Shown one piece after another: positions 1 to 64,000 of a stretch of DNA of 64,000 bases (within the stretch, counting starts at the first letter, position 1; each line of letters starts with the position of its first letter). This stretch comes from a virus. The stretch covers positions 9,250-73,249 of the IMG/VR virus record IMGVR_UViG_3300010297_000002. One strand, written 5' to 3'. The notes below the pieces were generated by a model. That model was not told the DNA's origin. It did no database searches and was given only the letters and a program-made list of their open reading frames with translations. The translations under genes were made by a program, and so were the position numbers.

Positions 1-2753
1 CTACGATCTCACCGGCGGTAGAGTTCTCGACTCTGATAGAGATTCGTAAGAGTGATTTCACTACGGTCAAGAACGCAGATGGATTCTTCACCGCGAATGC
101 GTTCATCCAATCTTTAGAGCCAGGAGCTATTAATCTGGTTCCGGCCAATTCGATATCGATTGTAAACGGAGCTACGGTTGGGGATCTCAGGGTCACTAAC
201 TCTGAGGCCACTTACGGCGGTACAGATGTTCAGAATAACTTAGAGTTGGTGGAGACTGTTCGTAAAAAGATTCTTTCAGTAGACACTGGAACAGTAAACG
301 GGTATCTCCAGAAAATGGCTGAGATGGGTACTGTTGAGAGGGCTAGGATCGTTAAGTCCGGTAACGAGTTTATGAGACGAGACTTCGATTTCTCTTTAAA
401 CCGAAAAGGTTACAACGCAGTCGATGTTTATGTGAAGGGACTTTATCCTACTTCTCATACTCAAACCTCAGGATTCTATTATCGAGATCGACTAAGCTTG
501 GCAGCCGATTTCGACCACACAATAATCGTTGACCCTTTTGATGAAGGGACTCAGCTTCCTACCACAGTCACGGTCTCAGGAAATCAGATTTTAACCTCAG
601 ACACTTCTTTGATGGAGACTGTTGGGGTTTATGTTTTAGTGGCTGGTCAGTATAATCGAGTAGTCGGGTGGTCCTCTAACGTATCCGTAACATTTGAAGA
701 TGCTTGGGCAGTTACTGGAACTCAGAATGCGTCAGTGGTTGAGAGTTACCATGTGATTGATCTGACTCTTAACAACTCCACAGAGACGGCCAAGTACCTG
801 GACGTTTATACTGTTCATAGTATGAAATCTAATTACATTGAGGCAAACAAGATCGCTTTGGGGTTCACGACAGAGTTCGTGGATACTACCAATGTAGTTA
901 TTCGGGATAACTTCAGGATTTTTATACCGATCTCCGGGGATCAGAACCTGATTAACAATAATATTCCGAATAATTCTACAGTTATTCTTGATGTTACTTT
1001 CCGAAAGGACTTCACGGTTCCCTGGGAGAAGAAGCCATTTATCTCTGTATCCAGTATTGTGGACTCCGCCGGAACTAATCTGGTAGAGAATCTAAACTAC
1101 TCTACGTACAATAATTCAGTGGCTCTAATGGAACGAGGCTCCTTAATCGAGGACTCAGGTTTAAACATCTTCACTTCTCCGAGCCCGGAAGTTTTAGAGT
1201 TCGAGTTTGATTCAGACGATGCCGAGAATGCCCGCATCGTAGAGTTAGATGATTGCTGGTTCACTTCGGCTCCTTACCTGGATGCAGTTTCGGCTTCAGA
1301 TAAGTTCTACCTATCGCAGGACAGTTCATCTCCTTTTACCGTGGTGATTAAGGGCGGTTACTTTTACATAAACATCGCTCGGCCTTTAGATCAGGTTATC
1401 GCCACAGTAGGTTCGAGCTATATCGTTGAGGATGATAGTTACACCGTTTTCTACGGTCCAGATTACTCTCTTTCAAAGGTTATTCGAGCCAGCTATAATA
1501 CGGATATTTTTATAGACGAGATCAAGTACGCTTACTACCCGATCGTTGAGTTTGAATCCCCAGACACTCCTCTCTCCCAGGTGGAGCATGGTAGTTCGTT
1601 TACAACGGCCCATTACAACCTTTATAAGACTAATGACAAAGGCGTGATGATTCGTCTTCTGGATACGAATTTCGATACGATAGGTTCATCCTCCGCGACT
1701 TTGAAGGTTACTTACTACAATAACCTTCCTATTGCAGAAGCCTCCAATTTCAATACTCCGTCGGCAGCTACCGAAGCCTCGGACTACAATGTGACTTTGG
1801 TTTTGGATGAGTCTTATACTCTTTCAAAGAGAGGAATCGATGTTTCTTCCATCGTGGTACGTCCGACGAATGAACTAGAGGTGGATCTCGAGCCCTATGT
1901 GATCGTTCAGGATTATTTACTTAGGGAAGTTGATGATCGTGTTGAAATCTCAAAAACTCCGAATGGTAACATTGGGCCCGGTCAGTCTGTGGATATCGAA
2001 TATTATTACTCGAATGAGGTCTCAGCCACCTTTAACTACGATCTGCAGGTCAATCAGATCAGCTCTGATCTGGAGCTTTTCGCCCATGCGGGTTCGAATT
2101 ACTTAGTGAAGAAACTTCAACCGCTTCTGGTCAATATCAAAGCGATCATCTTCTTGTACAACATTAACAATCAGAATTCGATTGATTCTCAAATTCGAAG
2201 AGATATCGTAACTTATGTAGATCGTTTAGAGGTTGGTGATGATTTGTTTGAATCAGACATTATCGGGCTCATTGAAAACGTTTCTGGAGTCCGTAACGTA
2301 AGAGTTAAGCTCGCGGGACTTTCTATCGAAGAAGGTGAAGTTTCTTACGTAGAGACTATTCCCAGAGATAGATTCAGCCTGTTTGAGTCAGGACCGGTAG
2401 ATGTCTACTACTCACCAGCCACTTCTATCGATTCCCAAGGTAATACAGTTTCTCTTTTGAATAATATTCCTTTAGATGGAGGCGGTACTCCAGATAAGGA
2501 GAGATCAGTCTACATTGACGGGGCGTACTACGAATTGGCTAGCTCTCCTTACGAGGTTAGTCAGAGAAGGGGATTGGCTTATATATCCTCTTCTGGTAGC
2601 GTCTATGTCTCGTTCATCGATCCTACTAAGGATGATGTCATCATCGAGGTCACTTATCAGGTTGCTTCTAGTTCGGTTGCGGCGGATATCACGGTATTCC
2701 CTTTCCAGTTCATTCAGATTAATCGAATGGAATTTACCTACGTAGAGGCTTAA
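1..2753 (+). CDS. Baseplate J-like wedge protein (5' truncated; frame is open from position 3, upstream of the listed 246 start)
   Basis: The frame has no stop from 3 to 2753. The upstream part reads VTNSEATYGGTDVQNNLELVETVR, matching the baseplate-J 'VTN..A.GG.D.E...L' motif. The C-terminal 'YVDRLEVGDDLFESDIIGLIENVSGVRNV' is also typical of gpJ/gp6 wedge proteins. Confidence 0.8.
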   Translation, partial: TISPAVEFSTLIEIRKSDFTTVKNADGFFTANAFIQSLEPGAINLVPANSISIVNGATVGDLRVTNSEATYGGTDVQNNLELVETVRKKILSVDTGTVNGYLQKMAEMGTVERARIVKSGNEFMRRDFDFSLNRKGYNAVDVYVKGLYPTSHTQTSGFYYRDRLSLAADFDHTIIVDPFDEGTQLPTTVTVSGNQILTSDTSLMETVGVYVLVAGQYNRVVGWSSNVSVTFEDAWAVTGTQNASVVESYHVIDLTLNNSTETAKYLDVYTVHSMKSNYIEANKIALGFTTEFVDTTNVVIRDNFRIFIPISGDQNLINNNIPNNSTVILDVTFRKDFTVPWEKKPFISVSSIVDSAGTNLVENLNYSTYNNSVALMERGSLIEDSGLNIFTSPSPEVLEFEFDSDDAENARIVELDDCWFTSAPYLDAVSASDKFYLSQDSSSPFTVVIKGGYFYINIARPLDQVIATVGSSYIVEDDSYTVFYGPDYSLSKVIRASYNTDIFIDEIKYAYYPIVEFESPDTPLSQVEHGSSFTTAHYNLYKTNDKGVMIRLLDTNFDTIGSSSATLKVTYYNNLPIAEASNFNTPSAATEASDYNVTLVLDESYTLSKRGIDVSSIVVRPTNELEVDLEPYVIVQDYLLREVDDRVEISKTPNGNIGPGQSVDIEYYYSNEVSATFNYDLQVNQISSDLELFAHAGSNYLVKKLQPLLVNIKAIIFLYNINNQNSIDSQIRRDIVTYVDRLEVGDDLFESDIIGLIENVSGVRNVRVKLAGLSIEEGEVSYVETIPRDRFSLFESGPVDVYYSPATSIDSQGNTVSLLNNIPLDGGGTPDKERSVYIDGAYYELASSPYEVSQRRGLAYISSSGSVYVSFIDPTKDDVIIEVTYQVASSSVAADITVFPFQFIQINRMEFTYVEA

Positions 2754-3943
2754 TGGCGGATCTATCCTTACTCGATAAGTTATTTTCATACGAGGAACTT
2801 CTAGATGCTGAGAAAGTCTGGAGGGATTTCTTCAAGTCCCAGTTATCTTCTTTGTACGATGATAATGTAATACATTCCACGCAGTACTCGATCATCATTC
2901 GGGCCTTTTCCAGGATTTTAGGTGGATTAGATCTTCTGTTTGAACGATCTTACGAGAATATGTCCTTAGAGGATGTTCTTACTGATTTTCTTTACACCAA
3001 TTTTGGGTTTCTTTTAGAAGAGCGGCCTAACGATTTCTCCCGTGAGGAGTACCGGACTTTTCTAGTTAATCTGGTGGATATTCTTTTTAAGGGTCTTACA
3101 ATCTCCGTAGCCAAGAATGATGTTGCGGCTCAGTTTGATTCCACCAGTATCGCAGTGGAGTTTGCTCAAAAGTTGAGAAACACTTCTCTTGGTGTGTCTG
3201 GTATGGATCAGGAAAATTCAAATCTGGATGTGGATGTCCCTACTTTAGGTCTGATCTTAGATGGGGATTCAGAGGCGGCTTTTTTCCAGTCTTCTAAAGA
3301 GAACAATGATGTTTATGTTGTTTCTCGGTTAGGGGAAGATTCCTCTTTCCACGCTACCGAGCTTTCCATGGTGGCCGGTATCGTAGACCTGCTGAGCTCT
3401 GCAATCGCTCCTCCCCAGGTTCGTCTCGTGGTTAATTCGCAGGTGAGTTCTTTCAACACAGATACTTCCGATCCTCTGTCTCCTTACGTCGGATCGCAGA
3501 CGGAGTTATTGGAGACCTTCCAGTCAATCACCAATTTCCAGATTATTGACACTCATATCCGTTATGTTCCTGAATTTGTGGTTAAGTTGGATACGGAATA
3601 TGTGGTTCCAGGAGACACCTACGATACTTCCAGAATAAATGAGCCCACAATCACAATCTCACCTGAATACGTGTTCTTAGTGGATGACTTCTATAATGTA
3701 ACCACAGTTACAGCCGAGAATCCTCCAAGGGTGGACGAAACCGCGAGTGTTGTGCCAGTATGTGCTTATTATGGTTCAATCACCTATGGAAGCTTCTACT
3801 ACGAGTGTGCAGGGCCCTTTTCACAGTACACTTCACCGTTCTCTTTCGGCACGATGACTTTCGGTGAGTTTTTGGGGGAACTGGTTCAGCCTCAGTCTGT
3901 GGTTTCCGACGAGTTGGAAATCGGAAACTTCATCATTGCTTAG
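2753..3943 (+). CDS. Putative second baseplate wedge protein (gpI/gp7-like)
   Basis: Coupled to the baseplate J gene (TAATG overlap). 'LYTNFGFLL...EEYRTFL...ILFKGLT' resembles gpI-type N-termini. Confidence 0.55.
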   Translation: MADLSLLDKLFSYEELLDAEKVWRDFFKSQLSSLYDDNVIHSTQYSIIIRAFSRILGGLDLLFERSYENMSLEDVLTDFLYTNFGFLLEERPNDFSREEYRTFLVNLVDILFKGLTISVAKNDVAAQFDSTSIAVEFAQKLRNTSLGVSGMDQENSNLDVDVPTLGLILDGDSEAAFFQSSKENNDVYVVSRLGEDSSFHATELSMVAGIVDLLSSAIAPPQVRLVVNSQVSSFNTDTSDPLSPYVGSQTELLETFQSITNFQIIDTHIRYVPEFVVKLDTEYVVPGDTYDTSRINEPTITISPEYVFLVDDFYNVTTVTAENPPRVDETASVVPVCAYYGSITYGSFYYECAGPFSQYTSPFSFGTMTFGEFLGELVQPQSVVSDELEIGNFIIA

Positions 3944-4392
3944 GTGTAGTTAATTCTCCAAAGAACGGTAATCTTAGTGGTTGCGTTCTTGGTGATCTTA
4001 GGATCGAGTACGATCCTGGCCACCATCCGCTCATCTTCTGTCAAGAGTGCGAACTCGCCGATATCATTACCATTGGCCTCGGTTTCTAGAAGATCGAGTT
4101 GATACTGAGAGGTGAAAAGGTCAGTTTTCAGTTTATTGGTTAAGGCTTTAACCGTCCCACCAATAGTAGCGTTGAGGTCTGTTAGAACTCCGTTAGTAGG
4201 CGTTCCTGGGTCAGGATTATTATCAGTTCCTGCTTTGTACTTACTAATGACAGAGTTTGCGTCTCCGGCCACCATCCCGGCTAAGGAATTAGGGAAAATC
4301 GGAGACAGGGTGTTATTTAATTCTATCCTCTCAACGAGGTCTCCAGAATTAAAAATAAGTACTGTTGCTCTTCCGTAATGATTCTTAGACAT
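3940..4392 (-). CDS. Tail-collar/fibre-attachment domain protein (P2 gpH N-terminal-like)
   Basis: Motif 'EANGNDIGEFALL...MVARIVL..KITKN....ITVLWRINY'; lies within the tail module. Confidence 0.6.
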   Translation of the reverse strand: MSKNHYGRATVLIFNSGDLVERIELNNTLSPIFPNSLAGMVAGDANSVISKYKAGTDNNPDPGTPTNGVLTDLNATIGGTVKALTNKLKTDLFTSQYQLDLLETEANGNDIGEFALLTEDERMVARIVLDPKITKNATTKITVLWRINYT

Positions 4393-4401
4393 TCTATCCT
4401 C

Positions 4402-4878
4402 TTAGGTAAATTCGAGGTCCCATTCTACACCGAACTGAGTCAAATCTGTATACGTAATATTGGGGATTATGAGAATTCTGCTCACCATTTTATTGTTTGA
4501 GGTGAAGAGGCCCATCTCCTTATATGTACCTTGGGGACCTTCTTGAGGAAGCATCTCTAATTGGACTCTGGCTATATTGTTCGCGGTTATGAACTGGATT
4601 CCGGTGATGTTCTTTTGGAACACGGGATTAGCTAGATCTCCTTGGTTATGTCCGGGAGGTGGGGTATCGAGAGTTCCGACTTTGAAATACGCTATATCAA
4701 AGTTAGAGTCTTCAACTCCAATACCAGCCAAAGCTTCTTTCATCTTGAAGGTAATTAGATTTTCTTTTCTGATGACCTGGATAAGCTTTCCGTTTTCGTA
4801 GACTTTTATCTTAGGATATCCTCGACAAGATTTGATGAAATATTCCTCATCAAAAGTGTTTTTAATCGGTGAACTCAT
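4402..4878 (-). CDS. Tail-collar/fibre-attachment domain protein, paralog of the adjacent gene
   Basis: 'ENLIT', 'IAYFKVGT', 'YKEMGLFT..NKMVSR....ITY.....GVEWDLEF', the same pattern as 3940..4392. Confidence 0.6.
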   Translation of the reverse strand: MSSPIKNTFDEEYFIKSCRGYPKIKVYENGKLIQVIRKENLITFKMKEALAGIGVEDSNFDIAYFKVGTLDTPPPGHNQGDLANPVFQKNITGIQFITANNIARVQLEMLPQEGPQGTYKEMGLFTSNNKMVSRILIIPNITYTDLTQFGVEWDLEFT

Positions 4879-5017
4879 TCTTTACTCGCTGCAATTATCT
4901 TTTAATTTTCCTGGTTATAGTGAGCTGATTCTCTCTAAAAAATAGAAATTAAATCGGCTTACTATTATAATAGCAAAATTAAGCAAAAACTATTTATTTT
5001 GCTGGGAAGAATGAACT
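4879..5017. promoter_or_regulatory. AT-rich divergent intergenic region, likely containing promoters
   Basis: Non-coding gap between divergent genes. Contains TATAAT inside the palindrome CTATTATAATAG (~4962-4973). No clear -35 box. Confidence 0.35.
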
Positions 5018-6220
5018 ATGCCTACGTTTAAAGGAAACATTACAGAGATAAATTGGCTCATCCAAGGAGAAACCGGTTCCGGTAACACTCTCGCGGATAC
5101 CAGTCCAAGTTACCCTAATGGAAATCTCAATAGACCTCTGGTAGAGCTTTGGGAGAATACAGTAAACCTCGACGATAGAGTTACTGTTCTTGAAGGGATA
5201 TCCGGTGGTAGTATCTCGACCGACTTCGTTCAGTCTGGAACTTCTACGATATCTACGACTAGCACTCCTGAGACATATATTGTTTTCGGGAGCAACCTGA
5301 GTCAGATTAATCAGCCTCTGGCTTCGGCCATCTCAAGCGTAAGTGCTAATGTTAACTCTACTATCAGTTCAGCTATAGCCAGCGAAACAGCAAACATCAC
5401 TCCCACAGCCACTACTTCGAAGTATAACGCTTTACTGGGGACAGACTCATGTTCGATTACAGTGACGGGTACAGAGTGTTGGGCGAATGTTGTCGCAGCG
5501 AGTTCGGACACGGTATTGGGCGGTAACGATGTTACCCAAACTTTTGTGGCTGGTGCGGACAATTGTATAGTTAATGCTTCGAATCATGCCGTTCTTTTGG
5601 CCTCCCAGAGAGTCCAACTCGACGGCCTGGATCATGTTGTGGCCGGAGGTTACGCATCTTCTGGATCAGCGTTATCATCCAATCGGAAATGGCAACTGAA
5701 CAGTAAGACAGGTGATATTCTAGCTTCTGGTGTGATTACGGGTAGTAGTTCTTTTTCCGATTTTGCGGAGTACTTCGAATCCGGTAGTGGTGAGGCTATC
5801 CCGACAGGGTTCATAGTAGCTCTCGATGGAGAGAACATTCGTAAGGCGAATTCAGCGGATACGGACCTTCTCGGGGTTATTTCAGAAACACCAGCTATGG
5901 TTCTAGGATCTCAGGAATTCGTATGGCAAGGACGTACTCTACGAAATGAGTTCGGGGGACTAACTAATGAAGAGAACCCCGATTATGATGGGAGTATCCC
6001 GTATAAGCCTCGTAAAGAAAGACCCGAGTGGAACATCGTAGGACTGCTTGGTCAGATATACGTTCGTTGTGATGAAACAGTTAAGCCTGGGGATTATATC
6101 TGGGCTAATGATTATGGAATAGCCACTGCTGCAGCTTCAGGGTCTTGGAGGGTCATGAAGATGACTACTCCTTATGACGAGGCAAAAGGTTATGGAGTAG
6201 CTCTGGTCTTTGTTCGTTGA
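5018..6220 (+). CDS. Tail spike/appendage protein with C-terminal peptidase G2-type autocleaving intramolecular chaperone
   Basis: 'SDFAEYFES...G.IVALDGE.IR.A', 'LGVIS..P' and 'Y.PR.ERPEWNIVGLLGQIYVR.D.TV.PG' match the phi29 gp12-type pre-neck appendage chaperone domain. Confidence 0.8.
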   Translation: MPTFKGNITEINWLIQGETGSGNTLADTSPSYPNGNLNRPLVELWENTVNLDDRVTVLEGISGGSISTDFVQSGTSTISTTSTPETYIVFGSNLSQINQPLASAISSVSANVNSTISSAIASETANITPTATTSKYNALLGTDSCSITVTGTECWANVVAASSDTVLGGNDVTQTFVAGADNCIVNASNHAVLLASQRVQLDGLDHVVAGGYASSGSALSSNRKWQLNSKTGDILASGVITGSSSFSDFAEYFESGSGEAIPTGFIVALDGENIRKANSADTDLLGVISETPAMVLGSQEFVWQGRTLRNEFGGLTNEENPDYDGSIPYKPRKERPEWNIVGLLGQIYVRCDETVKPGDYIWANDYGIATAAASGSWRVMKMTTPYDEAKGYGVALVFVR

Positions 6221-6776
6221 GGATTTTGTGAGTAGTATTAAAGGTTTTACATATATTTCAACTGGAGATCCATTTGATCCTGACATGATCAAGGTTCTTG
6301 GGCATAATGATTCCGTTCCCCTCGGAGAGAAGAGGGTAATGGCTGCTTTCGCTAAAGGCGATAAGACAGTATTTTACAAGTACTTAGCCATAGGTTCAGG
6401 AAATACTACTGATTTTAAAGATCCTGTAGCTCCTCCTACCAATCAGTACATTATCGATAACTATTTCTCCGTCGCAGGGGGTCCCGAGAATAGATTGTTT
6501 ACAGAGTTTTATCGTGTACCTCTATTCAGGTCGACATTCATCGATTCTTTAGGGAATCCGACGAATGATATTACCGATGAGATTCTTTTGATTTGGCAAA
6601 TTCCTAATGACGAGGCTACCGGTGTTTGGAGAGAGTTAGCTATTTTTGGAGGAACAGCCGACGAGGAATTAAATTCTGGAATCATGGTGCATTATCAAAC
6701 CATCGCGGATTTCTCCAAGACTCCGTTTGCTTTCGCAGAGAAGCTTTTGAATTTCCACTGGGTACTTAAGTTTTAG
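6210..6776 (+). CDS. Tail-collar/baseplate attachment domain protein (third paralog)
   Basis: 'YLAIGSG', 'EATGVWRELAIFGG...G.MVHYQT...K......FHWVLKF'. Confidence 0.6.
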   Translation: MFVEDFVSSIKGFTYISTGDPFDPDMIKVLGHNDSVPLGEKRVMAAFAKGDKTVFYKYLAIGSGNTTDFKDPVAPPTNQYIIDNYFSVAGGPENRLFTEFYRVPLFRSTFIDSLGNPTNDITDEILLIWQIPNDEATGVWRELAIFGGTADEELNSGIMVHYQTIADFSKTPFAFAEKLLNFHWVLKF

Positions 6777-6787
6777 GTAGGTCTTAA

Positions 6788-9700
6788 ATGTCGCAAGTAA
6801 AAATAGTAGTTACTCCTTATGACAAGGTATCTTTTAAGCCAGTTAAGACCCTTCTAAGTTCTGAGGTGAATGAGCTTCAGGATATTCGAAAATTGGAGGA
6901 TATCCGTACTCGTCAATTCGCTTCCGGGGATGGTCCTAACGGGGAAAGTTTCCGAGTAGGGATAGTTGATGACGAGAACCTGAAGATCAGCCGAGGGTTC
7001 TTTGTTCATTTAGGGGAGACTCTCTATCTAGATGACGATGTAGTCCTCCCTTATGACATCAACCTTATTGATCAGGGAGAGCAGTACCGTGTAGTCTGTC
7101 GTTGGAGAGACGTTCCGATTGATTCTAGTCAAGACTCGGCGATTTTAGACACCAGGGTGGGTCCGACTTCAGAAAGAGTAGCTAAAGAGCTCACCTTTTG
7201 CCTAGAGCGTGCGGATACGCTCTACAGGGTCGAAGAGAATCTGGTTCTTTTAGCAGATGCCAACTTTACGGGATCAGTCACATCACCGAATCCTTTAACT
7301 ACCACTGATCTATTGGATCGAAGGTATGATCACTCTCAGCACTATGTTTCAGGTGGTCTTAATGTTGATGATTTCGACATCGTAGGTACAGACGCTAGGA
7401 TCGTATTAACTTCAGGTTCTTTGTTCTACCTTCAGGAGTTTGTTCAAGTACAGGACACAGCGGATCTGACTTTTTTAGTTCCTCTTCCGTCGGGCACTAC
7501 AGGAACTTCTGAATCAAGAGTATTGCTCTATTACACAATTGAAGAGACTGCACCCGATCAATTTACTGCTATACCAAACTACGTGGCTATGACAGATGAA
7601 GCCACTCTCAATGAGATCCCTCTCAGGCTTTATGAGGTAACTCTAACAGCCTCTGGTGTAGTTCCGGAGAGTATTAATGATGTCCGGGCCTTTGAGCCTG
7701 TTCTTCGTAAAGTCACTTCTTCTAGAGGTGCTCAATCGACTCTAGCGGATTTCTATGCTCTGAAGCCTCGTCCTCAGACAGTTCCTTCTTTGAGGGTGAC
7801 CATTAATCAAGGGTGGTACTACCTTAAAGGTGAGTATTACTACTTGAGCGAGCAGTTTCAAGTACATGATCCTGTCTTCACCGCAGGAAATGTACGTAGA
7901 GACTCTGTGGTAATAACACCAGATAATGTTTTGACTTTGTATCAAGGAGCAGAAACATTAGCCACTCCTAATCCTCCGGAGTCTACTTCCATACCGGACG
8001 GGTCTTTACGAATTTATGATGTGGTAATCGAACAGCCCACGACCCAGATCGTTTACCCGGACGACCCCGCCAACATCGCTCCGGGAGAGATCCAAGACCG
8101 CCGTCCTATCATTACAGCGTTGGATGCCGCTACTGATATTTCTGTGGACAATACCGGATTTTCCGGAGTCGGTAGTGGGGGGCTTTCCAACACTACCGAG
8201 AAGAGTCTTCAAGGCTATCTAGAAGAAATAGACGGTAAGTTTGTTTCTGTGGATAATGATGTGGCTAGTTTAGGGATCGTTCCTCAGGATTCAGCACCAG
8301 ATATTGTAAATTTTGATGGAACCAGTAAAAGTTTAGAGATTGGCCATGACCCTTACACGGGGATAAATAATGACAACACCACCAAGGTGGGTATCTCTGT
8401 AATCAAAGATCCTTTGAACTCCAACCGTGTTCTGATCCAAAATACTTGGGATGAGGACATGAGGTTGATTACCTCCCCGGTAGTCCTGGATTCTAGTTAT
8501 CATACACATGCAGGCATTGGAGATCTTGAAAAAGGTGCCGAGATTAATTTCCGAGAAACTTTGATGGATTTCTCTGATCAGAACTTTACCAGAGCTTCTG
8601 AGTTTGTTCTCACGGATGCTTCGGCTTCTAAGTTTATTCGGATAGCTGCGGCAGGCTCTGTTCCAGCTCATTTTGCTTTAAGGCTAGATCCGTCGGGCGG
8701 TATTGAATTCGGGGTAGATGGTTACAAGATCGATGCATCTGGGTTTCAAGCTCAGTTTGATACTACTCGAGCGATTAGGACAGATGCTAATGGTGCCGGG
8801 GTTTACATCAATGCGATCACCTCTGGATTAGAGTTCATCGATGATGGAACGCTTACTAATCACAGTTACCTAGCTCTGAAAATCGCAGATGAGTTTACAA
8901 TTGTCGGCGGGGCTCTGACTTTGAACCTATCCTCTACTGGTGGCTTGCTTGTAGACGGTGCTAATGAGCTCAGAGCAAACACCGACTGGCCTATTCACGT
9001 TAATGGAACAAATCAGATAGCTTTACGTTACCAGGATGTAGCCCCAACCCCTACTAATGAGTCTTACTTAGAGGCTCGAGCTGATTCAGGAACACCTTCC
9101 GAGTTTTATCTTGGTTTGAAGGTGGCTCCTCTTAGAGGTCTCGGAGCTTTTAACGATGGGAGCAAGAATTTACTATCCATGCTTATAGAGGCTCCTTTTA
9201 GCTTTAGCGGGTCGGGCGGTCTTCAATTGGACTTGAATTCCACTTATTTCAGTATTAACGGCTCAGATCAATTGGATTTTGATCCTTCTGGATTAGCGGA
9301 TGGCCAAAGTATCATTGAGAACTTAGGTACTCTCAGTGTGAACGTTGATACAAACTATTCTTTGACTATAGATCCTACCAACGGTCTTCGGGTAGTTGTA
9401 AACGCTACCGGGGGTCTTGAGGATACCGGATCGGGTCTGCAGGCTAACCTTGAGCCGACCAACCCTTCACTAGAGATCAAAGGTGGGGGAGAGCTTGGGG
9501 CTCGTATAGACGCTGACGGTGGTTTGGAAGTTAATGCAGACGGTATTAGGATCGCGGGTTACGCTGATTCTAATTCAGTAGCCAGTGGCTACGTAGCTGG
9601 AGGGTCTTACTCCACTTCGGGACCTAACGAGAACCTAAATCCATCGGTAGCGGTTTATTCCTACAACGATAAGAGTTTCAGCTACTTGGCCGATCCAGCC

Positions 9701-10498
9701 GATCCTGGTTACATCTACGGAGTGCTCTTCGGGATTGATACAAAGGCTTACCAGATGGGCGGGGAAGACGTGAGTAACACAGCACAGTCTTCCAATAATG
9801 AGTACGACTTCGGTACTGATACTTGGTCGGCTTCCACAGCGTTATCAGATCCAGTTACTCGGGCAATAGGTGTGGGGTTAGACACTTCCTTTGGGTGTCT
9901 GTTCGGAGGAGAGTTTGACTTGGGCAATGACCCGGTTCTCACTTTTGACGGTTCTACATTTAATACCGCCGCTACTGATTTAACTGCTATTAATGGAGAC
10001 ATCTCAGCTACTCGTGCTTCGATGGCTGGTGAGCTCTCGGATACCGATGTAGTCTGTTTTGGAGGCGGTATTGAATCTGCAACATACCAGAACGAAGTAT
10101 TCACCATTGAATTCGCAGCGAATAAATTAAGTGTTGTCGGGGTAACTACCCTTGCGACGACTTTAACAAGTTCCGCAGGATTCTCAACTGCATTTTCTCT
10201 AGCTACCGATTTTATGAATTTCGCTGGAGGCAAGGATGGTGCAGTGACTTATTATCGTTCTCATGATAAAGTAGATATCTCAACTCCGACTACAACTGCG
10301 GCAATGCCGATACCGGTGACGGGTATTGCGGATCTTTCTTCTGCGGTAATTAATGGAGAGGGTGTGCTGTTCGCAGGAACCACCATCGACGGTGATGCTC
10401 TTGGCGACGTTTTAATTTATAATGAAAATGATGATACTTGGAGAACGGAGACCAAGATGCTGGTAGCTCTGAAAGGAACTTCGGCATTCTCGAGATAA
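6788..10498 (+). CDS. Large tail fibre/receptor-binding protein with C-terminal Kelch-like beta-propeller
   Basis: N-terminal 'LLSSEVNELQDI' baseplate-anchor motif (DUF4815-like). Central 'GGL...G.L...' fibre repeats. C-terminal 'YVAGG', 'YQMGG...YDF.TDTWS', 'LFGG', 'CFGG', 'FAGG', 'YNE.DDTWR' Kelch-type blades. Confidence 0.7.
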   Translation: MSQVKIVVTPYDKVSFKPVKTLLSSEVNELQDIRKLEDIRTRQFASGDGPNGESFRVGIVDDENLKISRGFFVHLGETLYLDDDVVLPYDINLIDQGEQYRVVCRWRDVPIDSSQDSAILDTRVGPTSERVAKELTFCLERADTLYRVEENLVLLADANFTGSVTSPNPLTTTDLLDRRYDHSQHYVSGGLNVDDFDIVGTDARIVLTSGSLFYLQEFVQVQDTADLTFLVPLPSGTTGTSESRVLLYYTIEETAPDQFTAIPNYVAMTDEATLNEIPLRLYEVTLTASGVVPESINDVRAFEPVLRKVTSSRGAQSTLADFYALKPRPQTVPSLRVTINQGWYYLKGEYYYLSEQFQVHDPVFTAGNVRRDSVVITPDNVLTLYQGAETLATPNPPESTSIPDGSLRIYDVVIEQPTTQIVYPDDPANIAPGEIQDRRPIITALDAATDISVDNTGFSGVGSGGLSNTTEKSLQGYLEEIDGKFVSVDNDVASLGIVPQDSAPDIVNFDGTSKSLEIGHDPYTGINNDNTTKVGISVIKDPLNSNRVLIQNTWDEDMRLITSPVVLDSSYHTHAGIGDLEKGAEINFRETLMDFSDQNFTRASEFVLTDASASKFIRIAAAGSVPAHFALRLDPSGGIEFGVDGYKIDASGFQAQFDTTRAIRTDANGAGVYINAITSGLEFIDDGTLTNHSYLALKIADEFTIVGGALTLNLSSTGGLLVDGANELRANTDWPIHVNGTNQIALRYQDVAPTPTNESYLEARADSGTPSEFYLGLKVAPLRGLGAFNDGSKNLLSMLIEAPFSFSGSGGLQLDLNSTYFSINGSDQLDFDPSGLADGQSIIENLGTLSVNVDTNYSLTIDPTNGLRVVVNATGGLEDTGSGLQANLEPTNPSLEIKGGGELGARIDADGGLEVNADGIRIAGYADSNSVASGYVAGGSYSTSGPNENLNPSVAVYSYNDKSFSYLADPADPGYIYGVLFGIDTKAYQMGGEDVSNTAQSSNNEYDFGTDTWSASTALSDPVTRAIGVGLDTSFGCLFGGEFDLGNDPVLTFDGSTFNTAATDLTAINGDISATRASMAGELSDTDVVCFGGGIESATYQNEVFTIEFAANKLSVVGVTTLATTLTSSAGFSTAFSLATDFMNFAGGKDGAVTYYRSHDKVDISTPTTTAAMPIPVTGIADLSSAVINGEGVLFAGTTIDGDALGDVLIYNENDDTWRTETKMLVALKGTSAFSR

Positions 10499-10499
10499 A

Positions 10500-11150
10500 A
10501 TGAATTGTGAGACCACGGAGATTATTCAAAGCGTAAAGAAGGATTGTGAAGAGTACTTAGATCAGACATTAGATCATCTTCCAAATCTTCATTCTGAGTT
10601 CCAGATCGATAATTTTGTTCTGGCCAAAGACGCTTATACCGGATTCGGTATGTACAAGAAGGCCCAGCGAGAACTATCCCGCCGGGTCTCAGTTCTTCAA
10701 GACCTTTTCATTAATCTAGAGATGGCTCAGGCCGAGTTAGAGGTTCTGCAGGAGGAACTGGAAGACGGTGGACTAACCCCCGCTCGTGAAAAACTCAAGC
10801 AGGTCGAAATTAAAAAAGCTGATCTTAAGGTTTCTAGAATTAAATCAAATATCAAGGATGTACACAAAGAGTACAAAGCTGTTCTCAGGAGTTACAAACC
10901 TCTTCATCTAGAGTTCAAAGATGCTGACCTGGAAGAAGAGGAATTGAAGTATTGGTTTGAGCACTATAAGGTAAAGGTTCTTAGGGCCCTTCGCTATAAG
11001 GGTCTTATGGAAGCCGAAGCGGTTATGGATGGGTTGGATGATGTCTTTAGGGAGCGGCTCATAATAGAGGTTAGGTCTTTTCTGAGTAGAACTCTACCAG
11101 AAGAGCAGTTCGTTAAAGCTAAGAAATTATTGGAGTCTAGAAATGCCTAA
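10500..11150 (+). CDS. Coiled-coil protein, possible fibre assembly chaperone
   Basis: Heptad-rich 216-aa ORF immediately after the Kelch-tipped fibre; function inferred from position only. Confidence 0.45.
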   Translation: MNCETTEIIQSVKKDCEEYLDQTLDHLPNLHSEFQIDNFVLAKDAYTGFGMYKKAQRELSRRVSVLQDLFINLEMAQAELEVLQEELEDGGLTPAREKLKQVEIKKADLKVSRIKSNIKDVHKEYKAVLRSYKPLHLEFKDADLEEEELKYWFEHYKVKVLRALRYKGLMEAEAVMDGLDDVFRERLIIEVRSFLSRTLPEEQFVKAKKLLESRNA

Positions 11151-12711
11151 TACACAAAGAATTATGTTTAGTCCTGTGAAGAGAAGGTCTGTATCTCTTA
11201 GTCCTAACCCGACTGGAGATTCTTATCATGGAAGGCTACTTCACACTGGTTTAATCAGTCAGGTGGACTCTTCAACCCAGTTTACTGCTCTAAACTCGAA
11301 CATTCCCGGAAATGTTCCTCCTGGTGTGGATCTTTCGACCCCATTGGCAAGTAATCCTCCCCATATAAATCCGAAAGGGTTAACCTATGTTCTTCGAGTT
11401 GTGTCGGAGACGGGGGTAGCTAACGATCAGTACCATTTCCTAACCTCAGCCGTGAATTCAGGATCGAACACGATTGTTCAGGTCAATACAGCCTCGTTCA
11501 CTTCAGCCATCGAAGGATCTCGTTTCGATATCCTGATGCCTATTGATGATGGTGTTCGCTACCAGGGGGAGGTTTCCTCTTACGTAGGTACAGATATTAT
11601 CTGTCTGGGCGGGAATAACGTAAGTGAGTTAGGTCAGGTTCTCACAGATTCTACTTTTGATGTGATTGTTATGCGGGCAGATCAGACTTATGAAAGAAAA
11701 CTGGTTACTGGATTGGCTTTCACAAATAATACTTCTGCTGTCACGATCACCGTGGACTCTGCTTTCACTACGATCACTCCTTCATCGGGAGATCTAGTGA
11801 TCATTAAATCCACGCTCTGGTCCAGTTTCTGTAATCCTAACCCAGATGCGGATTCTGCTTTATCTACTTCTTTCTTCGATACAGGAAACGCAGCTTTTGT
11901 TCAGAGCCCGATGTTTGACTACGAGATGACTCACTCAACCGGTGAGTTTCAATGGTTTGGGAATACGATTTTTGGAGTAAGTGATGCTGGAGAGGTGTCT
12001 GTCGGGGCTTACAATGGTGGGAACCTCAATGATGACAAGGGTGACTATTCTACTTCTCTTCCTAATATTCCTTATGCGGTTAATCTGAAGGTCGGCGGTA
12101 CAGCCCTCGGTTCAGTTAATTTCATAACCGAGGAGCAGGCCGAGATCCTGACTTCAGGATCTCAAGATGCGACCTCACTTCATAATCACGACAGTCGTTA
12201 CTATTTGAAGTCGGAGACCTATAACCAGTCTGAGTTTAATGCAGGTACTTCTGCGAATCCAGGAACCGGTGTACTAGATCCCAGGTATTACACTAAGACA
12301 GAGGTGTACACTAAGACAGAGGCTTCGAATCTTTTCTTAACCAAGAGTGCTAATCTTTCCGATTTGGGTAATACTGCCACAGCCAGAAACAACTTGAGTG
12401 TCTATTCCAAGACGGAGATTGATAACCAGATAAAAGAGATTCCAATCTTTTTATATACTTTTTTAAATGTTGCATACACGAATTCACAAGCAACTCGAGA
12501 CAGGTTACAGCTAGTTCACCCAGCTTCTTTATACAAGGAGGGGCAAAAGGCTATTGTAAGGCTCCATTTTCAATATGGTATGGCTATTGGTGCAGGCCTT
12601 CTGCTAGACTTCGGTCATTACTTTTGGGTACAGGGCGGTGTCTGGAGGATTGATACAGTAACTATGGAAGCGGCGATGCCGGGTTACGTTAACCAGTTAA
12701 ATTTTGTCTGA
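11143..12711 (+). CDS. Tail fibre protein with YTKTE-type repeats
   Basis: 'LHNHDSRYYLKSE', 'DPRYYTKTEVYTKTE', 'NLSDL.N..TARNNL.VYSKTEID' are common phage fibre repeats. Confidence 0.7.
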   Translation: MPNTQRIMFSPVKRRSVSLSPNPTGDSYHGRLLHTGLISQVDSSTQFTALNSNIPGNVPPGVDLSTPLASNPPHINPKGLTYVLRVVSETGVANDQYHFLTSAVNSGSNTIVQVNTASFTSAIEGSRFDILMPIDDGVRYQGEVSSYVGTDIICLGGNNVSELGQVLTDSTFDVIVMRADQTYERKLVTGLAFTNNTSAVTITVDSAFTTITPSSGDLVIIKSTLWSSFCNPNPDADSALSTSFFDTGNAAFVQSPMFDYEMTHSTGEFQWFGNTIFGVSDAGEVSVGAYNGGNLNDDKGDYSTSLPNIPYAVNLKVGGTALGSVNFITEEQAEILTSGSQDATSLHNHDSRYYLKSETYNQSEFNAGTSANPGTGVLDPRYYTKTEVYTKTEASNLFLTKSANLSDLGNTATARNNLSVYSKTEIDNQIKEIPIFLYTFLNVAYTNSQATRDRLQLVHPASLYKEGQKAIVRLHFQYGMAIGAGLLLDFGHYFWVQGGVWRIDTVTMEAAMPGYVNQLNFV

Positions 12712-13228
12712 TATGGATATTAGAACTTTTGAAATATTTCCAGGAGTCGCGGTACACGAGAACTTTGTTCCCAATGTTTCGGACATTGTCCAGTATCTTT
12801 TCGATAATGAACAGAGCCTGAACTTTATTGCCCGCACGGGTAAGTACAAAGTGAAAACGGTGGGAGTAGAGTCTAAGGTCAGCTCTCTTCTCAAAGACGA
12901 CATTCCTGCAGAGCTTAAGGAGATGATTTTTGCGGGCCTTCCCGAGAGGCACCGCCTCTTTCATCATGATATTCAGATTCAGAGATATACTAGGGGAGGT
13001 TCTATAACGATTCATAAAGAGGCCTCTTCTTATAGCGAACTACATTTATTTAATTTGTATTCTGATCCTGAAGCCGGGGACGGCCTAACAGTCTATGATA
13101 GAGATTCAGACCAGTGGCATTTCATTGAAGATCGTCCGGGCAATTTTATTGAGTTCGGCACAGATATTTATCATTGTATTAAGGAAATTAAATCTGATTT
13201 ACGGTATTCTATGGTGGTTGGATTTTAA
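12704..13228 (+). CDS. 2OG-Fe(II) oxygenase-like protein
   Basis: 'IQRY..GG.I.IHKE' (HxE), 'GDGL', 'IYHCI......RYSMV' give the H...HxxxxxxxxR pattern of 2OG-Fe(II) dioxygenases. Confidence 0.7.
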   Translation: MSDMDIRTFEIFPGVAVHENFVPNVSDIVQYLFDNEQSLNFIARTGKYKVKTVGVESKVSSLLKDDIPAELKEMIFAGLPERHRLFHHDIQIQRYTRGGSITIHKEASSYSELHLFNLYSDPEAGDGLTVYDRDSDQWHFIEDRPGNFIEFGTDIYHCIKEIKSDLRYSMVVGF

Positions 13229-13239
13229 AGGGACTTGTT

Positions 13240-13836
13240 ATGTTTGCTATTTTTGATAAGAGAGATGGAAGTTTTTTAGCTTGTTTAGAGGAACTACACG
13301 AACACCATAATGAGCAGAATTACCTCATTAAGAAGCTTCCTGAGGATTTCGATGCGGAAGATTCAGTCTATGTCGGTGATTTTTACAAGGGGAAGATCAT
13401 TGATAAGTCAGAGAATCCTAACGTCTTGCGAGAGGAGCATCTTAAGTTCTCTACGACTATTCAGATTCAAGAAGAGTATTCGCTTCATAAGCAGTTAAAC
13501 ATCATAATTGAGCAGTTGGATGCTTTAGATAATTCAATTAAAACCGATGATTTCAAGAAGATGTCTAAGTACCTTAAAGCAGCTCGAAATGAGTACAAGA
13601 CCCGTAGGAAGGGTTATGTGGAGAGTCAGGATACCATCTTCATTAATGAGGTCGGCGAGGAGGAAGGCACCCACAGATCTGCGGACGATGCTCTCACTCG
13701 TGAAGAACTGAAGAAGGCTTTCGATTCCTCGGAGGATTACGTAGTCTCCTACAAGGCCTCTCCGAACGTCCCCATCAAACTCAAGCCTAAAGAAGTCAAA
13801 AAGATTAAATTAAACGAGCCTGTGAAGAGTAAATGA
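13240..13836 (+). CDS. Hypothetical protein (possible fibre chaperone)
   Basis: 198-aa ORF with an RBS-like AAGGGA upstream; last gene of the fibre block. Confidence 0.5.
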   Translation: MFAIFDKRDGSFLACLEELHEHHNEQNYLIKKLPEDFDAEDSVYVGDFYKGKIIDKSENPNVLREEHLKFSTTIQIQEEYSLHKQLNIIIEQLDALDNSIKTDDFKKMSKYLKAARNEYKTRRKGYVESQDTIFINEVGEEEGTHRSADDALTREELKKAFDSSEDYVVSYKASPNVPIKLKPKEVKKIKLNEPVKSK

Positions 13837-15524
13837 CATTACTAGACGATCTTAGAACAGGTCGGAAGGATGTCAGCTCGCTCCAGATTCCTCATCTGAA
13901 AGAAGGGATCAGCCTTTTCGACTACCAAAAAATTGCCGTAGCGGCCTTCCTTTCCCACAGGAAACTAATTCTGTATGATCAGATGGGGTTTGGGAAGACT
14001 TGCATGTCTTTCGCTTCTTATGTGATTCTTAAGCAGAAGATCCCCGATCTTAAATTGATTTATGCCACGGTTAAGTCGGGTATCTACCAAGCAGAGACAG
14101 AATTTAATACCTTCTTTGATGGATTTAAGACCATAGTAGTTCGGTCCGATGGTTGGACTAAGCTTCGCCGGGAGAAGATCTACATGAAGGGCGAGCATGA
14201 TTGCTATTTCATGGGACACCGCAGGATGGTTCTAGATGCCAAGTGGATCGCAAAGTGCCTCAGCCCCTGCGTGATCGTGCTGGACGAGTCTAATTATTTC
14301 AAAGGACTGGATTCAAAGGCTCATAAAGTCGCGGCCCAACTTCGTGACATCGTTCCTTATATGTGGCAGCTTACAGCAGATCCCATCGAGAATAGTATTA
14401 AGGATGCCTATGGGTTGATGGATCTGGTAGATACTACTCTTTACGGTGATTTCGAGCAATTTAAGCAGGAATTCTGCATCGTTAAGAAAACTCGGATACC
14501 TAAGCCCGCAAAATGGAAATCTCCTGGGTTTATGGAGATTGACTCGGTTGTGGCTTATAAGAACAAAGATGAATTTAGAAGACGATTTGATCTGGCCGCC
14601 CTCGGACGTACTCGAAAAGATGTTCAGAATGAGCTCCCGGATCTTAAGGTTCGTAATCTTGAAGTTGAGCTTCCTCGAAAAGATAAAAAGATCTACGATG
14701 AGATCGAGGAAGGTTTGCTTTCTAATCTTCGTGGTTACGAGAAGTTGAAGGATCACTCTTCCAGTGAGGGTGCTTATCTCGAGAACATGATTCGTTGTCA
14801 GCAGATTTTAGGGTGTCCTACTGAAGTAATGGGGACTCTGGTCCAAAGCCTCAACGATGTTCGAGAGAGATCTCAGGAGCTTACAGTGAAGAAGCTCCAG
14901 CAATTACAAGAAGATTCCGAAGAGGACTATATTCCTAATGAATATGATTTCAGGTTCGCGGAGCACTGGGACGATCGATTCAAGTACATTTCATCTCTTC
15001 TAGCGAATTACACCATGGAGACCACAGCCAAGTGTGAGGAGATCAAGCGTCTTCTTCAGGACGAGCTTCCTGGAGAGAAGGTGATCATATTCAGTTCCTT
15101 TCTTAAGGTTATCGATTACCTCGAACCGCGTTTAGATGACTGGAAGCCGCTGAGAATTACGGGGGCCGAGAATGCCCAGGTTCGTGAAAAGAATCGTCGG
15201 CAGTTTGTGGAGTCTGAGGATCGTAATGTTCTTTTGGTAACTACAGCCGCTCTTCGAGGATTGAACCTGCAGCGAGCTTCTTGTATTATTTGTCACGATA
15301 TACCGATGACCTGGGGCAAGCTTCGTCAGTTAGTAGGTAGAATCATTCGAACCGGGTCTCTTCATGAGATGGTGAATCTTATTATCTTGATTGCCAAGGG
15401 AACTATTGATCAAACTATTCATAAGAAATTGTACTCTACCCAGCAAGATGTTGAGCGTATTCTGGGAGATTTAGATAAGGATAAAATTGTGACAGGCGAA
15501 ATGGTTCGGTCTCATCGCTTTTAA
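13833..15524 (+). CDS. SNF2-family superfamily 2 helicase/ATPase
   Basis: 'LFDYQ', Walker A 'DQMGFGKT', Walker B 'VLDESN', motif III 'LTADPIEN', 'EKVIIFS.F', 'GLNLQ.A', motif VI 'QLVGRIIRTG'. Confidence 0.9.
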   Translation: MTLLDDLRTGRKDVSSLQIPHLKEGISLFDYQKIAVAAFLSHRKLILYDQMGFGKTCMSFASYVILKQKIPDLKLIYATVKSGIYQAETEFNTFFDGFKTIVVRSDGWTKLRREKIYMKGEHDCYFMGHRRMVLDAKWIAKCLSPCVIVLDESNYFKGLDSKAHKVAAQLRDIVPYMWQLTADPIENSIKDAYGLMDLVDTTLYGDFEQFKQEFCIVKKTRIPKPAKWKSPGFMEIDSVVAYKNKDEFRRRFDLAALGRTRKDVQNELPDLKVRNLEVELPRKDKKIYDEIEEGLLSNLRGYEKLKDHSSSEGAYLENMIRCQQILGCPTEVMGTLVQSLNDVRERSQELTVKKLQQLQEDSEEDYIPNEYDFRFAEHWDDRFKYISSLLANYTMETTAKCEEIKRLLQDELPGEKVIIFSSFLKVIDYLEPRLDDWKPLRITGAENAQVREKNRRQFVESEDRNVLLVTTAALRGLNLQRASCIICHDIPMTWGKLRQLVGRIIRTGSLHEMVNLIILIAKGTIDQTIHKKLYSTQQDVERILGDLDKDKIVTGEMVRSHRF

Positions 15525-15553
15525 TTGTATCGAATTCGAGTAATATAGGCTCT

Positions 15554-16162
15554 ATGAAAGTTAACATTCCCGGTTTCACTCAAAAAGAATCCTGTAAGAC
15601 CTGTCCAGGAGAAATTAGAAAGAAGGTCAACGGTAAGGTTTCCACCAAGTACTGTTATTGTCTTGGGATGGAGATAGCTTATCGGATGCTCGGCGATAGT
15701 CTTTATCCTCATTTTGATCCCAGTTCTGAGAAGATTAAAGCGGTTTTAGCCAGTGATGGTTTTCAATCGAAGAAGCTTTTTATTAAAGAGACCAAGAAGG
15801 ATAATTTCAAGAAGGTCATGGCGACCTATGTTTTCCGTCATAGGCTTAAAAAGTTCATGATAACGGACTCTTATCGGATCATGGAGGCCTATCTAGGGTT
15901 AGATGAGGAGTACAAGACCTATCGTCAGATGATAGACTCCAACGATATGATTGTGATACGCATGGGCGAGACTGAGCGGGATGTGAATCGTTTCGATGAG
16001 ACTTTCAAACAGTTCTTGGTCTTAGCCGAGCTTAAAGAAGATTTGGTTCTTTGGCTGGTTTCTTCCCGTGGACCGCAAGATAAGTTCTATAAGAATTTTT
16101 ATTCTTTACACTCCCAACCGTTTTTCTCGAACCCAATGCATTTCAAAGGAGCCCAATTATGA
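15554..16162 (+). CDS. Putative helicase loader/replication protein with N-terminal Zn site
   Basis: CxxC...CxC N-terminus like DnaI/DnaC-type loaders; overlaps the DnaB gene start. No intact Walker A. Confidence 0.4.
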   Translation: MKVNIPGFTQKESCKTCPGEIRKKVNGKVSTKYCYCLGMEIAYRMLGDSLYPHFDPSSEKIKAVLASDGFQSKKLFIKETKKDNFKKVMATYVFRHRLKKFMITDSYRIMEAYLGLDEEYKTYRQMIDSNDMIVIRMGETERDVNRFDETFKQFLVLAELKEDLVLWLVSSRGPQDKFYKNFYSLHSQPFFSNPMHFKGAQL

Positions 16163-17646
16163 GGATGGAGGAGCTCCAAATATTAAGAGGAGTGATTCGA
16201 TTAGACACCGAGGCATCCTCGGATGAGCTTTTAGGGAATTACACTCAGTTGATGGCCAAGAAGTTAGCTTTTTCTCCTGAGGTCGCCGATGTTCTCAACT
16301 TCGTTAGTGAGTACTATAAGTCTACTTCCGGGTTTCCTCAATACCGGGAGGTCGAGGATCACTTTAGGACTAAGAATAATTTCAATCTAGTTCGGAATTT
16401 GGAAACACTGAAAAAAGTTCAGAGACCGGACGAGCAGCAGTTTACTTACAATCTAAAAAAGTATGCTCAGGATTATGAAACGGATCTGGTTCGTAAGGCT
16501 ATGGAAGAGACCCTGAACTATATTTCTGAGAATAGGCCTAAGATCTCGATCAATGAGTCTCTGGCTGAGCAAGCTCTGAGCAAACTTAATGATCAGGTAG
16601 CCTCTCTGTACTCGAGGTCCCATGGGAATGTTTTCACTTCGGGGAATGTCGCGGATTATTACGCTAATTTTAAACTGAAGATGGAGGAATCCATGTATGA
16701 TAATCAGTCCCAGGTAATACCTTCTGGAGTCTCAATTATAGACCAACACATCAGTGGAATAGCCAAAGGTAATCTCGCTTTTTTGATCGGGTACGCAGGG
16801 TCCTTTAAGACCGGAGCCTGTATGAACTGGTGTATGGAGGCCATTCGCCTTGGGTACAACGTTCTTTATGTATCAATGGAGAATTCCGCTATCGAACTCA
16901 CTAACCAGATTCTTTCCTGCCACGCATCGGATGCAGATTTGTTTGGACACCTCGGTATTCCTACACCGTCGCACACGGATATCGGCGATGGTAATGTAAC
17001 GGAGGCTCAGCAGGAATTGATTGATACTGCTTACCAGGATTATATGATTAGACAGCAGAATGGGGAGTACGGTCAGTTTTTTGTCCATCAGCCGGAAGTA
17101 GCCGAGGTTACTCTTTCTTATGTTCGGAATATTACTAACTTCTTCAACGCGAAGTGCGGTAATGAGTTGGACATGCTGGTAATCGATGCTCCTTACTTGA
17201 TGACTCCAGAACTCTACAAGTCAGATTTTAGAGCAGCTCTGAACCAGATCATCAGGTCTCTTAAGTTGTTCGCACAGTCTTTCAATAAGGGGGAAGGGTT
17301 GGCAGTCCTCTGTCCACACCAGATTAATCGTGATGGGCACGACCGGGCGTTAAAGAACAAGGATTTTATCTACGACCATAAGTGTATTGCAGATTTGAAC
17401 GAGATTGAGAAGTCGGCGGATCTCGCAATGACTGTTTTTTCTGATAACGAGGATCTACGAGTTACGAACCAGGTTCTCGTTCAGTTTTTGAAGTCCCGTC
17501 ACCATGGGGTCCCGAAGTACCAGAATTTCCCTATCTACGCAAACCTAGCGACTCGTCGTTGGGGAAACTTGAACCTGGATAGTTCTGGTAATTACGAGGA
17601 CCAGTTCGACTTCTCCCTCGAGGAGACATTTTTGGGAGAAGGTTAA
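16159..17646 (+). CDS. dnaB: Replicative DnaB-like helicase
   Basis: 'IPSG...ID....G...G.L..L.GYAGSFKT', 'VLYVSMEN', 'VID', 'HQINR', 'IEKSAD', 'KSRH'. Confidence 0.9.
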   Translation: MRMEELQILRGVIRLDTEASSDELLGNYTQLMAKKLAFSPEVADVLNFVSEYYKSTSGFPQYREVEDHFRTKNNFNLVRNLETLKKVQRPDEQQFTYNLKKYAQDYETDLVRKAMEETLNYISENRPKISINESLAEQALSKLNDQVASLYSRSHGNVFTSGNVADYYANFKLKMEESMYDNQSQVIPSGVSIIDQHISGIAKGNLAFLIGYAGSFKTGACMNWCMEAIRLGYNVLYVSMENSAIELTNQILSCHASDADLFGHLGIPTPSHTDIGDGNVTEAQQELIDTAYQDYMIRQQNGEYGQFFVHQPEVAEVTLSYVRNITNFFNAKCGNELDMLVIDAPYLMTPELYKSDFRAALNQIIRSLKLFAQSFNKGEGLAVLCPHQINRDGHDRALKNKDFIYDHKCIADLNEIEKSADLAMTVFSDNEDLRVTNQVLVQFLKSRHHGVPKYQNFPIYANLATRRWGNLNLDSSGNYEDQFDFSLEETFLGEG

Positions 17647-18257
17647 TGGCTACTCTCAGACAAAGAATACAAAGAGTAGCTAAGAATCTTTCCATGATGG
17701 ATGCTTACCCTTATATTACCGGGAAGAGTATCCATGTCCTTGACAACCGGCCTAAGCAAGTCAAGTGTTATATCCATGGTTCGGATCGTAAGCCCTCAGC
17801 TCGTATCTTTACCGATGGTAAGATGTACTGCTTCACATGCCATGAGATGTTCGATTCATACTCGTTTAGTATGAAGTTCAGGAATATTCCTTTCAATGAT
17901 TACCGAGCTGCGGATGAGCTTTTACAAGAGCTTGAGTCCAGGTTCAACCTCTTGTCCATTCCATTGGAAGAGGTTAAGGAAGACAAGAACGAATCTTGGG
18001 ATAAAGTGGTCTCTTCGAACAAGAAGGAAGTCGAAGCCCAGGTCAAGGCCAGTTTGGATGAGGACAAACGATCTTTCATTAATAAGTGGGTCGATGTCAA
18101 CGAAAAAGCGATTAACTGTTCTGACGAATGTAAACGGCAGAAAATATATGAGGGCCTGGATAAAGCCCTTGCTTATTCATCGGATCAGAAAGACTACTAC
18201 GGTGGGTGGGATTTTCTGTTCAAATTAGAGAATTTACTTTGGGAAAATGAGAATTGA
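17646..18257 (+). CDS. CHC2 zinc-finger (primase Zn-binding domain) protein lacking a TOPRIM domain
   Basis: 'CYIH..D.KPS.......YCFTC' matches the DnaG zinc-binding domain; the protein is only 203 aa. Confidence 0.75.
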   Translation: MATLRQRIQRVAKNLSMMDAYPYITGKSIHVLDNRPKQVKCYIHGSDRKPSARIFTDGKMYCFTCHEMFDSYSFSMKFRNIPFNDYRAADELLQELESRFNLLSIPLEEVKEDKNESWDKVVSSNKKEVEAQVKASLDEDKRSFINKWVDVNEKAINCSDECKRQKIYEGLDKALAYSSDQKDYYGGWDFLFKLENLLWENEN

Positions 18258-19443
18258 GCTTGTATTCAAAAAAGGAAAATCATGCGATTGGCTCCCCGGA
18301 TTTTTACATTATATTCATGAGACTCGAGTAGGTTTATACAATCTAGGGTTCTCAGGTGTTGAAGTTCGTCATGATCTTGATTTCTTTCATCAGAAGTATG
18401 TGTTCTCTTGTCCAGACGGTCAGGAGATTTCTTCGAACATTGTTTCGAAGTTTTTGGCGTTCTTCCACAAGCCATCCTTTCGTGGAGTCAAAGATCATTC
18501 TCTTCAGATAAACCAGAGGTTTTTCCGGGAGAAGATGTACTCTTTCATTACTCTCCAAGGGTTTTTAGACTCCCAGGTCTATTCCAAAATCGGCCTCCGA
18601 AGTAAGTTCAATCAATACTCATTCGATTGGTTTCAAAAGTACACCCACCAATTGCTAGATGCTTTCTATTCTTGGTACTTTGTTAGGGAAAACTATTGCA
18701 TCACTGTTCGCGGAGCTTCGGATAAAGTTGCAGATGAGATCTATCGTTCTGTAGACACAATGTTCACCGCTAGAACTTTCACTCATAGGGATTGCCTTCC
18801 CTATTTTGATGAGGATTCCCTAGAAGTTCCAGACTTCGATTCCAAGTTTATGGACTTTTTGGGAACCTTGATTCCGCCCATGCAAGAGGGCTTCGATCGT
18901 AGGGCTGAGAAAAGCTCTGTGTTTCATCAAGGAAAGCTTACCGTTTTTAGTAAGCACTTCAAGATATGGTGGCTTTGTGTTCCTAAGTCAAATAAGAATT
19001 TGACTACTTTACTTTTTTTAAAATATTTCATTTTGAGGAAGATTAAATCCCTCCTGAAGTCAGAGTTCGATCTTTTGAAGTTGGGGGAGTACCTCAAAGT
19101 TTACGTACAGGACAACGTTTGTTTTTTTTATTTTTTCAAACCTCTAGAATTGATGGAAGAAGTGAAAACCCCAGGAACTATGGGAGATTTTCTCAAGGTC
19201 CCAGACATCAGTCTAAATTCATTAGATGTCAAGGCCTTGTTTTCTAAGTTCAAACGAGGTAATTCTTTAGATCAGATGCATACAAAAACTTTCATCGAGA
19301 GCTCTTTTTGCTCAGTGGAAGATCTTGGGTATTTGTCTTTAGTAGCTCCAGAGTTTTCCATTCAAAATCTTCTGGACATTAAGCCTAAGCAGGCTAAGGA
19401 ACTTAACGTCGAAGGACTGAGATTCTTCGAGATAAAGGGATAG
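18247..19443 (+). CDS. Hypothetical protein in the replication operon
   Basis: 398-aa ORF overlapping the upstream gene and ending 1 nt before the polymerase gene; no motif recognised. Confidence 0.6.
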   Translation: MRIELVFKKGKSCDWLPGFLHYIHETRVGLYNLGFSGVEVRHDLDFFHQKYVFSCPDGQEISSNIVSKFLAFFHKPSFRGVKDHSLQINQRFFREKMYSFITLQGFLDSQVYSKIGLRSKFNQYSFDWFQKYTHQLLDAFYSWYFVRENYCITVRGASDKVADEIYRSVDTMFTARTFTHRDCLPYFDEDSLEVPDFDSKFMDFLGTLIPPMQEGFDRRAEKSSVFHQGKLTVFSKHFKIWWLCVPKSNKNLTTLLFLKYFILRKIKSLLKSEFDLLKLGEYLKVYVQDNVCFFYFFKPLELMEEVKTPGTMGDFLKVPDISLNSLDVKALFSKFKRGNSLDQMHTKTFIESSFCSVEDLGYLSLVAPEFSIQNLLDIKPKQAKELNVEGLRFFEIKG

Positions 19444-19444
19444 T

Positions 19445-22400
19445 ATGATTATTAATGTTCGGGATGTCCTAAAACCAGAAGTAATGCCGGGTAGGGGAGA
19501 TTTTTTAAAAGAAGTCGCGAGAGAGGAAATGGTAGAGCCTTGGATGGATGAGATGACCTTCCTGCTTCTCAACGACATGGACGAGATAGTAGATTATTTT
19601 GAATCAGCGTTATCCACGGCGGAGTACATCGCAATCGACTCGGAAACTACAGGACTTAACGTGCGGACTGCGGAGATCGTAGGTCTTTCTTTTTCTTACA
19701 GGGATAAGGAGTGTGCTTACATTCCTTTGAATCATAATTTTGGGCTGAACGCTCCCTACGGTCGATTTATGGATTTTTTCAGGTCGATCATACCCAAGAC
19801 CAAGTGGGTTTTTTACAACGCTAAGTACGATGCTGAGGTTTTTCATTTTAATGGAATCCATATGAAGGCTGGTGAGAATTTCGAAGATGCGATGCTCGCC
19901 GTCTGCCTCCATGACTCTAATGATGCCCAGGGTAAAGGACTGAAGACGGCTTCTAAAATTTATCTTCAGCGTAAGATGATTGAGTTTAAGAACGTGGCTG
20001 GGGTCGAGGGCGTAGATGACGACGATATGGTCGGGGAAGGATTTAAGAACGCGAAGTTGGAGGAAGCTTGTTTATACGCAGCTTCAGATGCTCTTAATAC
20101 TCGTGATCTGTACGAGATGTTCAAATACGTAAAGGAAGAGCAGAAGATCATCTATGAAATGGAGACTGAGCTTATCGATGTGGTTCGTGAGATGGAGCGG
20201 AACGGTGTTGCTATCGATGTTCCTTATTTCAAAACGTTGGAGCGGAGAATTAGTTCAAAGATGGAGAGGATTAAGCAAGAGGTTTATAGCAAATGTAATG
20301 TGGAGTACGGAGCGTTTAATATAGACTCGGGCCCTCAGGTTGGTCGTGTTTTCTTCGAGGATCTTGGAATCGAGAACCCCTTCAAGACAGATAAGGGTAA
20401 GTACAAAACTGACGAGAAAACCATGCTAAAGCTCGCAGAAACCTCGGGTAATGATGTTCTTCTCAGTTATCGGGACTATAAGAAGGTCCAGAAGTTGATG
20501 AGCAATTACGTAACTCCCTACATCCAAGATCTAGATCTAAAGATTGGATATGTGGCATTCAAGCAATTCTCTATCTCCACGGGTAGATTCGGAGGAGGAG
20601 GGGGAAAAGCTCTTTCCCACTACCTGCCTGGAGTTAATCCTCAGAATATCCCGGCCATTCGTCCTAAGAAGGGTCAGAAGGTTCGGAAGATAAAGGTAGC
20701 TCGTCAGGAAGACATGCCCGAGGATCATTACTGTTACGAGTACATCTTCGACGGCAAGGACGGCATCTATTGTACAAGAACAGATTGTTCGGGATGTCCA
20801 TTTGAATCAACGTGCGAGAACGAGCTCTTAGAAGATATTGAGATTGATACTTCTCCAAACATCCGCCGAGGTTTCATTGCTCGTGATCCGGATAACTACA
20901 TTTTTACTATCGATTTCTCGGGAGTGGAATTGAGGATGGCCGCCAACCTCTCTAAGGAGCCGAAGTGGATTGATTCGTTCATAAACGGAGACGGGGATCT
21001 TCACATGCTTTCGGCCATGAACATTTTTAAGAAGCCTGCGAAGCAGATCTCCAAAGCGGAGCGATCCTTGGGCAAGACGGTTAATTTTCTCGCCCTCTAC
21101 GGAGGTGGTCCTTTTGGTTTGAGTCAACAGGCCAAGATACCGGAGGATGAAGCAGCCAGGGTTTTAAAGAATTATTGGGAAGGTATCCCAATGGTGGACG
21201 ATCTTCGTAAACAGGTTTGGAAGGAAGCTGAGACTCGTCATGCGGCATTCACTAAACTAGGTCGGAAGCGTCCTATGCCCGCCTTTAAATTAGATCCCCA
21301 GAGGGCAGAGACTCGTGAAGAGCAAAAGGATATTCGAAAGGCTCAAAGTGCTGCTAAGCGGGAGGCGTTTTCTCATAAGATTCAAGGATCTTCTGCGGAT
21401 CTTATGAAGATGGCCATGCTTCGTTGCAGCCGTAGGATTAAGAAGAATGGGTGGGAAGATAAACTTATGATCCTTCTTACTGTACACGACGAATTGGTTT
21501 TTGAGTGCCATAAGGACATTATTTTTGACGCGATGCGTGAGATGTCAGAGTGTATGCAAGTACCGTTCCCCGATTTTGAAGTTCCTTTTATCACTGATAT
21601 CGAATTTTCAGATCACGTTAAATCTAATTGGGGGATGACCACAGAATGTCGTATTTATGACGATGGTAATGTTTACCCCACTAAGCTCATGAAACAAGCA
21701 GCCGACGCTAAGATGACAGTACCGGAGTATCTCCACTCGACTGGTGGAGAAGTCCGACCCCCGGTTACCCCAGGTTACTCTGATAAGGTGGTCAGCTACT
21801 CAGGAGATGTTACCGAGGAGAGTAAGGAAGTAGTTGAGGTTGAACCTGAGAAGGAGTTTCCTTTTTACCAAAAGACAGATGCTGAGATCTTAAAGTTTAT
21901 CAAAGAGAACTCGATCAAGGTTGATGTCCTTGCCGAAGAGGTTCAAAAAGTCAAGACCTTCGCTAAGCAGGTTGTAGAGATGAAGCAATCCGAATCTCAT
22001 CACATAATCGATGGAAGTAAGCAGGTCGAGAGATTTTTCACGGGAACCCTAGGCGAAGTAGCTTTGGAAAAATTACTAGGCGTTCGCTTTGTGGATTGGT
22101 CTGTGGGGGACTCTAAGGACTTCAATGCTCCGGATTTGAAAATTCTTGGTTTGGACGCTGGAGTCAAGACCGTGGAGATTGGTAAGTTTCCCCTGATATT
22201 TAAGGAACCGAAGTATCCCGAGATCTTTATGTTTAGAGAGGGAATCAACGCTGTGTATATTCTAGGGGTGGCTTCCGTGGAGGTCCTTAAACAGTACCAG
22301 GAAGACTGTTTAGTCCTTTCACCCGAACTTCGATCCAGGGGAACCAAGTCCGGCTTCTATGGGTTGGATAAACTTAAATCCTTTTCCTCATTCGATGAGT

Positions 22401-22747
22401 TAAAGGAGGTTCTTAACTTCTCTCCAGAAGAGTCAGAGAATGCGGAGGATTCGGCTCCTAAGATCGTGGGTAAGGAGCCCAAGAGTGTTCTCCCCGGACA
22501 TAAGACTACGGAGTTTCCGAATATTAAGCTTAACCTGGATGGTAAGGAAGACCAGACCTTCGACTTTAAGAATACTCCGTTGACTCGAAGGTTAGCCCGC
22601 CAGCTTGAAGATATTTTTGAGACTATTCCAGGAGTGTCCGATGTTTTTCTGGATTTTTCCACGGATAGTCGAGAGTTGGTGCTTCATCGTCCTAAGGTTA
22701 ATCTTTCGAAGTTTCGCATTAAGTACTCGACTTTTTTCTCTAAGTGA
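19445..22747 (+). CDS. polA: Family A DNA polymerase with 3'-5' exonuclease and extra C-terminal domains
   Basis: ExoI 'IAIDSETTGL', ExoII 'YNAKYD', ExoIII 'YAASDA'; 'TGR', 'NPQNIP'; motif A 'IDFSGVELR', motif B 'RSLGKTVNFLALYG', 'IQGSSADLMK', motif C 'TVHDEL'. Confidence 0.95.
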   Translation: MIINVRDVLKPEVMPGRGDFLKEVAREEMVEPWMDEMTFLLLNDMDEIVDYFESALSTAEYIAIDSETTGLNVRTAEIVGLSFSYRDKECAYIPLNHNFGLNAPYGRFMDFFRSIIPKTKWVFYNAKYDAEVFHFNGIHMKAGENFEDAMLAVCLHDSNDAQGKGLKTASKIYLQRKMIEFKNVAGVEGVDDDDMVGEGFKNAKLEEACLYAASDALNTRDLYEMFKYVKEEQKIIYEMETELIDVVREMERNGVAIDVPYFKTLERRISSKMERIKQEVYSKCNVEYGAFNIDSGPQVGRVFFEDLGIENPFKTDKGKYKTDEKTMLKLAETSGNDVLLSYRDYKKVQKLMSNYVTPYIQDLDLKIGYVAFKQFSISTGRFGGGGGKALSHYLPGVNPQNIPAIRPKKGQKVRKIKVARQEDMPEDHYCYEYIFDGKDGIYCTRTDCSGCPFESTCENELLEDIEIDTSPNIRRGFIARDPDNYIFTIDFSGVELRMAANLSKEPKWIDSFINGDGDLHMLSAMNIFKKPAKQISKAERSLGKTVNFLALYGGGPFGLSQQAKIPEDEAARVLKNYWEGIPMVDDLRKQVWKEAETRHAAFTKLGRKRPMPAFKLDPQRAETREEQKDIRKAQSAAKREAFSHKIQGSSADLMKMAMLRCSRRIKKNGWEDKLMILLTVHDELVFECHKDIIFDAMREMSECMQVPFPDFEVPFITDIEFSDHVKSNWGMTTECRIYDDGNVYPTKLMKQAADAKMTVPEYLHSTGGEVRPPVTPGYSDKVVSYSGDVTEESKEVVEVEPEKEFPFYQKTDAEILKFIKENSIKVDVLAEEVQKVKTFAKQVVEMKQSESHHIIDGSKQVERFFTGTLGEVALEKLLGVRFVDWSVGDSKDFNAPDLKILGLDAGVKTVEIGKFPLIFKEPKYPEIFMFREGINAVYILGVASVEVLKQYQEDCLVLSPELRSRGTKSGFYGLDKLKSFSSFDELKEVLNFSPEESENAEDSAPKIVGKEPKSVLPGHKTTEFPNIKLNLDGKEDQTFDFKNTPLTRRLARQLEDIFETIPGVSDVFLDFSTDSRELVLHRPKVNLSKFRIKYSTFFSK

Positions 22748-22761
22748 TTGGAATTATAAAA

Positions 22762-22790
22762 GTCCGTGGGTAAGCTCACGGGTTTTTTTT
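22762..22790 (+). terminator. Intrinsic terminator after polA
   Basis: Hairpin CCGTGGG-TAAG-CTCACGG followed by G and T8. Confidence 0.8.
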
Positions 22791-22820
22791 CTTTAATAAA
22801 AGGGAGGTAATGAACCCCTT

Positions 22821-25800
22821 TTGTTCTACGGAAAATACTATATTCGGAAGGATCTGATGAAAGACCTAAATACTAAAAATCTTCGTAAAACTGTAATTGC
22901 AAACGTAGTAGATCAAGTTATGGGTAGAGACTTCTCTACTTTCTTGAAATTGAAGCCAGATTCTCAGTTAGAGGTTTTGTCCAAATTAGTTTCTGAATAT
23001 GGCCAGGATCAACGAGTTCTTGTCAAAAGAGCGGCTCTTTCGCAAATTAAATCAATGATTGGTGTGGTCGCTGCTTCTAGAGAAGAGGATGCCGCCGACC
23101 AGGGACGATTTCGGGAACGAGACGTTGATGTTCTTAATGATGTTTTTTCTTCAGAAGTCAGGGGTTTGGCCTCTCGAGCGATCTTGGACCAGAACAAGGC
23201 CCTCGCTGAGCAGCTTGATAACAAGTGGGGTTTAGGATTCTTTTCCGAGTTGGGTACAGATACCATTAAGGAGATCGTCGCTAAGTTTAAGGATTTTTGG
23301 ACAAAGACCAACTTCAATAAGCAGAAGAAAACTTCCCGTGTTTTTGACGAGAAGTTTGAGACTTTCCGAGAAGCGGTTTCCGATTATAAGGACTTAGAGG
23401 ACGAGTTTAAGGAAGCTGCGGCGAAGAGGGCCCAGATGGTTAAGGATCTTCAGACTTTTACCCAAGATCCTGAGGTTAAGCAGGAGGCTTACGATACTTT
23501 CGATGTTTATGAAAATAAAGACCTTATTCTGAAGGAGTTGAATACGTTTATCGATCGTCTGGGTAGATTTGGTATTAAGTCTCTTCTAGACTCCAAGCAA
23601 TTCGCGGCGTTTGTCGACTTTTACCAAGATGATCTTCCTGGTATTGGGGCGGCACTTTTCAAAGCCAGTTCCATTTTCGATAAAAATAAGGACTTTTTGA
23701 ATGATACTAAGGTCAAGGTTTATGACGAAGATCGTCAAGAGGCCGTAGAGTCCTCTCTATCGAAGATACTTTCTGAGAACTTTAATCGTGATATTTATTT
23801 ACTCACTCTCGACGAAAACATCAGAGAGCTTGAAGAGTATAAATCGGAGTTGAAGGACGAGGAGCCTACAGAAAGAAATCTTAAAGAACTTCGTAAAGTT
23901 GAGAAGTCCATAGAAAGTTTTAGAGCACGTCAGGAAGATCTTGAAGAGTCTAGAAGTTGGATTGTGGACGGATTAGAGAATCTGGATATTTATGGGATGA
24001 TCAAGGGAGATCTTCAGAAATTCCGAAAAAAAGCAACCGAGGAGTTTTTGGCGAAAAGAAAAGAAATTGAAGATCGTGAGCGTGTAGACTCAGATGGTAA
24101 TAAACTTCCCAGGATGGCCCCTCCTAAGTTGACCTCTCAGGACAAAAGAGAGATCGAAAAGGCAACAGAAAAATATCGAAGAAAATTATTAGAAAAGGCT
24201 CGCCAAGAGGCTACGGAGAAAGGTCTAGGTTTTCCAGAAGCAGTTCGGAAGGATCTAGGTGTCTTGAGAGAGAGCGTCAACCATATTCAAGAAACGTTAT
24301 TCGACTTTAAGAGTTATATTGAGAAATCTCGTAATAACGCCATAGATTCTCTACAGGAGATTACCAGAGGTGAGGTAGATTGGGATTCGGTTAATGCGGT
24401 CGAAGACTATGAGAGAATTCAGAATATGCTGACGAGGCGAGAGAGTACCATTCGAAAGCGTTTAGATTTTTTTGGTTATAGCGACTACCGAATCTTTATT
24501 GACCGTAGCACGGGGTACACGGCTATAACCCTGGACGGTAAAACTGTTCCAGTTCGTGATCTTATGAAAAGCATCACTAAGTCCGACCTTCTGGATAGGT
24601 ACGAAAGAGGTTCGAACTCTCCCAAAGAAAGTTTCAATGCGGATTATGATTCCACTCTTAGTGATTTGGTTTCTGAGGTTGGAGACGTTCTAGATAAGCA
24701 GGTAGAGAAAGAAGATCTTGAGGCTATGAAGTCGAAGTTTACTGAGCTCATCTCGGGGCAGAATGAGAAAGGTGAGTTGGACGAGGATTCTTCTCGTAGG
24801 GCCTTTGAATTTATGACAGACTTGAGCTCATCTCTTGCTCTCTTCGACAAAAAGGTTCAGTTGGAGGAAGCCCTGGAGCTTTCCAATAACGGCGAGAAGT
24901 CAGGTTTGGATGTTAACATAAAAGCCTTGGCTCCTGCGATCTTCAGAAAAGACAAAGCTCCTAAGAACCCAATGCTCCCCGATTTAGACGAGACCACTTA
25001 CCAAGCTTTCATGGCCAAGGTTTTTGGAATTAATGTAGACAAGCCCTTAGAGGATCTTTCTGATGAAGAAGTCCAGGCTATGTCCTTTGATCCGGTTCTT
25101 TTAAAGAAGATTTCTGACTCGGAGTCCTTTCGAGACGTTAGTAGTATGGTAACTAAGGCTCCTGGAATTCTGAAAGACCTAGAGTCTGCTGAGGAGTCTC
25201 AAATTTATCGTGAGATCCTTTCAGATGTCACTAAATCTATTAAAGCTATGGATGATGTGCGTCTAGATACCGTCGGAGGTTCCTCAGGGGGTGAGGGGAG
25301 CTCTCCCTCCGATCTCGTTCAAGATTCCATTGAAATTTTAAAAAGTGCTATTGCAGGTCTTCCTACCCAGGTATTTACTACAGAGGGTATGGAGGGTTCT
25401 AGCGTTTTCCAATCACTTAACCAAGAAGCTCTTACGTTTTTAGCAGAATCTGTAATAGATTTCCCTCAGTTCTTTAATCCAGAGACAGTGCGGGTGTTTA
25501 AAGACGATGCCGCTGCTGTCAAAGCTGCACGAGATGCTCTAGCAGCTAATTCCAAGGCTATTCGCGATCTGGAAGAGTCTAAGGGTAACAGTAAAAAATC
25601 GCATAAAAAATTAGCAGAGCCGGAACCTACCAGTTCTTTGGAAGAGTTGAGAGCAAAAACGCCTAAATTAGAGAAGGACCTGAAGGATAAGAAGAGGGTT
25701 CTTGAACAAAAACTGAAGAGTATTAATATTTTAGACTCTTTGGATTTAGGTGCTCAGGGGGCCGGGGACGCTTCTACGGTTAGGGTCTTCAGCAACATGG

Positions 25801-28800
25801 TAGAGAAGCTGCAGAAGGTGGTTTCCAATTCACTTCAAATGAAGGTTTTGGAAGAGTTGGCCGTGCTGAATAGGGATAAAATTGAGGAAAGAGCAGGACA
25901 GCTTCTTTTGATCGCCGATGCGGTTAAGACTCAAGCACAGGATTCCGACATTGCGGCCAAGTGGGCTAAGAAGCTTAAAACAGAGAAAGGCGATTCTGTT
26001 TTGGCTATGGTCAAAGAAGCTCTAGAGTACTTTAATCCGGATTCTTCCAAAGGAGATTTCGCTAAATATCTTCAGAAGTCCTCAGTCAATAATAAAGGAG
26101 AAGCGTCTCTTCCTTCGGTGTTTGCTCTAACATCCGAAGGTAAGGCTGTAGCAGGATCGGAAAGCATAAGTAAGCTTGCTGTGAGTGCTCTTATGTCTGA
26201 TGTTTTCGATGAGTCCATGAGAGACCAAGATAAGGCTGCTAAGGTTTATGATGAGATTGGTTCTTGGCAAGTCAATGCAGTCGATCCTGAAAAGGCTAAG
26301 CTTCTTAAAGATTTTCGAAGCAGTCTTGAGGATAATTTTATCAAAGAGAATAGTAGTGATTGGAGGGCTCACGAGGCTGCCAAGAAAGAAAAGTTCAAGG
26401 CTGAGAGAAAGTTGGCGAAGTCTAGTGCTGGTTTAAGTGAGCTTCGTAGGAAGCTTAAGAAGTACGCTGATCTTTTAGAGAAGGGGCCCAAGGATCAAGA
26501 GACTCTGGAGAAGAAGATTAAACGTCTCAGTAACGAGAAAGCCATGCTTAAGCGTATCGATAAGCAGAAGAATTCTATGGTTGAGCTAGAGGCACAATTT
26601 AAGGAACTGCACGCGAAGTGTGGTCCTTTAGTAGAAGCGGAGAGAGCTCATTCTACGGCCAAGAGAGAGTACGGTGAATTAGGTTCTATTCCTTCCGTGT
26701 CCTTGAGTAATGAGGATAGGAAGAACATTGAAGAGCGTAAGGCCGAGCTACGCCAGATAATGGAGGAGAACTTTACTAAGATCAAGGAGTCCAAGGAACG
26801 TGGAGATTGTTCCATAGACGAATTTAACAAGGTTTCCTCAGATTATTTTTCAAAGAAAGAAAAGCTCGAAAAATTAGAAGCAGAGTATGCTACTCGTGAG
26901 GATGCTCTTCAAAGAGCAGAATCTCAGCTTCGAAAGCTTAAATCTAGTATGGGAGCGGCTCCCGGACGCTTAAGTAAGCTGAGGGATGCGTTTGATAAAG
27001 ATAACCCCGATTCTAAACTCAGCAAACACTATCAACTCATAGATGAGAGAAATAAGGCTCGTGAGGATTATGCATCAACTTACGGGGTGATAGCTAAAGG
27101 AATGGCGGATATTGATTCCAAAGTAGAAGAGAAAAGACAATCCTTGTTTAAGGATAGAATTGCTGAGTCAGGTGTTCTCTCTTCCATACAGAATGACTTG
27201 AACGATGAATCTCTAATTGCGGATAAAATTGATGAATTGGGATTATCTTCAATTCTAGAGCCGGTCTTAGACAAGGTTCCGACGGATCTTCTAAATGTCG
27301 GCGATAGGTTCAAATTTGAAGAAGAGAATACGGGCGTTTTGAACCCGCATCCAGACGGAGGTACTATTCTATCTCCAGAGGCCTCGTCAATACTAGGGGA
27401 TCTGGTAGCTTCGAAGTTCACGACATCTCTACCAGAGAGCTCTTCTGTTCGTAGGTTTTTTGAGGATTCAATGCTGTCTTCTTCTAACTTGGATAAGTTG
27501 GATCTAGGAAAGTATGTACGGCAAACTGTCTCCAACACTGCTGTGGACTTTGCTAGAAAGGCTCAGAGAGATAAGGGTATGTCAACCAGTCTGGTTGATC
27601 GTCTTTCGGGAAATAAGAGAGGCGAGACCGCACTTATTATGGAGTTGGCTTCTGGTGAGGACGTGGAGGAGACTTTAATAAGTCAAGAGCAGGTCACTGA
27701 GGGTAAAGATCAAGCCGAGGGTATCACTGGTCAAGATGTTCTTCAGGATATTGAGAATCAGGATCAAGACCAAGAACGTGAGGATATGCTGCGGAAGCGT
27801 ACCCCCGATAAGAAAGATGAAAGCGACCTGGGAGACAGTCGTGTTGAACAGATGGTCAATGGTTTTCGTGTGGAGATGGATAGAGTTTTACCAATTCTGG
27901 CTAATGAGACGCTTTTCCTTGATAAGGGTGAGAAATTGAAAAAAGATCTAGAGAAGTTCAATATGCCTCAGTTACAGAAGGCTTTTGGGTTCACTGATCA
28001 ATCTCAGAAAAATTATGAAGAAATCTTGGCGACCAAGAGAGCTCTTTATGACCAACTAGGCAGGAACGGTTTTGTCAACTTATTCAAGAACGGGGCTAGG
28101 TTGGAGCGAGTTATAGGTAGAGGCCCATTCAAGGAGATGTCCGAAGAGATCTTTTCTTCTAAAGAAGCGTATGCTAAGACTTCACCGGTTTATATCTTGA
28201 TGAAGTACTTTATTCTTCCTTATGTCGATATCTGGATGTCCGGAGCGAGTGATCCTCAGGCTGTTCTTAAAGATAAAATCATGAAAGAAGTTGAGTCTGG
28301 GATTTTGAGCCTTTCAATGCAAAAGTCGTTTGATGAGTTTATGCAAGATCTTTCGAATAACAAAAGTTCTCAGGAGAGGGCGAAGGCCATCTTTGAAGAA
28401 GCCAACGAAGAGCTTTTAAAGTCTATTATAAATCCTAAAGAAATGAATAATTTTGTGGTCGGTAGGGTATTCAACAAAACGGATTTCTTAGCAGCACTAT
28501 CGGTGTTCAATATGCCATACATGAAGGCCCTGGTTCCTAAGGACGGTAAACTTTACTTTATTCCCGAGACGGACACCAGGGAACAATTTTTGTCCGCGAA
28601 TCCTGAAAAAGCTAAAGAGATGTTAGACTCATTAGGTTCCGACCCATCGGGTAAGTTTTATGCGAATAAATCCGCTCCAGTCATCTATGAGCTGGATTTC
28701 ACTAAGGGTATTAAGTTAAAAGAGACTAATCCTCTGTTTAAGGCCGCGATTTCTAAGGTTCGTGCAAACACAGTCGAAGATTTCATGAAGGCCCTTGATC

Positions 28801-31800
28801 CCGTATTCCAGGATTACTTCAAGGAGATCTACCAGAAAAATGTCGATAGGTTTGATAGGTCCTTTAATGTTAAAAAAGTTCTAAGTTTTGTAAAAGACTG
28901 GGAATCTCCCGATCAGAAAAAGAAAAGAAAGAAGCAAGAGGCTATCCTTCAACGTAATCTAGATATCCAAAAGATGATGGCTTTCGAGAAAATGCGTCAG
29001 ATCGCTCCCAGTTCTTATGCAGCTAAAGCGAGTGAGTATGAAAAGCTTATGAAAAAGCTTAAGGTTTCTTCATATGAAGAGCTTTTAGAAAAGTTTGATT
29101 CAGATTTCGTGAAAAACAAAGATAAAGCTGCGGTTAAAAAATTGAATGACTTCAAGACGATACGAGCTACTTTAGGCAGTGAGTGGGGCGAAGGCCTTAC
29201 TGGTAAATCACGTATAATGAATATCTCCAGAAAGATCGATAAGCATTACCGTGAGCTTATGGAAGAGTATGATAATCTTATGTTCTCCCTCATGGACGGG
29301 GAGGATCGGGGAGACTTACGTACCGTTAAGAAAGAGTTCGAGGAATTAAAAGCCCGTGTGGACTCTAAGAAGTTTCTCAAGGACACTCAGCTTTTTAAGA
29401 AAATTTATGAAAGCACAGGTCAATCTAAGAAGACTGACTTCGGTCTTAAGGACGCTTTAAAGTTCTCTGAGTACTTAAATTCCGGTTATCTCGGTAATCC
29501 GAAAGTTCTAGAAAAGTTCGGCTCATCTCTGAAGCCTGAAGATTCGAAGCAGTTTTTCAGGAGAGTGGGTCTTTTCTTTGCGACAATTAATAAGATCCAG
29601 GCGGACCCTAAGTTGAGGGACAAGCTTAGTTCAAAAATTAATAACAAGCTGAAGGGATTGGATTCCAGCCTCAATTCAAATCAAGATAAGGTAGATAGTC
29701 TGAGACTTTACTCAGAGTTTGATTTTGATTGGGATACTTATACAAAATCTCTTCGTGATTCCAAAAACCTCAAAGATCAGTACGATCGCTTTATAGAGAT
29801 GTTGAAGGACCCGAAGGCTATGGCTTCCTTTTTGGAAGTTTCCGAAGCTTCTAAAGAAAAGATCCATCAGTTCTTGTATGGTCTTATGGACCCTGAAAGT
29901 ACAAAAAATGAGATAGATGCGTATAACAGTCGTAAGGATAAGTTCGATGTTAATGTTTCTTCAGACGAAGTACAGGAGATCATGGACGCGGCTAAGTCGG
30001 GGAATCTGAGAGACAAGTTCAAGGATTTCTTCGATCTTCTTGATAGTGATCCTGAATTTAAGAGTTTTTTGTATAGATTGTCCGGCGGTTTGATGAAGGC
30101 CGCTTCTCAGTTATTGTCCAAGAAAGCTCTATTAGCCTCATTACAAGAAGACTTGATCGATGCTAAAGAATCAGGAGATGCCGATTCCGAGGCTAATGCT
30201 CAATCCCTGGTGGACAGTCAGAGAGATGAGGTCTCCAAGGCTAATGCACGTTTGGGGGCTATTAAAGAGAGAGTTTTGGCGTTGTTGAAGTCCAAGAGCG
30301 TAAAAGGTAATCATAAGGGCTTGTTGGCTTTCTTGATTTCGGATATGGATCAGATTCAAGAACAAGCTGCCGCTTATAAGGATCGATCCGATAAATTATC
30401 TTCCAATGCCAACCGGTTCAGAATGGATCTTGATAGGTACAAGATGGACTATGAAGAAGAGCGTTCTAAGTTTACTCGAGAGTTCGAGGACATTCCGGAG
30501 GATCAGGCCCGTACTGAGATTGAGTTGCAAGGAGATGCTGCGGCTCAAAAGGCTATGCGTGATGAGTTTAACCTTGCCCAGTCGGAGGTTATAAAGTTAG
30601 GCAACCAGAAGAAGAGTTTCCTGAACCAAGCCGGACCGCTCATGGATCTCTTGGAAGGCGGCGGGTCTAATGAAGCCATTAATAAGCACCGAGAAAAGTT
30701 TATGGATCAGTATAGAGGCCTTATTTTGAACTTGGATCGTTACGTTAAGGACCCGAAGACTAAGGCTGTTTTGGAGAAGCATCTCTATAACCCTGTGTTT
30801 GAGAGCTTCAATAAGGTGGCTCCTAAGGTTAAAAAGGTTCTTCAAATGTTCACTATTAAGAGCATGGAAAAGATCGCGGACTCCCTTCTATCAGATGACA
30901 AGGGCCTTAACGAGAAGGCTGCTGGGAACTTAAACTCTTTAGCGGATATTTTCGAAAAAGCTGATAAGTTTGGACCGATCTATGATCGAGAGCTTCAAAA
31001 GTACTTAGAGAATCCAGATCCTTCCAAGAATGGTGAGATAAAGAGTATTTTCGCTCTTCCAATGACTTTTGATCTAAGCACTCTACGCGATGTAAGAGGC
31101 TCGGATCTGATCCGCCAGAATTTTACAGCGAAGGCAGACAAGTTCGTAGCTAAATTGGCAGAAAAAGCAATACCTGTTTTTAATGCAAAACGCAATGAAG
31201 CCCTCGAGCAAGCCAAGTTCACACTGTTTAAGAACAATAAAGACATTCGTCCTTTCGACAAGTTGGAGAGCCTTCAGAAGGGATTAATTAATGAACTTTA
31301 CTCTTTGAATAAAAAGAAACGTGAGCATGAGGGCGAGTACTTGGAGCTCTACAATGCCCAGAAGTCTTCCGATGATCGAATAGAGGAAGGTGGATTTATG
31401 GGAGAGCTTCGAAAAAAGTTATCCGATATTTCATCTCAGATAGCTCGCAAGGAGGAAGAACTGTCTAAAGTTCGAGCGGAAATGAACCAGTACGAGGAAG
31501 CCGCAGATCTATCACTCAAAGGGGAGTTAGAGAACTTGGAGAGTGCTATAAGACCTTTCATCGGATCGACTTTTGGGAGATCCCTTTTTAAACTGGGTAA
31601 AGTTGGGGATCTCAAGAATCTTGACGAATTGGCTTCGTTTAAGTCCAAGGTTATTCCTAAGATTAACAATGCGATTAACGCCGGTAAGTGGGCTTCCGCG
31701 TATGCTCTGTATAAGGATAATCTGGATAACCTTAAGAATTATCCAGATAGTTATAAATCTTTGCGTAGAAAGTTTAAGAAGTACGCTAAAGACATCCAGC

Positions 31801-32540
31801 TTCGGTTTGATTTTCAGGTACAGGGTTCGGACTCTTTAGAAGGATTGCAAGAAGAACTTCAGACTCTTCTAGATAAGAGAATGAAGATTGAGAAGAAGCG
31901 AAGTGCTGCTATCAGGAAGTTGGAGTCTGAGCAGGCTCGCGACGCTAAACGAAGAGTGACTATGAACGAGAGGATTGAATCTCTTAATCAGAAGATCCAA
32001 GAATCTAAAAATCCAGATTCTCAGGTAAATCTTAACAGAAAGACCAGAATCCAGGAAATCGAGAACAGCTTAGCTCGTATGGACACGAGCAGTGATCGAG
32101 CTGTTGAGGAATTCGAGAAGATCGAGAAGTTCTTCGAACCCATCAATAATGGTGTCAAAAAACTTGTGGCAAAGATTAAAGAGCATAAGAAAAAGTTCGA
32201 CAATGGCCATAACTCTTTGAATGCTCTTTATGCCGAAATCCACGCTAATGAGGACCTTCTACGAACGTTCGCGGACGGTCCGACTCTGTTTAAGATGGGT
32301 TTAATCAATCGCCCTGGTCCAAGGGGTGGTAGGATTAAGAGTCCTACGGCTAAGGGACTAGAAGCACAGATTAAGCGTGAGAATAAAATAGAAAGATTAT
32401 TACGGCGGTTCAGTACCGCTATCGAGGAAGATATTTCGATTACTTCTTCTCTCAAAGATTTAGATTTATTGAAAAGATTATTAGTTAAGGAATTAACGAA
32501 CCTACTTGAGGATGAGAGACTATCGGATTTGTTAGTTTAA
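22821..32540 (+). CDS. Giant (3,239 aa) Lys/Glu/Asp-rich coiled-coil protein of unknown function, possibly an internal head/ejected protein; true start may be ATG 22857
   Basis: Uninterrupted 9.7-kb ORF with phage-like codon usage, many heptad segments and no recognisable catalytic motif. Confidence 0.75.
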   Translation: MFYGKYYIRKDLMKDLNTKNLRKTVIANVVDQVMGRDFSTFLKLKPDSQLEVLSKLVSEYGQDQRVLVKRAALSQIKSMIGVVAASREEDAADQGRFRERDVDVLNDVFSSEVRGLASRAILDQNKALAEQLDNKWGLGFFSELGTDTIKEIVAKFKDFWTKTNFNKQKKTSRVFDEKFETFREAVSDYKDLEDEFKEAAAKRAQMVKDLQTFTQDPEVKQEAYDTFDVYENKDLILKELNTFIDRLGRFGIKSLLDSKQFAAFVDFYQDDLPGIGAALFKASSIFDKNKDFLNDTKVKVYDEDRQEAVESSLSKILSENFNRDIYLLTLDENIRELEEYKSELKDEEPTERNLKELRKVEKSIESFRARQEDLEESRSWIVDGLENLDIYGMIKGDLQKFRKKATEEFLAKRKEIEDRERVDSDGNKLPRMAPPKLTSQDKREIEKATEKYRRKLLEKARQEATEKGLGFPEAVRKDLGVLRESVNHIQETLFDFKSYIEKSRNNAIDSLQEITRGEVDWDSVNAVEDYERIQNMLTRRESTIRKRLDFFGYSDYRIFIDRSTGYTAITLDGKTVPVRDLMKSITKSDLLDRYERGSNSPKESFNADYDSTLSDLVSEVGDVLDKQVEKEDLEAMKSKFTELISGQNEKGELDEDSSRRAFEFMTDLSSSLALFDKKVQLEEALELSNNGEKSGLDVNIKALAPAIFRKDKAPKNPMLPDLDETTYQAFMAKVFGINVDKPLEDLSDEEVQAMSFDPVLLKKISDSESFRDVSSMVTKAPGILKDLESAEESQIYREILSDVTKSIKAMDDVRLDTVGGSSGGEGSSPSDLVQDSIEILKSAIAGLPTQVFTTEGMEGSSVFQSLNQEALTFLAESVIDFPQFFNPETVRVFKDDAAAVKAARDALAANSKAIRDLEESKGNSKKSHKKLAEPEPTSSLEELRAKTPKLEKDLKDKKRVLEQKLKSINILDSLDLGAQGAGDASTVRVFSNMVEKLQKVVSNSLQMKVLEELAVLNRDKIEERAGQLLLIADAVKTQAQDSDIAAKWAKKLKTEKGDSVLAMVKEALEYFNPDSSKGDFAKYLQKSSVNNKGEASLPSVFALTSEGKAVAGSESISKLAVSALMSDVFDESMRDQDKAAKVYDEIGSWQVNAVDPEKAKLLKDFRSSLEDNFIKENSSDWRAHEAAKKEKFKAERKLAKSSAGLSELRRKLKKYADLLEKGPKDQETLEKKIKRLSNEKAMLKRIDKQKNSMVELEAQFKELHAKCGPLVEAERAHSTAKREYGELGSIPSVSLSNEDRKNIEERKAELRQIMEENFTKIKESKERGDCSIDEFNKVSSDYFSKKEKLEKLEAEYATREDALQRAESQLRKLKSSMGAAPGRLSKLRDAFDKDNPDSKLSKHYQLIDERNKAREDYASTYGVIAKGMADIDSKVEEKRQSLFKDRIAESGVLSSIQNDLNDESLIADKIDELGLSSILEPVLDKVPTDLLNVGDRFKFEEENTGVLNPHPDGGTILSPEASSILGDLVASKFTTSLPESSSVRRFFEDSMLSSSNLDKLDLGKYVRQTVSNTAVDFARKAQRDKGMSTSLVDRLSGNKRGETALIMELASGEDVEETLISQEQVTEGKDQAEGITGQDVLQDIENQDQDQEREDMLRKRTPDKKDESDLGDSRVEQMVNGFRVEMDRVLPILANETLFLDKGEKLKKDLEKFNMPQLQKAFGFTDQSQKNYEEILATKRALYDQLGRNGFVNLFKNGARLERVIGRGPFKEMSEEIFSSKEAYAKTSPVYILMKYFILPYVDIWMSGASDPQAVLKDKIMKEVESGILSLSMQKSFDEFMQDLSNNKSSQERAKAIFEEANEELLKSIINPKEMNNFVVGRVFNKTDFLAALSVFNMPYMKALVPKDGKLYFIPETDTREQFLSANPEKAKEMLDSLGSDPSGKFYANKSAPVIYELDFTKGIKLKETNPLFKAAISKVRANTVEDFMKALDPVFQDYFKEIYQKNVDRFDRSFNVKKVLSFVKDWESPDQKKKRKKQEAILQRNLDIQKMMAFEKMRQIAPSSYAAKASEYEKLMKKLKVSSYEELLEKFDSDFVKNKDKAAVKKLNDFKTIRATLGSEWGEGLTGKSRIMNISRKIDKHYRELMEEYDNLMFSLMDGEDRGDLRTVKKEFEELKARVDSKKFLKDTQLFKKIYESTGQSKKTDFGLKDALKFSEYLNSGYLGNPKVLEKFGSSLKPEDSKQFFRRVGLFFATINKIQADPKLRDKLSSKINNKLKGLDSSLNSNQDKVDSLRLYSEFDFDWDTYTKSLRDSKNLKDQYDRFIEMLKDPKAMASFLEVSEASKEKIHQFLYGLMDPESTKNEIDAYNSRKDKFDVNVSSDEVQEIMDAAKSGNLRDKFKDFFDLLDSDPEFKSFLYRLSGGLMKAASQLLSKKALLASLQEDLIDAKESGDADSEANAQSLVDSQRDEVSKANARLGAIKERVLALLKSKSVKGNHKGLLAFLISDMDQIQEQAAAYKDRSDKLSSNANRFRMDLDRYKMDYEEERSKFTREFEDIPEDQARTEIELQGDAAAQKAMRDEFNLAQSEVIKLGNQKKSFLNQAGPLMDLLEGGGSNEAINKHREKFMDQYRGLILNLDRYVKDPKTKAVLEKHLYNPVFESFNKVAPKVKKVLQMFTIKSMEKIADSLLSDDKGLNEKAAGNLNSLADIFEKADKFGPIYDRELQKYLENPDPSKNGEIKSIFALPMTFDLSTLRDVRGSDLIRQNFTAKADKFVAKLAEKAIPVFNAKRNEALEQAKFTLFKNNKDIRPFDKLESLQKGLINELYSLNKKKREHEGEYLELYNAQKSSDDRIEEGGFMGELRKKLSDISSQIARKEEELSKVRAEMNQYEEAADLSLKGELENLESAIRPFIGSTFGRSLFKLGKVGDLKNLDELASFKSKVIPKINNAINAGKWASAYALYKDNLDNLKNYPDSYKSLRRKFKKYAKDIQLRFDFQVQGSDSLEGLQEELQTLLDKRMKIEKKRSAAIRKLESEQARDAKRRVTMNERIESLNQKIQESKNPDSQVNLNRKTRIQEIENSLARMDTSSDRAVEEFEKIEKFFEPINNGVKKLVAKIKEHKKKFDNGHNSLNALYAEIHANEDLLRTFADGPTLFKMGLINRPGPRGGRIKSPTAKGLEAQIKRENKIERLLRRFSTAIEEDISITSSLKDLDLLKRLLVKELTNLLEDERLSDLLV

Positions 32541-32588
32541 TTCTTGAAATTATAAACGGCTTTCGTTATCCTAAATACCAGGAGTATT

Positions 32589-34109
32589 ATGATGGCGAAA
32601 GATGCAAGAAAAGCGGCTAGTTCTGTCAATTTAATTTCGGTTGATAGCACTGTCATTCCCTTTTCCACATCTGTCCAGCGAAACGGTCTGGGCAGATCCA
32701 ATGTCACTACTCGTGTAGGTAAAGAGGGCCAAGTTGTTGATGGCCGGACGGGTGAGATTATGGAAGACAAAAAATCAACCTCTACTTTAGACGCAAGCTC
32801 CGAAGGAAGTTCCCCTTTAGATTCAGATTCTTTTTCCATGCAAGGAGATCTTCTGAGTAATATGGGAATGTCCTCGGCTAACCCAGGAGTAGCTCGTAAT
32901 GTTCCTGCGTCCCCGGCGTATGGTGCGGCTTCCTCTGCAGCGGCTCGAGATGCTATGTATCAAAGAGCCCAGGGGAGCCTAGCGGCTCCCGCAGGTGCCA
33001 ATCAAGGTCGTTATATGTACGGGGTTCATAATTCCGAGCAGTTAGAATCCCAGAGGAATTCTTATAACTTAGGATCGGGTGAAGTCCAAAGCTCCGCTAC
33101 GGACTTTGATCCCTTCGTATTCAAAGATCGTTTATTGAAGTTCTTTAAGGCTCGCCAGAAGATGTTACGAGCTGCCCAGGAAAAGGGTGAAGAAGAGTTG
33201 GAGAAGTGTCTTAAGTCTAAGTACAAGTCGTATTTCACAGCCCCCAGGGTAAAGGTAGACTTCGATCAACTGCTGTTTGTGATCACCGACTTACTGGAGT
33301 TTGGTGACTTAGATGATTGCCCAGCTTTCGATAATCTTCTGGATATCAAAGGCGTTCCACCAGATTACGAAGAGCAGAGAATGCGGTTCGAGGAACAGCA
33401 GAAAATGGCCATGGAGGCTAACCGCCATCGAGTGGCCGAGCAGCAACGACTTATGGATGTAGAATCAGCTAAGCATTTCATTCCAGATCGAGCTATGCGT
33501 TATAGTGCGGAAGAGGGCGAAGATAGCAGACCTCTTACTCCAGAAGATCTAGCAGGTCCGGAGCCGGAAGACGGCGAGGAGATCAACCTCACTGTAAGAA
33601 CAGGAACGCCTACCGACGGCAAAATTACACCTAATTCACGCCCTGTTCAGGACTCAGGGGGATCTACTAACTTTGACGCTTACTTCGGAACTTCTTCGGA
33701 AGATCTTCCGAATTATCAGAGAGTTCGTCGTACAGGTTCTACTAAAGTTCTTTCTGCGGATGAGTTGGTAGCTGGACTGACCGCTAAGAAGGAAGGAGTC
33801 GAAGAGCATTCTATCGATATCCTGAAGGCGGAAGAGTTCGAGTCTTGTAAGAAGTTCAAGTGCCCAAAGTACTCTTTGTTCTCTGTTGGGGACTATGCTT
33901 CTATTACTGGAAGAAACCCAGACGTGAAGACCAGTACCTTGTTCAAAGCCTGTTGTGATTGCTTCAATAAAGAAGGGTGTCCTCAGTCTAAGGTTTATAA
34001 TGAGGGAGAGACTATCATTTACCAGTCCACCCTAGAATCTATAGGCGATGCGGAAGCTGCTCATAACGTGATTTTATCCCTCAGGCTTAAGAAGGCCGGG
34101 TCTCAATAA
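32589..34109 (+). CDS. Hypothetical protein with low-complexity regions and a C-terminal Cys cluster
   Basis: RBS AGGAG before the ATG; C-terminal CKKFKC...CCDC.....C. Confidence 0.65.
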   Translation: MMAKDARKAASSVNLISVDSTVIPFSTSVQRNGLGRSNVTTRVGKEGQVVDGRTGEIMEDKKSTSTLDASSEGSSPLDSDSFSMQGDLLSNMGMSSANPGVARNVPASPAYGAASSAAARDAMYQRAQGSLAAPAGANQGRYMYGVHNSEQLESQRNSYNLGSGEVQSSATDFDPFVFKDRLLKFFKARQKMLRAAQEKGEEELEKCLKSKYKSYFTAPRVKVDFDQLLFVITDLLEFGDLDDCPAFDNLLDIKGVPPDYEEQRMRFEEQQKMAMEANRHRVAEQQRLMDVESAKHFIPDRAMRYSAEEGEDSRPLTPEDLAGPEPEDGEEINLTVRTGTPTDGKITPNSRPVQDSGGSTNFDAYFGTSSEDLPNYQRVRRTGSTKVLSADELVAGLTAKKEGVEEHSIDILKAEEFESCKKFKCPKYSLFSVGDYASITGRNPDVKTSTLFKACCDCFNKEGCPQSKVYNEGETIIYQSTLESIGDAEAAHNVILSLRLKKAGSQ

Positions 34110-34136
34110 TTCATTAATATTTCACGCCAAAGTGAG

Positions 34137-34409
34137 ATGAGATCAGACCTAGTAGCATTTTTTCAAGCAGTTAGTTACGCCTACGATAAGTGGGAAAGTT
34201 ACTCCGAGAAGGATAACGCATTCTTTGTAGATTCCTTCAAGAACGACCATGTTCCTAGAATCATGGAGATATGGGGACTGGATCACAAAGCGGCTAATGA
34301 GGCTGTCGATGATGCTATCTTCAGTGTTAAATCAAGATCAGTTCTTGCTAAAAAGCATTCAAAGTCTGTAGTTGCCAATCTACACTTCCTGAGCAAAAGG
34401 CTAAAGTAA
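34137..34409 (+). CDS. Hypothetical protein
   Basis: 90-aa ORF in operon context. Confidence 0.55.
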   Translation: MRSDLVAFFQAVSYAYDKWESYSEKDNAFFVDSFKNDHVPRIMEIWGLDHKAANEAVDDAIFSVKSRSVLAKKHSKSVVANLHFLSKRLK

Positions 34410-34410
34410 G

Positions 34411-34989
34411 ATGGATGACTCTTTGTTTCTTCCCCAGGATATAATGGAGAAGAAGGACATAGCTAAGTGTTTCTTTCATTTGTCGAAAGCTCTTCAGAGT
34501 ATGAAGATGGTGATGAGTGATTCCTTCGATCGAAGAGATCCATCTCTTATTAAAGAATATGAACGAGACGTTCAGAGGAAGCTAAAGAACCTTCACATGA
34601 GTCTAGATGCCCCTAAGTATACAGATACTGGGGATATGGATGTGGAATTCGTTTCTAACATGGCGATTCCAATGGCTCCTCTTTTAGAAAAGCTCCACAA
34701 TTTCCTACTCAAGAGGCTGGATACTGTTTCTTTGTTTATAGACAGTAACTACTATTTCGGCCTGACGAAGAACCTTCGAAGATATGTAATGTCTCACTAC
34801 AACCTAACTGCTGAGGATTTAGATTCTCTGCAGAAGAGAGGGTCTTATTTTATTTATGACCAGGATCGGGATTCATTATTTATTTTTGACAAGAAGCTTC
34901 TCCCAGCAGTTCTGAAGTACCTTGTTTACAAGGGCGAGGACGTTGAGCTCTTCTATATTTTGAAGAAAATGGAATTTCTTTTAAAATAA
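34411..34989 (+). CDS. Hypothetical protein
   Basis: 192-aa ORF starting 1 nt after the previous stop. Confidence 0.6.
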   Translation: MDDSLFLPQDIMEKKDIAKCFFHLSKALQSMKMVMSDSFDRRDPSLIKEYERDVQRKLKNLHMSLDAPKYTDTGDMDVEFVSNMAIPMAPLLEKLHNFLLKRLDTVSLFIDSNYYFGLTKNLRRYVMSHYNLTAEDLDSLQKRGSYFIYDQDRDSLFIFDKKLLPAVLKYLVYKGEDVELFYILKKMEFLLK

Positions 34990-35095
34990 TTTCCAATTTT
35001 TGAATTTTCTTTTAGTTTTGTTTTTCGATCAGTAATATCTCTACAGGTATTTGTTTTGGTAATAGGGTATTAACGAACTACAGGAGTTTAAAACT

Positions 35096-36244
35096 ATGGA
35101 AACTGCCGAAAATACAAACAAGGTGCATTACCGCCCACGACCTTCTAAGACGGAAGGTTACTTTTCAGATGAGAACATTACGATTCTCTCAAACGCAATC
35201 ACATTCAATCAACCAGTCTTGCTTCAAGGTGAGTCGGGCACTGGTAAGAGTACGATTGTACGATGCCTCGCTCGTCAAAAGGGTGTCGAGGTTGTACGTA
35301 TCGATGGCTCGGGGAATTTGACCGAAGATGAGATCATCGGATGTCAGACTTTGGAGCCCGGTGAAGGCGGTATGCCTAAGCTGACTTGGAAAGACGGATT
35401 TCTCACGGACTGTGTACGTCATGGTAAGTGGTTGATCCTTGAGGAAATCAATGGTATCAAGCCGTCAGTACGCCTGTCATTACACTCCATTTTGGAGGAC
35501 ACAGGGTATTTGACTCTTCATACAGGTGATAAGGTCTTCAAACATCCTGATTTCCGATTCTTCGCCACGATGAATCCTCCTTCGATTCAGTACACTGGTA
35601 CTCAGCGAGATAACTTCGCTTTTAAGGATCGTTTCATTCCAATTCCGATTTCGTACCTGGATGCGGAGACTGAAACTGAACTTCTTCTGGAGTACTTTGG
35701 TTATGGTGAGGCTTACTACGCTCACGAAAAGATCAAGGAAGTTATCAGTACTCTGTGTGAATATGCTTCCAGTCAGAGAGAGCGTTATGCTAACGGCGAT
35801 GGAATCGAGTTCCCATTGACCACTCGTAAGTTGATTCAGTTGATTCAGCACGCCCATACCATGAACTTTGATCTGGTTTTCGATCAGTTCATGAGAGGTA
35901 TTTCTGACAAGGCTTCCGCCAAGGCGATGCATGATCAGTTGGTGACCATGATTTCCCCAGGGTCTACTGATGATGTGATCTTCAAGGACAGTGGGAAGAC
36001 TATCCCATCTACGGACCTTACAGCGGCAATTGAAGCTCTGGAGGACGGTGTTCATGAAACCAAGATCAGTGGTAGTTCTCCTACCGAGGCCATCATTAAC
36101 ATGGGCAAGGACGTTGACTACTTTAAGGTAGCTTACAACTTCTCTTACGAGGATGTTGTAGCTGACGAAGAACTCTCTGAGTTCGATGCCTTGTGTATCG
36201 AGTCCGCTCGTGATTTCATGATCGGTCGCGGATACTTAAAGTAA
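35096..36244 (+). CDS. MoxR/CobS/CbbQ-type AAA+ ATPase
   Basis: Walker A 'GESGTGKS', 'W.DG.LT..VR.G.WLILEEIN', 'HPDFRFFATMNP', 'AFKDRF', sensor 'TTRKL'; strong RBS AGGAG. Confidence 0.9.
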   Translation: METAENTNKVHYRPRPSKTEGYFSDENITILSNAITFNQPVLLQGESGTGKSTIVRCLARQKGVEVVRIDGSGNLTEDEIIGCQTLEPGEGGMPKLTWKDGFLTDCVRHGKWLILEEINGIKPSVRLSLHSILEDTGYLTLHTGDKVFKHPDFRFFATMNPPSIQYTGTQRDNFAFKDRFIPIPISYLDAETETELLLEYFGYGEAYYAHEKIKEVISTLCEYASSQRERYANGDGIEFPLTTRKLIQLIQHAHTMNFDLVFDQFMRGISDKASAKAMHDQLVTMISPGSTDDVIFKDSGKTIPSTDLTAAIEALEDGVHETKISGSSPTEAIINMGKDVDYFKVAYNFSYEDVVADEELSEFDALCIESARDFMIGRGYLK

Positions 36245-36276
36245 TAGTAGTACGGATTTTACCCTAGAGGTCTACA

Positions 36277-38106
36277 ATGTCTGAGATTATTCAAGAAAAT
36301 AAAAACACTAACGCCAAAAAAGCCATACCCAATTACTCGGTGGGTTTGTCCCGAGCTGATCAGCTCGCTAAGGCCATCGTAAACAAGTATGGGGTTAACG
36401 TGAAGGTTGGGGAGTCTCCCTGCGTAGATCTCAAAACCAATACCATCTACGTACCTCCGTTCGATCCGAATGATGATACTGATGTTTCAAACATGATTCA
36501 TTATATTGTTCATGAGGTTGGACACATCCTCTACTCGGATCAAACGGAGCTTCGTGGAATTAAGTTCAAGATCCTGAATGTGACCGAAGACCAAAGAATT
36601 AATGCCAAGCAAGAGTTGAAGTACGCTGGAATCAGTTTCAAGGTCATGGAGCAGAGAATCATGGATAAGATGGCTCGTTCCAATAAGAAGTCCCAGGAGA
36701 GGGTCGATGACTTTGTAAAGAAGCTAGAGGAGTCTGGTGTAGACCAGCTCTTTGGTATCGACAAAGAGAAGATCAAAGAGAACCAAGAGGCTATCGAGAA
36801 CTTGAACATCTTCATTTCAGGTCTTCTGATGAAATGTCATGGTGTTGCTAAGGCTAAGATTAAAAAGCACTTCAAGAGGCAGGATTGGTGGCAGGCCTAT
36901 GAGTCCATCGAGAGTCTTCTGGAGCATAAATGGGTGAAGATTCCGTCCTCAGCCCTGCTGGAGGATGATGCTGAGGCCATCTTCGATGCGATCAAGGATT
37001 TACTTCCTGAGAACTTCGAGAACGAAACTACGTCCGACGGGTCCCATGTGGTCTCCATGCCAGCGGATGGGTTCGGTCAAGGAGACCCAGCCGATCAATC
37101 TGATCAGGGGCAGCAAGGGGGCCAGGGCGGTGACCAACCTTTATCTCAGCAAGGGGGGACCCACTCAGAGAATGGTTTTTCTAATGAGGACTTGGAGAAT
37201 AAAGTAAAGAACTCCTCTTGCCGTAGTGACAATGTCACTGAGGAGGAGTCCTGGTCCGATGGTGACAAGAACAACAACCCCTCTTACGGGACAAATCTCA
37301 CTGATAGGGTTATGGAGAACACAACTTTCTACCGGTATAACCCGAACAGTCATGCAGGTTCTTGGTCTCAGCGAGATCGTTTAGATCTTCGGTCGAAGAT
37401 GTTCTACAACCGATTTCTAGATATGCTTCTAGTCGAAGACCAGATAGATCATCAGGACGGTTATTCTTCTGGGAAGTTGGCCAAGCCTCATAAGATCATG
37501 ACCAGTCCTCGAATCTTCTCTAAGATTCAAGATGGAGTTACTCATGAAAAGGTAGACGTAACGATTATTTGCGACTATTCCGGTTCCATGGGAGGTTACA
37601 CCCAGAATGTGGCTGAAGTAGGAGGAGGGATTGCTTTGGCTTTGTCGAAGCTGCAGATCCCTCATCAGATGTTCGGTTACGACTCATCATATGGGAGTGA
37701 CTGTAAGGTTTATGAGATAATTCCTTACAGCACTATATTTGATGCACGGATGTGCGACGCTCTGTTTAAGATGAATTCTGGTGGAGGAACCCCGACCGGA
37801 GAGGCCTTGATGTATTGCTTGGAAAAGCATGTGTTACCCAAGCCTGGGTTTCGTAAGTTGGTGTTTTTGATTACGGACGGATGTCCGAATAATCCTTCTT
37901 ACACGGAAGATATAGTTAAAATCTACCGAAGGTACAAGGACATCAAGTTATCCGGTATTGGAGTGGGTAGTAGTTGTGAGAACCTACTCCGACATATACC
38001 AGACGCAATGCTGATGAAGGACTTCGAGCAGTTCACTGTCGAAGGGCAGCAGAAGTTCTTTAATGACCTGGAGAAATTCATGGTTGGCGGTCGCACAATA
38101 ATTTAG
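36277..38106 (+). CDS. CobT/NorD-like VWA protein with N-terminal HEXXH metallopeptidase-like motif
   Basis: 'HEVGH' plus 'NVTEDQRI', acidic Gly/Gln linker, MIDAS 'DYSGSM', 'GGTPTG', 'ITDG.P'. Confidence 0.85.
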   Translation: MSEIIQENKNTNAKKAIPNYSVGLSRADQLAKAIVNKYGVNVKVGESPCVDLKTNTIYVPPFDPNDDTDVSNMIHYIVHEVGHILYSDQTELRGIKFKILNVTEDQRINAKQELKYAGISFKVMEQRIMDKMARSNKKSQERVDDFVKKLEESGVDQLFGIDKEKIKENQEAIENLNIFISGLLMKCHGVAKAKIKKHFKRQDWWQAYESIESLLEHKWVKIPSSALLEDDAEAIFDAIKDLLPENFENETTSDGSHVVSMPADGFGQGDPADQSDQGQQGGQGGDQPLSQQGGTHSENGFSNEDLENKVKNSSCRSDNVTEEESWSDGDKNNNPSYGTNLTDRVMENTTFYRYNPNSHAGSWSQRDRLDLRSKMFYNRFLDMLLVEDQIDHQDGYSSGKLAKPHKIMTSPRIFSKIQDGVTHEKVDVTIICDYSGSMGGYTQNVAEVGGGIALALSKLQIPHQMFGYDSSYGSDCKVYEIIPYSTIFDARMCDALFKMNSGGGTPTGEALMYCLEKHVLPKPGFRKLVFLITDGCPNNPSYTEDIVKIYRRYKDIKLSGIGVGSSCENLLRHIPDAMLMKDFEQFTVEGQQKFFNDLEKFMVGGRTII

Positions 38107-38108
38107 TA

Positions 38109-38137
38109 TTGACAATAGTTATTTGATAACTTAAGAT
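38109..38137 (+). promoter_or_regulatory. Sigma70-type promoter for the leader-tRNA transcript
   Basis: TTGACA (38109-38114), 17-nt spacer, TAAGAT (38132-38137). The expected start site falls at about 38144-38145, i.e. at or next to the A of the leader ATG. Confidence 0.85.
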
Positions 38138-38144
38138 TAAGTAT

Positions 38145-38225
38145 ATGACTTACAAGTTTTTGGTAAATAGTGATTCCAGTTCCTCTTCGGATTCAGATCC
38201 GAGGGGAGGGTTTCCTGTTCGCTAA
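38145..38225 (+). CDS. Putative leaderless attenuator leader peptide MTYKFLVNSDSSSSSDSDPRGGFPVR (26 aa, absent from the ORF track)
   Basis: ATG 38145 to TAA 38223-38225. Codons 9-18 are AGT GAT TCC AGT TCC TCT TCG GAT TCA GAT, all Ser or Asp, matching the downstream tRNA set. Confidence 0.8.
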   Translation: MTYKFLVNSDSSSSSDSDPRGGFPVR

Positions 38226-38258
38226 AAATTAGCAAGTCATTTGCAAAAACCCTCACCC
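38203..38258 (+). promoter_or_regulatory. Putative antiterminator helix
   Basis: GGGGAGGGTTT (38203-38213) can pair with AAACCCTC(A)CCC (38247-38258), 11 bp with one bulge, sequestering the 5' arm of the terminator. Confidence 0.65.
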
Positions 38259-38282
38259 GAAAAGGTGGGGGTTTTTTGTTTT
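38245..38282 (+). terminator. Intrinsic terminator (attenuator) just upstream of the first tRNA
   Basis: AAAAACCCTCACC-CGAAAA-GGTGGGGGTTTTT hairpin with a TTTTTTGTTTT tail. Confidence 0.85.
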
Positions 38283-38287
38283 CATTT

Positions 38288-38360
38288 GGTTCCGTAGCTC
38301 AATGGTTAGAGTACCGGCCTGTCACGTCGGGGGTTGCGAGTTCGAGTCTCGTCGGAACCG
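38288..38360 (+). tRNA. tRNA-Asp (GTC)
   Basis: Acceptor GGTTCCG/CGGAACC, D arm GCTC...GAGT, anticodon arm CCGGC-CTGTCAC-GTCGG, T loop TTCGAGT; no encoded CCA. Confidence 0.95.
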
Positions 38361-38365
38361 TATTT

Positions 38366-38448
38366 GGAAGAGATCCGGCTAGATGAGGAGCACGCCTGGA
38401 AAGCGTGTGCGTTGAAAAGCGTTGCGGGGGCGGGACCTGCCTCTTCCG
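38366..38448 (+). tRNA. tRNA-Ser (GGA) with atypical D and T loops
   Basis: Acceptor GGAAGAG/CTCTTCC, G73; anticodon arm CACGC-CTGGAAA-GCGTG; long variable arm GCGTT-GAAA-AGCGT; T stem GCGGG/CCTGC with loop GGCGGGA. Confidence 0.8.
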
Positions 38449-38455
38449 TATTTTT

Positions 38456-38538
38456 AGTAGGTTGGCCGAGTGGTAAGGTATACGGTTGCTAACCGTAAGT
38501 CTCCGTAAGGAGCGGTGGTTCGATCCCACCACCTACTG
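38456..38538 (+). tRNA. tRNA-Ser (GCT)
   Basis: Acceptor AGTAGGT/ACCTACT, G73; anticodon arm TACGG-TTGCTAA-CCGTA; variable arm CTCC-GTAA-GGAG; T loop TTCGATC. Confidence 0.9.
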
Positions 38539-38544
38539 CATTTT

Positions 38545-38630
38545 AGTAGATCGGCCGAGTGGTTGAAGGCAGCCGCCTCGAAAGCGGTAGAACTTGATCA
38601 GTTCCGTAGGTTCGAATCCTACATCTACTG
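38545..38630 (+). tRNA. tRNA-Ser (CGA)
   Basis: Acceptor AGTAGAT/ATCTACT, G73; anticodon arm GCCGC-CTCGAAA-GCGGT; variable arm GAACT...AGTTC; T loop TTCGAAT. Confidence 0.92.
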
Positions 38631-38635
38631 TATTT

Positions 38636-38722
38636 GGAAGCGTGGCAGAGTGCTCTATTGCGTCTGATTTGAGATCAGATGATCCTTACCGGGGTCCGTG
38701 GGTCGGAATCCCACCGCTTCCT
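38636..38722 (+). tRNA. tRNA-Ser (TGA) with variant elbow
   Basis: Acceptor GGAAGCG/CGCTTCC, T73; anticodon arm TCTGA-TTTGAGA-TCAGA; long variable arm; T stem GTGGG/CCCAC with loop TCGGAAT. Confidence 0.88.
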
Positions 38723-38785
38723 CTTTTATTTCTTTGATAATACGGCTTTTGGTAGAGAATCCTTCACTTCAACTCCAGGCAGGCA

Positions 38786-39298
38786 ATGAAAAATATCAAG
38801 ATCAAGGTCAAAGGCTCCAAATTTGAGATGGACCAATCTCTCTATGACTATATCAATGAGATCGAGATCAAGGAAATTAAGACATTAGAAGAGGAACTTG
38901 CAGTCGAGAAGTTCCGATCCTTGAGAGACCTTTATCAAGAGTATATCCGACCTGTTCAGCACGCTAAGAAAGCTTTTTCTATTTCGACTCCAGAAGTTCA
39001 GCTCGAAGTGGTTTTACAAGCCGACCCTCCTTCTCACAGAAACCTCATTGGGTTTCGTCGTGATGGTAAGGTAATTAAGGGTCAATTTTCGATCCCGGTT
39101 ATTGTTGAAGGGGCTCAGGAGCGGGAAGTAGTGCCGTTCGTGAACTGGTACATTAACAGTTTTAGTTGTTTAATAAGATACCTACTTTGTAAGCAAGCTG
39201 GGGTGCGGGTTATCCAGCCTTTAGAAGACCGAAAAAACTGGAATCTTGAGGCAGGCAAGTTAAACCTGGACTTAGATTTCGTTGTTGTTTTTGAGTAG
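38786..39298 (+). CDS. Hypothetical protein
   Basis: 170-aa ORF downstream of the tRNA cluster. Confidence 0.6.
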   Translation: MKNIKIKVKGSKFEMDQSLYDYINEIEIKEIKTLEEELAVEKFRSLRDLYQEYIRPVQHAKKAFSISTPEVQLEVVLQADPPSHRNLIGFRRDGKVIKGQFSIPVIVEGAQEREVVPFVNWYINSFSCLIRYLLCKQAGVRVIQPLEDRKNWNLEAGKLNLDLDFVVVFE

Positions 39299-39303
39299 GT
39301 CAA

Positions 39304-42300
39304 ATGGCTAAGTTTAAAACCGTAAAGAGTAGATTAGATTTTCTAGATCAATCCTTAATAGACTTGGATACCGCTCTTTCATTCGCCCCAGGCGGAGTGA
39401 TCGATGCCCAAGTAGCGAATGGTCTGCAGAGAGTAGATTACCGTCGATTCACTCGACTTCAGGATTTCCAACATTTGGTAACTGTAGGTCTTGGGAACAC
39501 CGATGCCCTTCTCTCGGATGTGACCATGGCCTCGAGGATTGCAATAGCTCCTGCGGAAAATGGCCAGATCTCAGAGAGCTCTCAGTTCTCTTCTGTGACA
39601 GTCACTCAACCTCCTACTGGAGGAAGTCCTCAGCAGAAAACAATGGAATATGATTTCTCTGCGTTCTCTTCTTTCTTCCCCGGATACACTTACACAGTAG
39701 TTCTAGAGTTGATCCCTCTTTCAGGACCGACTCCGGTTTCTTACGTTGCTCAACCTTCTGACACCACCCTGGTCGATATCCTTACGGGGCTAATTACAGA
39801 GCTCACAGTCAATGGTTACACTGGAAGATATGCTTTCTCAGTAGTCGGAGCCGGAGATACTCTACAAGTTGTTGGAAACACTCCAGGAGATGATTATCCT
39901 GTTGCATATGGTTTAGTTAACACTCCAGCTCCTAATACAATCTCTCCTACAGTTACCGTTCCAGCGATTACTGTGGGTAATACGGCTAAAATAATTGAAT
40001 ACAGTTTCGCGGCGATCTCTCTTCAGACTGGAGACTACTACACTCTCAGTTTAGAGAGTCCGGATATTCATGGACTTCAAGAGTTCACTTACAGAGTGAA
40101 GGACACAGATACAACCAAAGAGATCGTTTTAAACCACGTTAAGGATTCCGTACCTGCCGAGCTTGAGGAAAGATACATAATCACGGTAGTTGCTCCGGAT
40201 ATTCTTAGAATCGAGAGTGTGGAAGTCGGAGATGATTTCCCTACCCGTGATTTTGAAGTCATGACCGTAACAGAGACTCCAGCCGACTTCAATTCTATCG
40301 ACTTCTGGTGGTTCAATCCTGTTTCCAAGGAATGGGAAATTTCCCCAGATCCTGAAGTAAACAATAATGACATTTTTGAATTCACTCGTAATGTTCGCAC
40401 TTTCGATGAGTTGAAGAAAAACGATGGTGGGTTCTATTTCAAGTTTTGGATCAACACAGACAATTTACCAGGGGCACCCGGACCGGCCACTCACCAGATT
40501 AACTTCTTTGATTTTGCTTACGGAGTGGACAATCGCCCGGTGTTCTACTTTACCGAGATGTTGGATTCCCTGAACAGACCTCTTCCTACTGTCGAACCTA
40601 TGGAGATTAACAACTACGTAGTAGTTTCTTCAGGATCTAAGGATGGAAACAATGTTCTTTACCGTTTGATTATAGACCATGAAGAGTCAGGTAAGGATTG
40701 GAGACAGTCTCGAGTTTTCTGGAGAATCAATGGGGTAGCGGAGGAGTTTCAAGAAGTACCTGCTTACACCCCTAGAATGGATAAGCAGTGTACCGAAGCG
40801 GATTGGGTTCATAGTGTTCGAGCTTATCGCCTTCCACCAGAGATTTTCGAAGTAGTGGATACTCAGATTCACCTGGAGGCGAAGTTAGTCGATCAGGACG
40901 GGTTAGAGACCTTTGCTGATCAGATCTTGATTCTACCTAACCATCGTGTTCCTCAGATTGAGGAAGTCTTGGTTTCCGGCGTAGATACGTTTGACATACC
41001 CATCTCTGACTATATTGAGACCGGTGGTAATATTCGGATCACCAAAGCTTCTCCCACAGATTATCCCCAGGTAATTCTCGGAGAGACCCTTTCTGTAGAA
41101 CAAGGTCCCCTTACCGAACTTCGTCAAGTTAAGGAAGTCACAGATACCTATATCGATATTTTCGGGGGTGTTCCTCCGTTTAATTCCGGTAATCCGCTTA
41201 CTCTGAGGAAGACCGATGAGTTCGGATGGTATCCAGCAGAGGCTACTACCATTTCGTCAGGTTTCTTTGATTTCACAGACCTTAATCGAGGTCTCCTTGG
41301 CGATTCTTCCGTTTTAAACCTAATCGAAGTTAATGATGTTGTGAGGCTGGCTCAGCTTAATGCTGGCGGCACAGCCTGGACTACTGTTGATATCGAAGTT
41401 TGTAGAGTCGGCCACAGCACCGGACCTACTTCTTCAATTGAGTTTACTCAAGGACCATATAGTTTAAACGGCCAGGGGTTCTCTACCAATGATAGTCTTT
41501 CCGATTATTTCAACATGGCGAACCCTCTTACTCTGCTGAGGATGGAAAAGAATGAGCATTTTGAAGGAACATCTACTGTCGTTGAACATCACTATACAGA
41601 TACTATTAGACCGTTCAGGTATGTCAATGATATTGAACTATTCGACGGAGCAAGTATTTCTCGGGCTTATATTACTTCTCACGATGAATCAACGGTTTTG
41701 ATCGAGTTCACAACCTTAACTCTTCCTACCTTGGTGGAGGACATTAAAGCGTGGTCTTACGATCTATCAACTTTGGATCTAAACGATAAAGTTAGTGAGG
41801 TAGACTCGATCTATGAGAGATTCGTTCTGTTCATTGAGGATAGTACTGCTTTCGCTAATACCCAGAACTGCTCCAAGAGAATCTCATTGCCTCCTTACGA
41901 GGTAACTCTGGACATCAAGGAAGAGACCACTTTGAACCCTCTCGGGATCGCTAGAGTGTTCAACCCAAAGGCTCCCCAGCCTACAAATGCTATTCTTGAT
42001 CCAGATTATACTCAGTTTAACGGGTTTGATTCTCCTTATCTGAACGTGATGAATTCTGATTTCACAGCTTTTCAGGCTGGGTCTTCTTTCAACAGCGGTA
42101 AGTTCGAGAACTACCCACAGTTGAAGTACGGGTTGCAAAACCAAGAGAACTCTTTTCAGTACATCGTCGGATTTACCAAGATGAAGCTGGACCAGGGACA
42201 AAACTATATTACGGTTTGGACAGACGATCACTTTCCAAAGATTGTGCCGATCACTGTCGATACCGACGGTCAGGTAATTAGTATTGAGCTTACCGCAAAG

Positions 42301-44094
42301 ACGGCTCCTATTCTGGCTGAGATCGCTGCTATCCAGGCCACAGTGGGTAACATCGACACCAACGTTGAGTCTATCCTAACCGAAGTTACTGCGATCAATA
42401 CAGAACTGGTTACGGTAAATACTAATCTGGGATTGATTAATTCCGAGTTAGTTAATGTCAATACTCAGTTGGGGACGATCATTACTCAGGTTGGGGATAT
42501 TCAAACTGATGTGGGCGTTATTCAAGGGGACGTTAGTACTATCCTAAGTGAGGTTAATCAGATCCTGACAGAAACTCAGGGACTCTATCCTTACATTGAT
42601 GGTAAGACTACAGACATTATCAATGAAGTCCAGGCTACAGATTGCACTGCTGGAATAGCTGCGGTAGAAGTTAAGGTAGACCTTCTGAATGGTAAAGTAA
42701 ATTCACTGCAGTCTGATACCGCGAACATAATCGGAATAACCACAGACACTCGAGATTTAGCTCAGGATGCTACTTTTGGTTTTGAAGCGACTAAGAATCT
42801 CCTGGATCAGGTGAACACCACTACAGTAGCCTCTAGAGCAGTTTTAGATAATGCAAGTTACGGTAATGCCTCACTATCTACCAAGTTGGGAGCGATTAAG
42901 ATTGTAGTCGATGATACTCTCGACCAGTCCCAGACTAATAACGCCGGAATCGGCCAAGTTTTGACCGACACTACGAACATCACCTCCGACATTAATGGAG
43001 TGAGTGCTCAAATTGTGTCTATGCAGGCGGATGTGGACGCTATTCAAACGAATGTCCTTCAGTTGGCTGCTCAGAACAACACGATCGAGTCTGTTGTTCA
43101 GGACAACAATAACATCGGAACGAACACTAACAACGCTGTTGTTAGTATGCAACTTGATGTTACTTCGATTAAGACGGACACTTCCAATATTCTGGCGGAT
43201 GTTGCTGTTCTTGATTCTAAAGTCTCTACTACCCAGTCCGCAGTCAATTTGATCAAAGCGGATACAGGAAGTCTTCTTACCGATACTGCAAATATTCGAA
43301 CAGACACTACTCAATTACTTACAGATCTGTCTGCGGTGGATACCACCACAACCTCGACTAATAGTGGTGTAGGAACTTTATTAGGTAATGAACCTACTAA
43401 GATAACCCTGATATCTCAGATTGATACGAATGTGATGACTTCTCTTGCAGATACGGCTCAACTTAAGACAGACACAGCACAGATTTTGAGTACACAGTCT
43501 TCTACGGGTCCTCAGATTGATGGAATCGAGGCTGGGGTAAATCAACTTAATGTGAACCTGACCTCTGTAACGAGTACTGTCAATGATACAAACCTTAAGG
43601 TTAAGGACGCTAGTACCGGCCTTCAGGCCACCAAAGCGGTCATTGATCAGATCTTAGCTGACCTCACCACCCACCACACCACTGTGGATGGGAAACTGGA
43701 TAATATTCAGACCTCGATCGACAATCTTCCTTTGAATACAGAGATTGTTCAGATCCTGGATATTGTTTCCAGCCCGACTTACGGTAATGAGGCGATCCAG
43801 TTGGCTGTCGGAGCACTACTTTCCCAGGTCGATTTCCAAGCAGAGATCGACCAGTTAAAGGGAGCAGGTTTTGCTTCTGGTCCAGATTCATTGGCGGCTC
43901 AGTCAGCTAATCTTCAGACCTTGGTTTCAGGGTTGTACACTGTGGCGGACATCTGGAATGCTCCGGACAGAACTTTGACAGAGGCCGTCGACTTGATCAT
44001 CTCTCTTAGAGATCAATTGGATCGAATTGAGAATAATCAAGCAGATACACTAACTTACGATAAATTACATAACCCACCTGTGAAGGGTAGTTAA
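39304..44094 (+). CDS. Large virion structural protein with beta-rich N-terminal domains and a long trimeric-type coiled coil (whisker/fibre-like)
   Basis: T/V/D/N-rich composition. From about 42300 there are continuous V/I/L-x-x heptads ('IQTDVGVIQGDVSTILSEV', 'IKTDTSNILADV'). Confidence 0.7.
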   Translation: MAKFKTVKSRLDFLDQSLIDLDTALSFAPGGVIDAQVANGLQRVDYRRFTRLQDFQHLVTVGLGNTDALLSDVTMASRIAIAPAENGQISESSQFSSVTVTQPPTGGSPQQKTMEYDFSAFSSFFPGYTYTVVLELIPLSGPTPVSYVAQPSDTTLVDILTGLITELTVNGYTGRYAFSVVGAGDTLQVVGNTPGDDYPVAYGLVNTPAPNTISPTVTVPAITVGNTAKIIEYSFAAISLQTGDYYTLSLESPDIHGLQEFTYRVKDTDTTKEIVLNHVKDSVPAELEERYIITVVAPDILRIESVEVGDDFPTRDFEVMTVTETPADFNSIDFWWFNPVSKEWEISPDPEVNNNDIFEFTRNVRTFDELKKNDGGFYFKFWINTDNLPGAPGPATHQINFFDFAYGVDNRPVFYFTEMLDSLNRPLPTVEPMEINNYVVVSSGSKDGNNVLYRLIIDHEESGKDWRQSRVFWRINGVAEEFQEVPAYTPRMDKQCTEADWVHSVRAYRLPPEIFEVVDTQIHLEAKLVDQDGLETFADQILILPNHRVPQIEEVLVSGVDTFDIPISDYIETGGNIRITKASPTDYPQVILGETLSVEQGPLTELRQVKEVTDTYIDIFGGVPPFNSGNPLTLRKTDEFGWYPAEATTISSGFFDFTDLNRGLLGDSSVLNLIEVNDVVRLAQLNAGGTAWTTVDIEVCRVGHSTGPTSSIEFTQGPYSLNGQGFSTNDSLSDYFNMANPLTLLRMEKNEHFEGTSTVVEHHYTDTIRPFRYVNDIELFDGASISRAYITSHDESTVLIEFTTLTLPTLVEDIKAWSYDLSTLDLNDKVSEVDSIYERFVLFIEDSTAFANTQNCSKRISLPPYEVTLDIKEETTLNPLGIARVFNPKAPQPTNAILDPDYTQFNGFDSPYLNVMNSDFTAFQAGSSFNSGKFENYPQLKYGLQNQENSFQYIVGFTKMKLDQGQNYITVWTDDHFPKIVPITVDTDGQVISIELTAKTAPILAEIAAIQATVGNIDTNVESILTEVTAINTELVTVNTNLGLINSELVNVNTQLGTIITQVGDIQTDVGVIQGDVSTILSEVNQILTETQGLYPYIDGKTTDIINEVQATDCTAGIAAVEVKVDLLNGKVNSLQSDTANIIGITTDTRDLAQDATFGFEATKNLLDQVNTTTVASRAVLDNASYGNASLSTKLGAIKIVVDDTLDQSQTNNAGIGQVLTDTTNITSDINGVSAQIVSMQADVDAIQTNVLQLAAQNNTIESVVQDNNNIGTNTNNAVVSMQLDVTSIKTDTSNILADVAVLDSKVSTTQSAVNLIKADTGSLLTDTANIRTDTTQLLTDLSAVDTTTTSTNSGVGTLLGNEPTKITLISQIDTNVMTSLADTAQLKTDTAQILSTQSSTGPQIDGIEAGVNQLNVNLTSVTSTVNDTNLKVKDASTGLQATKAVIDQILADLTTHHTTVDGKLDNIQTSIDNLPLNTEIVQILDIVSSPTYGNEAIQLAVGALLSQVDFQAEIDQLKGAGFASGPDSLAAQSANLQTLVSGLYTVADIWNAPDRTLTEAVDLIISLRDQLDRIENNQADTLTYDKLHNPPVKGS

Positions 44095-44106
44095 TAGGAG
44101 CGGAAA

Positions 44107-44565
44107 ATGGCATTGACATTTCCTTTATACAAAGATGATATTGAGCCTACTGTAAAGGCTATTCAACAAGAGCAGAGCTCCGGATCTTTTTTCGTAGCGG
44201 TATCTGCAGAACAAACAGTAACTGGATCTTCTTCACTGGATTTCAGTATGGCCGCTGCTGAGGGTGTAGAGACTCATCAGTTTAAGATGGGCCATATTGT
44301 AGTTACTTCTGAGGATGGGACTGGTGGTCTTCCAGGATGTTCTAAGTTTGATCTTAAGATTTTCGAAAGAGCTGCGAGACTTCCTGGTGATTTAATTTAT
44401 CAGCAGTCTAACTTGGATGCTTCTGAAATGAATCGTCTGGTTTTGAACGCAGATACTATTTTTGCCAACCGAGATGCTTCTCCCTCTGGAACAGTTTACG
44501 TGACGATCTCCAATAAAGATCTAACTGACAAGAAGTTCGTCATTGAGCTTCGCTGCTTTAAGTAA
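44107..44565 (+). CDS. Putative small virion protein
   Basis: RBS AGGAG; beta-rich 152 aa directly after the large structural gene. Confidence 0.5.
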   Translation: MALTFPLYKDDIEPTVKAIQQEQSSGSFFVAVSAEQTVTGSSSLDFSMAAAEGVETHQFKMGHIVVTSEDGTGGLPGCSKFDLKIFERAARLPGDLIYQQSNLDASEMNRLVLNADTIFANRDASPSGTVYVTISNKDLTDKKFVIELRCFK

Positions 44566-44577
44566 TAGGAGCTCTTT

Positions 44578-44883
44578 ATGGAACAACAGAACACTGTGAA
44601 GCCTCAGTCTAGGACTGAGAAAAGATGGTTTGAGAGCAAAAAGCTTATTGCTTTCCTGATCAGCCTTTACACTTATTACCTTTTGATTCCTTCCGGGAAT
44701 CCAGATTGGAAGGTAATGGCTGTTAATGCGTGCTTTATCTTCTCGATGTATGTAGCCTTAGCTTTCTTCAAAACTTATAAAGACGTTCAGCTTTTTCTAA
44801 AGCAGGTCGATGAGTTAATTGAGCCTAACACAGCAGGTAACAATGCTAAAGAAGCTAGCGAAGAAGGTTCTGATAAGAATTAA
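44578..44883 (+). CDS. Putative holin (two transmembrane segments)
   Basis: 'WFESKKLIAFLISLYTYYLLI' and 'VMAVNACFIFSMYVALAFF' hydrophobic helices; charged C-terminal tail. Confidence 0.5.
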   Translation: MEQQNTVKPQSRTEKRWFESKKLIAFLISLYTYYLLIPSGNPDWKVMAVNACFIFSMYVALAFFKTYKDVQLFLKQVDELIEPNTAGNNAKEASEEGSDKN

Positions 44884-44897
44884 ATAATCTTGGACTT

Positions 44898-44941
44898 AAG
44901 GCCCACACTTTGGTTAAATAGAGTGTGGGCCTTTTTCTTTT
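44898..44941 (+). terminator. Intrinsic terminator
   Basis: AAGGCCCACACT...AGTGTGGGCCTT stem followed by a T-rich tail. Confidence 0.8.
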
Positions 44942-44952
44942 AGGGGATCAAA

Positions 44953-45357
44953 ATGGATCAAATTTTACAATATGTAATCGGTGCATTGGTACTGTTATTC
45001 GGGGTTGTACTCGGTAAAGGTAAGTTCGATGCCGCTATGTTTAAGCGTGGATTTAATAAGCTAATGAAGAAGGGCCGCGAAGAGTTAGAGACTGCCGCTG
45101 ACGATGCTAATGCTGCTAATCAAGAAACAGCCGAGGCTATCAATAAGGCTAAGCAAGTTGTTGAACAGACAACCCAGACCGATAACCAACTCACGGAATC
45201 AGCACAAGAGGAAGTCGAAGATCTGGACCATGAGTCCGAGCTTCAAAAGCAGAAAGTAGAGACGGTTGAAAAACTGCCCGAGAGTGATATTCAGCAACAG
45301 ATCGAAGATGATCTCGTGGCAGAACTTCAGAGACAAGAGCGTGAGAACAACTCCTAA
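44953..45357 (+). CDS. Membrane-anchored coiled-coil protein (i-spanin-like)
   Basis: N-terminal TM helix 'ILQYVIGALVLLFGVVLG' followed by an acidic coiled coil; lies next to the holin candidate. Confidence 0.45.
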   Translation: MDQILQYVIGALVLLFGVVLGKGKFDAAMFKRGFNKLMKKGREELETAADDANAANQETAEAINKAKQVVEQTTQTDNQLTESAQEEVEDLDHESELQKQKVETVEKLPESDIQQQIEDDLVAELQRQERENNS

Positions 45358-45367
45358 GGAGAACCTC

Positions 45368-45856
45368 GTGAAACTTCTACTTTTTTTAATTTTTTCTTTT
45401 TCTTCATTTTCCCAGGAATCAGCCCCTGGGATTTTTCTCACTACGGGTGATATCTTGGTGGACTATGGATGGGAACAGCTAAAGCCTAAATCCCAGGTCT
45501 GGAAGAGGGGAACCACAGCTCCTCCGTCTACGGTCTTTTACTATACGATTCGTGAGAAGCAGGTTCTTGAAGATAAGATTAAGAGAATGAGAGCCGAGAT
45601 CAAGAATCTACGAGCCCGTGTGGTGAACTATGCTCGATCGGAACAATCTTTCAGATCCGTGGTTTCAGACATCGAAGCTAAACATCTGGCCGAGACCAAT
45701 AAATTAAATAACTACGTTGAGAAGTGTGACATGCTGTTAAACTCTGCTTCAAACTACGTGAACTCGAAGAAGCAGGGTAACTCCGGAGGGGGATTTCTCA
45801 AAGGTGTCGGAAGCACGATCACCCAAGGATTAATTTTCAAAGGATTGTGTAAGTAG
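45368..45856 (+). CDS. Signal-peptide-bearing coiled-coil protein (possible spanin partner); start reassigned to GTG 45368
   Basis: RBS AAGGAG at 45356-45361 precedes the GTG. N-terminus MKLLLFLIFSFSSFS-QE resembles a Sec signal. Coiled coil with an amphipathic C-terminus. Confidence 0.5.
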   Translation: MKLLLFLIFSFSSFSQESAPGIFLTTGDILVDYGWEQLKPKSQVWKRGTTAPPSTVFYYTIREKQVLEDKIKRMRAEIKNLRARVVNYARSEQSFRSVVSDIEAKHLAETNKLNNYVEKCDMLLNSASNYVNSKKQGNSGGGFLKGVGSTITQGLIFKGLCK

Positions 45857-45857
45857 C

Positions 45858-46187
45858 ATGGATGATAAAGATCTAGAAGTCCCCGAGGGAATTAACCTCT
45901 TGGACAGGAATTTTAAGATTTCTAAAGAGGCTCAAGAATTAGCTGGAGATTGTCTCGAAAAGTTAAAGCATGGCATATTTTTCTGTTCTATACTTAAAAA
46001 AGATACCACTTATGTGAAATGTTTCTCTTGCCCCGAGAGCTCCAAATGTCATATCTTTGATGATATGAATAAAAAGGCGGAGCTTTACGAGTTCCACTTG
46101 GAGATCGATATGATGGAAGAATCTCCTAAAGAGAAGAAACAGGTTAAAAAACAGAAAAAGAAAAAAGGAAATGCTAAGAAGGCTTGA
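45858..46187 (+). CDS. Small Cys-rich hypothetical protein
   Basis: C...CFSCP....C pattern and a Lys-rich tail. Confidence 0.5.
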   Translation: MDDKDLEVPEGINLLDRNFKISKEAQELAGDCLEKLKHGIFFCSILKKDTTYVKCFSCPESSKCHIFDDMNKKAELYEFHLEIDMMEESPKEKKQVKKQKKKKGNAKKA

Positions 46188-47070
46188 GTCGAATCCAAAT
46201 GTAGTAACGTTACTACAACGTAAAGAACTTTACCCAGCTTACCTCTTCCGCTTTAATTCAGACGATGACTCTGAGGCGGAAGTTTTTTCTTTGACTGAGA
46301 AGATAGTTGGTCCTTTCTCAGAAGAACGACCAAATCCAAATTTACTTTTACTCAACGAGGATAAGTACGATAGTGAGTCTCTGGATGATCTTCCCAACTT
46401 CTTAGATTTCGCGAGTCACGATGGCCGTCCCAAGATCGTTTTGATCAACAACCTGGATAGAATGTCTCTTCTCCAGCAGAACAGCTTTTTGAAGGTCCTG
46501 GAAGACGCTTATTACAATGTTAGCTTCTTTCTAACCACTAAAGACTCCACCCAGGTTTTGGATACAATTAAATCTAGAAGTGTTCTGGTTGATTGTCCGA
46601 AGATGTCTGAAGACCATTTCTCTGACATTGCTCAAGCCCACCAGATACCTCAGGATAAGATTGCTATCTATTATCGGATTTTTAACGGTGATCTTAGCTT
46701 TCGTAAGTTTGACAATATCGAGATGGTGCGATTCGCTCTGTACAAGATCTTTTATAATACCAATAGTCCTGATATTCTTTACAATCTGTCGGTACTCATA
46801 CCGGAGACCCCGTACACTCTCCAGGATCTAGTCAAGCAGTATTCAATTGTCCCCCTGGTCCGTATGCTTCGTTCGTTTTATCTGGATCGCATTCTGGTTT
46901 TGTTAGGATCAGAAGTTCGGTATAATACCGATTACGCTGAGTACATTAAGAACATGACGCTCACTTTCGATAAGGCCAGTCGAGCCCAGACGAGACTCTC
47001 TCGAGTGGAGGGCCGTGGAAGTTCCAATTTTAATTATCTGTGGTTGAAGGGAGTTTTACTTGTCCGTTAA
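46171..47070 (+). CDS. holB: DNA polymerase III delta'-like clamp-loader subunit
   Basis: 'KIVLINNLDRMS..QQNSFLKVLED....FFLTT.....LDTIKSRS' matches the delta'/gamma family; no Walker A, as expected for delta'. Confidence 0.8.
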   Translation: MLRRLESNPNVVTLLQRKELYPAYLFRFNSDDDSEAEVFSLTEKIVGPFSEERPNPNLLLLNEDKYDSESLDDLPNFLDFASHDGRPKIVLINNLDRMSLLQQNSFLKVLEDAYYNVSFFLTTKDSTQVLDTIKSRSVLVDCPKMSEDHFSDIAQAHQIPQDKIAIYYRIFNGDLSFRKFDNIEMVRFALYKIFYNTNSPDILYNLSVLIPETPYTLQDLVKQYSIVPLVRMLRSFYLDRILVLLGSEVRYNTDYAEYIKNMTLTFDKASRAQTRLSRVEGRGSSNFNYLWLKGVLLVR

Positions 47071-48103
47071 GTTGACCCCTCTTTTTGAGCTTTTAGAGGC
47101 CCAGGCTATCCCAAGTAGGTTGATTATAGCGTTCGGAGACCCTAAGAAAGGAAGCTCAGTTCGCCATCTATTCCGTCAAATTCTTCGGAAGAGATTGGTG
47201 GAACAGAGTCACGGTGCAGATCCGGAAGAGTCTTGGGTTTTTGAGAATAATCAATCGAAGCTTAACGCTGGAGATTTTCTCGACAATTGCACAGCATCAG
47301 GGCTCATTCCAATTCCTAAGTTTTATTACTACGACGACATTGCGAAGATCAAAGGTCTGAAGTCGTTGAAGTTCTCCAAGGACCTTAAGAATATTCTGAT
47401 CAGGAATCACACGATTTTGGACTACCATAAATCAAATCTGACTAAGGATTTAGAGAAGTGTGCTTCCCTACCCTCGGCCCCCATCTATGTGTCTATGGAA
47501 CCTCCAAAGCCTTTGACCCCCGAGCACCGGGTTTTGATTTCTCATGCGGTCAAGCATAGTTGTGGTAAAGAATCCTCTAGAGATCTTTTGGAATTCCTTT
47601 CTCGTCGCTATGAATTCGATTTCCCGAAGTTGATGCAAGATCTCTTTTTCTTGAGTCTGGCAGTAGATGATTTCGATTCACAGGAGCTGACTACCCAGAC
47701 TTTTGAAATGAACATAATTCACCAGAGAGTCTATGATGCGGGTCTTTTTATAGACCTGTTCGTTTCAAAACAGGTTCATCACTGCCTCTCTATTGTAGAT
47801 TTTCTTTACCACAAAGAAGATCCAACTTACCTTTTGATTACGTACCTGCAGAACTTCTTAGATAGGATGACTTTTATTCTTAGGCACCCGAATATGAGTA
47901 ACTTCGATTTGGCCAGAAACGTGAGGTCCAGTTTCAGGGATATTGATATGTGTAAGAAGTATGCTCAGATGTGGAACGAGGAGAGCCTGCGTGAGGTATT
48001 CATAGGACTCTATCAGCTTGAAGAGGCGTATGCTTCAAAGTTCTTTCCTAAGTCTCTCGGCAAGACAATGCTAGACCAGCTTATAATGAAATCCCTGGTC
48101 TAG
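47060..48103 (+). CDS. DNA polymerase III delta-like clamp-loader subunit
   Basis: Follows the holB-like gene. Length and segments 'FLDNCTASGL', 'LMQDLFFL' and 'KKYAQMW.EESL......LYQLE...SK......LDQLI' fit the HolA pattern loosely. Confidence 0.55.
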   Translation: MSVKLTPLFELLEAQAIPSRLIIAFGDPKKGSSVRHLFRQILRKRLVEQSHGADPEESWVFENNQSKLNAGDFLDNCTASGLIPIPKFYYYDDIAKIKGLKSLKFSKDLKNILIRNHTILDYHKSNLTKDLEKCASLPSAPIYVSMEPPKPLTPEHRVLISHAVKHSCGKESSRDLLEFLSRRYEFDFPKLMQDLFFLSLAVDDFDSQELTTQTFEMNIIHQRVYDAGLFIDLFVSKQVHHCLSIVDFLYHKEDPTYLLITYLQNFLDRMTFILRHPNMSNFDLARNVRSSFRDIDMCKKYAQMWNEESLREVFIGLYQLEEAYASKFFPKSLGKTMLDQLIMKSLV

Positions 48104-48146
48104 TTTTAGTTGTTTAATTTTTTCCAGCTAATATAGGGCATGTATT

Positions 48147-49109
48147 TTGTGCAAAAGGATTGAAATGGCAGATCTATTTAAAAATCTGGGATATTTGAAT
48201 AAAAGATTGAGTTCGACTGCTGGGCCTGAGACTAAGGCTCCTGAGGTTAAAGAGGTTCAAGCGAATAAAGAAGTAACTGCTTCTGAGGAAACGACCGTTT
48301 TGAGTGTAGATGAGTACAACAGGGTAGTTGAGGTTCTCGATAGCATTATTCCAGTAGAGTATGAGTCTGGCCGTGAATTGGCCGAACATATCGCTCGTAG
48401 TCTTCGATACGCTTCCTACGACAGCGTAGGTAAGGTTCCTCGTCCTTCTGAAGAGTTTGTTGCAGAGGTAATTCAGTCTTTTTTGAAGAAGCAAGGGTAT
48501 AAGATTGAAGCTAAGAACACTCTTCGATTTGTGGCCAGTTCTAAAGATTTCAAGATGAGTTTCGAGCCTCGTGATATGACATTGGCTAAGTCTGTTTACG
48601 AGCAGACTCTTAGATTTCGAAAGGCTGCTGCGATCCTTCCGGATCTTAAGTTCGTGGAAGGTCTAGCCAAGAAAGCTTTCAGCACTCTTTTGAAGGTTAA
48701 GCCTAAAGACCCTTCAAAGTGTTTGGCTGGTATTATCCACACTATGTTCTTTGACTACGCTATGGACAAGAACATTTACCTTACTTCCAGTTTTTATCAC
48801 GAACTTCGAAACAAGTATATGCCAGCGATTAAAGCCAATTTTGGAGTTGATGAGATTAAGTATTACGCAGCCAATGCTCATGATAAAGCTCTCGTAGCCA
48901 AGATTGAAGAGGCCATTGCTAATCCTAAGAGCCACCTTGCTTTATATAAGGAAGCAAAGTCTATTTATCCAGAGCTTTCTGAGAGACCTCTCTGTGAACG
49001 AATTCTTTACTTATCAGAGTTACTGGGATATGAAGATCCTAAGGTCAAGCGATTGGCCGCTTCTTTGAGTAAGGAAACTAAATTGGAGTTTAAGTTTGCC
49101 GCCTATTAA
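48147..49109 (+). CDS. Hypothetical protein (likely start ATG 48165)
   Basis: 320-aa ORF with recurrent xA(A/S) motifs. Confidence 0.6.
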   Translation: MCKRIEMADLFKNLGYLNKRLSSTAGPETKAPEVKEVQANKEVTASEETTVLSVDEYNRVVEVLDSIIPVEYESGRELAEHIARSLRYASYDSVGKVPRPSEEFVAEVIQSFLKKQGYKIEAKNTLRFVASSKDFKMSFEPRDMTLAKSVYEQTLRFRKAAAILPDLKFVEGLAKKAFSTLLKVKPKDPSKCLAGIIHTMFFDYAMDKNIYLTSSFYHELRNKYMPAIKANFGVDEIKYYAANAHDKALVAKIEEAIANPKSHLALYKEAKSIYPELSERPLCERILYLSELLGYEDPKVKRLAASLSKETKLEFKFAAY

Positions 49110-49572
49110 AGAATTCTACCAAGAACTTCTTAAAAGAACCCTGGGGATTTCAGATGTCGAGTCTGTGCCTCGATTGAAGCTTGGTAAAGTAGAAAATAAA
49201 TTTTATGCGGGCTATGATCAAGTCACGATTCATAAATTTTTTGAATGCTCGAATAAGGAATTCCGCCTGGAATTCTTTTTTCTTGAGAGGAATGACTTGT
49301 ATAGTCTTTGTAAGTACATAATTTGGAAGGGTGATAAGATTCACAACACTAAGGTTTTCCCTTATGTGTACAAAGATCTCGAAGCTTTTTGTAGATCTTT
49401 TGCAGTTGAGACTCCCCTCCCGGTTTTAGACCTGATTCGTTCGATGGTAGAGGTTGCTGAGGAGCCTAAGAAGGCTTCGGCGAAGAAATCTTCGAAGTCG
49501 AAGAAGAAGGATGACAAAAAAGAGTTAGAAGAGGCTGAGGAGCCATCTAAGGAGCTAGCAGAAAATGAATGA
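49096..49572 (+). CDS. Hypothetical protein
   Basis: 158-aa ORF overlapping both neighbours. Confidence 0.55.
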   Translation: MPPIKEFYQELLKRTLGISDVESVPRLKLGKVENKFYAGYDQVTIHKFFECSNKEFRLEFFFLERNDLYSLCKYIIWKGDKIHNTKVFPYVYKDLEAFCRSFAVETPLPVLDLIRSMVEVAEEPKKASAKKSSKSKKKDDKKELEEAEEPSKELAENE

Positions 49573-49975
49573 AGTATTTTTCCAGCGTAAGGATCGCTTT
49601 GTAAAATATCCACAAACACCCGCAGCGGTTAACTACGTGGCTTCCACCTGGGTTTCAGCTTTCAATACTGGAGCTCTCGAGTTCGGTGGGGAACTGAGTT
49701 CTTTTCAGATTTCCTTTACTGAAGGAGCGACCACAACCCCAACGGCTCCGGTCCACCGTCTACTTCACATTCCTAAGGGAGAGACTACGGGAGCGGTGTT
49801 CTACCCAGACATTGATGGTCAGGAAGAAACCAAGTCCGGTGAGTGTATTGTTAACTATCCTAGTTTGAAAGTCCAGCCTGGGGATCAGGTAATCGTTCAG
49901 GTTAACTGTAACGCTGATGCTACCGGAACTGCTCAAGCTACGGTAGATTTCGTAGAGTTCAAAGAGAAGAGGTAA
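49565..49975 (+). CDS. Putative small virion protein
   Basis: Beta-rich 136-aa ORF adjacent to the capsid-fibre-like gene. Confidence 0.45.
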   Translation: MNEVFFQRKDRFVKYPQTPAAVNYVASTWVSAFNTGALEFGGELSSFQISFTEGATTTPTAPVHRLLHIPKGETTGAVFYPDIDGQEETKSGECIVNYPSLKVQPGDQVIVQVNCNADATGTAQATVDFVEFKEKR

Positions 49976-49979
49976 TCTA

Positions 49980-50384
49980 ATGGCTAGACTGGTTACAAGA
50001 AAAGATTTAGATAATTTGGTTACAGGAGTAGCCGGTCCAGTTACTGCCCAGTCAGCGGTAACTAAAGGTCAGGTTCTTCGATTAGACACAGCGGGTGAAG
50101 CTAGACCTGCCAATAACTTGGTATCCGATTCCATTGGTAGAATCTTAGGTCTGGCTACTAAAGACGCTGGTGCTGGATTCCCCGTTGAGTATCAGTACAT
50201 TGGTCCTTTTCAAATGCCTGTTGACCAAGGATGGGCTTACGGCCAGGATTTGTATTGGGACGCTTCCGGAAATCTTACCGCGACTCCACCTACTCCAGTT
50301 TTAGGGGAATTCATTCAGATTGCTGGGTTTGCTTTGAGCTCGGATACTATTTTCCTTGTTCAGGTTCCTGGTTACCCTTTCTAA
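49980..50384 (+). CDS. Capsid cement/fibre-like protein (DUF2190-like)
   Basis: 'VTKGQVL.L...G.A.PA', 'ILGLA...A.AG..V', 'W..G..LYW...G.LT.T.P', 'IQ.AG.ALS'. Confidence 0.55.
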   Translation: MARLVTRKDLDNLVTGVAGPVTAQSAVTKGQVLRLDTAGEARPANNLVSDSIGRILGLATKDAGAGFPVEYQYIGPFQMPVDQGWAYGQDLYWDASGNLTATPPTPVLGEFIQIAGFALSSDTIFLVQVPGYPF

Positions 50385-50405
50385 TCAATTAGATTTAAAA
50401 GATTT

Positions 50406-50445
50406 AGAGGTTCGTTCAAAAAAAATGAACGAACCTCTTTTATTT
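50406..50445 (+). terminator. Intrinsic terminator
   Basis: 13-bp perfect stem AGAGGTTCGTTCA / TGAACGAACCTCT with an A7 loop, then TTTATTT. Confidence 0.75.
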
Positions 50446-50471
50446 GTATTGAGGTCATCATAGTATGACTC

Positions 50472-52697
50472 ATGGCAAATTATTTTTACTTCAAAACCGG
50501 GGATATAGTTTACAACAATGTGAACTATTACATTCTCAATGGTCGGGACGCTATTACGGGAGAACCTTGCGTTCTTAAGGGTCGGTTTCACGATGTTCAG
50601 TTAGGAGACACCTTCTGGGTATCCGCCTCTCAAGAGAAGCCGTCAACTTTCTCCAAGACTAAAGGTAAGACTGTATTCTCCGCCAAGGATTATCACCCGC
50701 TGTTCCCGTCGGATTTATCTGCCGAGCCCAGGCTTGTAGGCGACTTCTGTGAGCAATACATAGAGTCTGAGGCTCTTAAGCCTGCTTTTAAGGCCGTGGT
50801 TAAAGCTCAGGGAACAGATTTCATTAACGATGCTTCTATGCTTCGAAATCTAGGGTTTACTCCTCCTAAGAGCGTTTCGAAGAAGAAGTTAGATTCCCTG
50901 ATCTCGGTTATGGTGGGAAAGTATGTGCCCTCCTTAGCCTATTCCCTTCTGTTTAAGTTCAGAATCTCTCGGAAGAGGATTATGTTGATTCTGGATAGGT
51001 TTGAAGAGAGGGCCTTGAAAGAGATTTATGAGAAGCCTTATCTTTTGACTATTCTCGGAGGGGTTTCAATTACTAAAACCGAGGAGTTCATCTCCACTAA
51101 CAATCTTCCAGAAGATCGTGAGATGAAGATAGATGCTGAGGTTATTCATATCGCTGATAATCTTACTCGTAAAGATGGTCATATGTACGCTTCGTTATCT
51201 GAAGCTTTGATGTACCTCAGTACGCAGTATGGAGAAGATCGTAAAAGTTCCATGACGAGGATGCAGCGATTAGAGAATGAGAAACTTCTGTACTACGATC
51301 CGAAGAGGGAGATCTACTCTTCTTACTACAATTATGTTATTGAGGAAGAGATCTTCAAGTACATCTCTTATAAGTTGAAGAATCCTAAGGAGTTTCCTGA
51401 GCTGGAAGATGAAGAGTTTTTCAGGAAAGATTTCAAGAGGAACAAGATATTCGAGCTTACTGACAATCAGTTCTCGGTAATTGAAGCTCTGAGGAAGAAT
51501 GATCTTCTAGTCATTTCTGGCCGAGCAGGCTCAGGAAAGTCTACAGTAGTATCAGCCCTGGTGGAGTATCTTAAGGAAGTTAGGAAGTCTTTTGTTCTTC
51601 TTTCGACAACTGGAAGAGCGGCTAAGGTTTTGAAATCAAAGACTTCCCACGAGGTTAAGACTATTCATTCTCATTTGAAGTTCGACGGGTTGAACTTTGG
51701 AATGGGCAAGAAGCACAAGTTAACCGAAGATGTGATTATCATGGATGAGGCTAGTATGTGTGATTCTTCCCTGGCACATGCTTTGATCTGTGCTATGAAG
51801 GCCGGAGCTAAGTTGGTTCTGGTGGGAGATACTCAACAACTACCTCCAGTAGGCCCAGGAGGCCTTCTCAATATTTTGAACTCCCATAAGGACGTTCCTC
51901 GTTTAGAGCTGACCAGAGTCTTTCGTCAAGGGTCCAACTCAGACATTCTTTCACAGTCTGAAGGTGTGATTGTGGGGACCGGGTTCGATGAGGTTCCAGG
52001 GTCGAGTAATTTTAAAGTTTTGAAGAATCTGAGTAATGATCAGGTTCAGGGAGTCGCTCTTCAATTCGTAATAGACTGTACGAAGGCGAATAAGTCTTTT
52101 GTGGTGCTTTCTCCTAGTCGTAAAGGTCCTAAGGGTGTGGTCAACTTAAATAACCACATTCAACGTTGTATTAATCCGAGAGCCCAAGACACCAATGCGG
52201 TTTGTTTTCGAAATGGGAACTACACCTTCTTTGAGGGAGACCGTGTGATGTTCACAAGGAATAACTGGGTGAGTAAACCACCCGTCTGTAATGGGGATAT
52301 TGGGAAGATCGATAGGATCTCAGCGGATAAGGTCTTTATACTGATGGATGGGGACACCGTGAAGTACTCCTGGGCTGAGGCAGAAGCTTCCCTGGAGTTG
52401 GCGTATGCTATGACGGTCCATAAATCACAGGGATCAGAGTACGATTGCGTTTTGTTCGTGGTTGATGAGATCATGGAGCGAATGCTGACCCGGAATTTAA
52501 TTTATACTGGGTTCACTCGAGCTAAAGCCAAATTGGTAGTCTCAACCAGTACAGACTTCATGAACAAAAGCAGCAATTTAATTTCGGAAAATGACAATAG
52601 AAGTAAAAATAGTTGGTTGGATGTCTTTCTTTCAGATTTCGATCTTAGTAAAGTTAAATCCAGCGGAAAATTTAAAAAGATTAAGAAGTTCTTTTAG
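50472..52697 (+). CDS. recD2: RecD2-like SF1B helicase
   Basis: N-terminal HhH-like 'EKPYLL..L.G'; Walker A 'SGRAGSGKST', 'TGRAAK', 'TIH', 'DEASM', 'VGD.QQLPPVGPG', 'VFRQ', 'LAYAMTVHKSQGSEY', 'YTGFTRAK'. Confidence 0.92.
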   Translation: MANYFYFKTGDIVYNNVNYYILNGRDAITGEPCVLKGRFHDVQLGDTFWVSASQEKPSTFSKTKGKTVFSAKDYHPLFPSDLSAEPRLVGDFCEQYIESEALKPAFKAVVKAQGTDFINDASMLRNLGFTPPKSVSKKKLDSLISVMVGKYVPSLAYSLLFKFRISRKRIMLILDRFEERALKEIYEKPYLLTILGGVSITKTEEFISTNNLPEDREMKIDAEVIHIADNLTRKDGHMYASLSEALMYLSTQYGEDRKSSMTRMQRLENEKLLYYDPKREIYSSYYNYVIEEEIFKYISYKLKNPKEFPELEDEEFFRKDFKRNKIFELTDNQFSVIEALRKNDLLVISGRAGSGKSTVVSALVEYLKEVRKSFVLLSTTGRAAKVLKSKTSHEVKTIHSHLKFDGLNFGMGKKHKLTEDVIIMDEASMCDSSLAHALICAMKAGAKLVLVGDTQQLPPVGPGGLLNILNSHKDVPRLELTRVFRQGSNSDILSQSEGVIVGTGFDEVPGSSNFKVLKNLSNDQVQGVALQFVIDCTKANKSFVVLSPSRKGPKGVVNLNNHIQRCINPRAQDTNAVCFRNGNYTFFEGDRVMFTRNNWVSKPPVCNGDIGKIDRISADKVFILMDGDTVKYSWAEAEASLELAYAMTVHKSQGSEYDCVLFVVDEIMERMLTRNLIYTGFTRAKAKLVVSTSTDFMNKSSNLISENDNRSKNSWLDVFLSDFDLSKVKSSGKFKKIKKFF

Positions 52698-52705
52698 GAG
52701 AGATT

Positions 52706-53062
52706 ATGGCCGCAAAGAAAGAAGAAACCAAGACAAAAAAGACCAAGACTAAAAAAGAGGAAACGCCGGTGTTCGATCCCTCCAAGATCGATGAGTTGTG
52801 TCAAACAAAGTCGATTGCGATTTCGACCAAGCTACGCTTCGGATTTAACGAGGAGCTCTTTTTATCAGAGACTGTGGAGCTGGTCGCGGACTTGCCCGAG
52901 CTAGAGATGAGGAAGCTTAAGGCTTATAAGTTTAATCAACTTCAGATGGATATTCTGAAGTCGGCTCATATCTCAGGCCTACTCACAGTTGAAGACTACC
53001 AGAACAGAAGAACGAAGTTGGAGCAGGTGGCTCAGCTTTTCAACACGGATAAGAAAGAATAA
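52706..53062 (+). CDS. Hypothetical protein
   Basis: RBS AGGAG; 118 aa. Confidence 0.6.
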   Translation: MAAKKEETKTKKTKTKKEETPVFDPSKIDELCQTKSIAISTKLRFGFNEELFLSETVELVADLPELEMRKLKAYKFNQLQMDILKSAHISGLLTVEDYQNRRTKLEQVAQLFNTDKKE

Positions 53063-53823
53063 TGAATATCCCCATCAAAGATCAAATAGATGCCCTTAAG
53101 GACCTTGATGTCCTTAACATGGACCCTGAGGACATCGAGAAGGCCCTGGAGTTCCTAGACCCCGTCTACATAACTCTGAAGCATTTGTTAAGCAGGTTTA
53201 ACCTCGCTGCGGTCTCCAGCCTTCTTTCAGATATGGAATCTCTGGTGGAGCAGTTGGAGGATATTCGGGAGTGGCAGTCAGTGCTTGAGCACTATGACGA
53301 TAAGATCGCTTTCATCAATGCTCACTTGAATAATCTTAAAATTAAACTCGATGATGAGATCGAGAATAAGAAGTTAGAAACAATGTTTGAGATCAGTGAC
53401 GCTACTTCTGGAATGAAGCAGGCGGATCTTAGAAAGTTTGCATTATATCGGTGTAAAGATTTGGTAGCCAGGATGCGTGAAGTCGAGAAGCAGCTTATGG
53501 TTTGGGATTCCATGAAGCAGCAGTTTCGAAAGAAGGCGACTGACTTAAAAAATCATGTAACCACGATTAAATCTTTAATCCACTCGCATGAACTGAGACC
53601 GGAGATTTTCTACAATCGAAAGGCCAGGGAAACGCAGAGTAAAGAAGCAGCTTCCCAGGGTATAGATCGAGTGGTAGGAAAATACTTGATTGATAACTCA
53701 GGTGATGTTACAAATAAAGAAATTAAATCGGAAAAGGAGGGAGTCCAACCCACAGAAGATAATGATAATCAAAAAACGGCTTTAGACGTTTTCGACCAGT
53801 TTGAAAAAAATCCCAAAAGTTAA
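53062..53823 (+). CDS. Coiled-coil protein, possible UvsY-like recombination mediator
   Basis: Helical heptads; lies directly before the SSB and recA genes. Function inferred from context. Confidence 0.4.
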   Translation: MNIPIKDQIDALKDLDVLNMDPEDIEKALEFLDPVYITLKHLLSRFNLAAVSSLLSDMESLVEQLEDIREWQSVLEHYDDKIAFINAHLNNLKIKLDDEIENKKLETMFEISDATSGMKQADLRKFALYRCKDLVARMREVEKQLMVWDSMKQQFRKKATDLKNHVTTIKSLIHSHELRPEIFYNRKARETQSKEAASQGIDRVVGKYLIDNSGDVTNKEIKSEKEGVQPTEDNDNQKTALDVFDQFEKNPKS

Positions 53824-53862
53824 TCGGCGAAATGCCAAAAGAGACAAATTAGGAGACTTGAG

Positions 53863-54801
53863 ATGAATGTTGATTTCGAAACCGTTCCATTAACTATGGA
53901 CTCTACTAGTAAGAGGCTACCTACTTATAAGTTTAAGCAAGGTGAGCCCTCAAGAATTTATGTTTTCCCTGCGTTTTCAACCAGGGTTGTTCGAACACAC
54001 TACCTGAAGGGTATGGGCGTGTTCAGGTGCTTATCACAAGATAGTGCCGCCGTTTGTTGCCAACACTTAGCAACAGACCAGGGTGCTTCCCAGAAGCGGA
54101 AGTTCGCTCTAATCTATCTTCGCTATTTCACGGATTCCTCCGGAAATCCCGTTACAGGTCAAGCTATTGATGAGAAGAACGTGTACTTCTGGTTGGCCCC
54201 ACCCACAAAGCGTAATGATCTCGTTATGGAGGCTCAACGTTTTGGAGATATCGGAGCCCAGGATTTCCTTATCCAACCAATGGACCCAAACAACAGAACC
54301 GTTAAGATTCAATCTTTCGGTGCTAACTCTGCGATTGTAGCCGATCCGGCTTATGCTGATGCTTTCCAGAAGGCATATCAGCGGGCTGAGGAAATGTACA
54401 ATCAGATGGGTGAGAGAGCAGTTATTAATTACACAGAAGTTGACATCATGCAAAGATTTCAGAAGCTGGGTATCCTGCAGGGCGGTGTTCCTGCTAGTAA
54501 CACTTTCGAACCTCAAGCTGCGGCTCAGCCAGCACAACAGGCGGCTGGATTTCCAGCTCCCGCAGCCCCCGCGTATCAGCAGCAGGCTATGCCTCAGGCA
54601 CCAGCAGCTCCGGTTCAGCCAGTTCAGCAGGCCGCTCCAGCCCCACAGGTTGCAGCACCCCAGCCCGCCGCTCCGGCTCCAACTCCAGCAGCTCCGGCTC
54701 CAATGCCAGCAGCTACTCAAGCGGCAGCTCCCGCTCCAGAACCTCCACAGCAATCTGCTGTAGTGGATTCCGCTGGGTTGGAAGATTTTCTAAAATCTTA
54801 A
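53863..54801 (+). CDS. Putative gp32-like single-stranded DNA-binding protein
   Basis: 'KFKQGE..RI', 'RTHY', Cys cluster 'CL......CC', Pro/Ala/Gln linker and acidic-hydrophobic tail 'LEDFLKS'; adjacent to recA. Confidence 0.65.
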   Translation: MNVDFETVPLTMDSTSKRLPTYKFKQGEPSRIYVFPAFSTRVVRTHYLKGMGVFRCLSQDSAAVCCQHLATDQGASQKRKFALIYLRYFTDSSGNPVTGQAIDEKNVYFWLAPPTKRNDLVMEAQRFGDIGAQDFLIQPMDPNNRTVKIQSFGANSAIVADPAYADAFQKAYQRAEEMYNQMGERAVINYTEVDIMQRFQKLGILQGGVPASNTFEPQAAAQPAQQAAGFPAPAAPAYQQQAMPQAPAAPVQPVQQAAPAPQVAAPQPAAPAPTPAAPAPMPAATQAAAPAPEPPQQSAVVDSAGLEDFLKS

Positions 54802-54822
54802 TCGTAGTTACTAACGCTTTTA

Positions 54823-54846
54823 GGCCAGGAGTTTCGGCTCCTGGCT
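54823..54846. other. UUCG-capped RNA hairpin between the SSB and recA genes
   Basis: GGCCAGGAGT-TTCG-GCTCCTGGCT; no U tract on either side. Confidence 0.55.
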
Positions 54847-54850
54847 ATCT

Positions 54851-56005
54851 ATGAGGTATTACATGGGCTTTTCTGCTAAAACGCTGAAAGCAGTCCACAA
54901 GACTGTCAAAGGTGACGTTCAGATCTTTGACCCCGATGCTAAAGTCGAAGCATTGGATTCAGGATCGGTCGTCATCAATAAAATTTTAGGAGTAGGTGGG
55001 TATCCCAAAGGAAGGATCACCGAAATCTACGGAGACTTTTCTTCCGGGAAGACTACCGCTTCTATGCACGCCATCAAATCTTGTCAAAAAGAGAAGAAGG
55101 GTGCTTTGTTCATGGACTTCGAGGAAACTTTCGACGCTCTCTATGCTAAGAGTCTAGGAATCTCCTTAGACGAGTCGGATTTAATTGTACTTCAACCTAA
55201 GACGCTCGAAAATGGGTGGCAGTGGTTGATAGATAACTTTAAAAACCAAGACTTTGTCGATGCCCTTGGACTGATCGTGATAGATTCCGTAGCTGCGATG
55301 ACTCCCGCTGCACAGTTGGAGGGCGACGCAGCTTCTGGAGGTGGTATAGGTTTGATGGCTAGGAAACTGGCGGAGTTTCTTCCCTGGTTGGTGAAGGTTA
55401 TCTCCAAGCCGCAGATCCCTGTGATCTTAATCAACCAAGAGAGGTTGAACTTGGCCAAGGCCATGAACAAGTACGCCGGAGGTCCTGATACCCTCAGTAC
55501 CGGCGGTAAGGCTGTTCAGTTTTACAACACCTGTAAACTCCATCTAAAGGTCAAAGCTTCTGAAAAAGAGAAGCGAGAGAATCCTTTGACGGGGGTAGCT
55601 GAGGAGATGAAGGTACTCAATCGAGTGAGAGTAGCTTGTATGAAGAACAAGGTATCTTTCCCGTTCCTTCAAGGGGATATCATTATTAGGTTCGGCAAGG
55701 GAATCGACAATTTTCTTGCCCTCCTCGATATCGCGATGGCGAAAGGAAAGATCGAGAGAGGTGGGGGTGGTTATTACACCTTCAAGTCTTGTTTGAATGA
55801 TGAGACTCATCGTGTACGGGGAAAGTCGGAGTTAGACAACTTCTTTAAGGATAATCCTAAAGAGTACGGAGCCTTGGAAGAGTGGTTCGCCAATGCCCAG
55901 GTTTCTTATATGTCTGACGAGGAGGTTGAGGAAATGAAAGCATCTGAGAAGGTTGAGCCTTCGGAAGGTGAGAATGAAGGCCTTGAGGTCTTCAGTTTGG
56001 AATAG
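54851..56005 (+). CDS. recA: RecA recombinase (likely start ATG 54863)
   Basis: 'LGVGGYPKGRITEIYGDFSSGKTT', 'IVIDSVAAM', 'INQ.R', 'TGGKAVQFY', 'KNKVS.PF'. Confidence 0.97.
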   Translation: MRYYMGFSAKTLKAVHKTVKGDVQIFDPDAKVEALDSGSVVINKILGVGGYPKGRITEIYGDFSSGKTTASMHAIKSCQKEKKGALFMDFEETFDALYAKSLGISLDESDLIVLQPKTLENGWQWLIDNFKNQDFVDALGLIVIDSVAAMTPAAQLEGDAASGGGIGLMARKLAEFLPWLVKVISKPQIPVILINQERLNLAKAMNKYAGGPDTLSTGGKAVQFYNTCKLHLKVKASEKEKRENPLTGVAEEMKVLNRVRVACMKNKVSFPFLQGDIIIRFGKGIDNFLALLDIAMAKGKIERGGGGYYTFKSCLNDETHRVRGKSELDNFFKDNPKEYGALEEWFANAQVSYMSDEEVEEMKASEKVEPSEGENEGLEVFSLE

Positions 56006-56007
56006 AT

Positions 56008-57318
56008 ATGATAAATCCAATTCGAATAGTAGTACGAAATTATCAAGGTATTAAAGACCTGGACATTACTATCGATGGGTTTACCGTTTTGAAGGGTGAA
56101 TCGGAGATCGGTAAGTCTTGTTTGATGCGAGCAATCCGGGCTCCGTTCATCAATCAGTCCGGCTCAAGTTTTATTCGTCACGGGACCAAAGAGGTTTATG
56201 TGATGATCCATTTCTTGAAGCAGGACTTTAAAATCGAGTGGTTTAAAACCAAAACCACCTCGAAGTACATTCTGAATGATGATCCTGATAACCATACTTA
56301 TGAGAAGCTGGGGAGGGGAGTCGTACCTCCTCCTATCCGCGACTTCGGTATGGGGGAACTCGTCACCCAGATGTCCAACAATAAGTACTATCCTCAGATT
56401 TGTAGTAATCAGAAGGAGACGGACTTTTTTCTCTTTGAGAAGGATTCGGATAAAGCCGAACTTCTCTCAGAGATTTCAAAAACAACCCAGGTGGTGAAAG
56501 CTCGTAGGTTGGTGGCCAAGGATATGTCTTCACAGAAATCTACGGTCAAAGACCAGCAGGCGAGGTTAGCTATTCTGGATAAGAAGGCTGAGATACTCGA
56601 TGAGCATGATGTCGATGCGATAAAAGCTGAGACAATCGAAAGTGTCGAAGACCTTCTACAACGAATGGAAGACTGTGAGAAGAAGCAGGAGTCTCTACAG
56701 AAGTACAGGGAGTTGGAGTCTGTTTCCAAAGTCCTGGACGTGAAGGGCCAATCAGTAGATGTCTCTTCTCTGGAAGACAAATTGAGTTCAGTTCGTAGCT
56801 CAATTAACCTACTACTTCGATACAGCACTGTTAAGGAACTGAAATCTCTCCTTGAGGATAATCTCCAGGACGTTGAGCTTGTTCGGGATCTAGATTTTGA
56901 TGTCCTCAAGGAGAAGATTTCCCTTTTGAAGAGATATCAGGTAGTCAAGGCTGTGGCTGATATAGAACTGCCCGATCTCAGGGAAGTTGCCCAGCCAGAA
57001 GGTTTAGAAGGTCTTCAAGATAAAGTAGCTCGGTTTTTAGAGTATCAGAAGGCTAAAACAAAGGCGGATATTCTGGATTCTGTAGATCAGATAAGTATAA
57101 TTGATCCCGCAGTACTTAACAATCGATTAACAGAACTTAAGAGTAAGTCAGATCTTTATAAGCAGTACGTAGCCAAGAAGAACGAGATCCTCATGTATCA
57201 GAAAGGTATGATGGATGCTCAGGAAGCCTTGGATGCGATTATGAACGAGATATCCCAATACGACAACTGCCCGCTCTGCGGAAGCGGATTACATCAGAAG
57301 GAAGCACATAATGGCTAA
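56008..57318 (+). CDS. sbcC: SbcC/Rad50-like protein, N-terminal half (Walker A lobe, coiled coil, zinc hook)
   Basis: 'I.V.NYQ', Walker A 'GESEIGKS', 'FIRHG', Q-loop, coiled coil, terminal CPLCG; no Walker B. Confidence 0.8.
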   Translation: MINPIRIVVRNYQGIKDLDITIDGFTVLKGESEIGKSCLMRAIRAPFINQSGSSFIRHGTKEVYVMIHFLKQDFKIEWFKTKTTSKYILNDDPDNHTYEKLGRGVVPPPIRDFGMGELVTQMSNNKYYPQICSNQKETDFFLFEKDSDKAELLSEISKTTQVVKARRLVAKDMSSQKSTVKDQQARLAILDKKAEILDEHDVDAIKAETIESVEDLLQRMEDCEKKQESLQKYRELESVSKVLDVKGQSVDVSSLEDKLSSVRSSINLLLRYSTVKELKSLLEDNLQDVELVRDLDFDVLKEKISLLKRYQVVKAVADIELPDLREVAQPEGLEGLQDKVARFLEYQKAKTKADILDSVDQISIIDPAVLNNRLTELKSKSDLYKQYVAKKNEILMYQKGMMDAQEALDAIMNEISQYDNCPLCGSGLHQKEAHNG

Positions 57319-58387
57319 AATCGAAAATCTGTTTGTTTCTGATGAGACCATCGAGACTATAACTCCAGTAAATATTAAGATTAAGAAGAATTTGAAGATC
57401 TTGACGATCATCGACCCCCACGCAGCAGACCATTCTCCAGGTGCTCGGATAGACAGCTATCGTGATGCTTTCTTTGATAAGCTGGATCAGGTGGGGGAGT
57501 TGGCTGCGAAGCATAAGGTAGATTGTGTGGTAGTCACTGGAGATATTTTCTCTGAGAAGAAAGAACAGAAGAACTCCCATTATTTAACTTCGATGATTAG
57601 TTTTAAGTTCTTGAGTTACCCTTGTCCGGTATTCGGTATATTGGGGAACCACGATCTTAATTCAAACCGTTTCGAATCCTGGAAGACTCAACCAGCTAGT
57701 GTTCTTATCCGTTCCCAGGCCCTCCAACTCCTAGACTTTAACCACGTAACTTTTGAGATGAAGTCTGGGAAGAAAGTTAGACTTCGAGGAGGGTCCTATA
57801 ATCATGAGAAGAACTTCGAGTACGTTCAAGAATCTCGAGGTGATGAGGATAAGTTGATCCAGGTAACACATTTCGCGGTCTGTCCGGACGGTGGGACTTA
57901 TGATCGTTACAATGAGAAGATGTACTCTTACAAGGAACTAGCGACAACTCCTCCGGATGTTTTCATTCTCGGACATATTCATAATTACTACGGGATATCT
58001 GAGATAAAAGGAACCCACTTCTTACAGCATGGTTCTTTAATGAGATCCACGACTCATTGCTATAATCTTGAGCGAGGTATTAACGTGGGGCTCATTGAGA
58101 TAGACCCTGATATGAACATAACTTGTTCAGAGATCCCATTGAATATCAAACCTTCGGCTGAGATTTTCGATCTTGAGAAGAAAAAAAGAATCGAAGAAGA
58201 GACGAAGCGTCTCGAAGATTATCTTCAAAGACTGTCTGGAGATGTCGAGGAGCTTAAGATCAACGAGGAGATTGATGAGGAGAACCTGACGGTCGAAGCC
58301 TTGATCTTTAAGTTAGACCTCATGGACGTAGATCCAGATGAATTGAATAAGAAGTACCAACATTACATGAATCAGGTTTCGAGTTAA
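57311..58387 (+). CDS. sbcD: SbcD/Mre11-like metallophosphoesterase nuclease
   Basis: 'DPH', 'TGDIF', 'GNHD', 'TH', 'LGHIH', 'HGSL.R'. Confidence 0.9.
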   Translation: MAKIENLFVSDETIETITPVNIKIKKNLKILTIIDPHAADHSPGARIDSYRDAFFDKLDQVGELAAKHKVDCVVVTGDIFSEKKEQKNSHYLTSMISFKFLSYPCPVFGILGNHDLNSNRFESWKTQPASVLIRSQALQLLDFNHVTFEMKSGKKVRLRGGSYNHEKNFEYVQESRGDEDKLIQVTHFAVCPDGGTYDRYNEKMYSYKELATTPPDVFILGHIHNYYGISEIKGTHFLQHGSLMRSTTHCYNLERGINVGLIEIDPDMNITCSEIPLNIKPSAEIFDLEKKKRIEEETKRLEDYLQRLSGDVEELKINEEIDEENLTVEALIFKLDLMDVDPDELNKKYQHYMNQVSS

Positions 58388-59226
58388 TGCCTAAAAAAGT
58401 TCAAATAGAAGCCGAGCATCTAAACACTCTTTTAAGGTGCCCTCGAAGGTATAATCAGAAGTTTATTCTGAATAACCAGAGCCGTGCAGTATTTTGGAGT
58501 CTGAGAAACTTTGCAACTCTCGATGCTTTCTTTGATGCGGTAGATGTGGCTTCAGGTTCAGTAAAGTTGCTCTTGCAGGCTCCACGTCAGGAGTTCATCG
58601 ATCAGTGCCGAAGTAACCTTACTTTTGTTCAGCTTGAGCACACCGCTTCTATCCCGGTAGGATACATTGATAAGTTTGTTCAAGACTTCGGCAATTACTG
58701 GGACAGCCTCTGCGTTGCTCTGAAGCCTTTCGAAGAGTTCTCAATAGTCACCGGCCAGGAGCTTAGATTGAGTCTTCCTGATTTAAGTGAGTTTGGAATT
58801 CATAATCAGTACACGATGGTGGCTAAACCGGATTTTGCACTGGTTAATGAGGAAATGAATATCCTGTGTACGATGGAGTTTACTAAGAAGCCCTTTAAGG
58901 AGGAGAAGAAGCGGTTCTTGAAGTTCCTGCTCTATGCGTACTTCCTCACTACTCAAGAAGCACCCGATTTTGTGGGAATGCTCTATATGGCTACAGGGAA
59001 GTTTAAGTTTCTGGAAAAGCATCTTTATAAACCAGAATACATCGTTTTAATGAAAAGAGAGTTACTGGAGTTCATGTCCGCTTACGATGCGGGCGAGTTT
59101 CCAGCTAAAGTAGGAAAATATTGCTCGGAGTGCTCATACACTCTGGGGTGTAAGGAATACGGTAAGACACAGTCATTGAAGAATCTTTGCTTTGATGATG
59201 AGATTGATTGGGGAACAAAAGCATGA
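58387..59226 (+). CDS. PD-(D/E)XK nuclease-like protein, Cas4/AddB type with a four-Cys cluster
   Basis: N-terminal 'CPRRY', 'KPDF', 'LLYAY', C-terminal 'CSECSY...C'. The catalytic E-x-K looks degenerate (EFTK). Confidence 0.7.
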   Translation: MPKKVQIEAEHLNTLLRCPRRYNQKFILNNQSRAVFWSLRNFATLDAFFDAVDVASGSVKLLLQAPRQEFIDQCRSNLTFVQLEHTASIPVGYIDKFVQDFGNYWDSLCVALKPFEEFSIVTGQELRLSLPDLSEFGIHNQYTMVAKPDFALVNEEMNILCTMEFTKKPFKEEKKRFLKFLLYAYFLTTQEAPDFVGMLYMATGKFKFLEKHLYKPEYIVLMKRELLEFMSAYDAGEFPAKVGKYCSECSYTLGCKEYGKTQSLKNLCFDDEIDWGTKA

Positions 59227-59543
59227 GTGAAGTTTTGAATGATATTTCAGAAAAGTTAGACATGATGGTGGAGAAATTTAAGGATCTGCAGGAGCAAGCT
59301 TCTGAGCAGAAGTCTTCCTTCATGTTCTTCAAAAAGAAAAACGAAGAGGCCAAGAAAGAGTTGGCTCAGATAGAAGCATCTCTCAAGGAAGTCGGGATTG
59401 ATCCAGAAGGCGACGGAGAGGTTCAGGTTCAGAATGAGTTTAAAGCTCTAGCCAATGAGTATATGGCCGAGGTAAATACTGTGAAGGCTAACCAGGAAAT
59501 TATCGACAAGGTGGAAGCGGCCTTGGAGGGTACTGAACAATAA
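59208..59543 (+). CDS. Short coiled-coil protein (possible middle piece of the split SbcC); likely start ATG 59223
   Basis: Two heptad helices separated by 'GIDPEGDG'. Confidence 0.55.
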   Translation: MGNKSMSEVLNDISEKLDMMVEKFKDLQEQASEQKSSFMFFKKKNEEAKKELAQIEASLKEVGIDPEGDGEVQVQNEFKALANEYMAEVNTVKANQEIIDKVEAALEGTEQ

Positions 59544-60661
59544 TGAGAATCATCCGATCTGAATTAGTCGACCTTCTTAAAGCAGCCTCTTACGGTATGG
59601 GTCAGAGTGCTAAAGATAAGATCATTGAGAAGCTTTTCTTAGCCAAATTTGGTTCTCAGCTTATTGTAAGAAGCACAACTCGTCATGTATTCACTCATGT
59701 TTTTTCCGAATCTGATGAATTCAAGATTTCTCCCGACTTCGGAGTCCTGATTGCGGGTAAGAGCTTCATAGGGTTCCTCAATGAGGTTAAAGAGGACGAG
59801 ATTGAGCTGACATACGAGAATTCGGCTATAAGGATTCAGACGGACAAAGGATACGATGTTAAGTTCCCAGGGGAGCCCTACCAAAACGTAGGGTATCCGA
59901 AGGCACCAGACAAGCCAGACAAATTAGCCGCCACTTTCCAGATTGAGGAGATTCTTGCCGGACTAAACTTTGTGAAGGACTACACGAAGGACATTTCGAA
60001 TGCTTCGATGGAAACGGTTTTAGAGCTAAGAAACTCTTGCTTGGTGGGAGGGACAGCATCCGCAGTAGCTCTCTGGAGATGTAAGGATCTCGAAGGTAGG
60101 TTTATTCTTAAGTCCCACATCTCAAAATTGTTGATTCCCTTCTTGAGGAACATCAAAGAAGATTCTATGGAGATTTATGAGAACGACAAAGTCACTTACT
60201 TTTGTTTTCCGAATGGTTGGTGGTTCGCTAGTCTGGCTGTTAGCCCCAGTGTAAAACGCTGGCCTCCTATTGAGGATGTGGAAGACGATGGGTCTTACCA
60301 AGGTAAAGTTTGCTTTTCACGTACAGAGATATCCAGAGAGATTCAGACCCTGCAGCACACTATTGATGATAAGGTTACCAGGGTCCAATTCGACTTCAAG
60401 AAAGAACCAGATCCCCATTGTGAGCTTTCCTTTACGAACAGCCTGGGTCAGGTTTCTAAATCGAAAATACCTTGTATAGATTTGGTTTGGAAGGACGCTC
60501 CCCAGACTTTTCGTATCAGTTACAAGAAATTCCAAGAGGTAATGAAATCATTCGTTTCCGAAGAAGTTAAGATGGAAATGTACTTCCACGACAACACTAT
60601 TCGTATACTGGATGAGGTGCAGGCCATAACCTACGAAGCTATTTTAAGTCTGAGGAGTTAG
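59543..60661 (+). CDS. dnaN: DNA polymerase III beta sliding clamp-like protein
   Basis: 372 aa; 'I.RSEL..LL', 'LI.GK.F..FL......EIEL', 'WP.IE', 'F.R.E', 'FRISYK.F.EV......EV' follow the three-domain DnaN pattern. Confidence 0.75.
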   Translation: MRIIRSELVDLLKAASYGMGQSAKDKIIEKLFLAKFGSQLIVRSTTRHVFTHVFSESDEFKISPDFGVLIAGKSFIGFLNEVKEDEIELTYENSAIRIQTDKGYDVKFPGEPYQNVGYPKAPDKPDKLAATFQIEEILAGLNFVKDYTKDISNASMETVLELRNSCLVGGTASAVALWRCKDLEGRFILKSHISKLLIPFLRNIKEDSMEIYENDKVTYFCFPNGWWFASLAVSPSVKRWPPIEDVEDDGSYQGKVCFSRTEISREIQTLQHTIDDKVTRVQFDFKKEPDPHCELSFTNSLGQVSKSKIPCIDLVWKDAPQTFRISYKKFQEVMKSFVSEEVKMEMYFHDNTIRILDEVQAITYEAILSLRS

Positions 60662-60662
60662 G

Positions 60663-61316
60663 ATGATTTCCGAACAAAAACAAGAACTTCGCAATCTTCT
60701 GAAAACGTTCGAGAGTAGAGCTACTTTCGCTCAAGGAGTGGTATCCAACTTTTTGAAGTCTAAGCAGGACCTCGAGGAGAAGGTTGAAGAGAGTAAGAAA
60801 GAACAAGATCTTCTCAATGCCTTGGCCATGGTCATGGACAAATTCATCGACATTAGTAATGAAGAAACGCTGATGGAGATTAAGGACATGATCAATGATG
60901 GCCTTAAACTCGCATTTCCCAGAACAGAGTTCACCATCGATCTTAATTATAAAGTGGCTCGAGGTAATCAGACTATTGAATTCAAGGTCTACAAGAAGGG
61001 TAAGCTAGAGGATCTTAAAGACGCTCAGTCTGGAGGGGTCCTAGACCTTATTTCATTTCTTCTTCGAGTCTTGATTATTCATAAGATGGATTACCAAAAG
61101 GTAATCTTTTTGGATGAGGCTCTTAATGGGATATCAGATCGCGGAGGATACTCCAAGAAAGCATCTTCTTTGATTAGGATGATCTGTGAGAAGAAGGGCT
61201 TCACAGTATTTTTAGTAACTCACAAGGATTGCTTGTCTGACAACGCTCATGAAGTGTTTTTTGGTGAGAAGGTTGAGGACGAGGTAGACTACCTGGAGAT
61301 CACTCGTCAGGAATAG
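60663..61316 (+). CDS. sbcC: SbcC/Rad50-like protein, C-terminal half
   Basis: Short coiled coil, then signature 'AQSGG', Walker B 'IFLDEA', H-loop 'LVTH'; no Walker A. Confidence 0.8.
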   Translation: MISEQKQELRNLLKTFESRATFAQGVVSNFLKSKQDLEEKVEESKKEQDLLNALAMVMDKFIDISNEETLMEIKDMINDGLKLAFPRTEFTIDLNYKVARGNQTIEFKVYKKGKLEDLKDAQSGGVLDLISFLLRVLIIHKMDYQKVIFLDEALNGISDRGGYSKKASSLIRMICEKKGFTVFLVTHKDCLSDNAHEVFFGEKVEDEVDYLEITRQE

Positions 61317-61374
61317 TTCTTTTATATTTTTGCCTAATTCGAATGAACTTTTACTCGAATAGGTAGGAATACTC

Positions 61375-61947
61375 ATGGCATTGACCGCTACCCAGGCAAT
61401 TGCTTTTTTCAAATTGCTAAACGACACCAAGTCTATTAGAAACGCCATCGGCGTTAGGGCCTCGGGAGTCGTCGAAGAGATCTACGCGAAGCAGATTCTG
61501 TTTGATGACGACGCAGCCCCAACCGCTGGACTGGTTTTAGTAGAAACATCAGCCACTGTTGAAATTGCTTATCGAACTCCCATGTGGCTCGACCTCAGTA
61601 AAGCTGCGGACCCAGATTTCCCTTTTGTGGAGTTATATCTAAGTAAGGATCAGTTGATCTTCGGAGAACCCCATCCTTATATTAATCCTAACCAAAGTCT
61701 TGTATTTGAAACCGGCTCCACAGCGACGCTGACTCTAGAAGGTAGGTTTTTAACCTCAGGGGTCACCGTTGAGTCACTTCCGGCAGAGGTAACCTTAGAC
61801 AATGTCACTCAGGTCTCTTTGGAAGAGCTTGAGCTTGAATTCTCGAACACTTTTGCTTCGGGACGAAATATTGTGGGTAATTTAAGGCTTGTGACTCCCG
61901 CCGGTGAATCTACGAATACCTTCACGTTAGATATTCGCGAACCTTAA
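61375..61947 (+). CDS. Putative virion protein with Ig/IPT-like C-terminal domain
   Basis: 'PYI....TLTLEG.FL.....V....LVTPAGES..FT'. Confidence 0.5.
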   Translation: MALTATQAIAFFKLLNDTKSIRNAIGVRASGVVEEIYAKQILFDDDAAPTAGLVLVETSATVEIAYRTPMWLDLSKAADPDFPFVELYLSKDQLIFGEPHPYINPNQSLVFETGSTATLTLEGRFLTSGVTVESLPAEVTLDNVTQVSLEELELEFSNTFASGRNIVGNLRLVTPAGESTNTFTLDIREP

Positions 61948-61948
61948 T

Positions 61949-62581
61949 ATGGTTTACCGAGAGTTTTCTGAAGAATTTATCAGGTCTCTCCAAGAGCAGA
62001 AGGAACTTCTAGTAGATTATAGCTTTCGAGTAGCTATCTACGAACAGACTTACGCAGAAGATCCTTTTGTAACCAAGTCCAGATTTTCGTTCATTCCCAC
62101 CGAGGGTCGAAAATCCGCCGCGATTCAGGCCCCGAAGATACTGGACGTTGAGTTTCTTGGAGGAGATCTGGTCCTTAAATCAGACCGTAATGGGACGATG
62201 AATCTGATCGATCTTAAAACTTCTGAGATTGAGCTCACTTACCAGTCTTCGGTCAGTTACAAGATGGATTCCGAGTACGTTTCAGGGAAAATGGATGTAG
62301 TTCCCACAATGGGAACCCGGAGTAAGATCATTCTTAAGGGCGGATTTGCGGTTTCAGACCAGCCTTTTGAATACTTTAGGATGAAGCGTCTCTACGGCAA
62401 GCTTCTGGTATATCAGAGATACCATCTTGTCCGTAACGAGATCCCAGCCTTTTTAATGGAAAAGGCATACCTTGAGCTAGAGATTCCACAACTTGTTTTA
62501 CCTTTCTGTGGGCAAGAGTTCAAGGACGATAAGAACTTCATCATCAAAGGAATTGATTTAACTTCGGCGGTGTTGGAATGA
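61949..62581 (+). CDS. Hypothetical protein
   Basis: 210-aa ORF starting 1 nt after the previous stop. Confidence 0.6.
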   Translation: MVYREFSEEFIRSLQEQKELLVDYSFRVAIYEQTYAEDPFVTKSRFSFIPTEGRKSAAIQAPKILDVEFLGGDLVLKSDRNGTMNLIDLKTSEIELTYQSSVSYKMDSEYVSGKMDVVPTMGTRSKIILKGGFAVSDQPFEYFRMKRLYGKLLVYQRYHLVRNEIPAFLMEKAYLELEIPQLVLPFCGQEFKDDKNFIIKGIDLTSAVLE

Positions 62582-62733
62582 AGCGATTTCTAGGGATCAT
62601 CAAACTGTTGTTAGCCCTGTTCAAGAAGTCCGATCCTGCAATCATTCCGGATAAAGACGAAGAGATGCCCGAAGAGCCTCATGATCCCCCTGCTGAGGTT
62701 ACTTCTTTCCCCCCGTTAGAAGAAGAGGAGTAA
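62578..62733 (+). CDS. Small protein MKRFLGIIKLLLALFKK...EEEE (51 aa, absent from the ORF track)
   Basis: ATGA overlap with the previous stop; amphipathic N-terminal helix and an acidic Pro-rich tail. Confidence 0.5.
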   Translation: MKRFLGIIKLLLALFKKSDPAIIPDKDEEMPEEPHDPPAEVTSFPPLEEEE

Positions 62734-62771
62734 TACTTAGTTAATATTATTATACTCATAAGTACGTAAAG

Positions 62772-63374
62772 GTGTTTAAAATGTATACAATAGGGGAAAT
62801 GTCTAAAATAGTTAAAAGAAGTGTTAAGACTCTTCAGAGATGGGATAGAGAAGGAGTCTTGAAAGCTAAAAGGACTCTAACTAATCAAAGGTATTACACT
62901 CAAGAACAGTTGGACACATTTTTTGAGATTCCTAAAAAGGAAAGAAAGACAGTTGTTTATTGTAGAGTTAGTTCCCAAAATCAAAAACCGGATTTAAAGA
63001 ATCAGGTTTCTATTTTGGAAGACTTTTGCTTATCCAAAGGTATCACAAATTTTGAACTGGTTAAAGAAGTGGGAGGAGGTCTCAACTTTAAAAGAAAAAA
63101 GTTTCTAAAAATTCTTGATGAAATTGAAAAAGGAGAGATTTCTCAATTAATTTTAGCACATAAAGATCGCCTGACTAGATTCGGATTTGAACTAATAGAA
63201 CAAAGGTGTTTGAAAAACAATTGTACTATCATTATCTTAAATCAAGAAAAACTATCTCCAGAACAAGAGATGGTGCAAGATTTGATGACTATCATACATT
63301 GTTTCTCTTCTAGGCTTTATGGCTTGAGAAACTACAAAAAAGATTTAAAGAAAGCATTAAAAAAGAATGACTAA
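62772..63374 (+). CDS. tnpA: IS607 transposase (MerR-like HTH plus serine recombinase); likely start ATG 62781
   Basis: 'TLQRWDREG....RT..NQRYY', 'YCRVSS..QK.DL.NQ', 'DRLTRFGFE', 'EMVQDLMTII..FS.RLYG.R'. Confidence 0.93.
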   Translation: MFKMYTIGEMSKIVKRSVKTLQRWDREGVLKAKRTLTNQRYYTQEQLDTFFEIPKKERKTVVYCRVSSQNQKPDLKNQVSILEDFCLSKGITNFELVKEVGGGLNFKRKKFLKILDEIEKGEISQLILAHKDRLTRFGFELIEQRCLKNNCTIIILNQEKLSPEQEMVQDLMTIIHCFSSRLYGLRNYKKDLKKALKKND

Positions 63375-64000
63375 CCTAGCTCACAAAATAGCAATCAAAA
63401 CCAGCAAAAGGCAATCTGCTCAGCTTGAGCAATTCGCCAATCACGCTAGATTTGCTTTCAATTGGGGCTTAGAAAGATGGAACACTCTTTACCAAGCTGG
63501 TTGTAAACCCTCAGTAAATCAAATTGATAAAGATTTCAATAAGTGCAAGAAAGTTCTATTTCCTTGGATTTACTCTTCTCCTAAAGATGCAATGCAAACT
63601 GCGATTAAAGCGGATTTAAAATCCGCTTTTAACCGATTCTTCAAGGAGAAGAAAGGTTATCCTAAGTTCAAGTCCAAGCATAAATCTAAACTAAGTTTTA
63701 CCATTACTAATGATAAATTTAAGATTTATGACAGAACTATTAAAGTTCCTAAACTGGGAGAGTTGAAGCTTCGGGAGAAGCTTCGGGAGAAGCTTCGCTA
63801 CTCCGGTAAGATTATGTCTGCTACTTTCTCTAAGGATGGAGAAAGGTGGTTTGTTTCAATTCAAGTTGATCTGGGAGCCGAGTATCGGCTCCCGAGGGCT
63901 CCTCAGAAAACCATAGGAGTGGATCTAGGAATTTCCGCAGCTTTAGTGACTAATGAAAAAAACTTTTGGGAGGCCCCTCGGCCTCTCAGAAAATCTTTGA
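63367..64000 (+). CDS. tnpB: TnpB RNA-guided nuclease (3' truncated by the window; absent from the ORF track)
   Basis: ATG 63367 opens a frame that stays open to the window end: 'AHKI', 'ARFAFNWGL', 'AFNRFF....GYPKFKSK', 'IKVPKLG', 'WFVSI', RuvC-I 'IGVDLG'. Confidence 0.92.
   Translation, partial: MTNLAHKIAIKTSKRQSAQLEQFANHARFAFNWGLERWNTLYQAGCKPSVNQIDKDFNKCKKVLFPWIYSSPKDAMQTAIKADLKSAFNRFFKEKKGYPKFKSKHKSKLSFTITNDKFKIYDRTIKVPKLGELKLREKLREKLRYSGKIMSATFSKDGERWFVSIQVDLGAEYRLPRAPQKTIGVDLGISAALVTNEKNFWEAPRPLRKSL
63765..63797 (+). repeat. In-frame 12-bp tandem duplication within tnpB
   Basis: GAAGCTTCGGGA twice plus GAAGCTTCG, encoding KLREKLREKLR. Confidence 0.8.

What the first reader, a model, noticed from the sequence alone, without database searches (positions are those of the whole stretch)
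38109..38722. Codon-matched translational attenuator controlling a phage tRNA cluster (tRNAs on demand)
Seen in sequence: promoter TTGACA-N17-TAAGAT; an ATG 7 nt after the -10 box with no SD (leaderless); a 26-codon ORF whose codons 9-18 are only Ser and Asp; a strong intrinsic terminator (38245-38282); then tRNA-Asp(GTC) and tRNA-Ser GGA, GCT, CGA and TGA. The codon run calls for every downstream tRNA: GAT x3 (GTC), TCC/TCT (GGA), AGT x2 (GCT), TCG (CGA), TCA (TGA). It contains no codon for any other amino acid. Alternative pairings match trp/his-type attenuators. The codon run 38181-38192 pairs with 38197-38207 (protector). 38203-38213 can instead pair with 38247-38258 (antiterminator), which would block the terminator. 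Established: in amino-acid operon attenuation, a ribosome stalled on hungry codons frees the antiterminator strand. Inference: the phage senses depletion or destruction of host Ser/Asp tRNAs (anticodon nucleases, tRNA-modifying toxins or starvation) and only then transcribes replacements, with negative feedback once they restore translation. I know this logic from biosynthetic and synthetase operons but not from phage tRNA arrays. Caveat: stalling at the last codons (TCA, GAT) might partly mask the antiterminator strand.
Basis: partly seen in the sequence, partly recalled or inferred. Interest (0 to 1): 0.95.

Follow-up and report, generated by a model that had tools for sequence, protein, structure and literature searches.

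The report
Leader-peptide attenuator gating phage tRNAs
An uncultured phage places a tiny gene written only in serine and aspartate codons, plus a switchable transcription stop, directly in front of its serine and aspartate tRNA genes, so it probably makes these tRNAs only when ribosomes read those codons slowly.

Summary
The promoter-like site, the 26-codon ORF, the terminator, tRNA-Asp and three tRNA-Ser are real. The claimed tRNA-Ser(GGA) is a cloverleaf-like unit that ARAGORN and Rfam do not call.

The 10-codon Ser/Asp run is the longest in six frames of 64 kb; the next longest is 6. In folds of the nascent RNA:
- with no ribosome, a 96-nt rod forms and the terminator arm stays free;
- with the P-site at codons 2-15, a 12-pair antiterminator forms;
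- with the P-site at codons 16-21, it does not.

None of 400 shuffles shows all three states.

I found no relatives, so conservation could not be tested. In 117 unrelated IMG/VR tRNA loci, two other contigs carry the same layout (five or six leaders). Their codon runs change with the tRNAs downstream. A second sample of 113 loci gave no such leader, so the layout is rare.

Eight literature searches found no description. This scan has already reported the same class on other phage DNA.

Nothing here is experimental. Translation would have to be leaderless, since there is no Shine-Dalgarno sequence. My best reading is a leader-peptide transcription attenuator, at about 0.6.

The parts
38109..38137 (+). 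Sigma-70-type promoter-like site, TTGACA-N17-TAAGAT
   Evidence: 10 of 12 matches. It lies in the 38-nt gap after the stop of the VWA/CobT-like gene. The start site is not mapped.
38145..38225 (+). Leader ORF of 26 codons plus TAA, MTYKFLVNSDSSSSSDSDPRGGFPVR. The ATG lies 7 nt after the -10 box and has no Shine-Dalgarno sequence.
   Evidence: GGAG lies upstream of 16 of 49 other genes in the window, but not here.
38169..38198 (+). Regulatory run of 10 codons, only Ser (7) and Asp (3): AGT GAT TCC AGT TCC TCT TCG GAT TCA GAT
   Evidence: It is the longest Ser/Asp run in six frames of the window; the next longest is 6.
38145..38240 (+). 96-nt rod-like hairpin that holds the whole ORF and buries the ATG. 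This is the default 'protector' state.
   Evidence: minimum free energy -59.7 kcal/mol for 38144-38285, z = -7.7.
38180..38208 (+). Apical hairpin (regions 1:2). The 5' arm is part of the Ser/Asp run and the loop is UCAG.
   Evidence: duplex -19.1 kcal/mol.
38203..38216 (+). Region 2, the strand that can pair with the terminator's 5' arm to form the antiterminator
   Evidence: 12 pairs, -18.7 kcal/mol; 38 of 3000 shuffles and 5 of 1718 genomic windows pair as well.
38245..38282 (+). Intrinsic terminator. The 5' arm is 38245-38258 and the 3' arm plus U-run is 38265-38282. It ends 4 nt before tRNA-Asp.
   Evidence: It is one of about four strong intergenic + strand terminators in 64 kb.
38287..38361 (+). 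tRNA-Asp (GTC)
   Evidence: (66.9 bits).
38366..38450 (+). tRNA-like unit with GGA in an anticodon-like loop. Its D and T arms are non-canonical and its function is doubtful.
   Evidence: Not called. Cloverleaf-like fold with z = -0.38. It sits in register with the array's gTATTT linkers.
38456..38539 (+). tRNA-Ser (GCT)
   Evidence: (56.8 bits).
38544..38631 (+). tRNA-Ser (CGA)
   Evidence: (52.5 bits).
38636..38723 (+). tRNA-Ser (TGA)
   Evidence: (47.1 bits).

Best explanation
This is a leader-peptide (ribosome-mediated) transcription attenuator that gates the phage's tRNA-Asp/tRNA-Ser cluster.

Proposed steps (all inferred unless marked shown):
1. Transcription starts at or next to the ATG at 38145, from the promoter-like site at 38109-38137. 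The 26-codon ORF is therefore read as a leaderless or nearly leaderless message.
2. If no ribosome loads, the leader folds into a 96-nt rod, the terminator forms and transcription stops 4 nt before tRNA-Asp.
3. If the ribosome runs through quickly, it covers 38203-16 (or the leader's hairpins re-form behind it), the terminator again forms and transcription stops.
4. If the ribosome waits for Ser-tRNA or Asp-tRNA at codons 9-16, the 5' arm of the apical hairpin is held in the ribosome. Strand 38203-38216 is freed and pairs with the terminator's 5' arm, 38245-38258. RNA polymerase then reads on into the tRNA genes.
5. The new tRNAs speed up decoding and close the loop. The result is negative feedback on the supply of exactly the tRNAs encoded downstream.

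Shown: the sequence features, the alternative pairings, their dependence on the modelled ribosome position, and the recurrence of the layout in other phages.

Inferred: the start site, translation, stalling, read-through, and the physiological trigger (high Ser/Asp codon demand, starvation, or host tRNA damage).
For: Codon run:
- A run of 10 of 10 Ser/Asp codons lies 90 nt upstream of a cluster that holds only Asp and Ser tRNAs. It is unique in six frames of 64 kb; the next longest run is 6.
- The ORF-aware binomial score is 7e-9. That is the best of 209 clusters scored and lies above all 1036 label permutations of that sample.
- Seven of the 10 codons are read by the four confirmed tRNAs under standard wobble.

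Structure:
- The three helices are nearly equal in energy: 1:2 at -19.1, 2:3 at -18.7 and 3:4 at -20.9 kcal/mol.
- In nascent-RNA folds, no ribosome gives 0 antiterminator pairs, the P-site at codons 2-15 gives 11-12 pairs, and the P-site at codons 16-21 gives 0.
- None of 400 dinucleotide shuffles shows all three states, and 5 of 400 show the first two.
- The antiterminator complementarity is matched by 38 of 3000 shuffles and by 5 of 1718 genomic windows.

Layout:
- The terminator ends 4 nt before tRNA-Asp, and no promoter-like site lies between 38138 and 38287. The tRNAs therefore need read-through.

Recurrence (of 209 clusters scored in 117 IMG/VR loci plus the window):
- Fifteen clusters have a terminator within 60 nt upstream. 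Five of those 15 carry a codon-matched ORF at p < 1e-4, against 1 of 194 without a terminator.
- L041: MKNNTQQQYQPQPYPMDSGGSIVV lies before Tyr-His-Pro-Gln tRNAs, with its ATG 10 nt after a TATAAT box.
- L049: three paralogous MRTI... leaders lie before Arg/Ser, Asn/Asn and Lys/His/Phe/Trp clusters.
- In all five leaders the modelled ribosome begins to break the antiterminator at or within a few codons of the end of the matched codons: inside the run in the window and L041, at its end in two L049 leaders, three codons past the last Asn codon in the third.

Demand:
- Ser (7.8%) and Asp (7.3%) are the 2nd and 5th most used residues in the phage's 49 ORFs. GAT occurs 49 times per 1000 codons.
Against: - The ATG has no Shine-Dalgarno sequence, while many genes of this phage have one. 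Translation therefore depends on an unmapped start site at or within a few nt of the ATG.
- The promoter-like site is not significant on its own: 6 sites were found against 8.0 expected in 6 kb.
- In full-length folds the terminator forms at every ribosome position. The switch therefore exists only kinetically, as in classical attenuators.
- Three of the 10 codons (TCC twice, TCT once) call for a GGA tRNA that no program recognises.
- I found no relative, so frame and codon conservation are untested.
- A second sample of 113 loci (160 clusters) gave no convincing case. One observed score lay above 4, against 1 in the antisense control and 11 of 786 permutations, and the permuted maximum was 6.6. 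The class is therefore rare and my binomial scores are anti-conservative for low-complexity ORFs.
- Three of the five supporting leaders come from one contig, and the count of five includes the window itself.
- There is no expression evidence.
Confidence: 0.6

Rival explanations
1. The leader is an untranslated structured RNA. A promoter drives a ~135-nt transcript, made of the 96-nt rod plus the terminator, that acts as a small RNA or as a constitutive leaky terminator. The ORF and its Ser/Asp run are incidental.
For: The whole ORF lies inside one long hairpin that starts exactly at the ATG. The fold z-score is -7.7. There is no Shine-Dalgarno sequence. The terminator forms in every full-length fold.
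Against: - This reading does not explain a 10-codon Ser/Asp run, unique in 64 kb, in front of Asp/Ser tRNAs.
- It does not explain why unrelated phages have ORFs whose runs follow their own downstream tRNAs.
- No Rfam family matches; the best hit is 19.4 bits at E = 0.44.
Confidence: 0.15
2. The terminator simply ends the upstream replication/CobS-CobT operon. The long hairpin is an RNase III-type processing site that separates the mRNA from the tRNA precursor. The promoter-like site and the ORF are chance.
For: - Nearly all genes lie on one strand with few terminators, and this is one of about four strong ones.
- Promoter-like sites are no more frequent than in shuffles.
- Long imperfect hairpins are RNase III substrates in phage early transcripts (recalled, T7 and T4).
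Against: - The usual order is stop, terminator, promoter. Here the promoter-like site precedes the hairpin and the terminator.
- The chance argument fails for the codon run, for the three-state switch with 0 of 400 shuffles, and for the recurrence elsewhere.
Confidence: 0.12
3. The ORF encodes a functional 26-residue Ser/Asp-rich peptide. Its position next to the Ser/Asp tRNAs reflects only shared timing of expression.
For: The ORF is intact and sits behind a promoter-like site. Leader peptides can act in trans, as peTrpL does (abstract of PMC7298713 as listed).
Against: - There is no ribosome-binding site.
- The other phages' peptides share no sequence with this one, only the match to their tRNAs.
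- The RNA alternatives are placed around the run.
- The peptide is too short for the homology tools, so I did not search it.
Confidence: 0.05

Closest known systems
Multivalent leader-peptide attenuators of enterobacterial amino-acid operons (thrL for Thr and Ile; ilvL for Ile, Leu and Val; also trpL, hisL, pheL, leuL). Recalled, together with the abstracts of PMC1183508 and PMC3082878 as listed.
   Same: Both have a short ORF with a run of regulatory codons for more than one amino acid, protector, antiterminator and terminator alternatives, and a ribosome position that decides termination.
   Different: - The regulated genes here are tRNA genes, not biosynthetic enzymes.
- The element is in a phage.
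- The ORF has no Shine-Dalgarno sequence and starts at the predicted transcript 5' end.
- The stop codon and region 2 lie inside the ORF-bearing rod.
- No Rfam leader family matches.
pheM leader of the E. coli pheST (phenylalanyl-tRNA synthetase) operon. Recalled; not seen in any call.
   Same: A leader-peptide attenuator controls a component of the decoding apparatus for the same amino acid that it senses.
   Different: It controls a synthetase, not tRNAs. It senses a single amino acid. It is a bacterial chromosomal operon.
T-box riboswitches (recalled)
   Same: They sense the state of a specific tRNA and switch a terminator or antiterminator upstream of genes for that amino acid's decoding or supply.
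   Different: A T-box binds the tRNA directly through a specifier codon and uses no ribosome. No T-box match was found.
Inducible tRNA array (trn operon) of Anabaena sp. PCC 7120 (PMC8421152; abstract read)
   Same: It is a supernumerary, horizontally spread tRNA gene set that is silent by default and induced when translation is impaired.
   Different: A word search of that paper's main text found no 'attenuat', 'leader' or 'terminator'. It is a bacterial array of 23 tRNAs, not sorted by amino acid.
Codon-matched leaders in front of phage tRNA clusters, reported by this scan on other DNA and found again by me in L041/G002 and L049/G001
   Same: The layout is the same: promoter, short ORF enriched in the amino acids of the downstream tRNAs, terminator abutting the first tRNA, and an antiterminator strand just after the run.
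   Different: - There is no sequence similarity between them.
- L049 uses a TAnnTTTG-type promoter motif and a ~45-nt 5' UTR.
- L049's leaders lack a protector state in my folds: the antiterminator forms without a ribosome.
- The window has a single cluster and a single leader.

Membership tests
Leader-peptide (ribosome-mediated) transcription attenuator | Short ORF in the leader between promoter and terminator | tested here: met
   26-codon ORF at 38145-38225.
Leader-peptide (ribosome-mediated) transcription attenuator | Run of regulatory codons cognate to the regulated product | tested here: met
   Ten of 10 codons are Ser or Asp, and the downstream tRNAs are Asp and Ser only. Seven of the 10 match a confirmed anticodon.
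Leader-peptide (ribosome-mediated) transcription attenuator | Intrinsic terminator between the ORF and the regulated genes | tested here: met
   38245-38282, -19.6 kcal/mol, ending 4 nt before tRNA-Asp.
Leader-peptide (ribosome-mediated) transcription attenuator | Mutually exclusive antiterminator that uses the terminator's 5' arm | tested here: met
   38203-38216 pairs with 38245-38258, 12 pairs, -18.7 to -19.0 kcal/mol. Matched by 38 of 3000 shuffles.
Leader-peptide (ribosome-mediated) transcription attenuator | A ribosome stalled on the run favours the antiterminator; a ribosome that has passed, or is absent, favours the terminator | tested here: met
   Shown in constrained folds only. None of 400 shuffles reproduces all three states. 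The last two codons of the run are not effective.
Leader-peptide (ribosome-mediated) transcription attenuator | The ORF is translated (ribosome-binding site or leaderless 5'-terminal AUG) | tested here: inconclusive
   There is no Shine-Dalgarno sequence. The ATG lies 7 nt after the -10 box, where a start site is expected (spacing rule recalled). The start site is not mapped.
Leader-peptide (ribosome-mediated) transcription attenuator | Read-through responds to the supply of charged cognate tRNA | not testable with these tools
   This needs reporter or in-vitro assays.
Leader-peptide (ribosome-mediated) transcription attenuator | Frame, run and alternative helices conserved or covarying in relatives | tested here: inconclusive
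   No relatives of this phage were found. Analogous leaders in other phages covary with their own tRNAs.
Rfam leader families (Trp, His, Thr, Leu and other leaders) and T-box | Match to the covariance model | tested here: not met
   No leader or T-box family matched at E up to 1 in 37500-39300.
Canonical tRNA (for the unit 38366-38450) | Recognised by ARAGORN or by Rfam RF00005; conserved D-loop and T-loop nucleotides | tested here: not met
   Not called. The T-loop is GGCGGGA.

The most novel reading that the evidence does not exclude
Phages of several unrelated lineages carry a so far unpublished control device. Their tRNA gene blocks sit behind leader peptides written in the codons that those tRNAs read. 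Each block is then transcribed only when decoding of those codons slows.

This would be a per-amino-acid tRNA supply homeostat. It would also switch on replacement tRNAs when a host defence cuts or disables the matching host tRNAs. The window's copy would be a compact form driven by leaderless translation, with a full protector/antiterminator/terminator switch for Ser and Asp.
Probability: 0.5. Interest if true: 0.9.

Novelty: new variant of a known kind. Interest (0 to 1): 0.8.

Why it matters
Phage tRNA genes are usually explained by codon-usage compensation. More recently they have been explained as a counter to tRNA-cleaving defences (PMC11555353 and PMC11464382, titles and abstracts as listed). 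How their expression is controlled is largely unknown.

A ribosome-read switch whose codons match the tRNAs behind it would mean that the phage measures decoding speed, codon family by codon family, and tops up only what is short. That would extend the classic attenuation logic from amino-acid synthesis to the tRNA pool itself.

It would also give a directly testable sensor of tRNA depletion, and a sequence rule for finding more such leaders: a short ORF, a matching run, and a terminator abutting a tRNA.

Tried and rejected
Relatives of this phage: none found.
- blastn of 37600-39200 against phages found only tRNA-sized matches in 27 records.
- tblastn of the VWA protein against phages found no match.
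- The search for related loci with the VWA, 170-aa and AAA proteins and with alignment A1 found nothing in viral contigs or metagenome contigs.
- A 24-nt tRNA-Asp pattern gave 0 hits in metagenome contigs and viral contigs.
- The search for homologous proteins gave one distant relative for each query, P0002 at 34% identity and P0004 at 35%.
- A 19-nt leader pattern hit one contig (L002). It is coding DNA without tRNAs, so a chance match.

Sequencing runs:
- DNA contigs of other samples carry the leader unchanged. X2 record 3 covers 38060-38273 and has two changes, at 38090 and 38121, both outside the ORF. X4 record 17 covers 38194-38590 and is identical. This gives no informative variation.
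- In the two RNA-library runs, no contig was laid on 38093-38302. One identical contig spans 38467-38690.
- Depth is low and DNA may be present in such libraries, so this says nothing about transcription.

Thermodynamic test: folding the full leader with a ribosome footprint always keeps the terminator. I rejected this as a test because attenuation is kinetic, and used nascent-RNA folds instead.

Replication: the second sample of 113 loci gave no convincing leader. I report this as a limit on prevalence.

Weak or rejected candidates: L114 'RRRRTR' is GC-rich, has no terminator, and was not pursued. The second G002 leader, before Trp-Ser-Cys, reaches only p of about 1e-3.

Literature: eight searches and word searches in three papers found no description of leader-peptide attenuation of tRNA genes. 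Subscription-only and older papers, for example on the phage T5 tRNA region or E. coli pheU/pheV, are not in the library. Supplementary files were not opened.

My recollection that early papers may have discussed short ORFs in the T5 tRNA region could not be checked.
Full report
**Where the window lies.** The window is bases 9250-73249 of a 73,249-bp IMG/VR virus record that CheckV rates 42% complete.
- Almost all of its 49 long ORFs lie on the + strand.
- The finding sits in the largest intergenic gap of the window, 38107-38785.
- Upstream is an AAA (CobS-like, phrog_249) and VWA (CobT-like) gene pair. Downstream are a 170-aa and a 1596-aa ORF of unknown function.
- The whole record holds only these four tRNA genes.

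**What is in the sequence.**
- TTGACA-N17-TAAGAT lies at 38109-38137.
- An ATG lies at 38145, 7 nt after the -10 box, with no Shine-Dalgarno sequence. GGAG lies upstream of 16 of the 49 other genes.
- The ORF 38145-38225 reads MTYKFLVNSDSSSSSDSDPRGGFPVR.
- A 13-pair terminator lies at 38245-38282 and ends 4 nt before tRNA-Asp.
- Then come tRNA-Asp(GTC), tRNA-Ser(GCT), tRNA-Ser(CGA) and tRNA-Ser(TGA).

**The fifth tRNA is not confirmed.** The claimed tRNA-Ser(GGA) at 38366-38450 is not called by ARAGORN, even at a 70% threshold. It is not matched by Rfam's tRNA model at E up to 10.
- It sits in register in the array and can fold as a class-II cloverleaf with the loop CUGGAAA.
- Its T-loop is GGCGGGA, and the fold is no better than shuffles, with z = -0.38.
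- Seven of the 10 run codons are therefore read by confirmed tRNAs: AGT twice, GAT three times, TCG once and TCA once.
- TCC (twice) and TCT (once) depend on this doubtful unit or on the host.

**Is the run more than chance?** Across all six frames of the 64 kb, Ser/Asp-only runs number 5 of length 5, 3 of length 6 and exactly one of length 10, which is this one.
- It ties for the longest two-residue run of any kind.
- Most of the run lies in the 5' arm and loop of a hairpin, so base pairing inside the run does not explain it.
- There is a loose six-base period (NNT TCN). Even given that, the six NNT codons are all Ser or Asp.

**Structure.** The leader 38145-38240 folds into one 96-nt rod that begins at the ATG. 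With the terminator included, the fold has z = -7.7, and 0 of 200 shuffles fold as well.
- The three competing helices are nearly equal in energy: 1:2 (run arm with 38197-38216) at -19.1, 2:3 (38203-38216 with 38245-38258) at -18.7, and 3:4 (the terminator) at -20.9 kcal/mol.
- With the full leader, the terminator wins at every ribosome position. That is expected for a kinetic switch.
- I therefore folded the nascent RNA ending just before the terminator's 3' arm, with a 28-nt footprint made unpairable.
- With no ribosome, the rod forms and the terminator arm is free.
- With the P-site at codons 2-15, 11-12 pairs of antiterminator form.
- With the P-site at codons 16-21, none form.
- Hungry A-site codons 9-16 would therefore antiterminate.
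- None of 400 dinucleotide shuffles of the leader shows all three states, and 5 of 400 show the first two.
- The antiterminator complementarity is matched by 38 of 3000 shuffles and by 5 of 1718 other 96-nt windows.

**Relatives.** I found none, so the direct test (conserved frame and codons) could not be done.
- DNA and protein searches of phage records, IMG/VR and JGI metagenomes gave nothing.
- The flanking proteins have one relative each, at 34-35% identity.
- Contigs from other samples carry the leader unchanged.

**Does the layout recur elsewhere?** I fetched 117 IMG/VR loci with a generic tRNA D-arm motif and called 581 tRNAs in 231 same-strand clusters.
- For each of 209 clusters I scored the best ATG-started ORF in the 300 nt upstream. 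The score measures enrichment in the amino acids of that cluster's tRNAs.
- The window came first, at 7e-9.
- Next was L041 at 3e-8. Its leader MKNNTQQQYQPQPYPMDSGGSIVV lies before Tyr-His-Pro-Gln tRNAs, behind TTGCAA-N16-TATAAT, with the ATG 10 nt after the -10 box.
- Three clusters of one contig, L049, followed. Their leaders share the start MRTI and differ in the middle:
  - ..VSSSRSSSG.. before Arg and Ser tRNAs (1e-6);
  - an Asn-rich leader before two Asn tRNAs (3.5e-5);
  - ..KHKHFSKSSKWF.. before Lys/His/Phe/Trp tRNAs (5.6e-5).
- Each has a terminator abutting the first tRNA.
- Controls: the antisense maximum was 3.6 on the -log10 scale. Label permutations exceeded 5 in 0.2% of 1036 cases, with a maximum of 5.1.
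- Fifteen of the 209 clusters have a terminator within 60 nt upstream. Five of those 15 carry a matched ORF, against 1 of 194 of the rest, Fisher p = 5e-6.
- That p-value overstates independence. The five include the window itself, and three come from one contig.
- In all five leaders the modelled ribosome begins to break the antiterminator at or within a few codons of the end of the matched codons: inside the run in the window and L041, at its end in two L049 leaders, three codons past the last Asn codon in the third.
- In L049 the antiterminator forms even without a ribosome, so that design has no protector state.
- The contig of L041 has a second leader with the same promoter, before Trp-Ser(GGA)-Cys tRNAs. 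It reads MNSFINISHSSFSISDWAVCVSADTKRSWF and is only weakly significant, at p of about 1e-3.

**A result against generality.** A second sample fetched with another motif gave no convincing case.
- It held 113 new loci and 160 scored clusters.
- One score lay above 4 and had no terminator. The antisense control also gave one, and permutations gave 11 of 786, with a maximum of 6.6.
- Only 4 clusters in this sample had a close terminator.
- The layout is therefore rare, in about 2 of roughly 230 sampled contigs besides the window.
- My binomial scores can be inflated by low-complexity ORFs.

**Best reading.** The locus is a leader-peptide transcription attenuator in front of the tRNA-Asp/Ser cluster. 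It gives negative feedback on the supply of exactly these tRNAs.
- The phage's own demand fits. Ser is 7.8% and Asp 7.3% of 20,302 codons, and GAT occurs 49 times per 1000.
- What triggers it in nature is not shown. It could be high demand, starvation, or host tRNA cleavage of the kind that phage tRNAs are known to counter (titles and abstracts listed).
- The weakest link is translation. There is no Shine-Dalgarno sequence, so the ORF must be read as a leaderless message. This fits the ATG position but rests on an unmapped start site.
- No terminator follows the tRNAs, so read-through may also feed the downstream genes.

**Rivals.** I considered three: an untranslated structured RNA or small RNA, an upstream-operon terminator with a processing hairpin, and a functional small peptide. 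None accounts for the match between run and tRNAs here and in the other contigs.

**Known or new?** Eight full-text searches found no paper that describes leader-peptide attenuation of tRNA genes.
- The nearest item is an inducible tRNA array in Anabaena. A word search of its main text found no 'attenuat', 'leader' or 'terminator'.
- Older subscription papers are outside the library.
- This scan's own notes already describe the same class on other phage DNA. None of them is related to this window.
- I had found the recurrence independently before reading those notes, and they are not evidence.
- The mechanism is a new variant of a known kind. The window adds a clean single-cluster case with a 10-of-10 run, a full three-state switch and a likely leaderless start.

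Noticed in passing
window 38366-38450: An 85-nt unit sits in register in the tRNA array, with the same gTATTT linkers and a 7-bp acceptor-like stem. It folds as a class-II cloverleaf with GGA in the anticodon position. It lacks the usual D-loop and T-loop nucleotides, and ARAGORN and Rfam do not call it.
   Followed up: partly
L049 (= G001:C1, minus strand), leaders about 140-185 nt upstream of the tRNA clusters ending at L049 3682, 2138 and 5064: Three paralogous leader ORFs start MRTI, and two of them end DLTTL. Each lies behind a TAnnTTTG-like motif (Bacteroidota-type promoter; name recalled) and before a terminator abutting the tRNAs. Their middle parts follow the amino acids of the tRNAs downstream.
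   Followed up: partly
L233 (= G002:C1) about 5990-6150, and L041 about 4900-5040: Two leaders in one contig share a nearly identical promoter, CTTGCAAACTG...TATAATTAAAA. One precedes Trp-Ser(GGA)-Cys tRNAs and the other Tyr-His-Pro-Gln tRNAs.
   Followed up: partly
G001:C1:7449-7576 (minus strand): An Rfam tRNA match spans 128 nt (43.6 bits) and ARAGORN did not list it. It may be a tRNA with an insertion or intron.
   Followed up: no
window 35096-38106: An AAA_5 ATPase (phrog_249, annotated 'porphyrin biosynthesis', CobS-like) and a 609-aa VWA protein (CobT-like) form a pair just upstream. Each has only one distant relative, at 34-35% identity, in the 5.8-billion-protein collection.
   Followed up: partly
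window 22821-32540 and 39304-44094: Two very large ORFs of 3239 aa and 1596 aa. The second has no informative family match. The first was not searched.
   Followed up: no
window 38090 and 38121: A contig from another marine sample (run X2) differs at two places, G>C at the end of the VWA gene and A>T in the promoter spacer. The leader ORF and the terminator are identical in it.
   Followed up: no
window 38456-38631: tRNA-Ser(GCT) and tRNA-Ser(CGA) begin with A and have an A1-U72 acceptor pair. ARAGORN places the GCT anticodon at position 33, which points to a short D-region.
   Followed up: no
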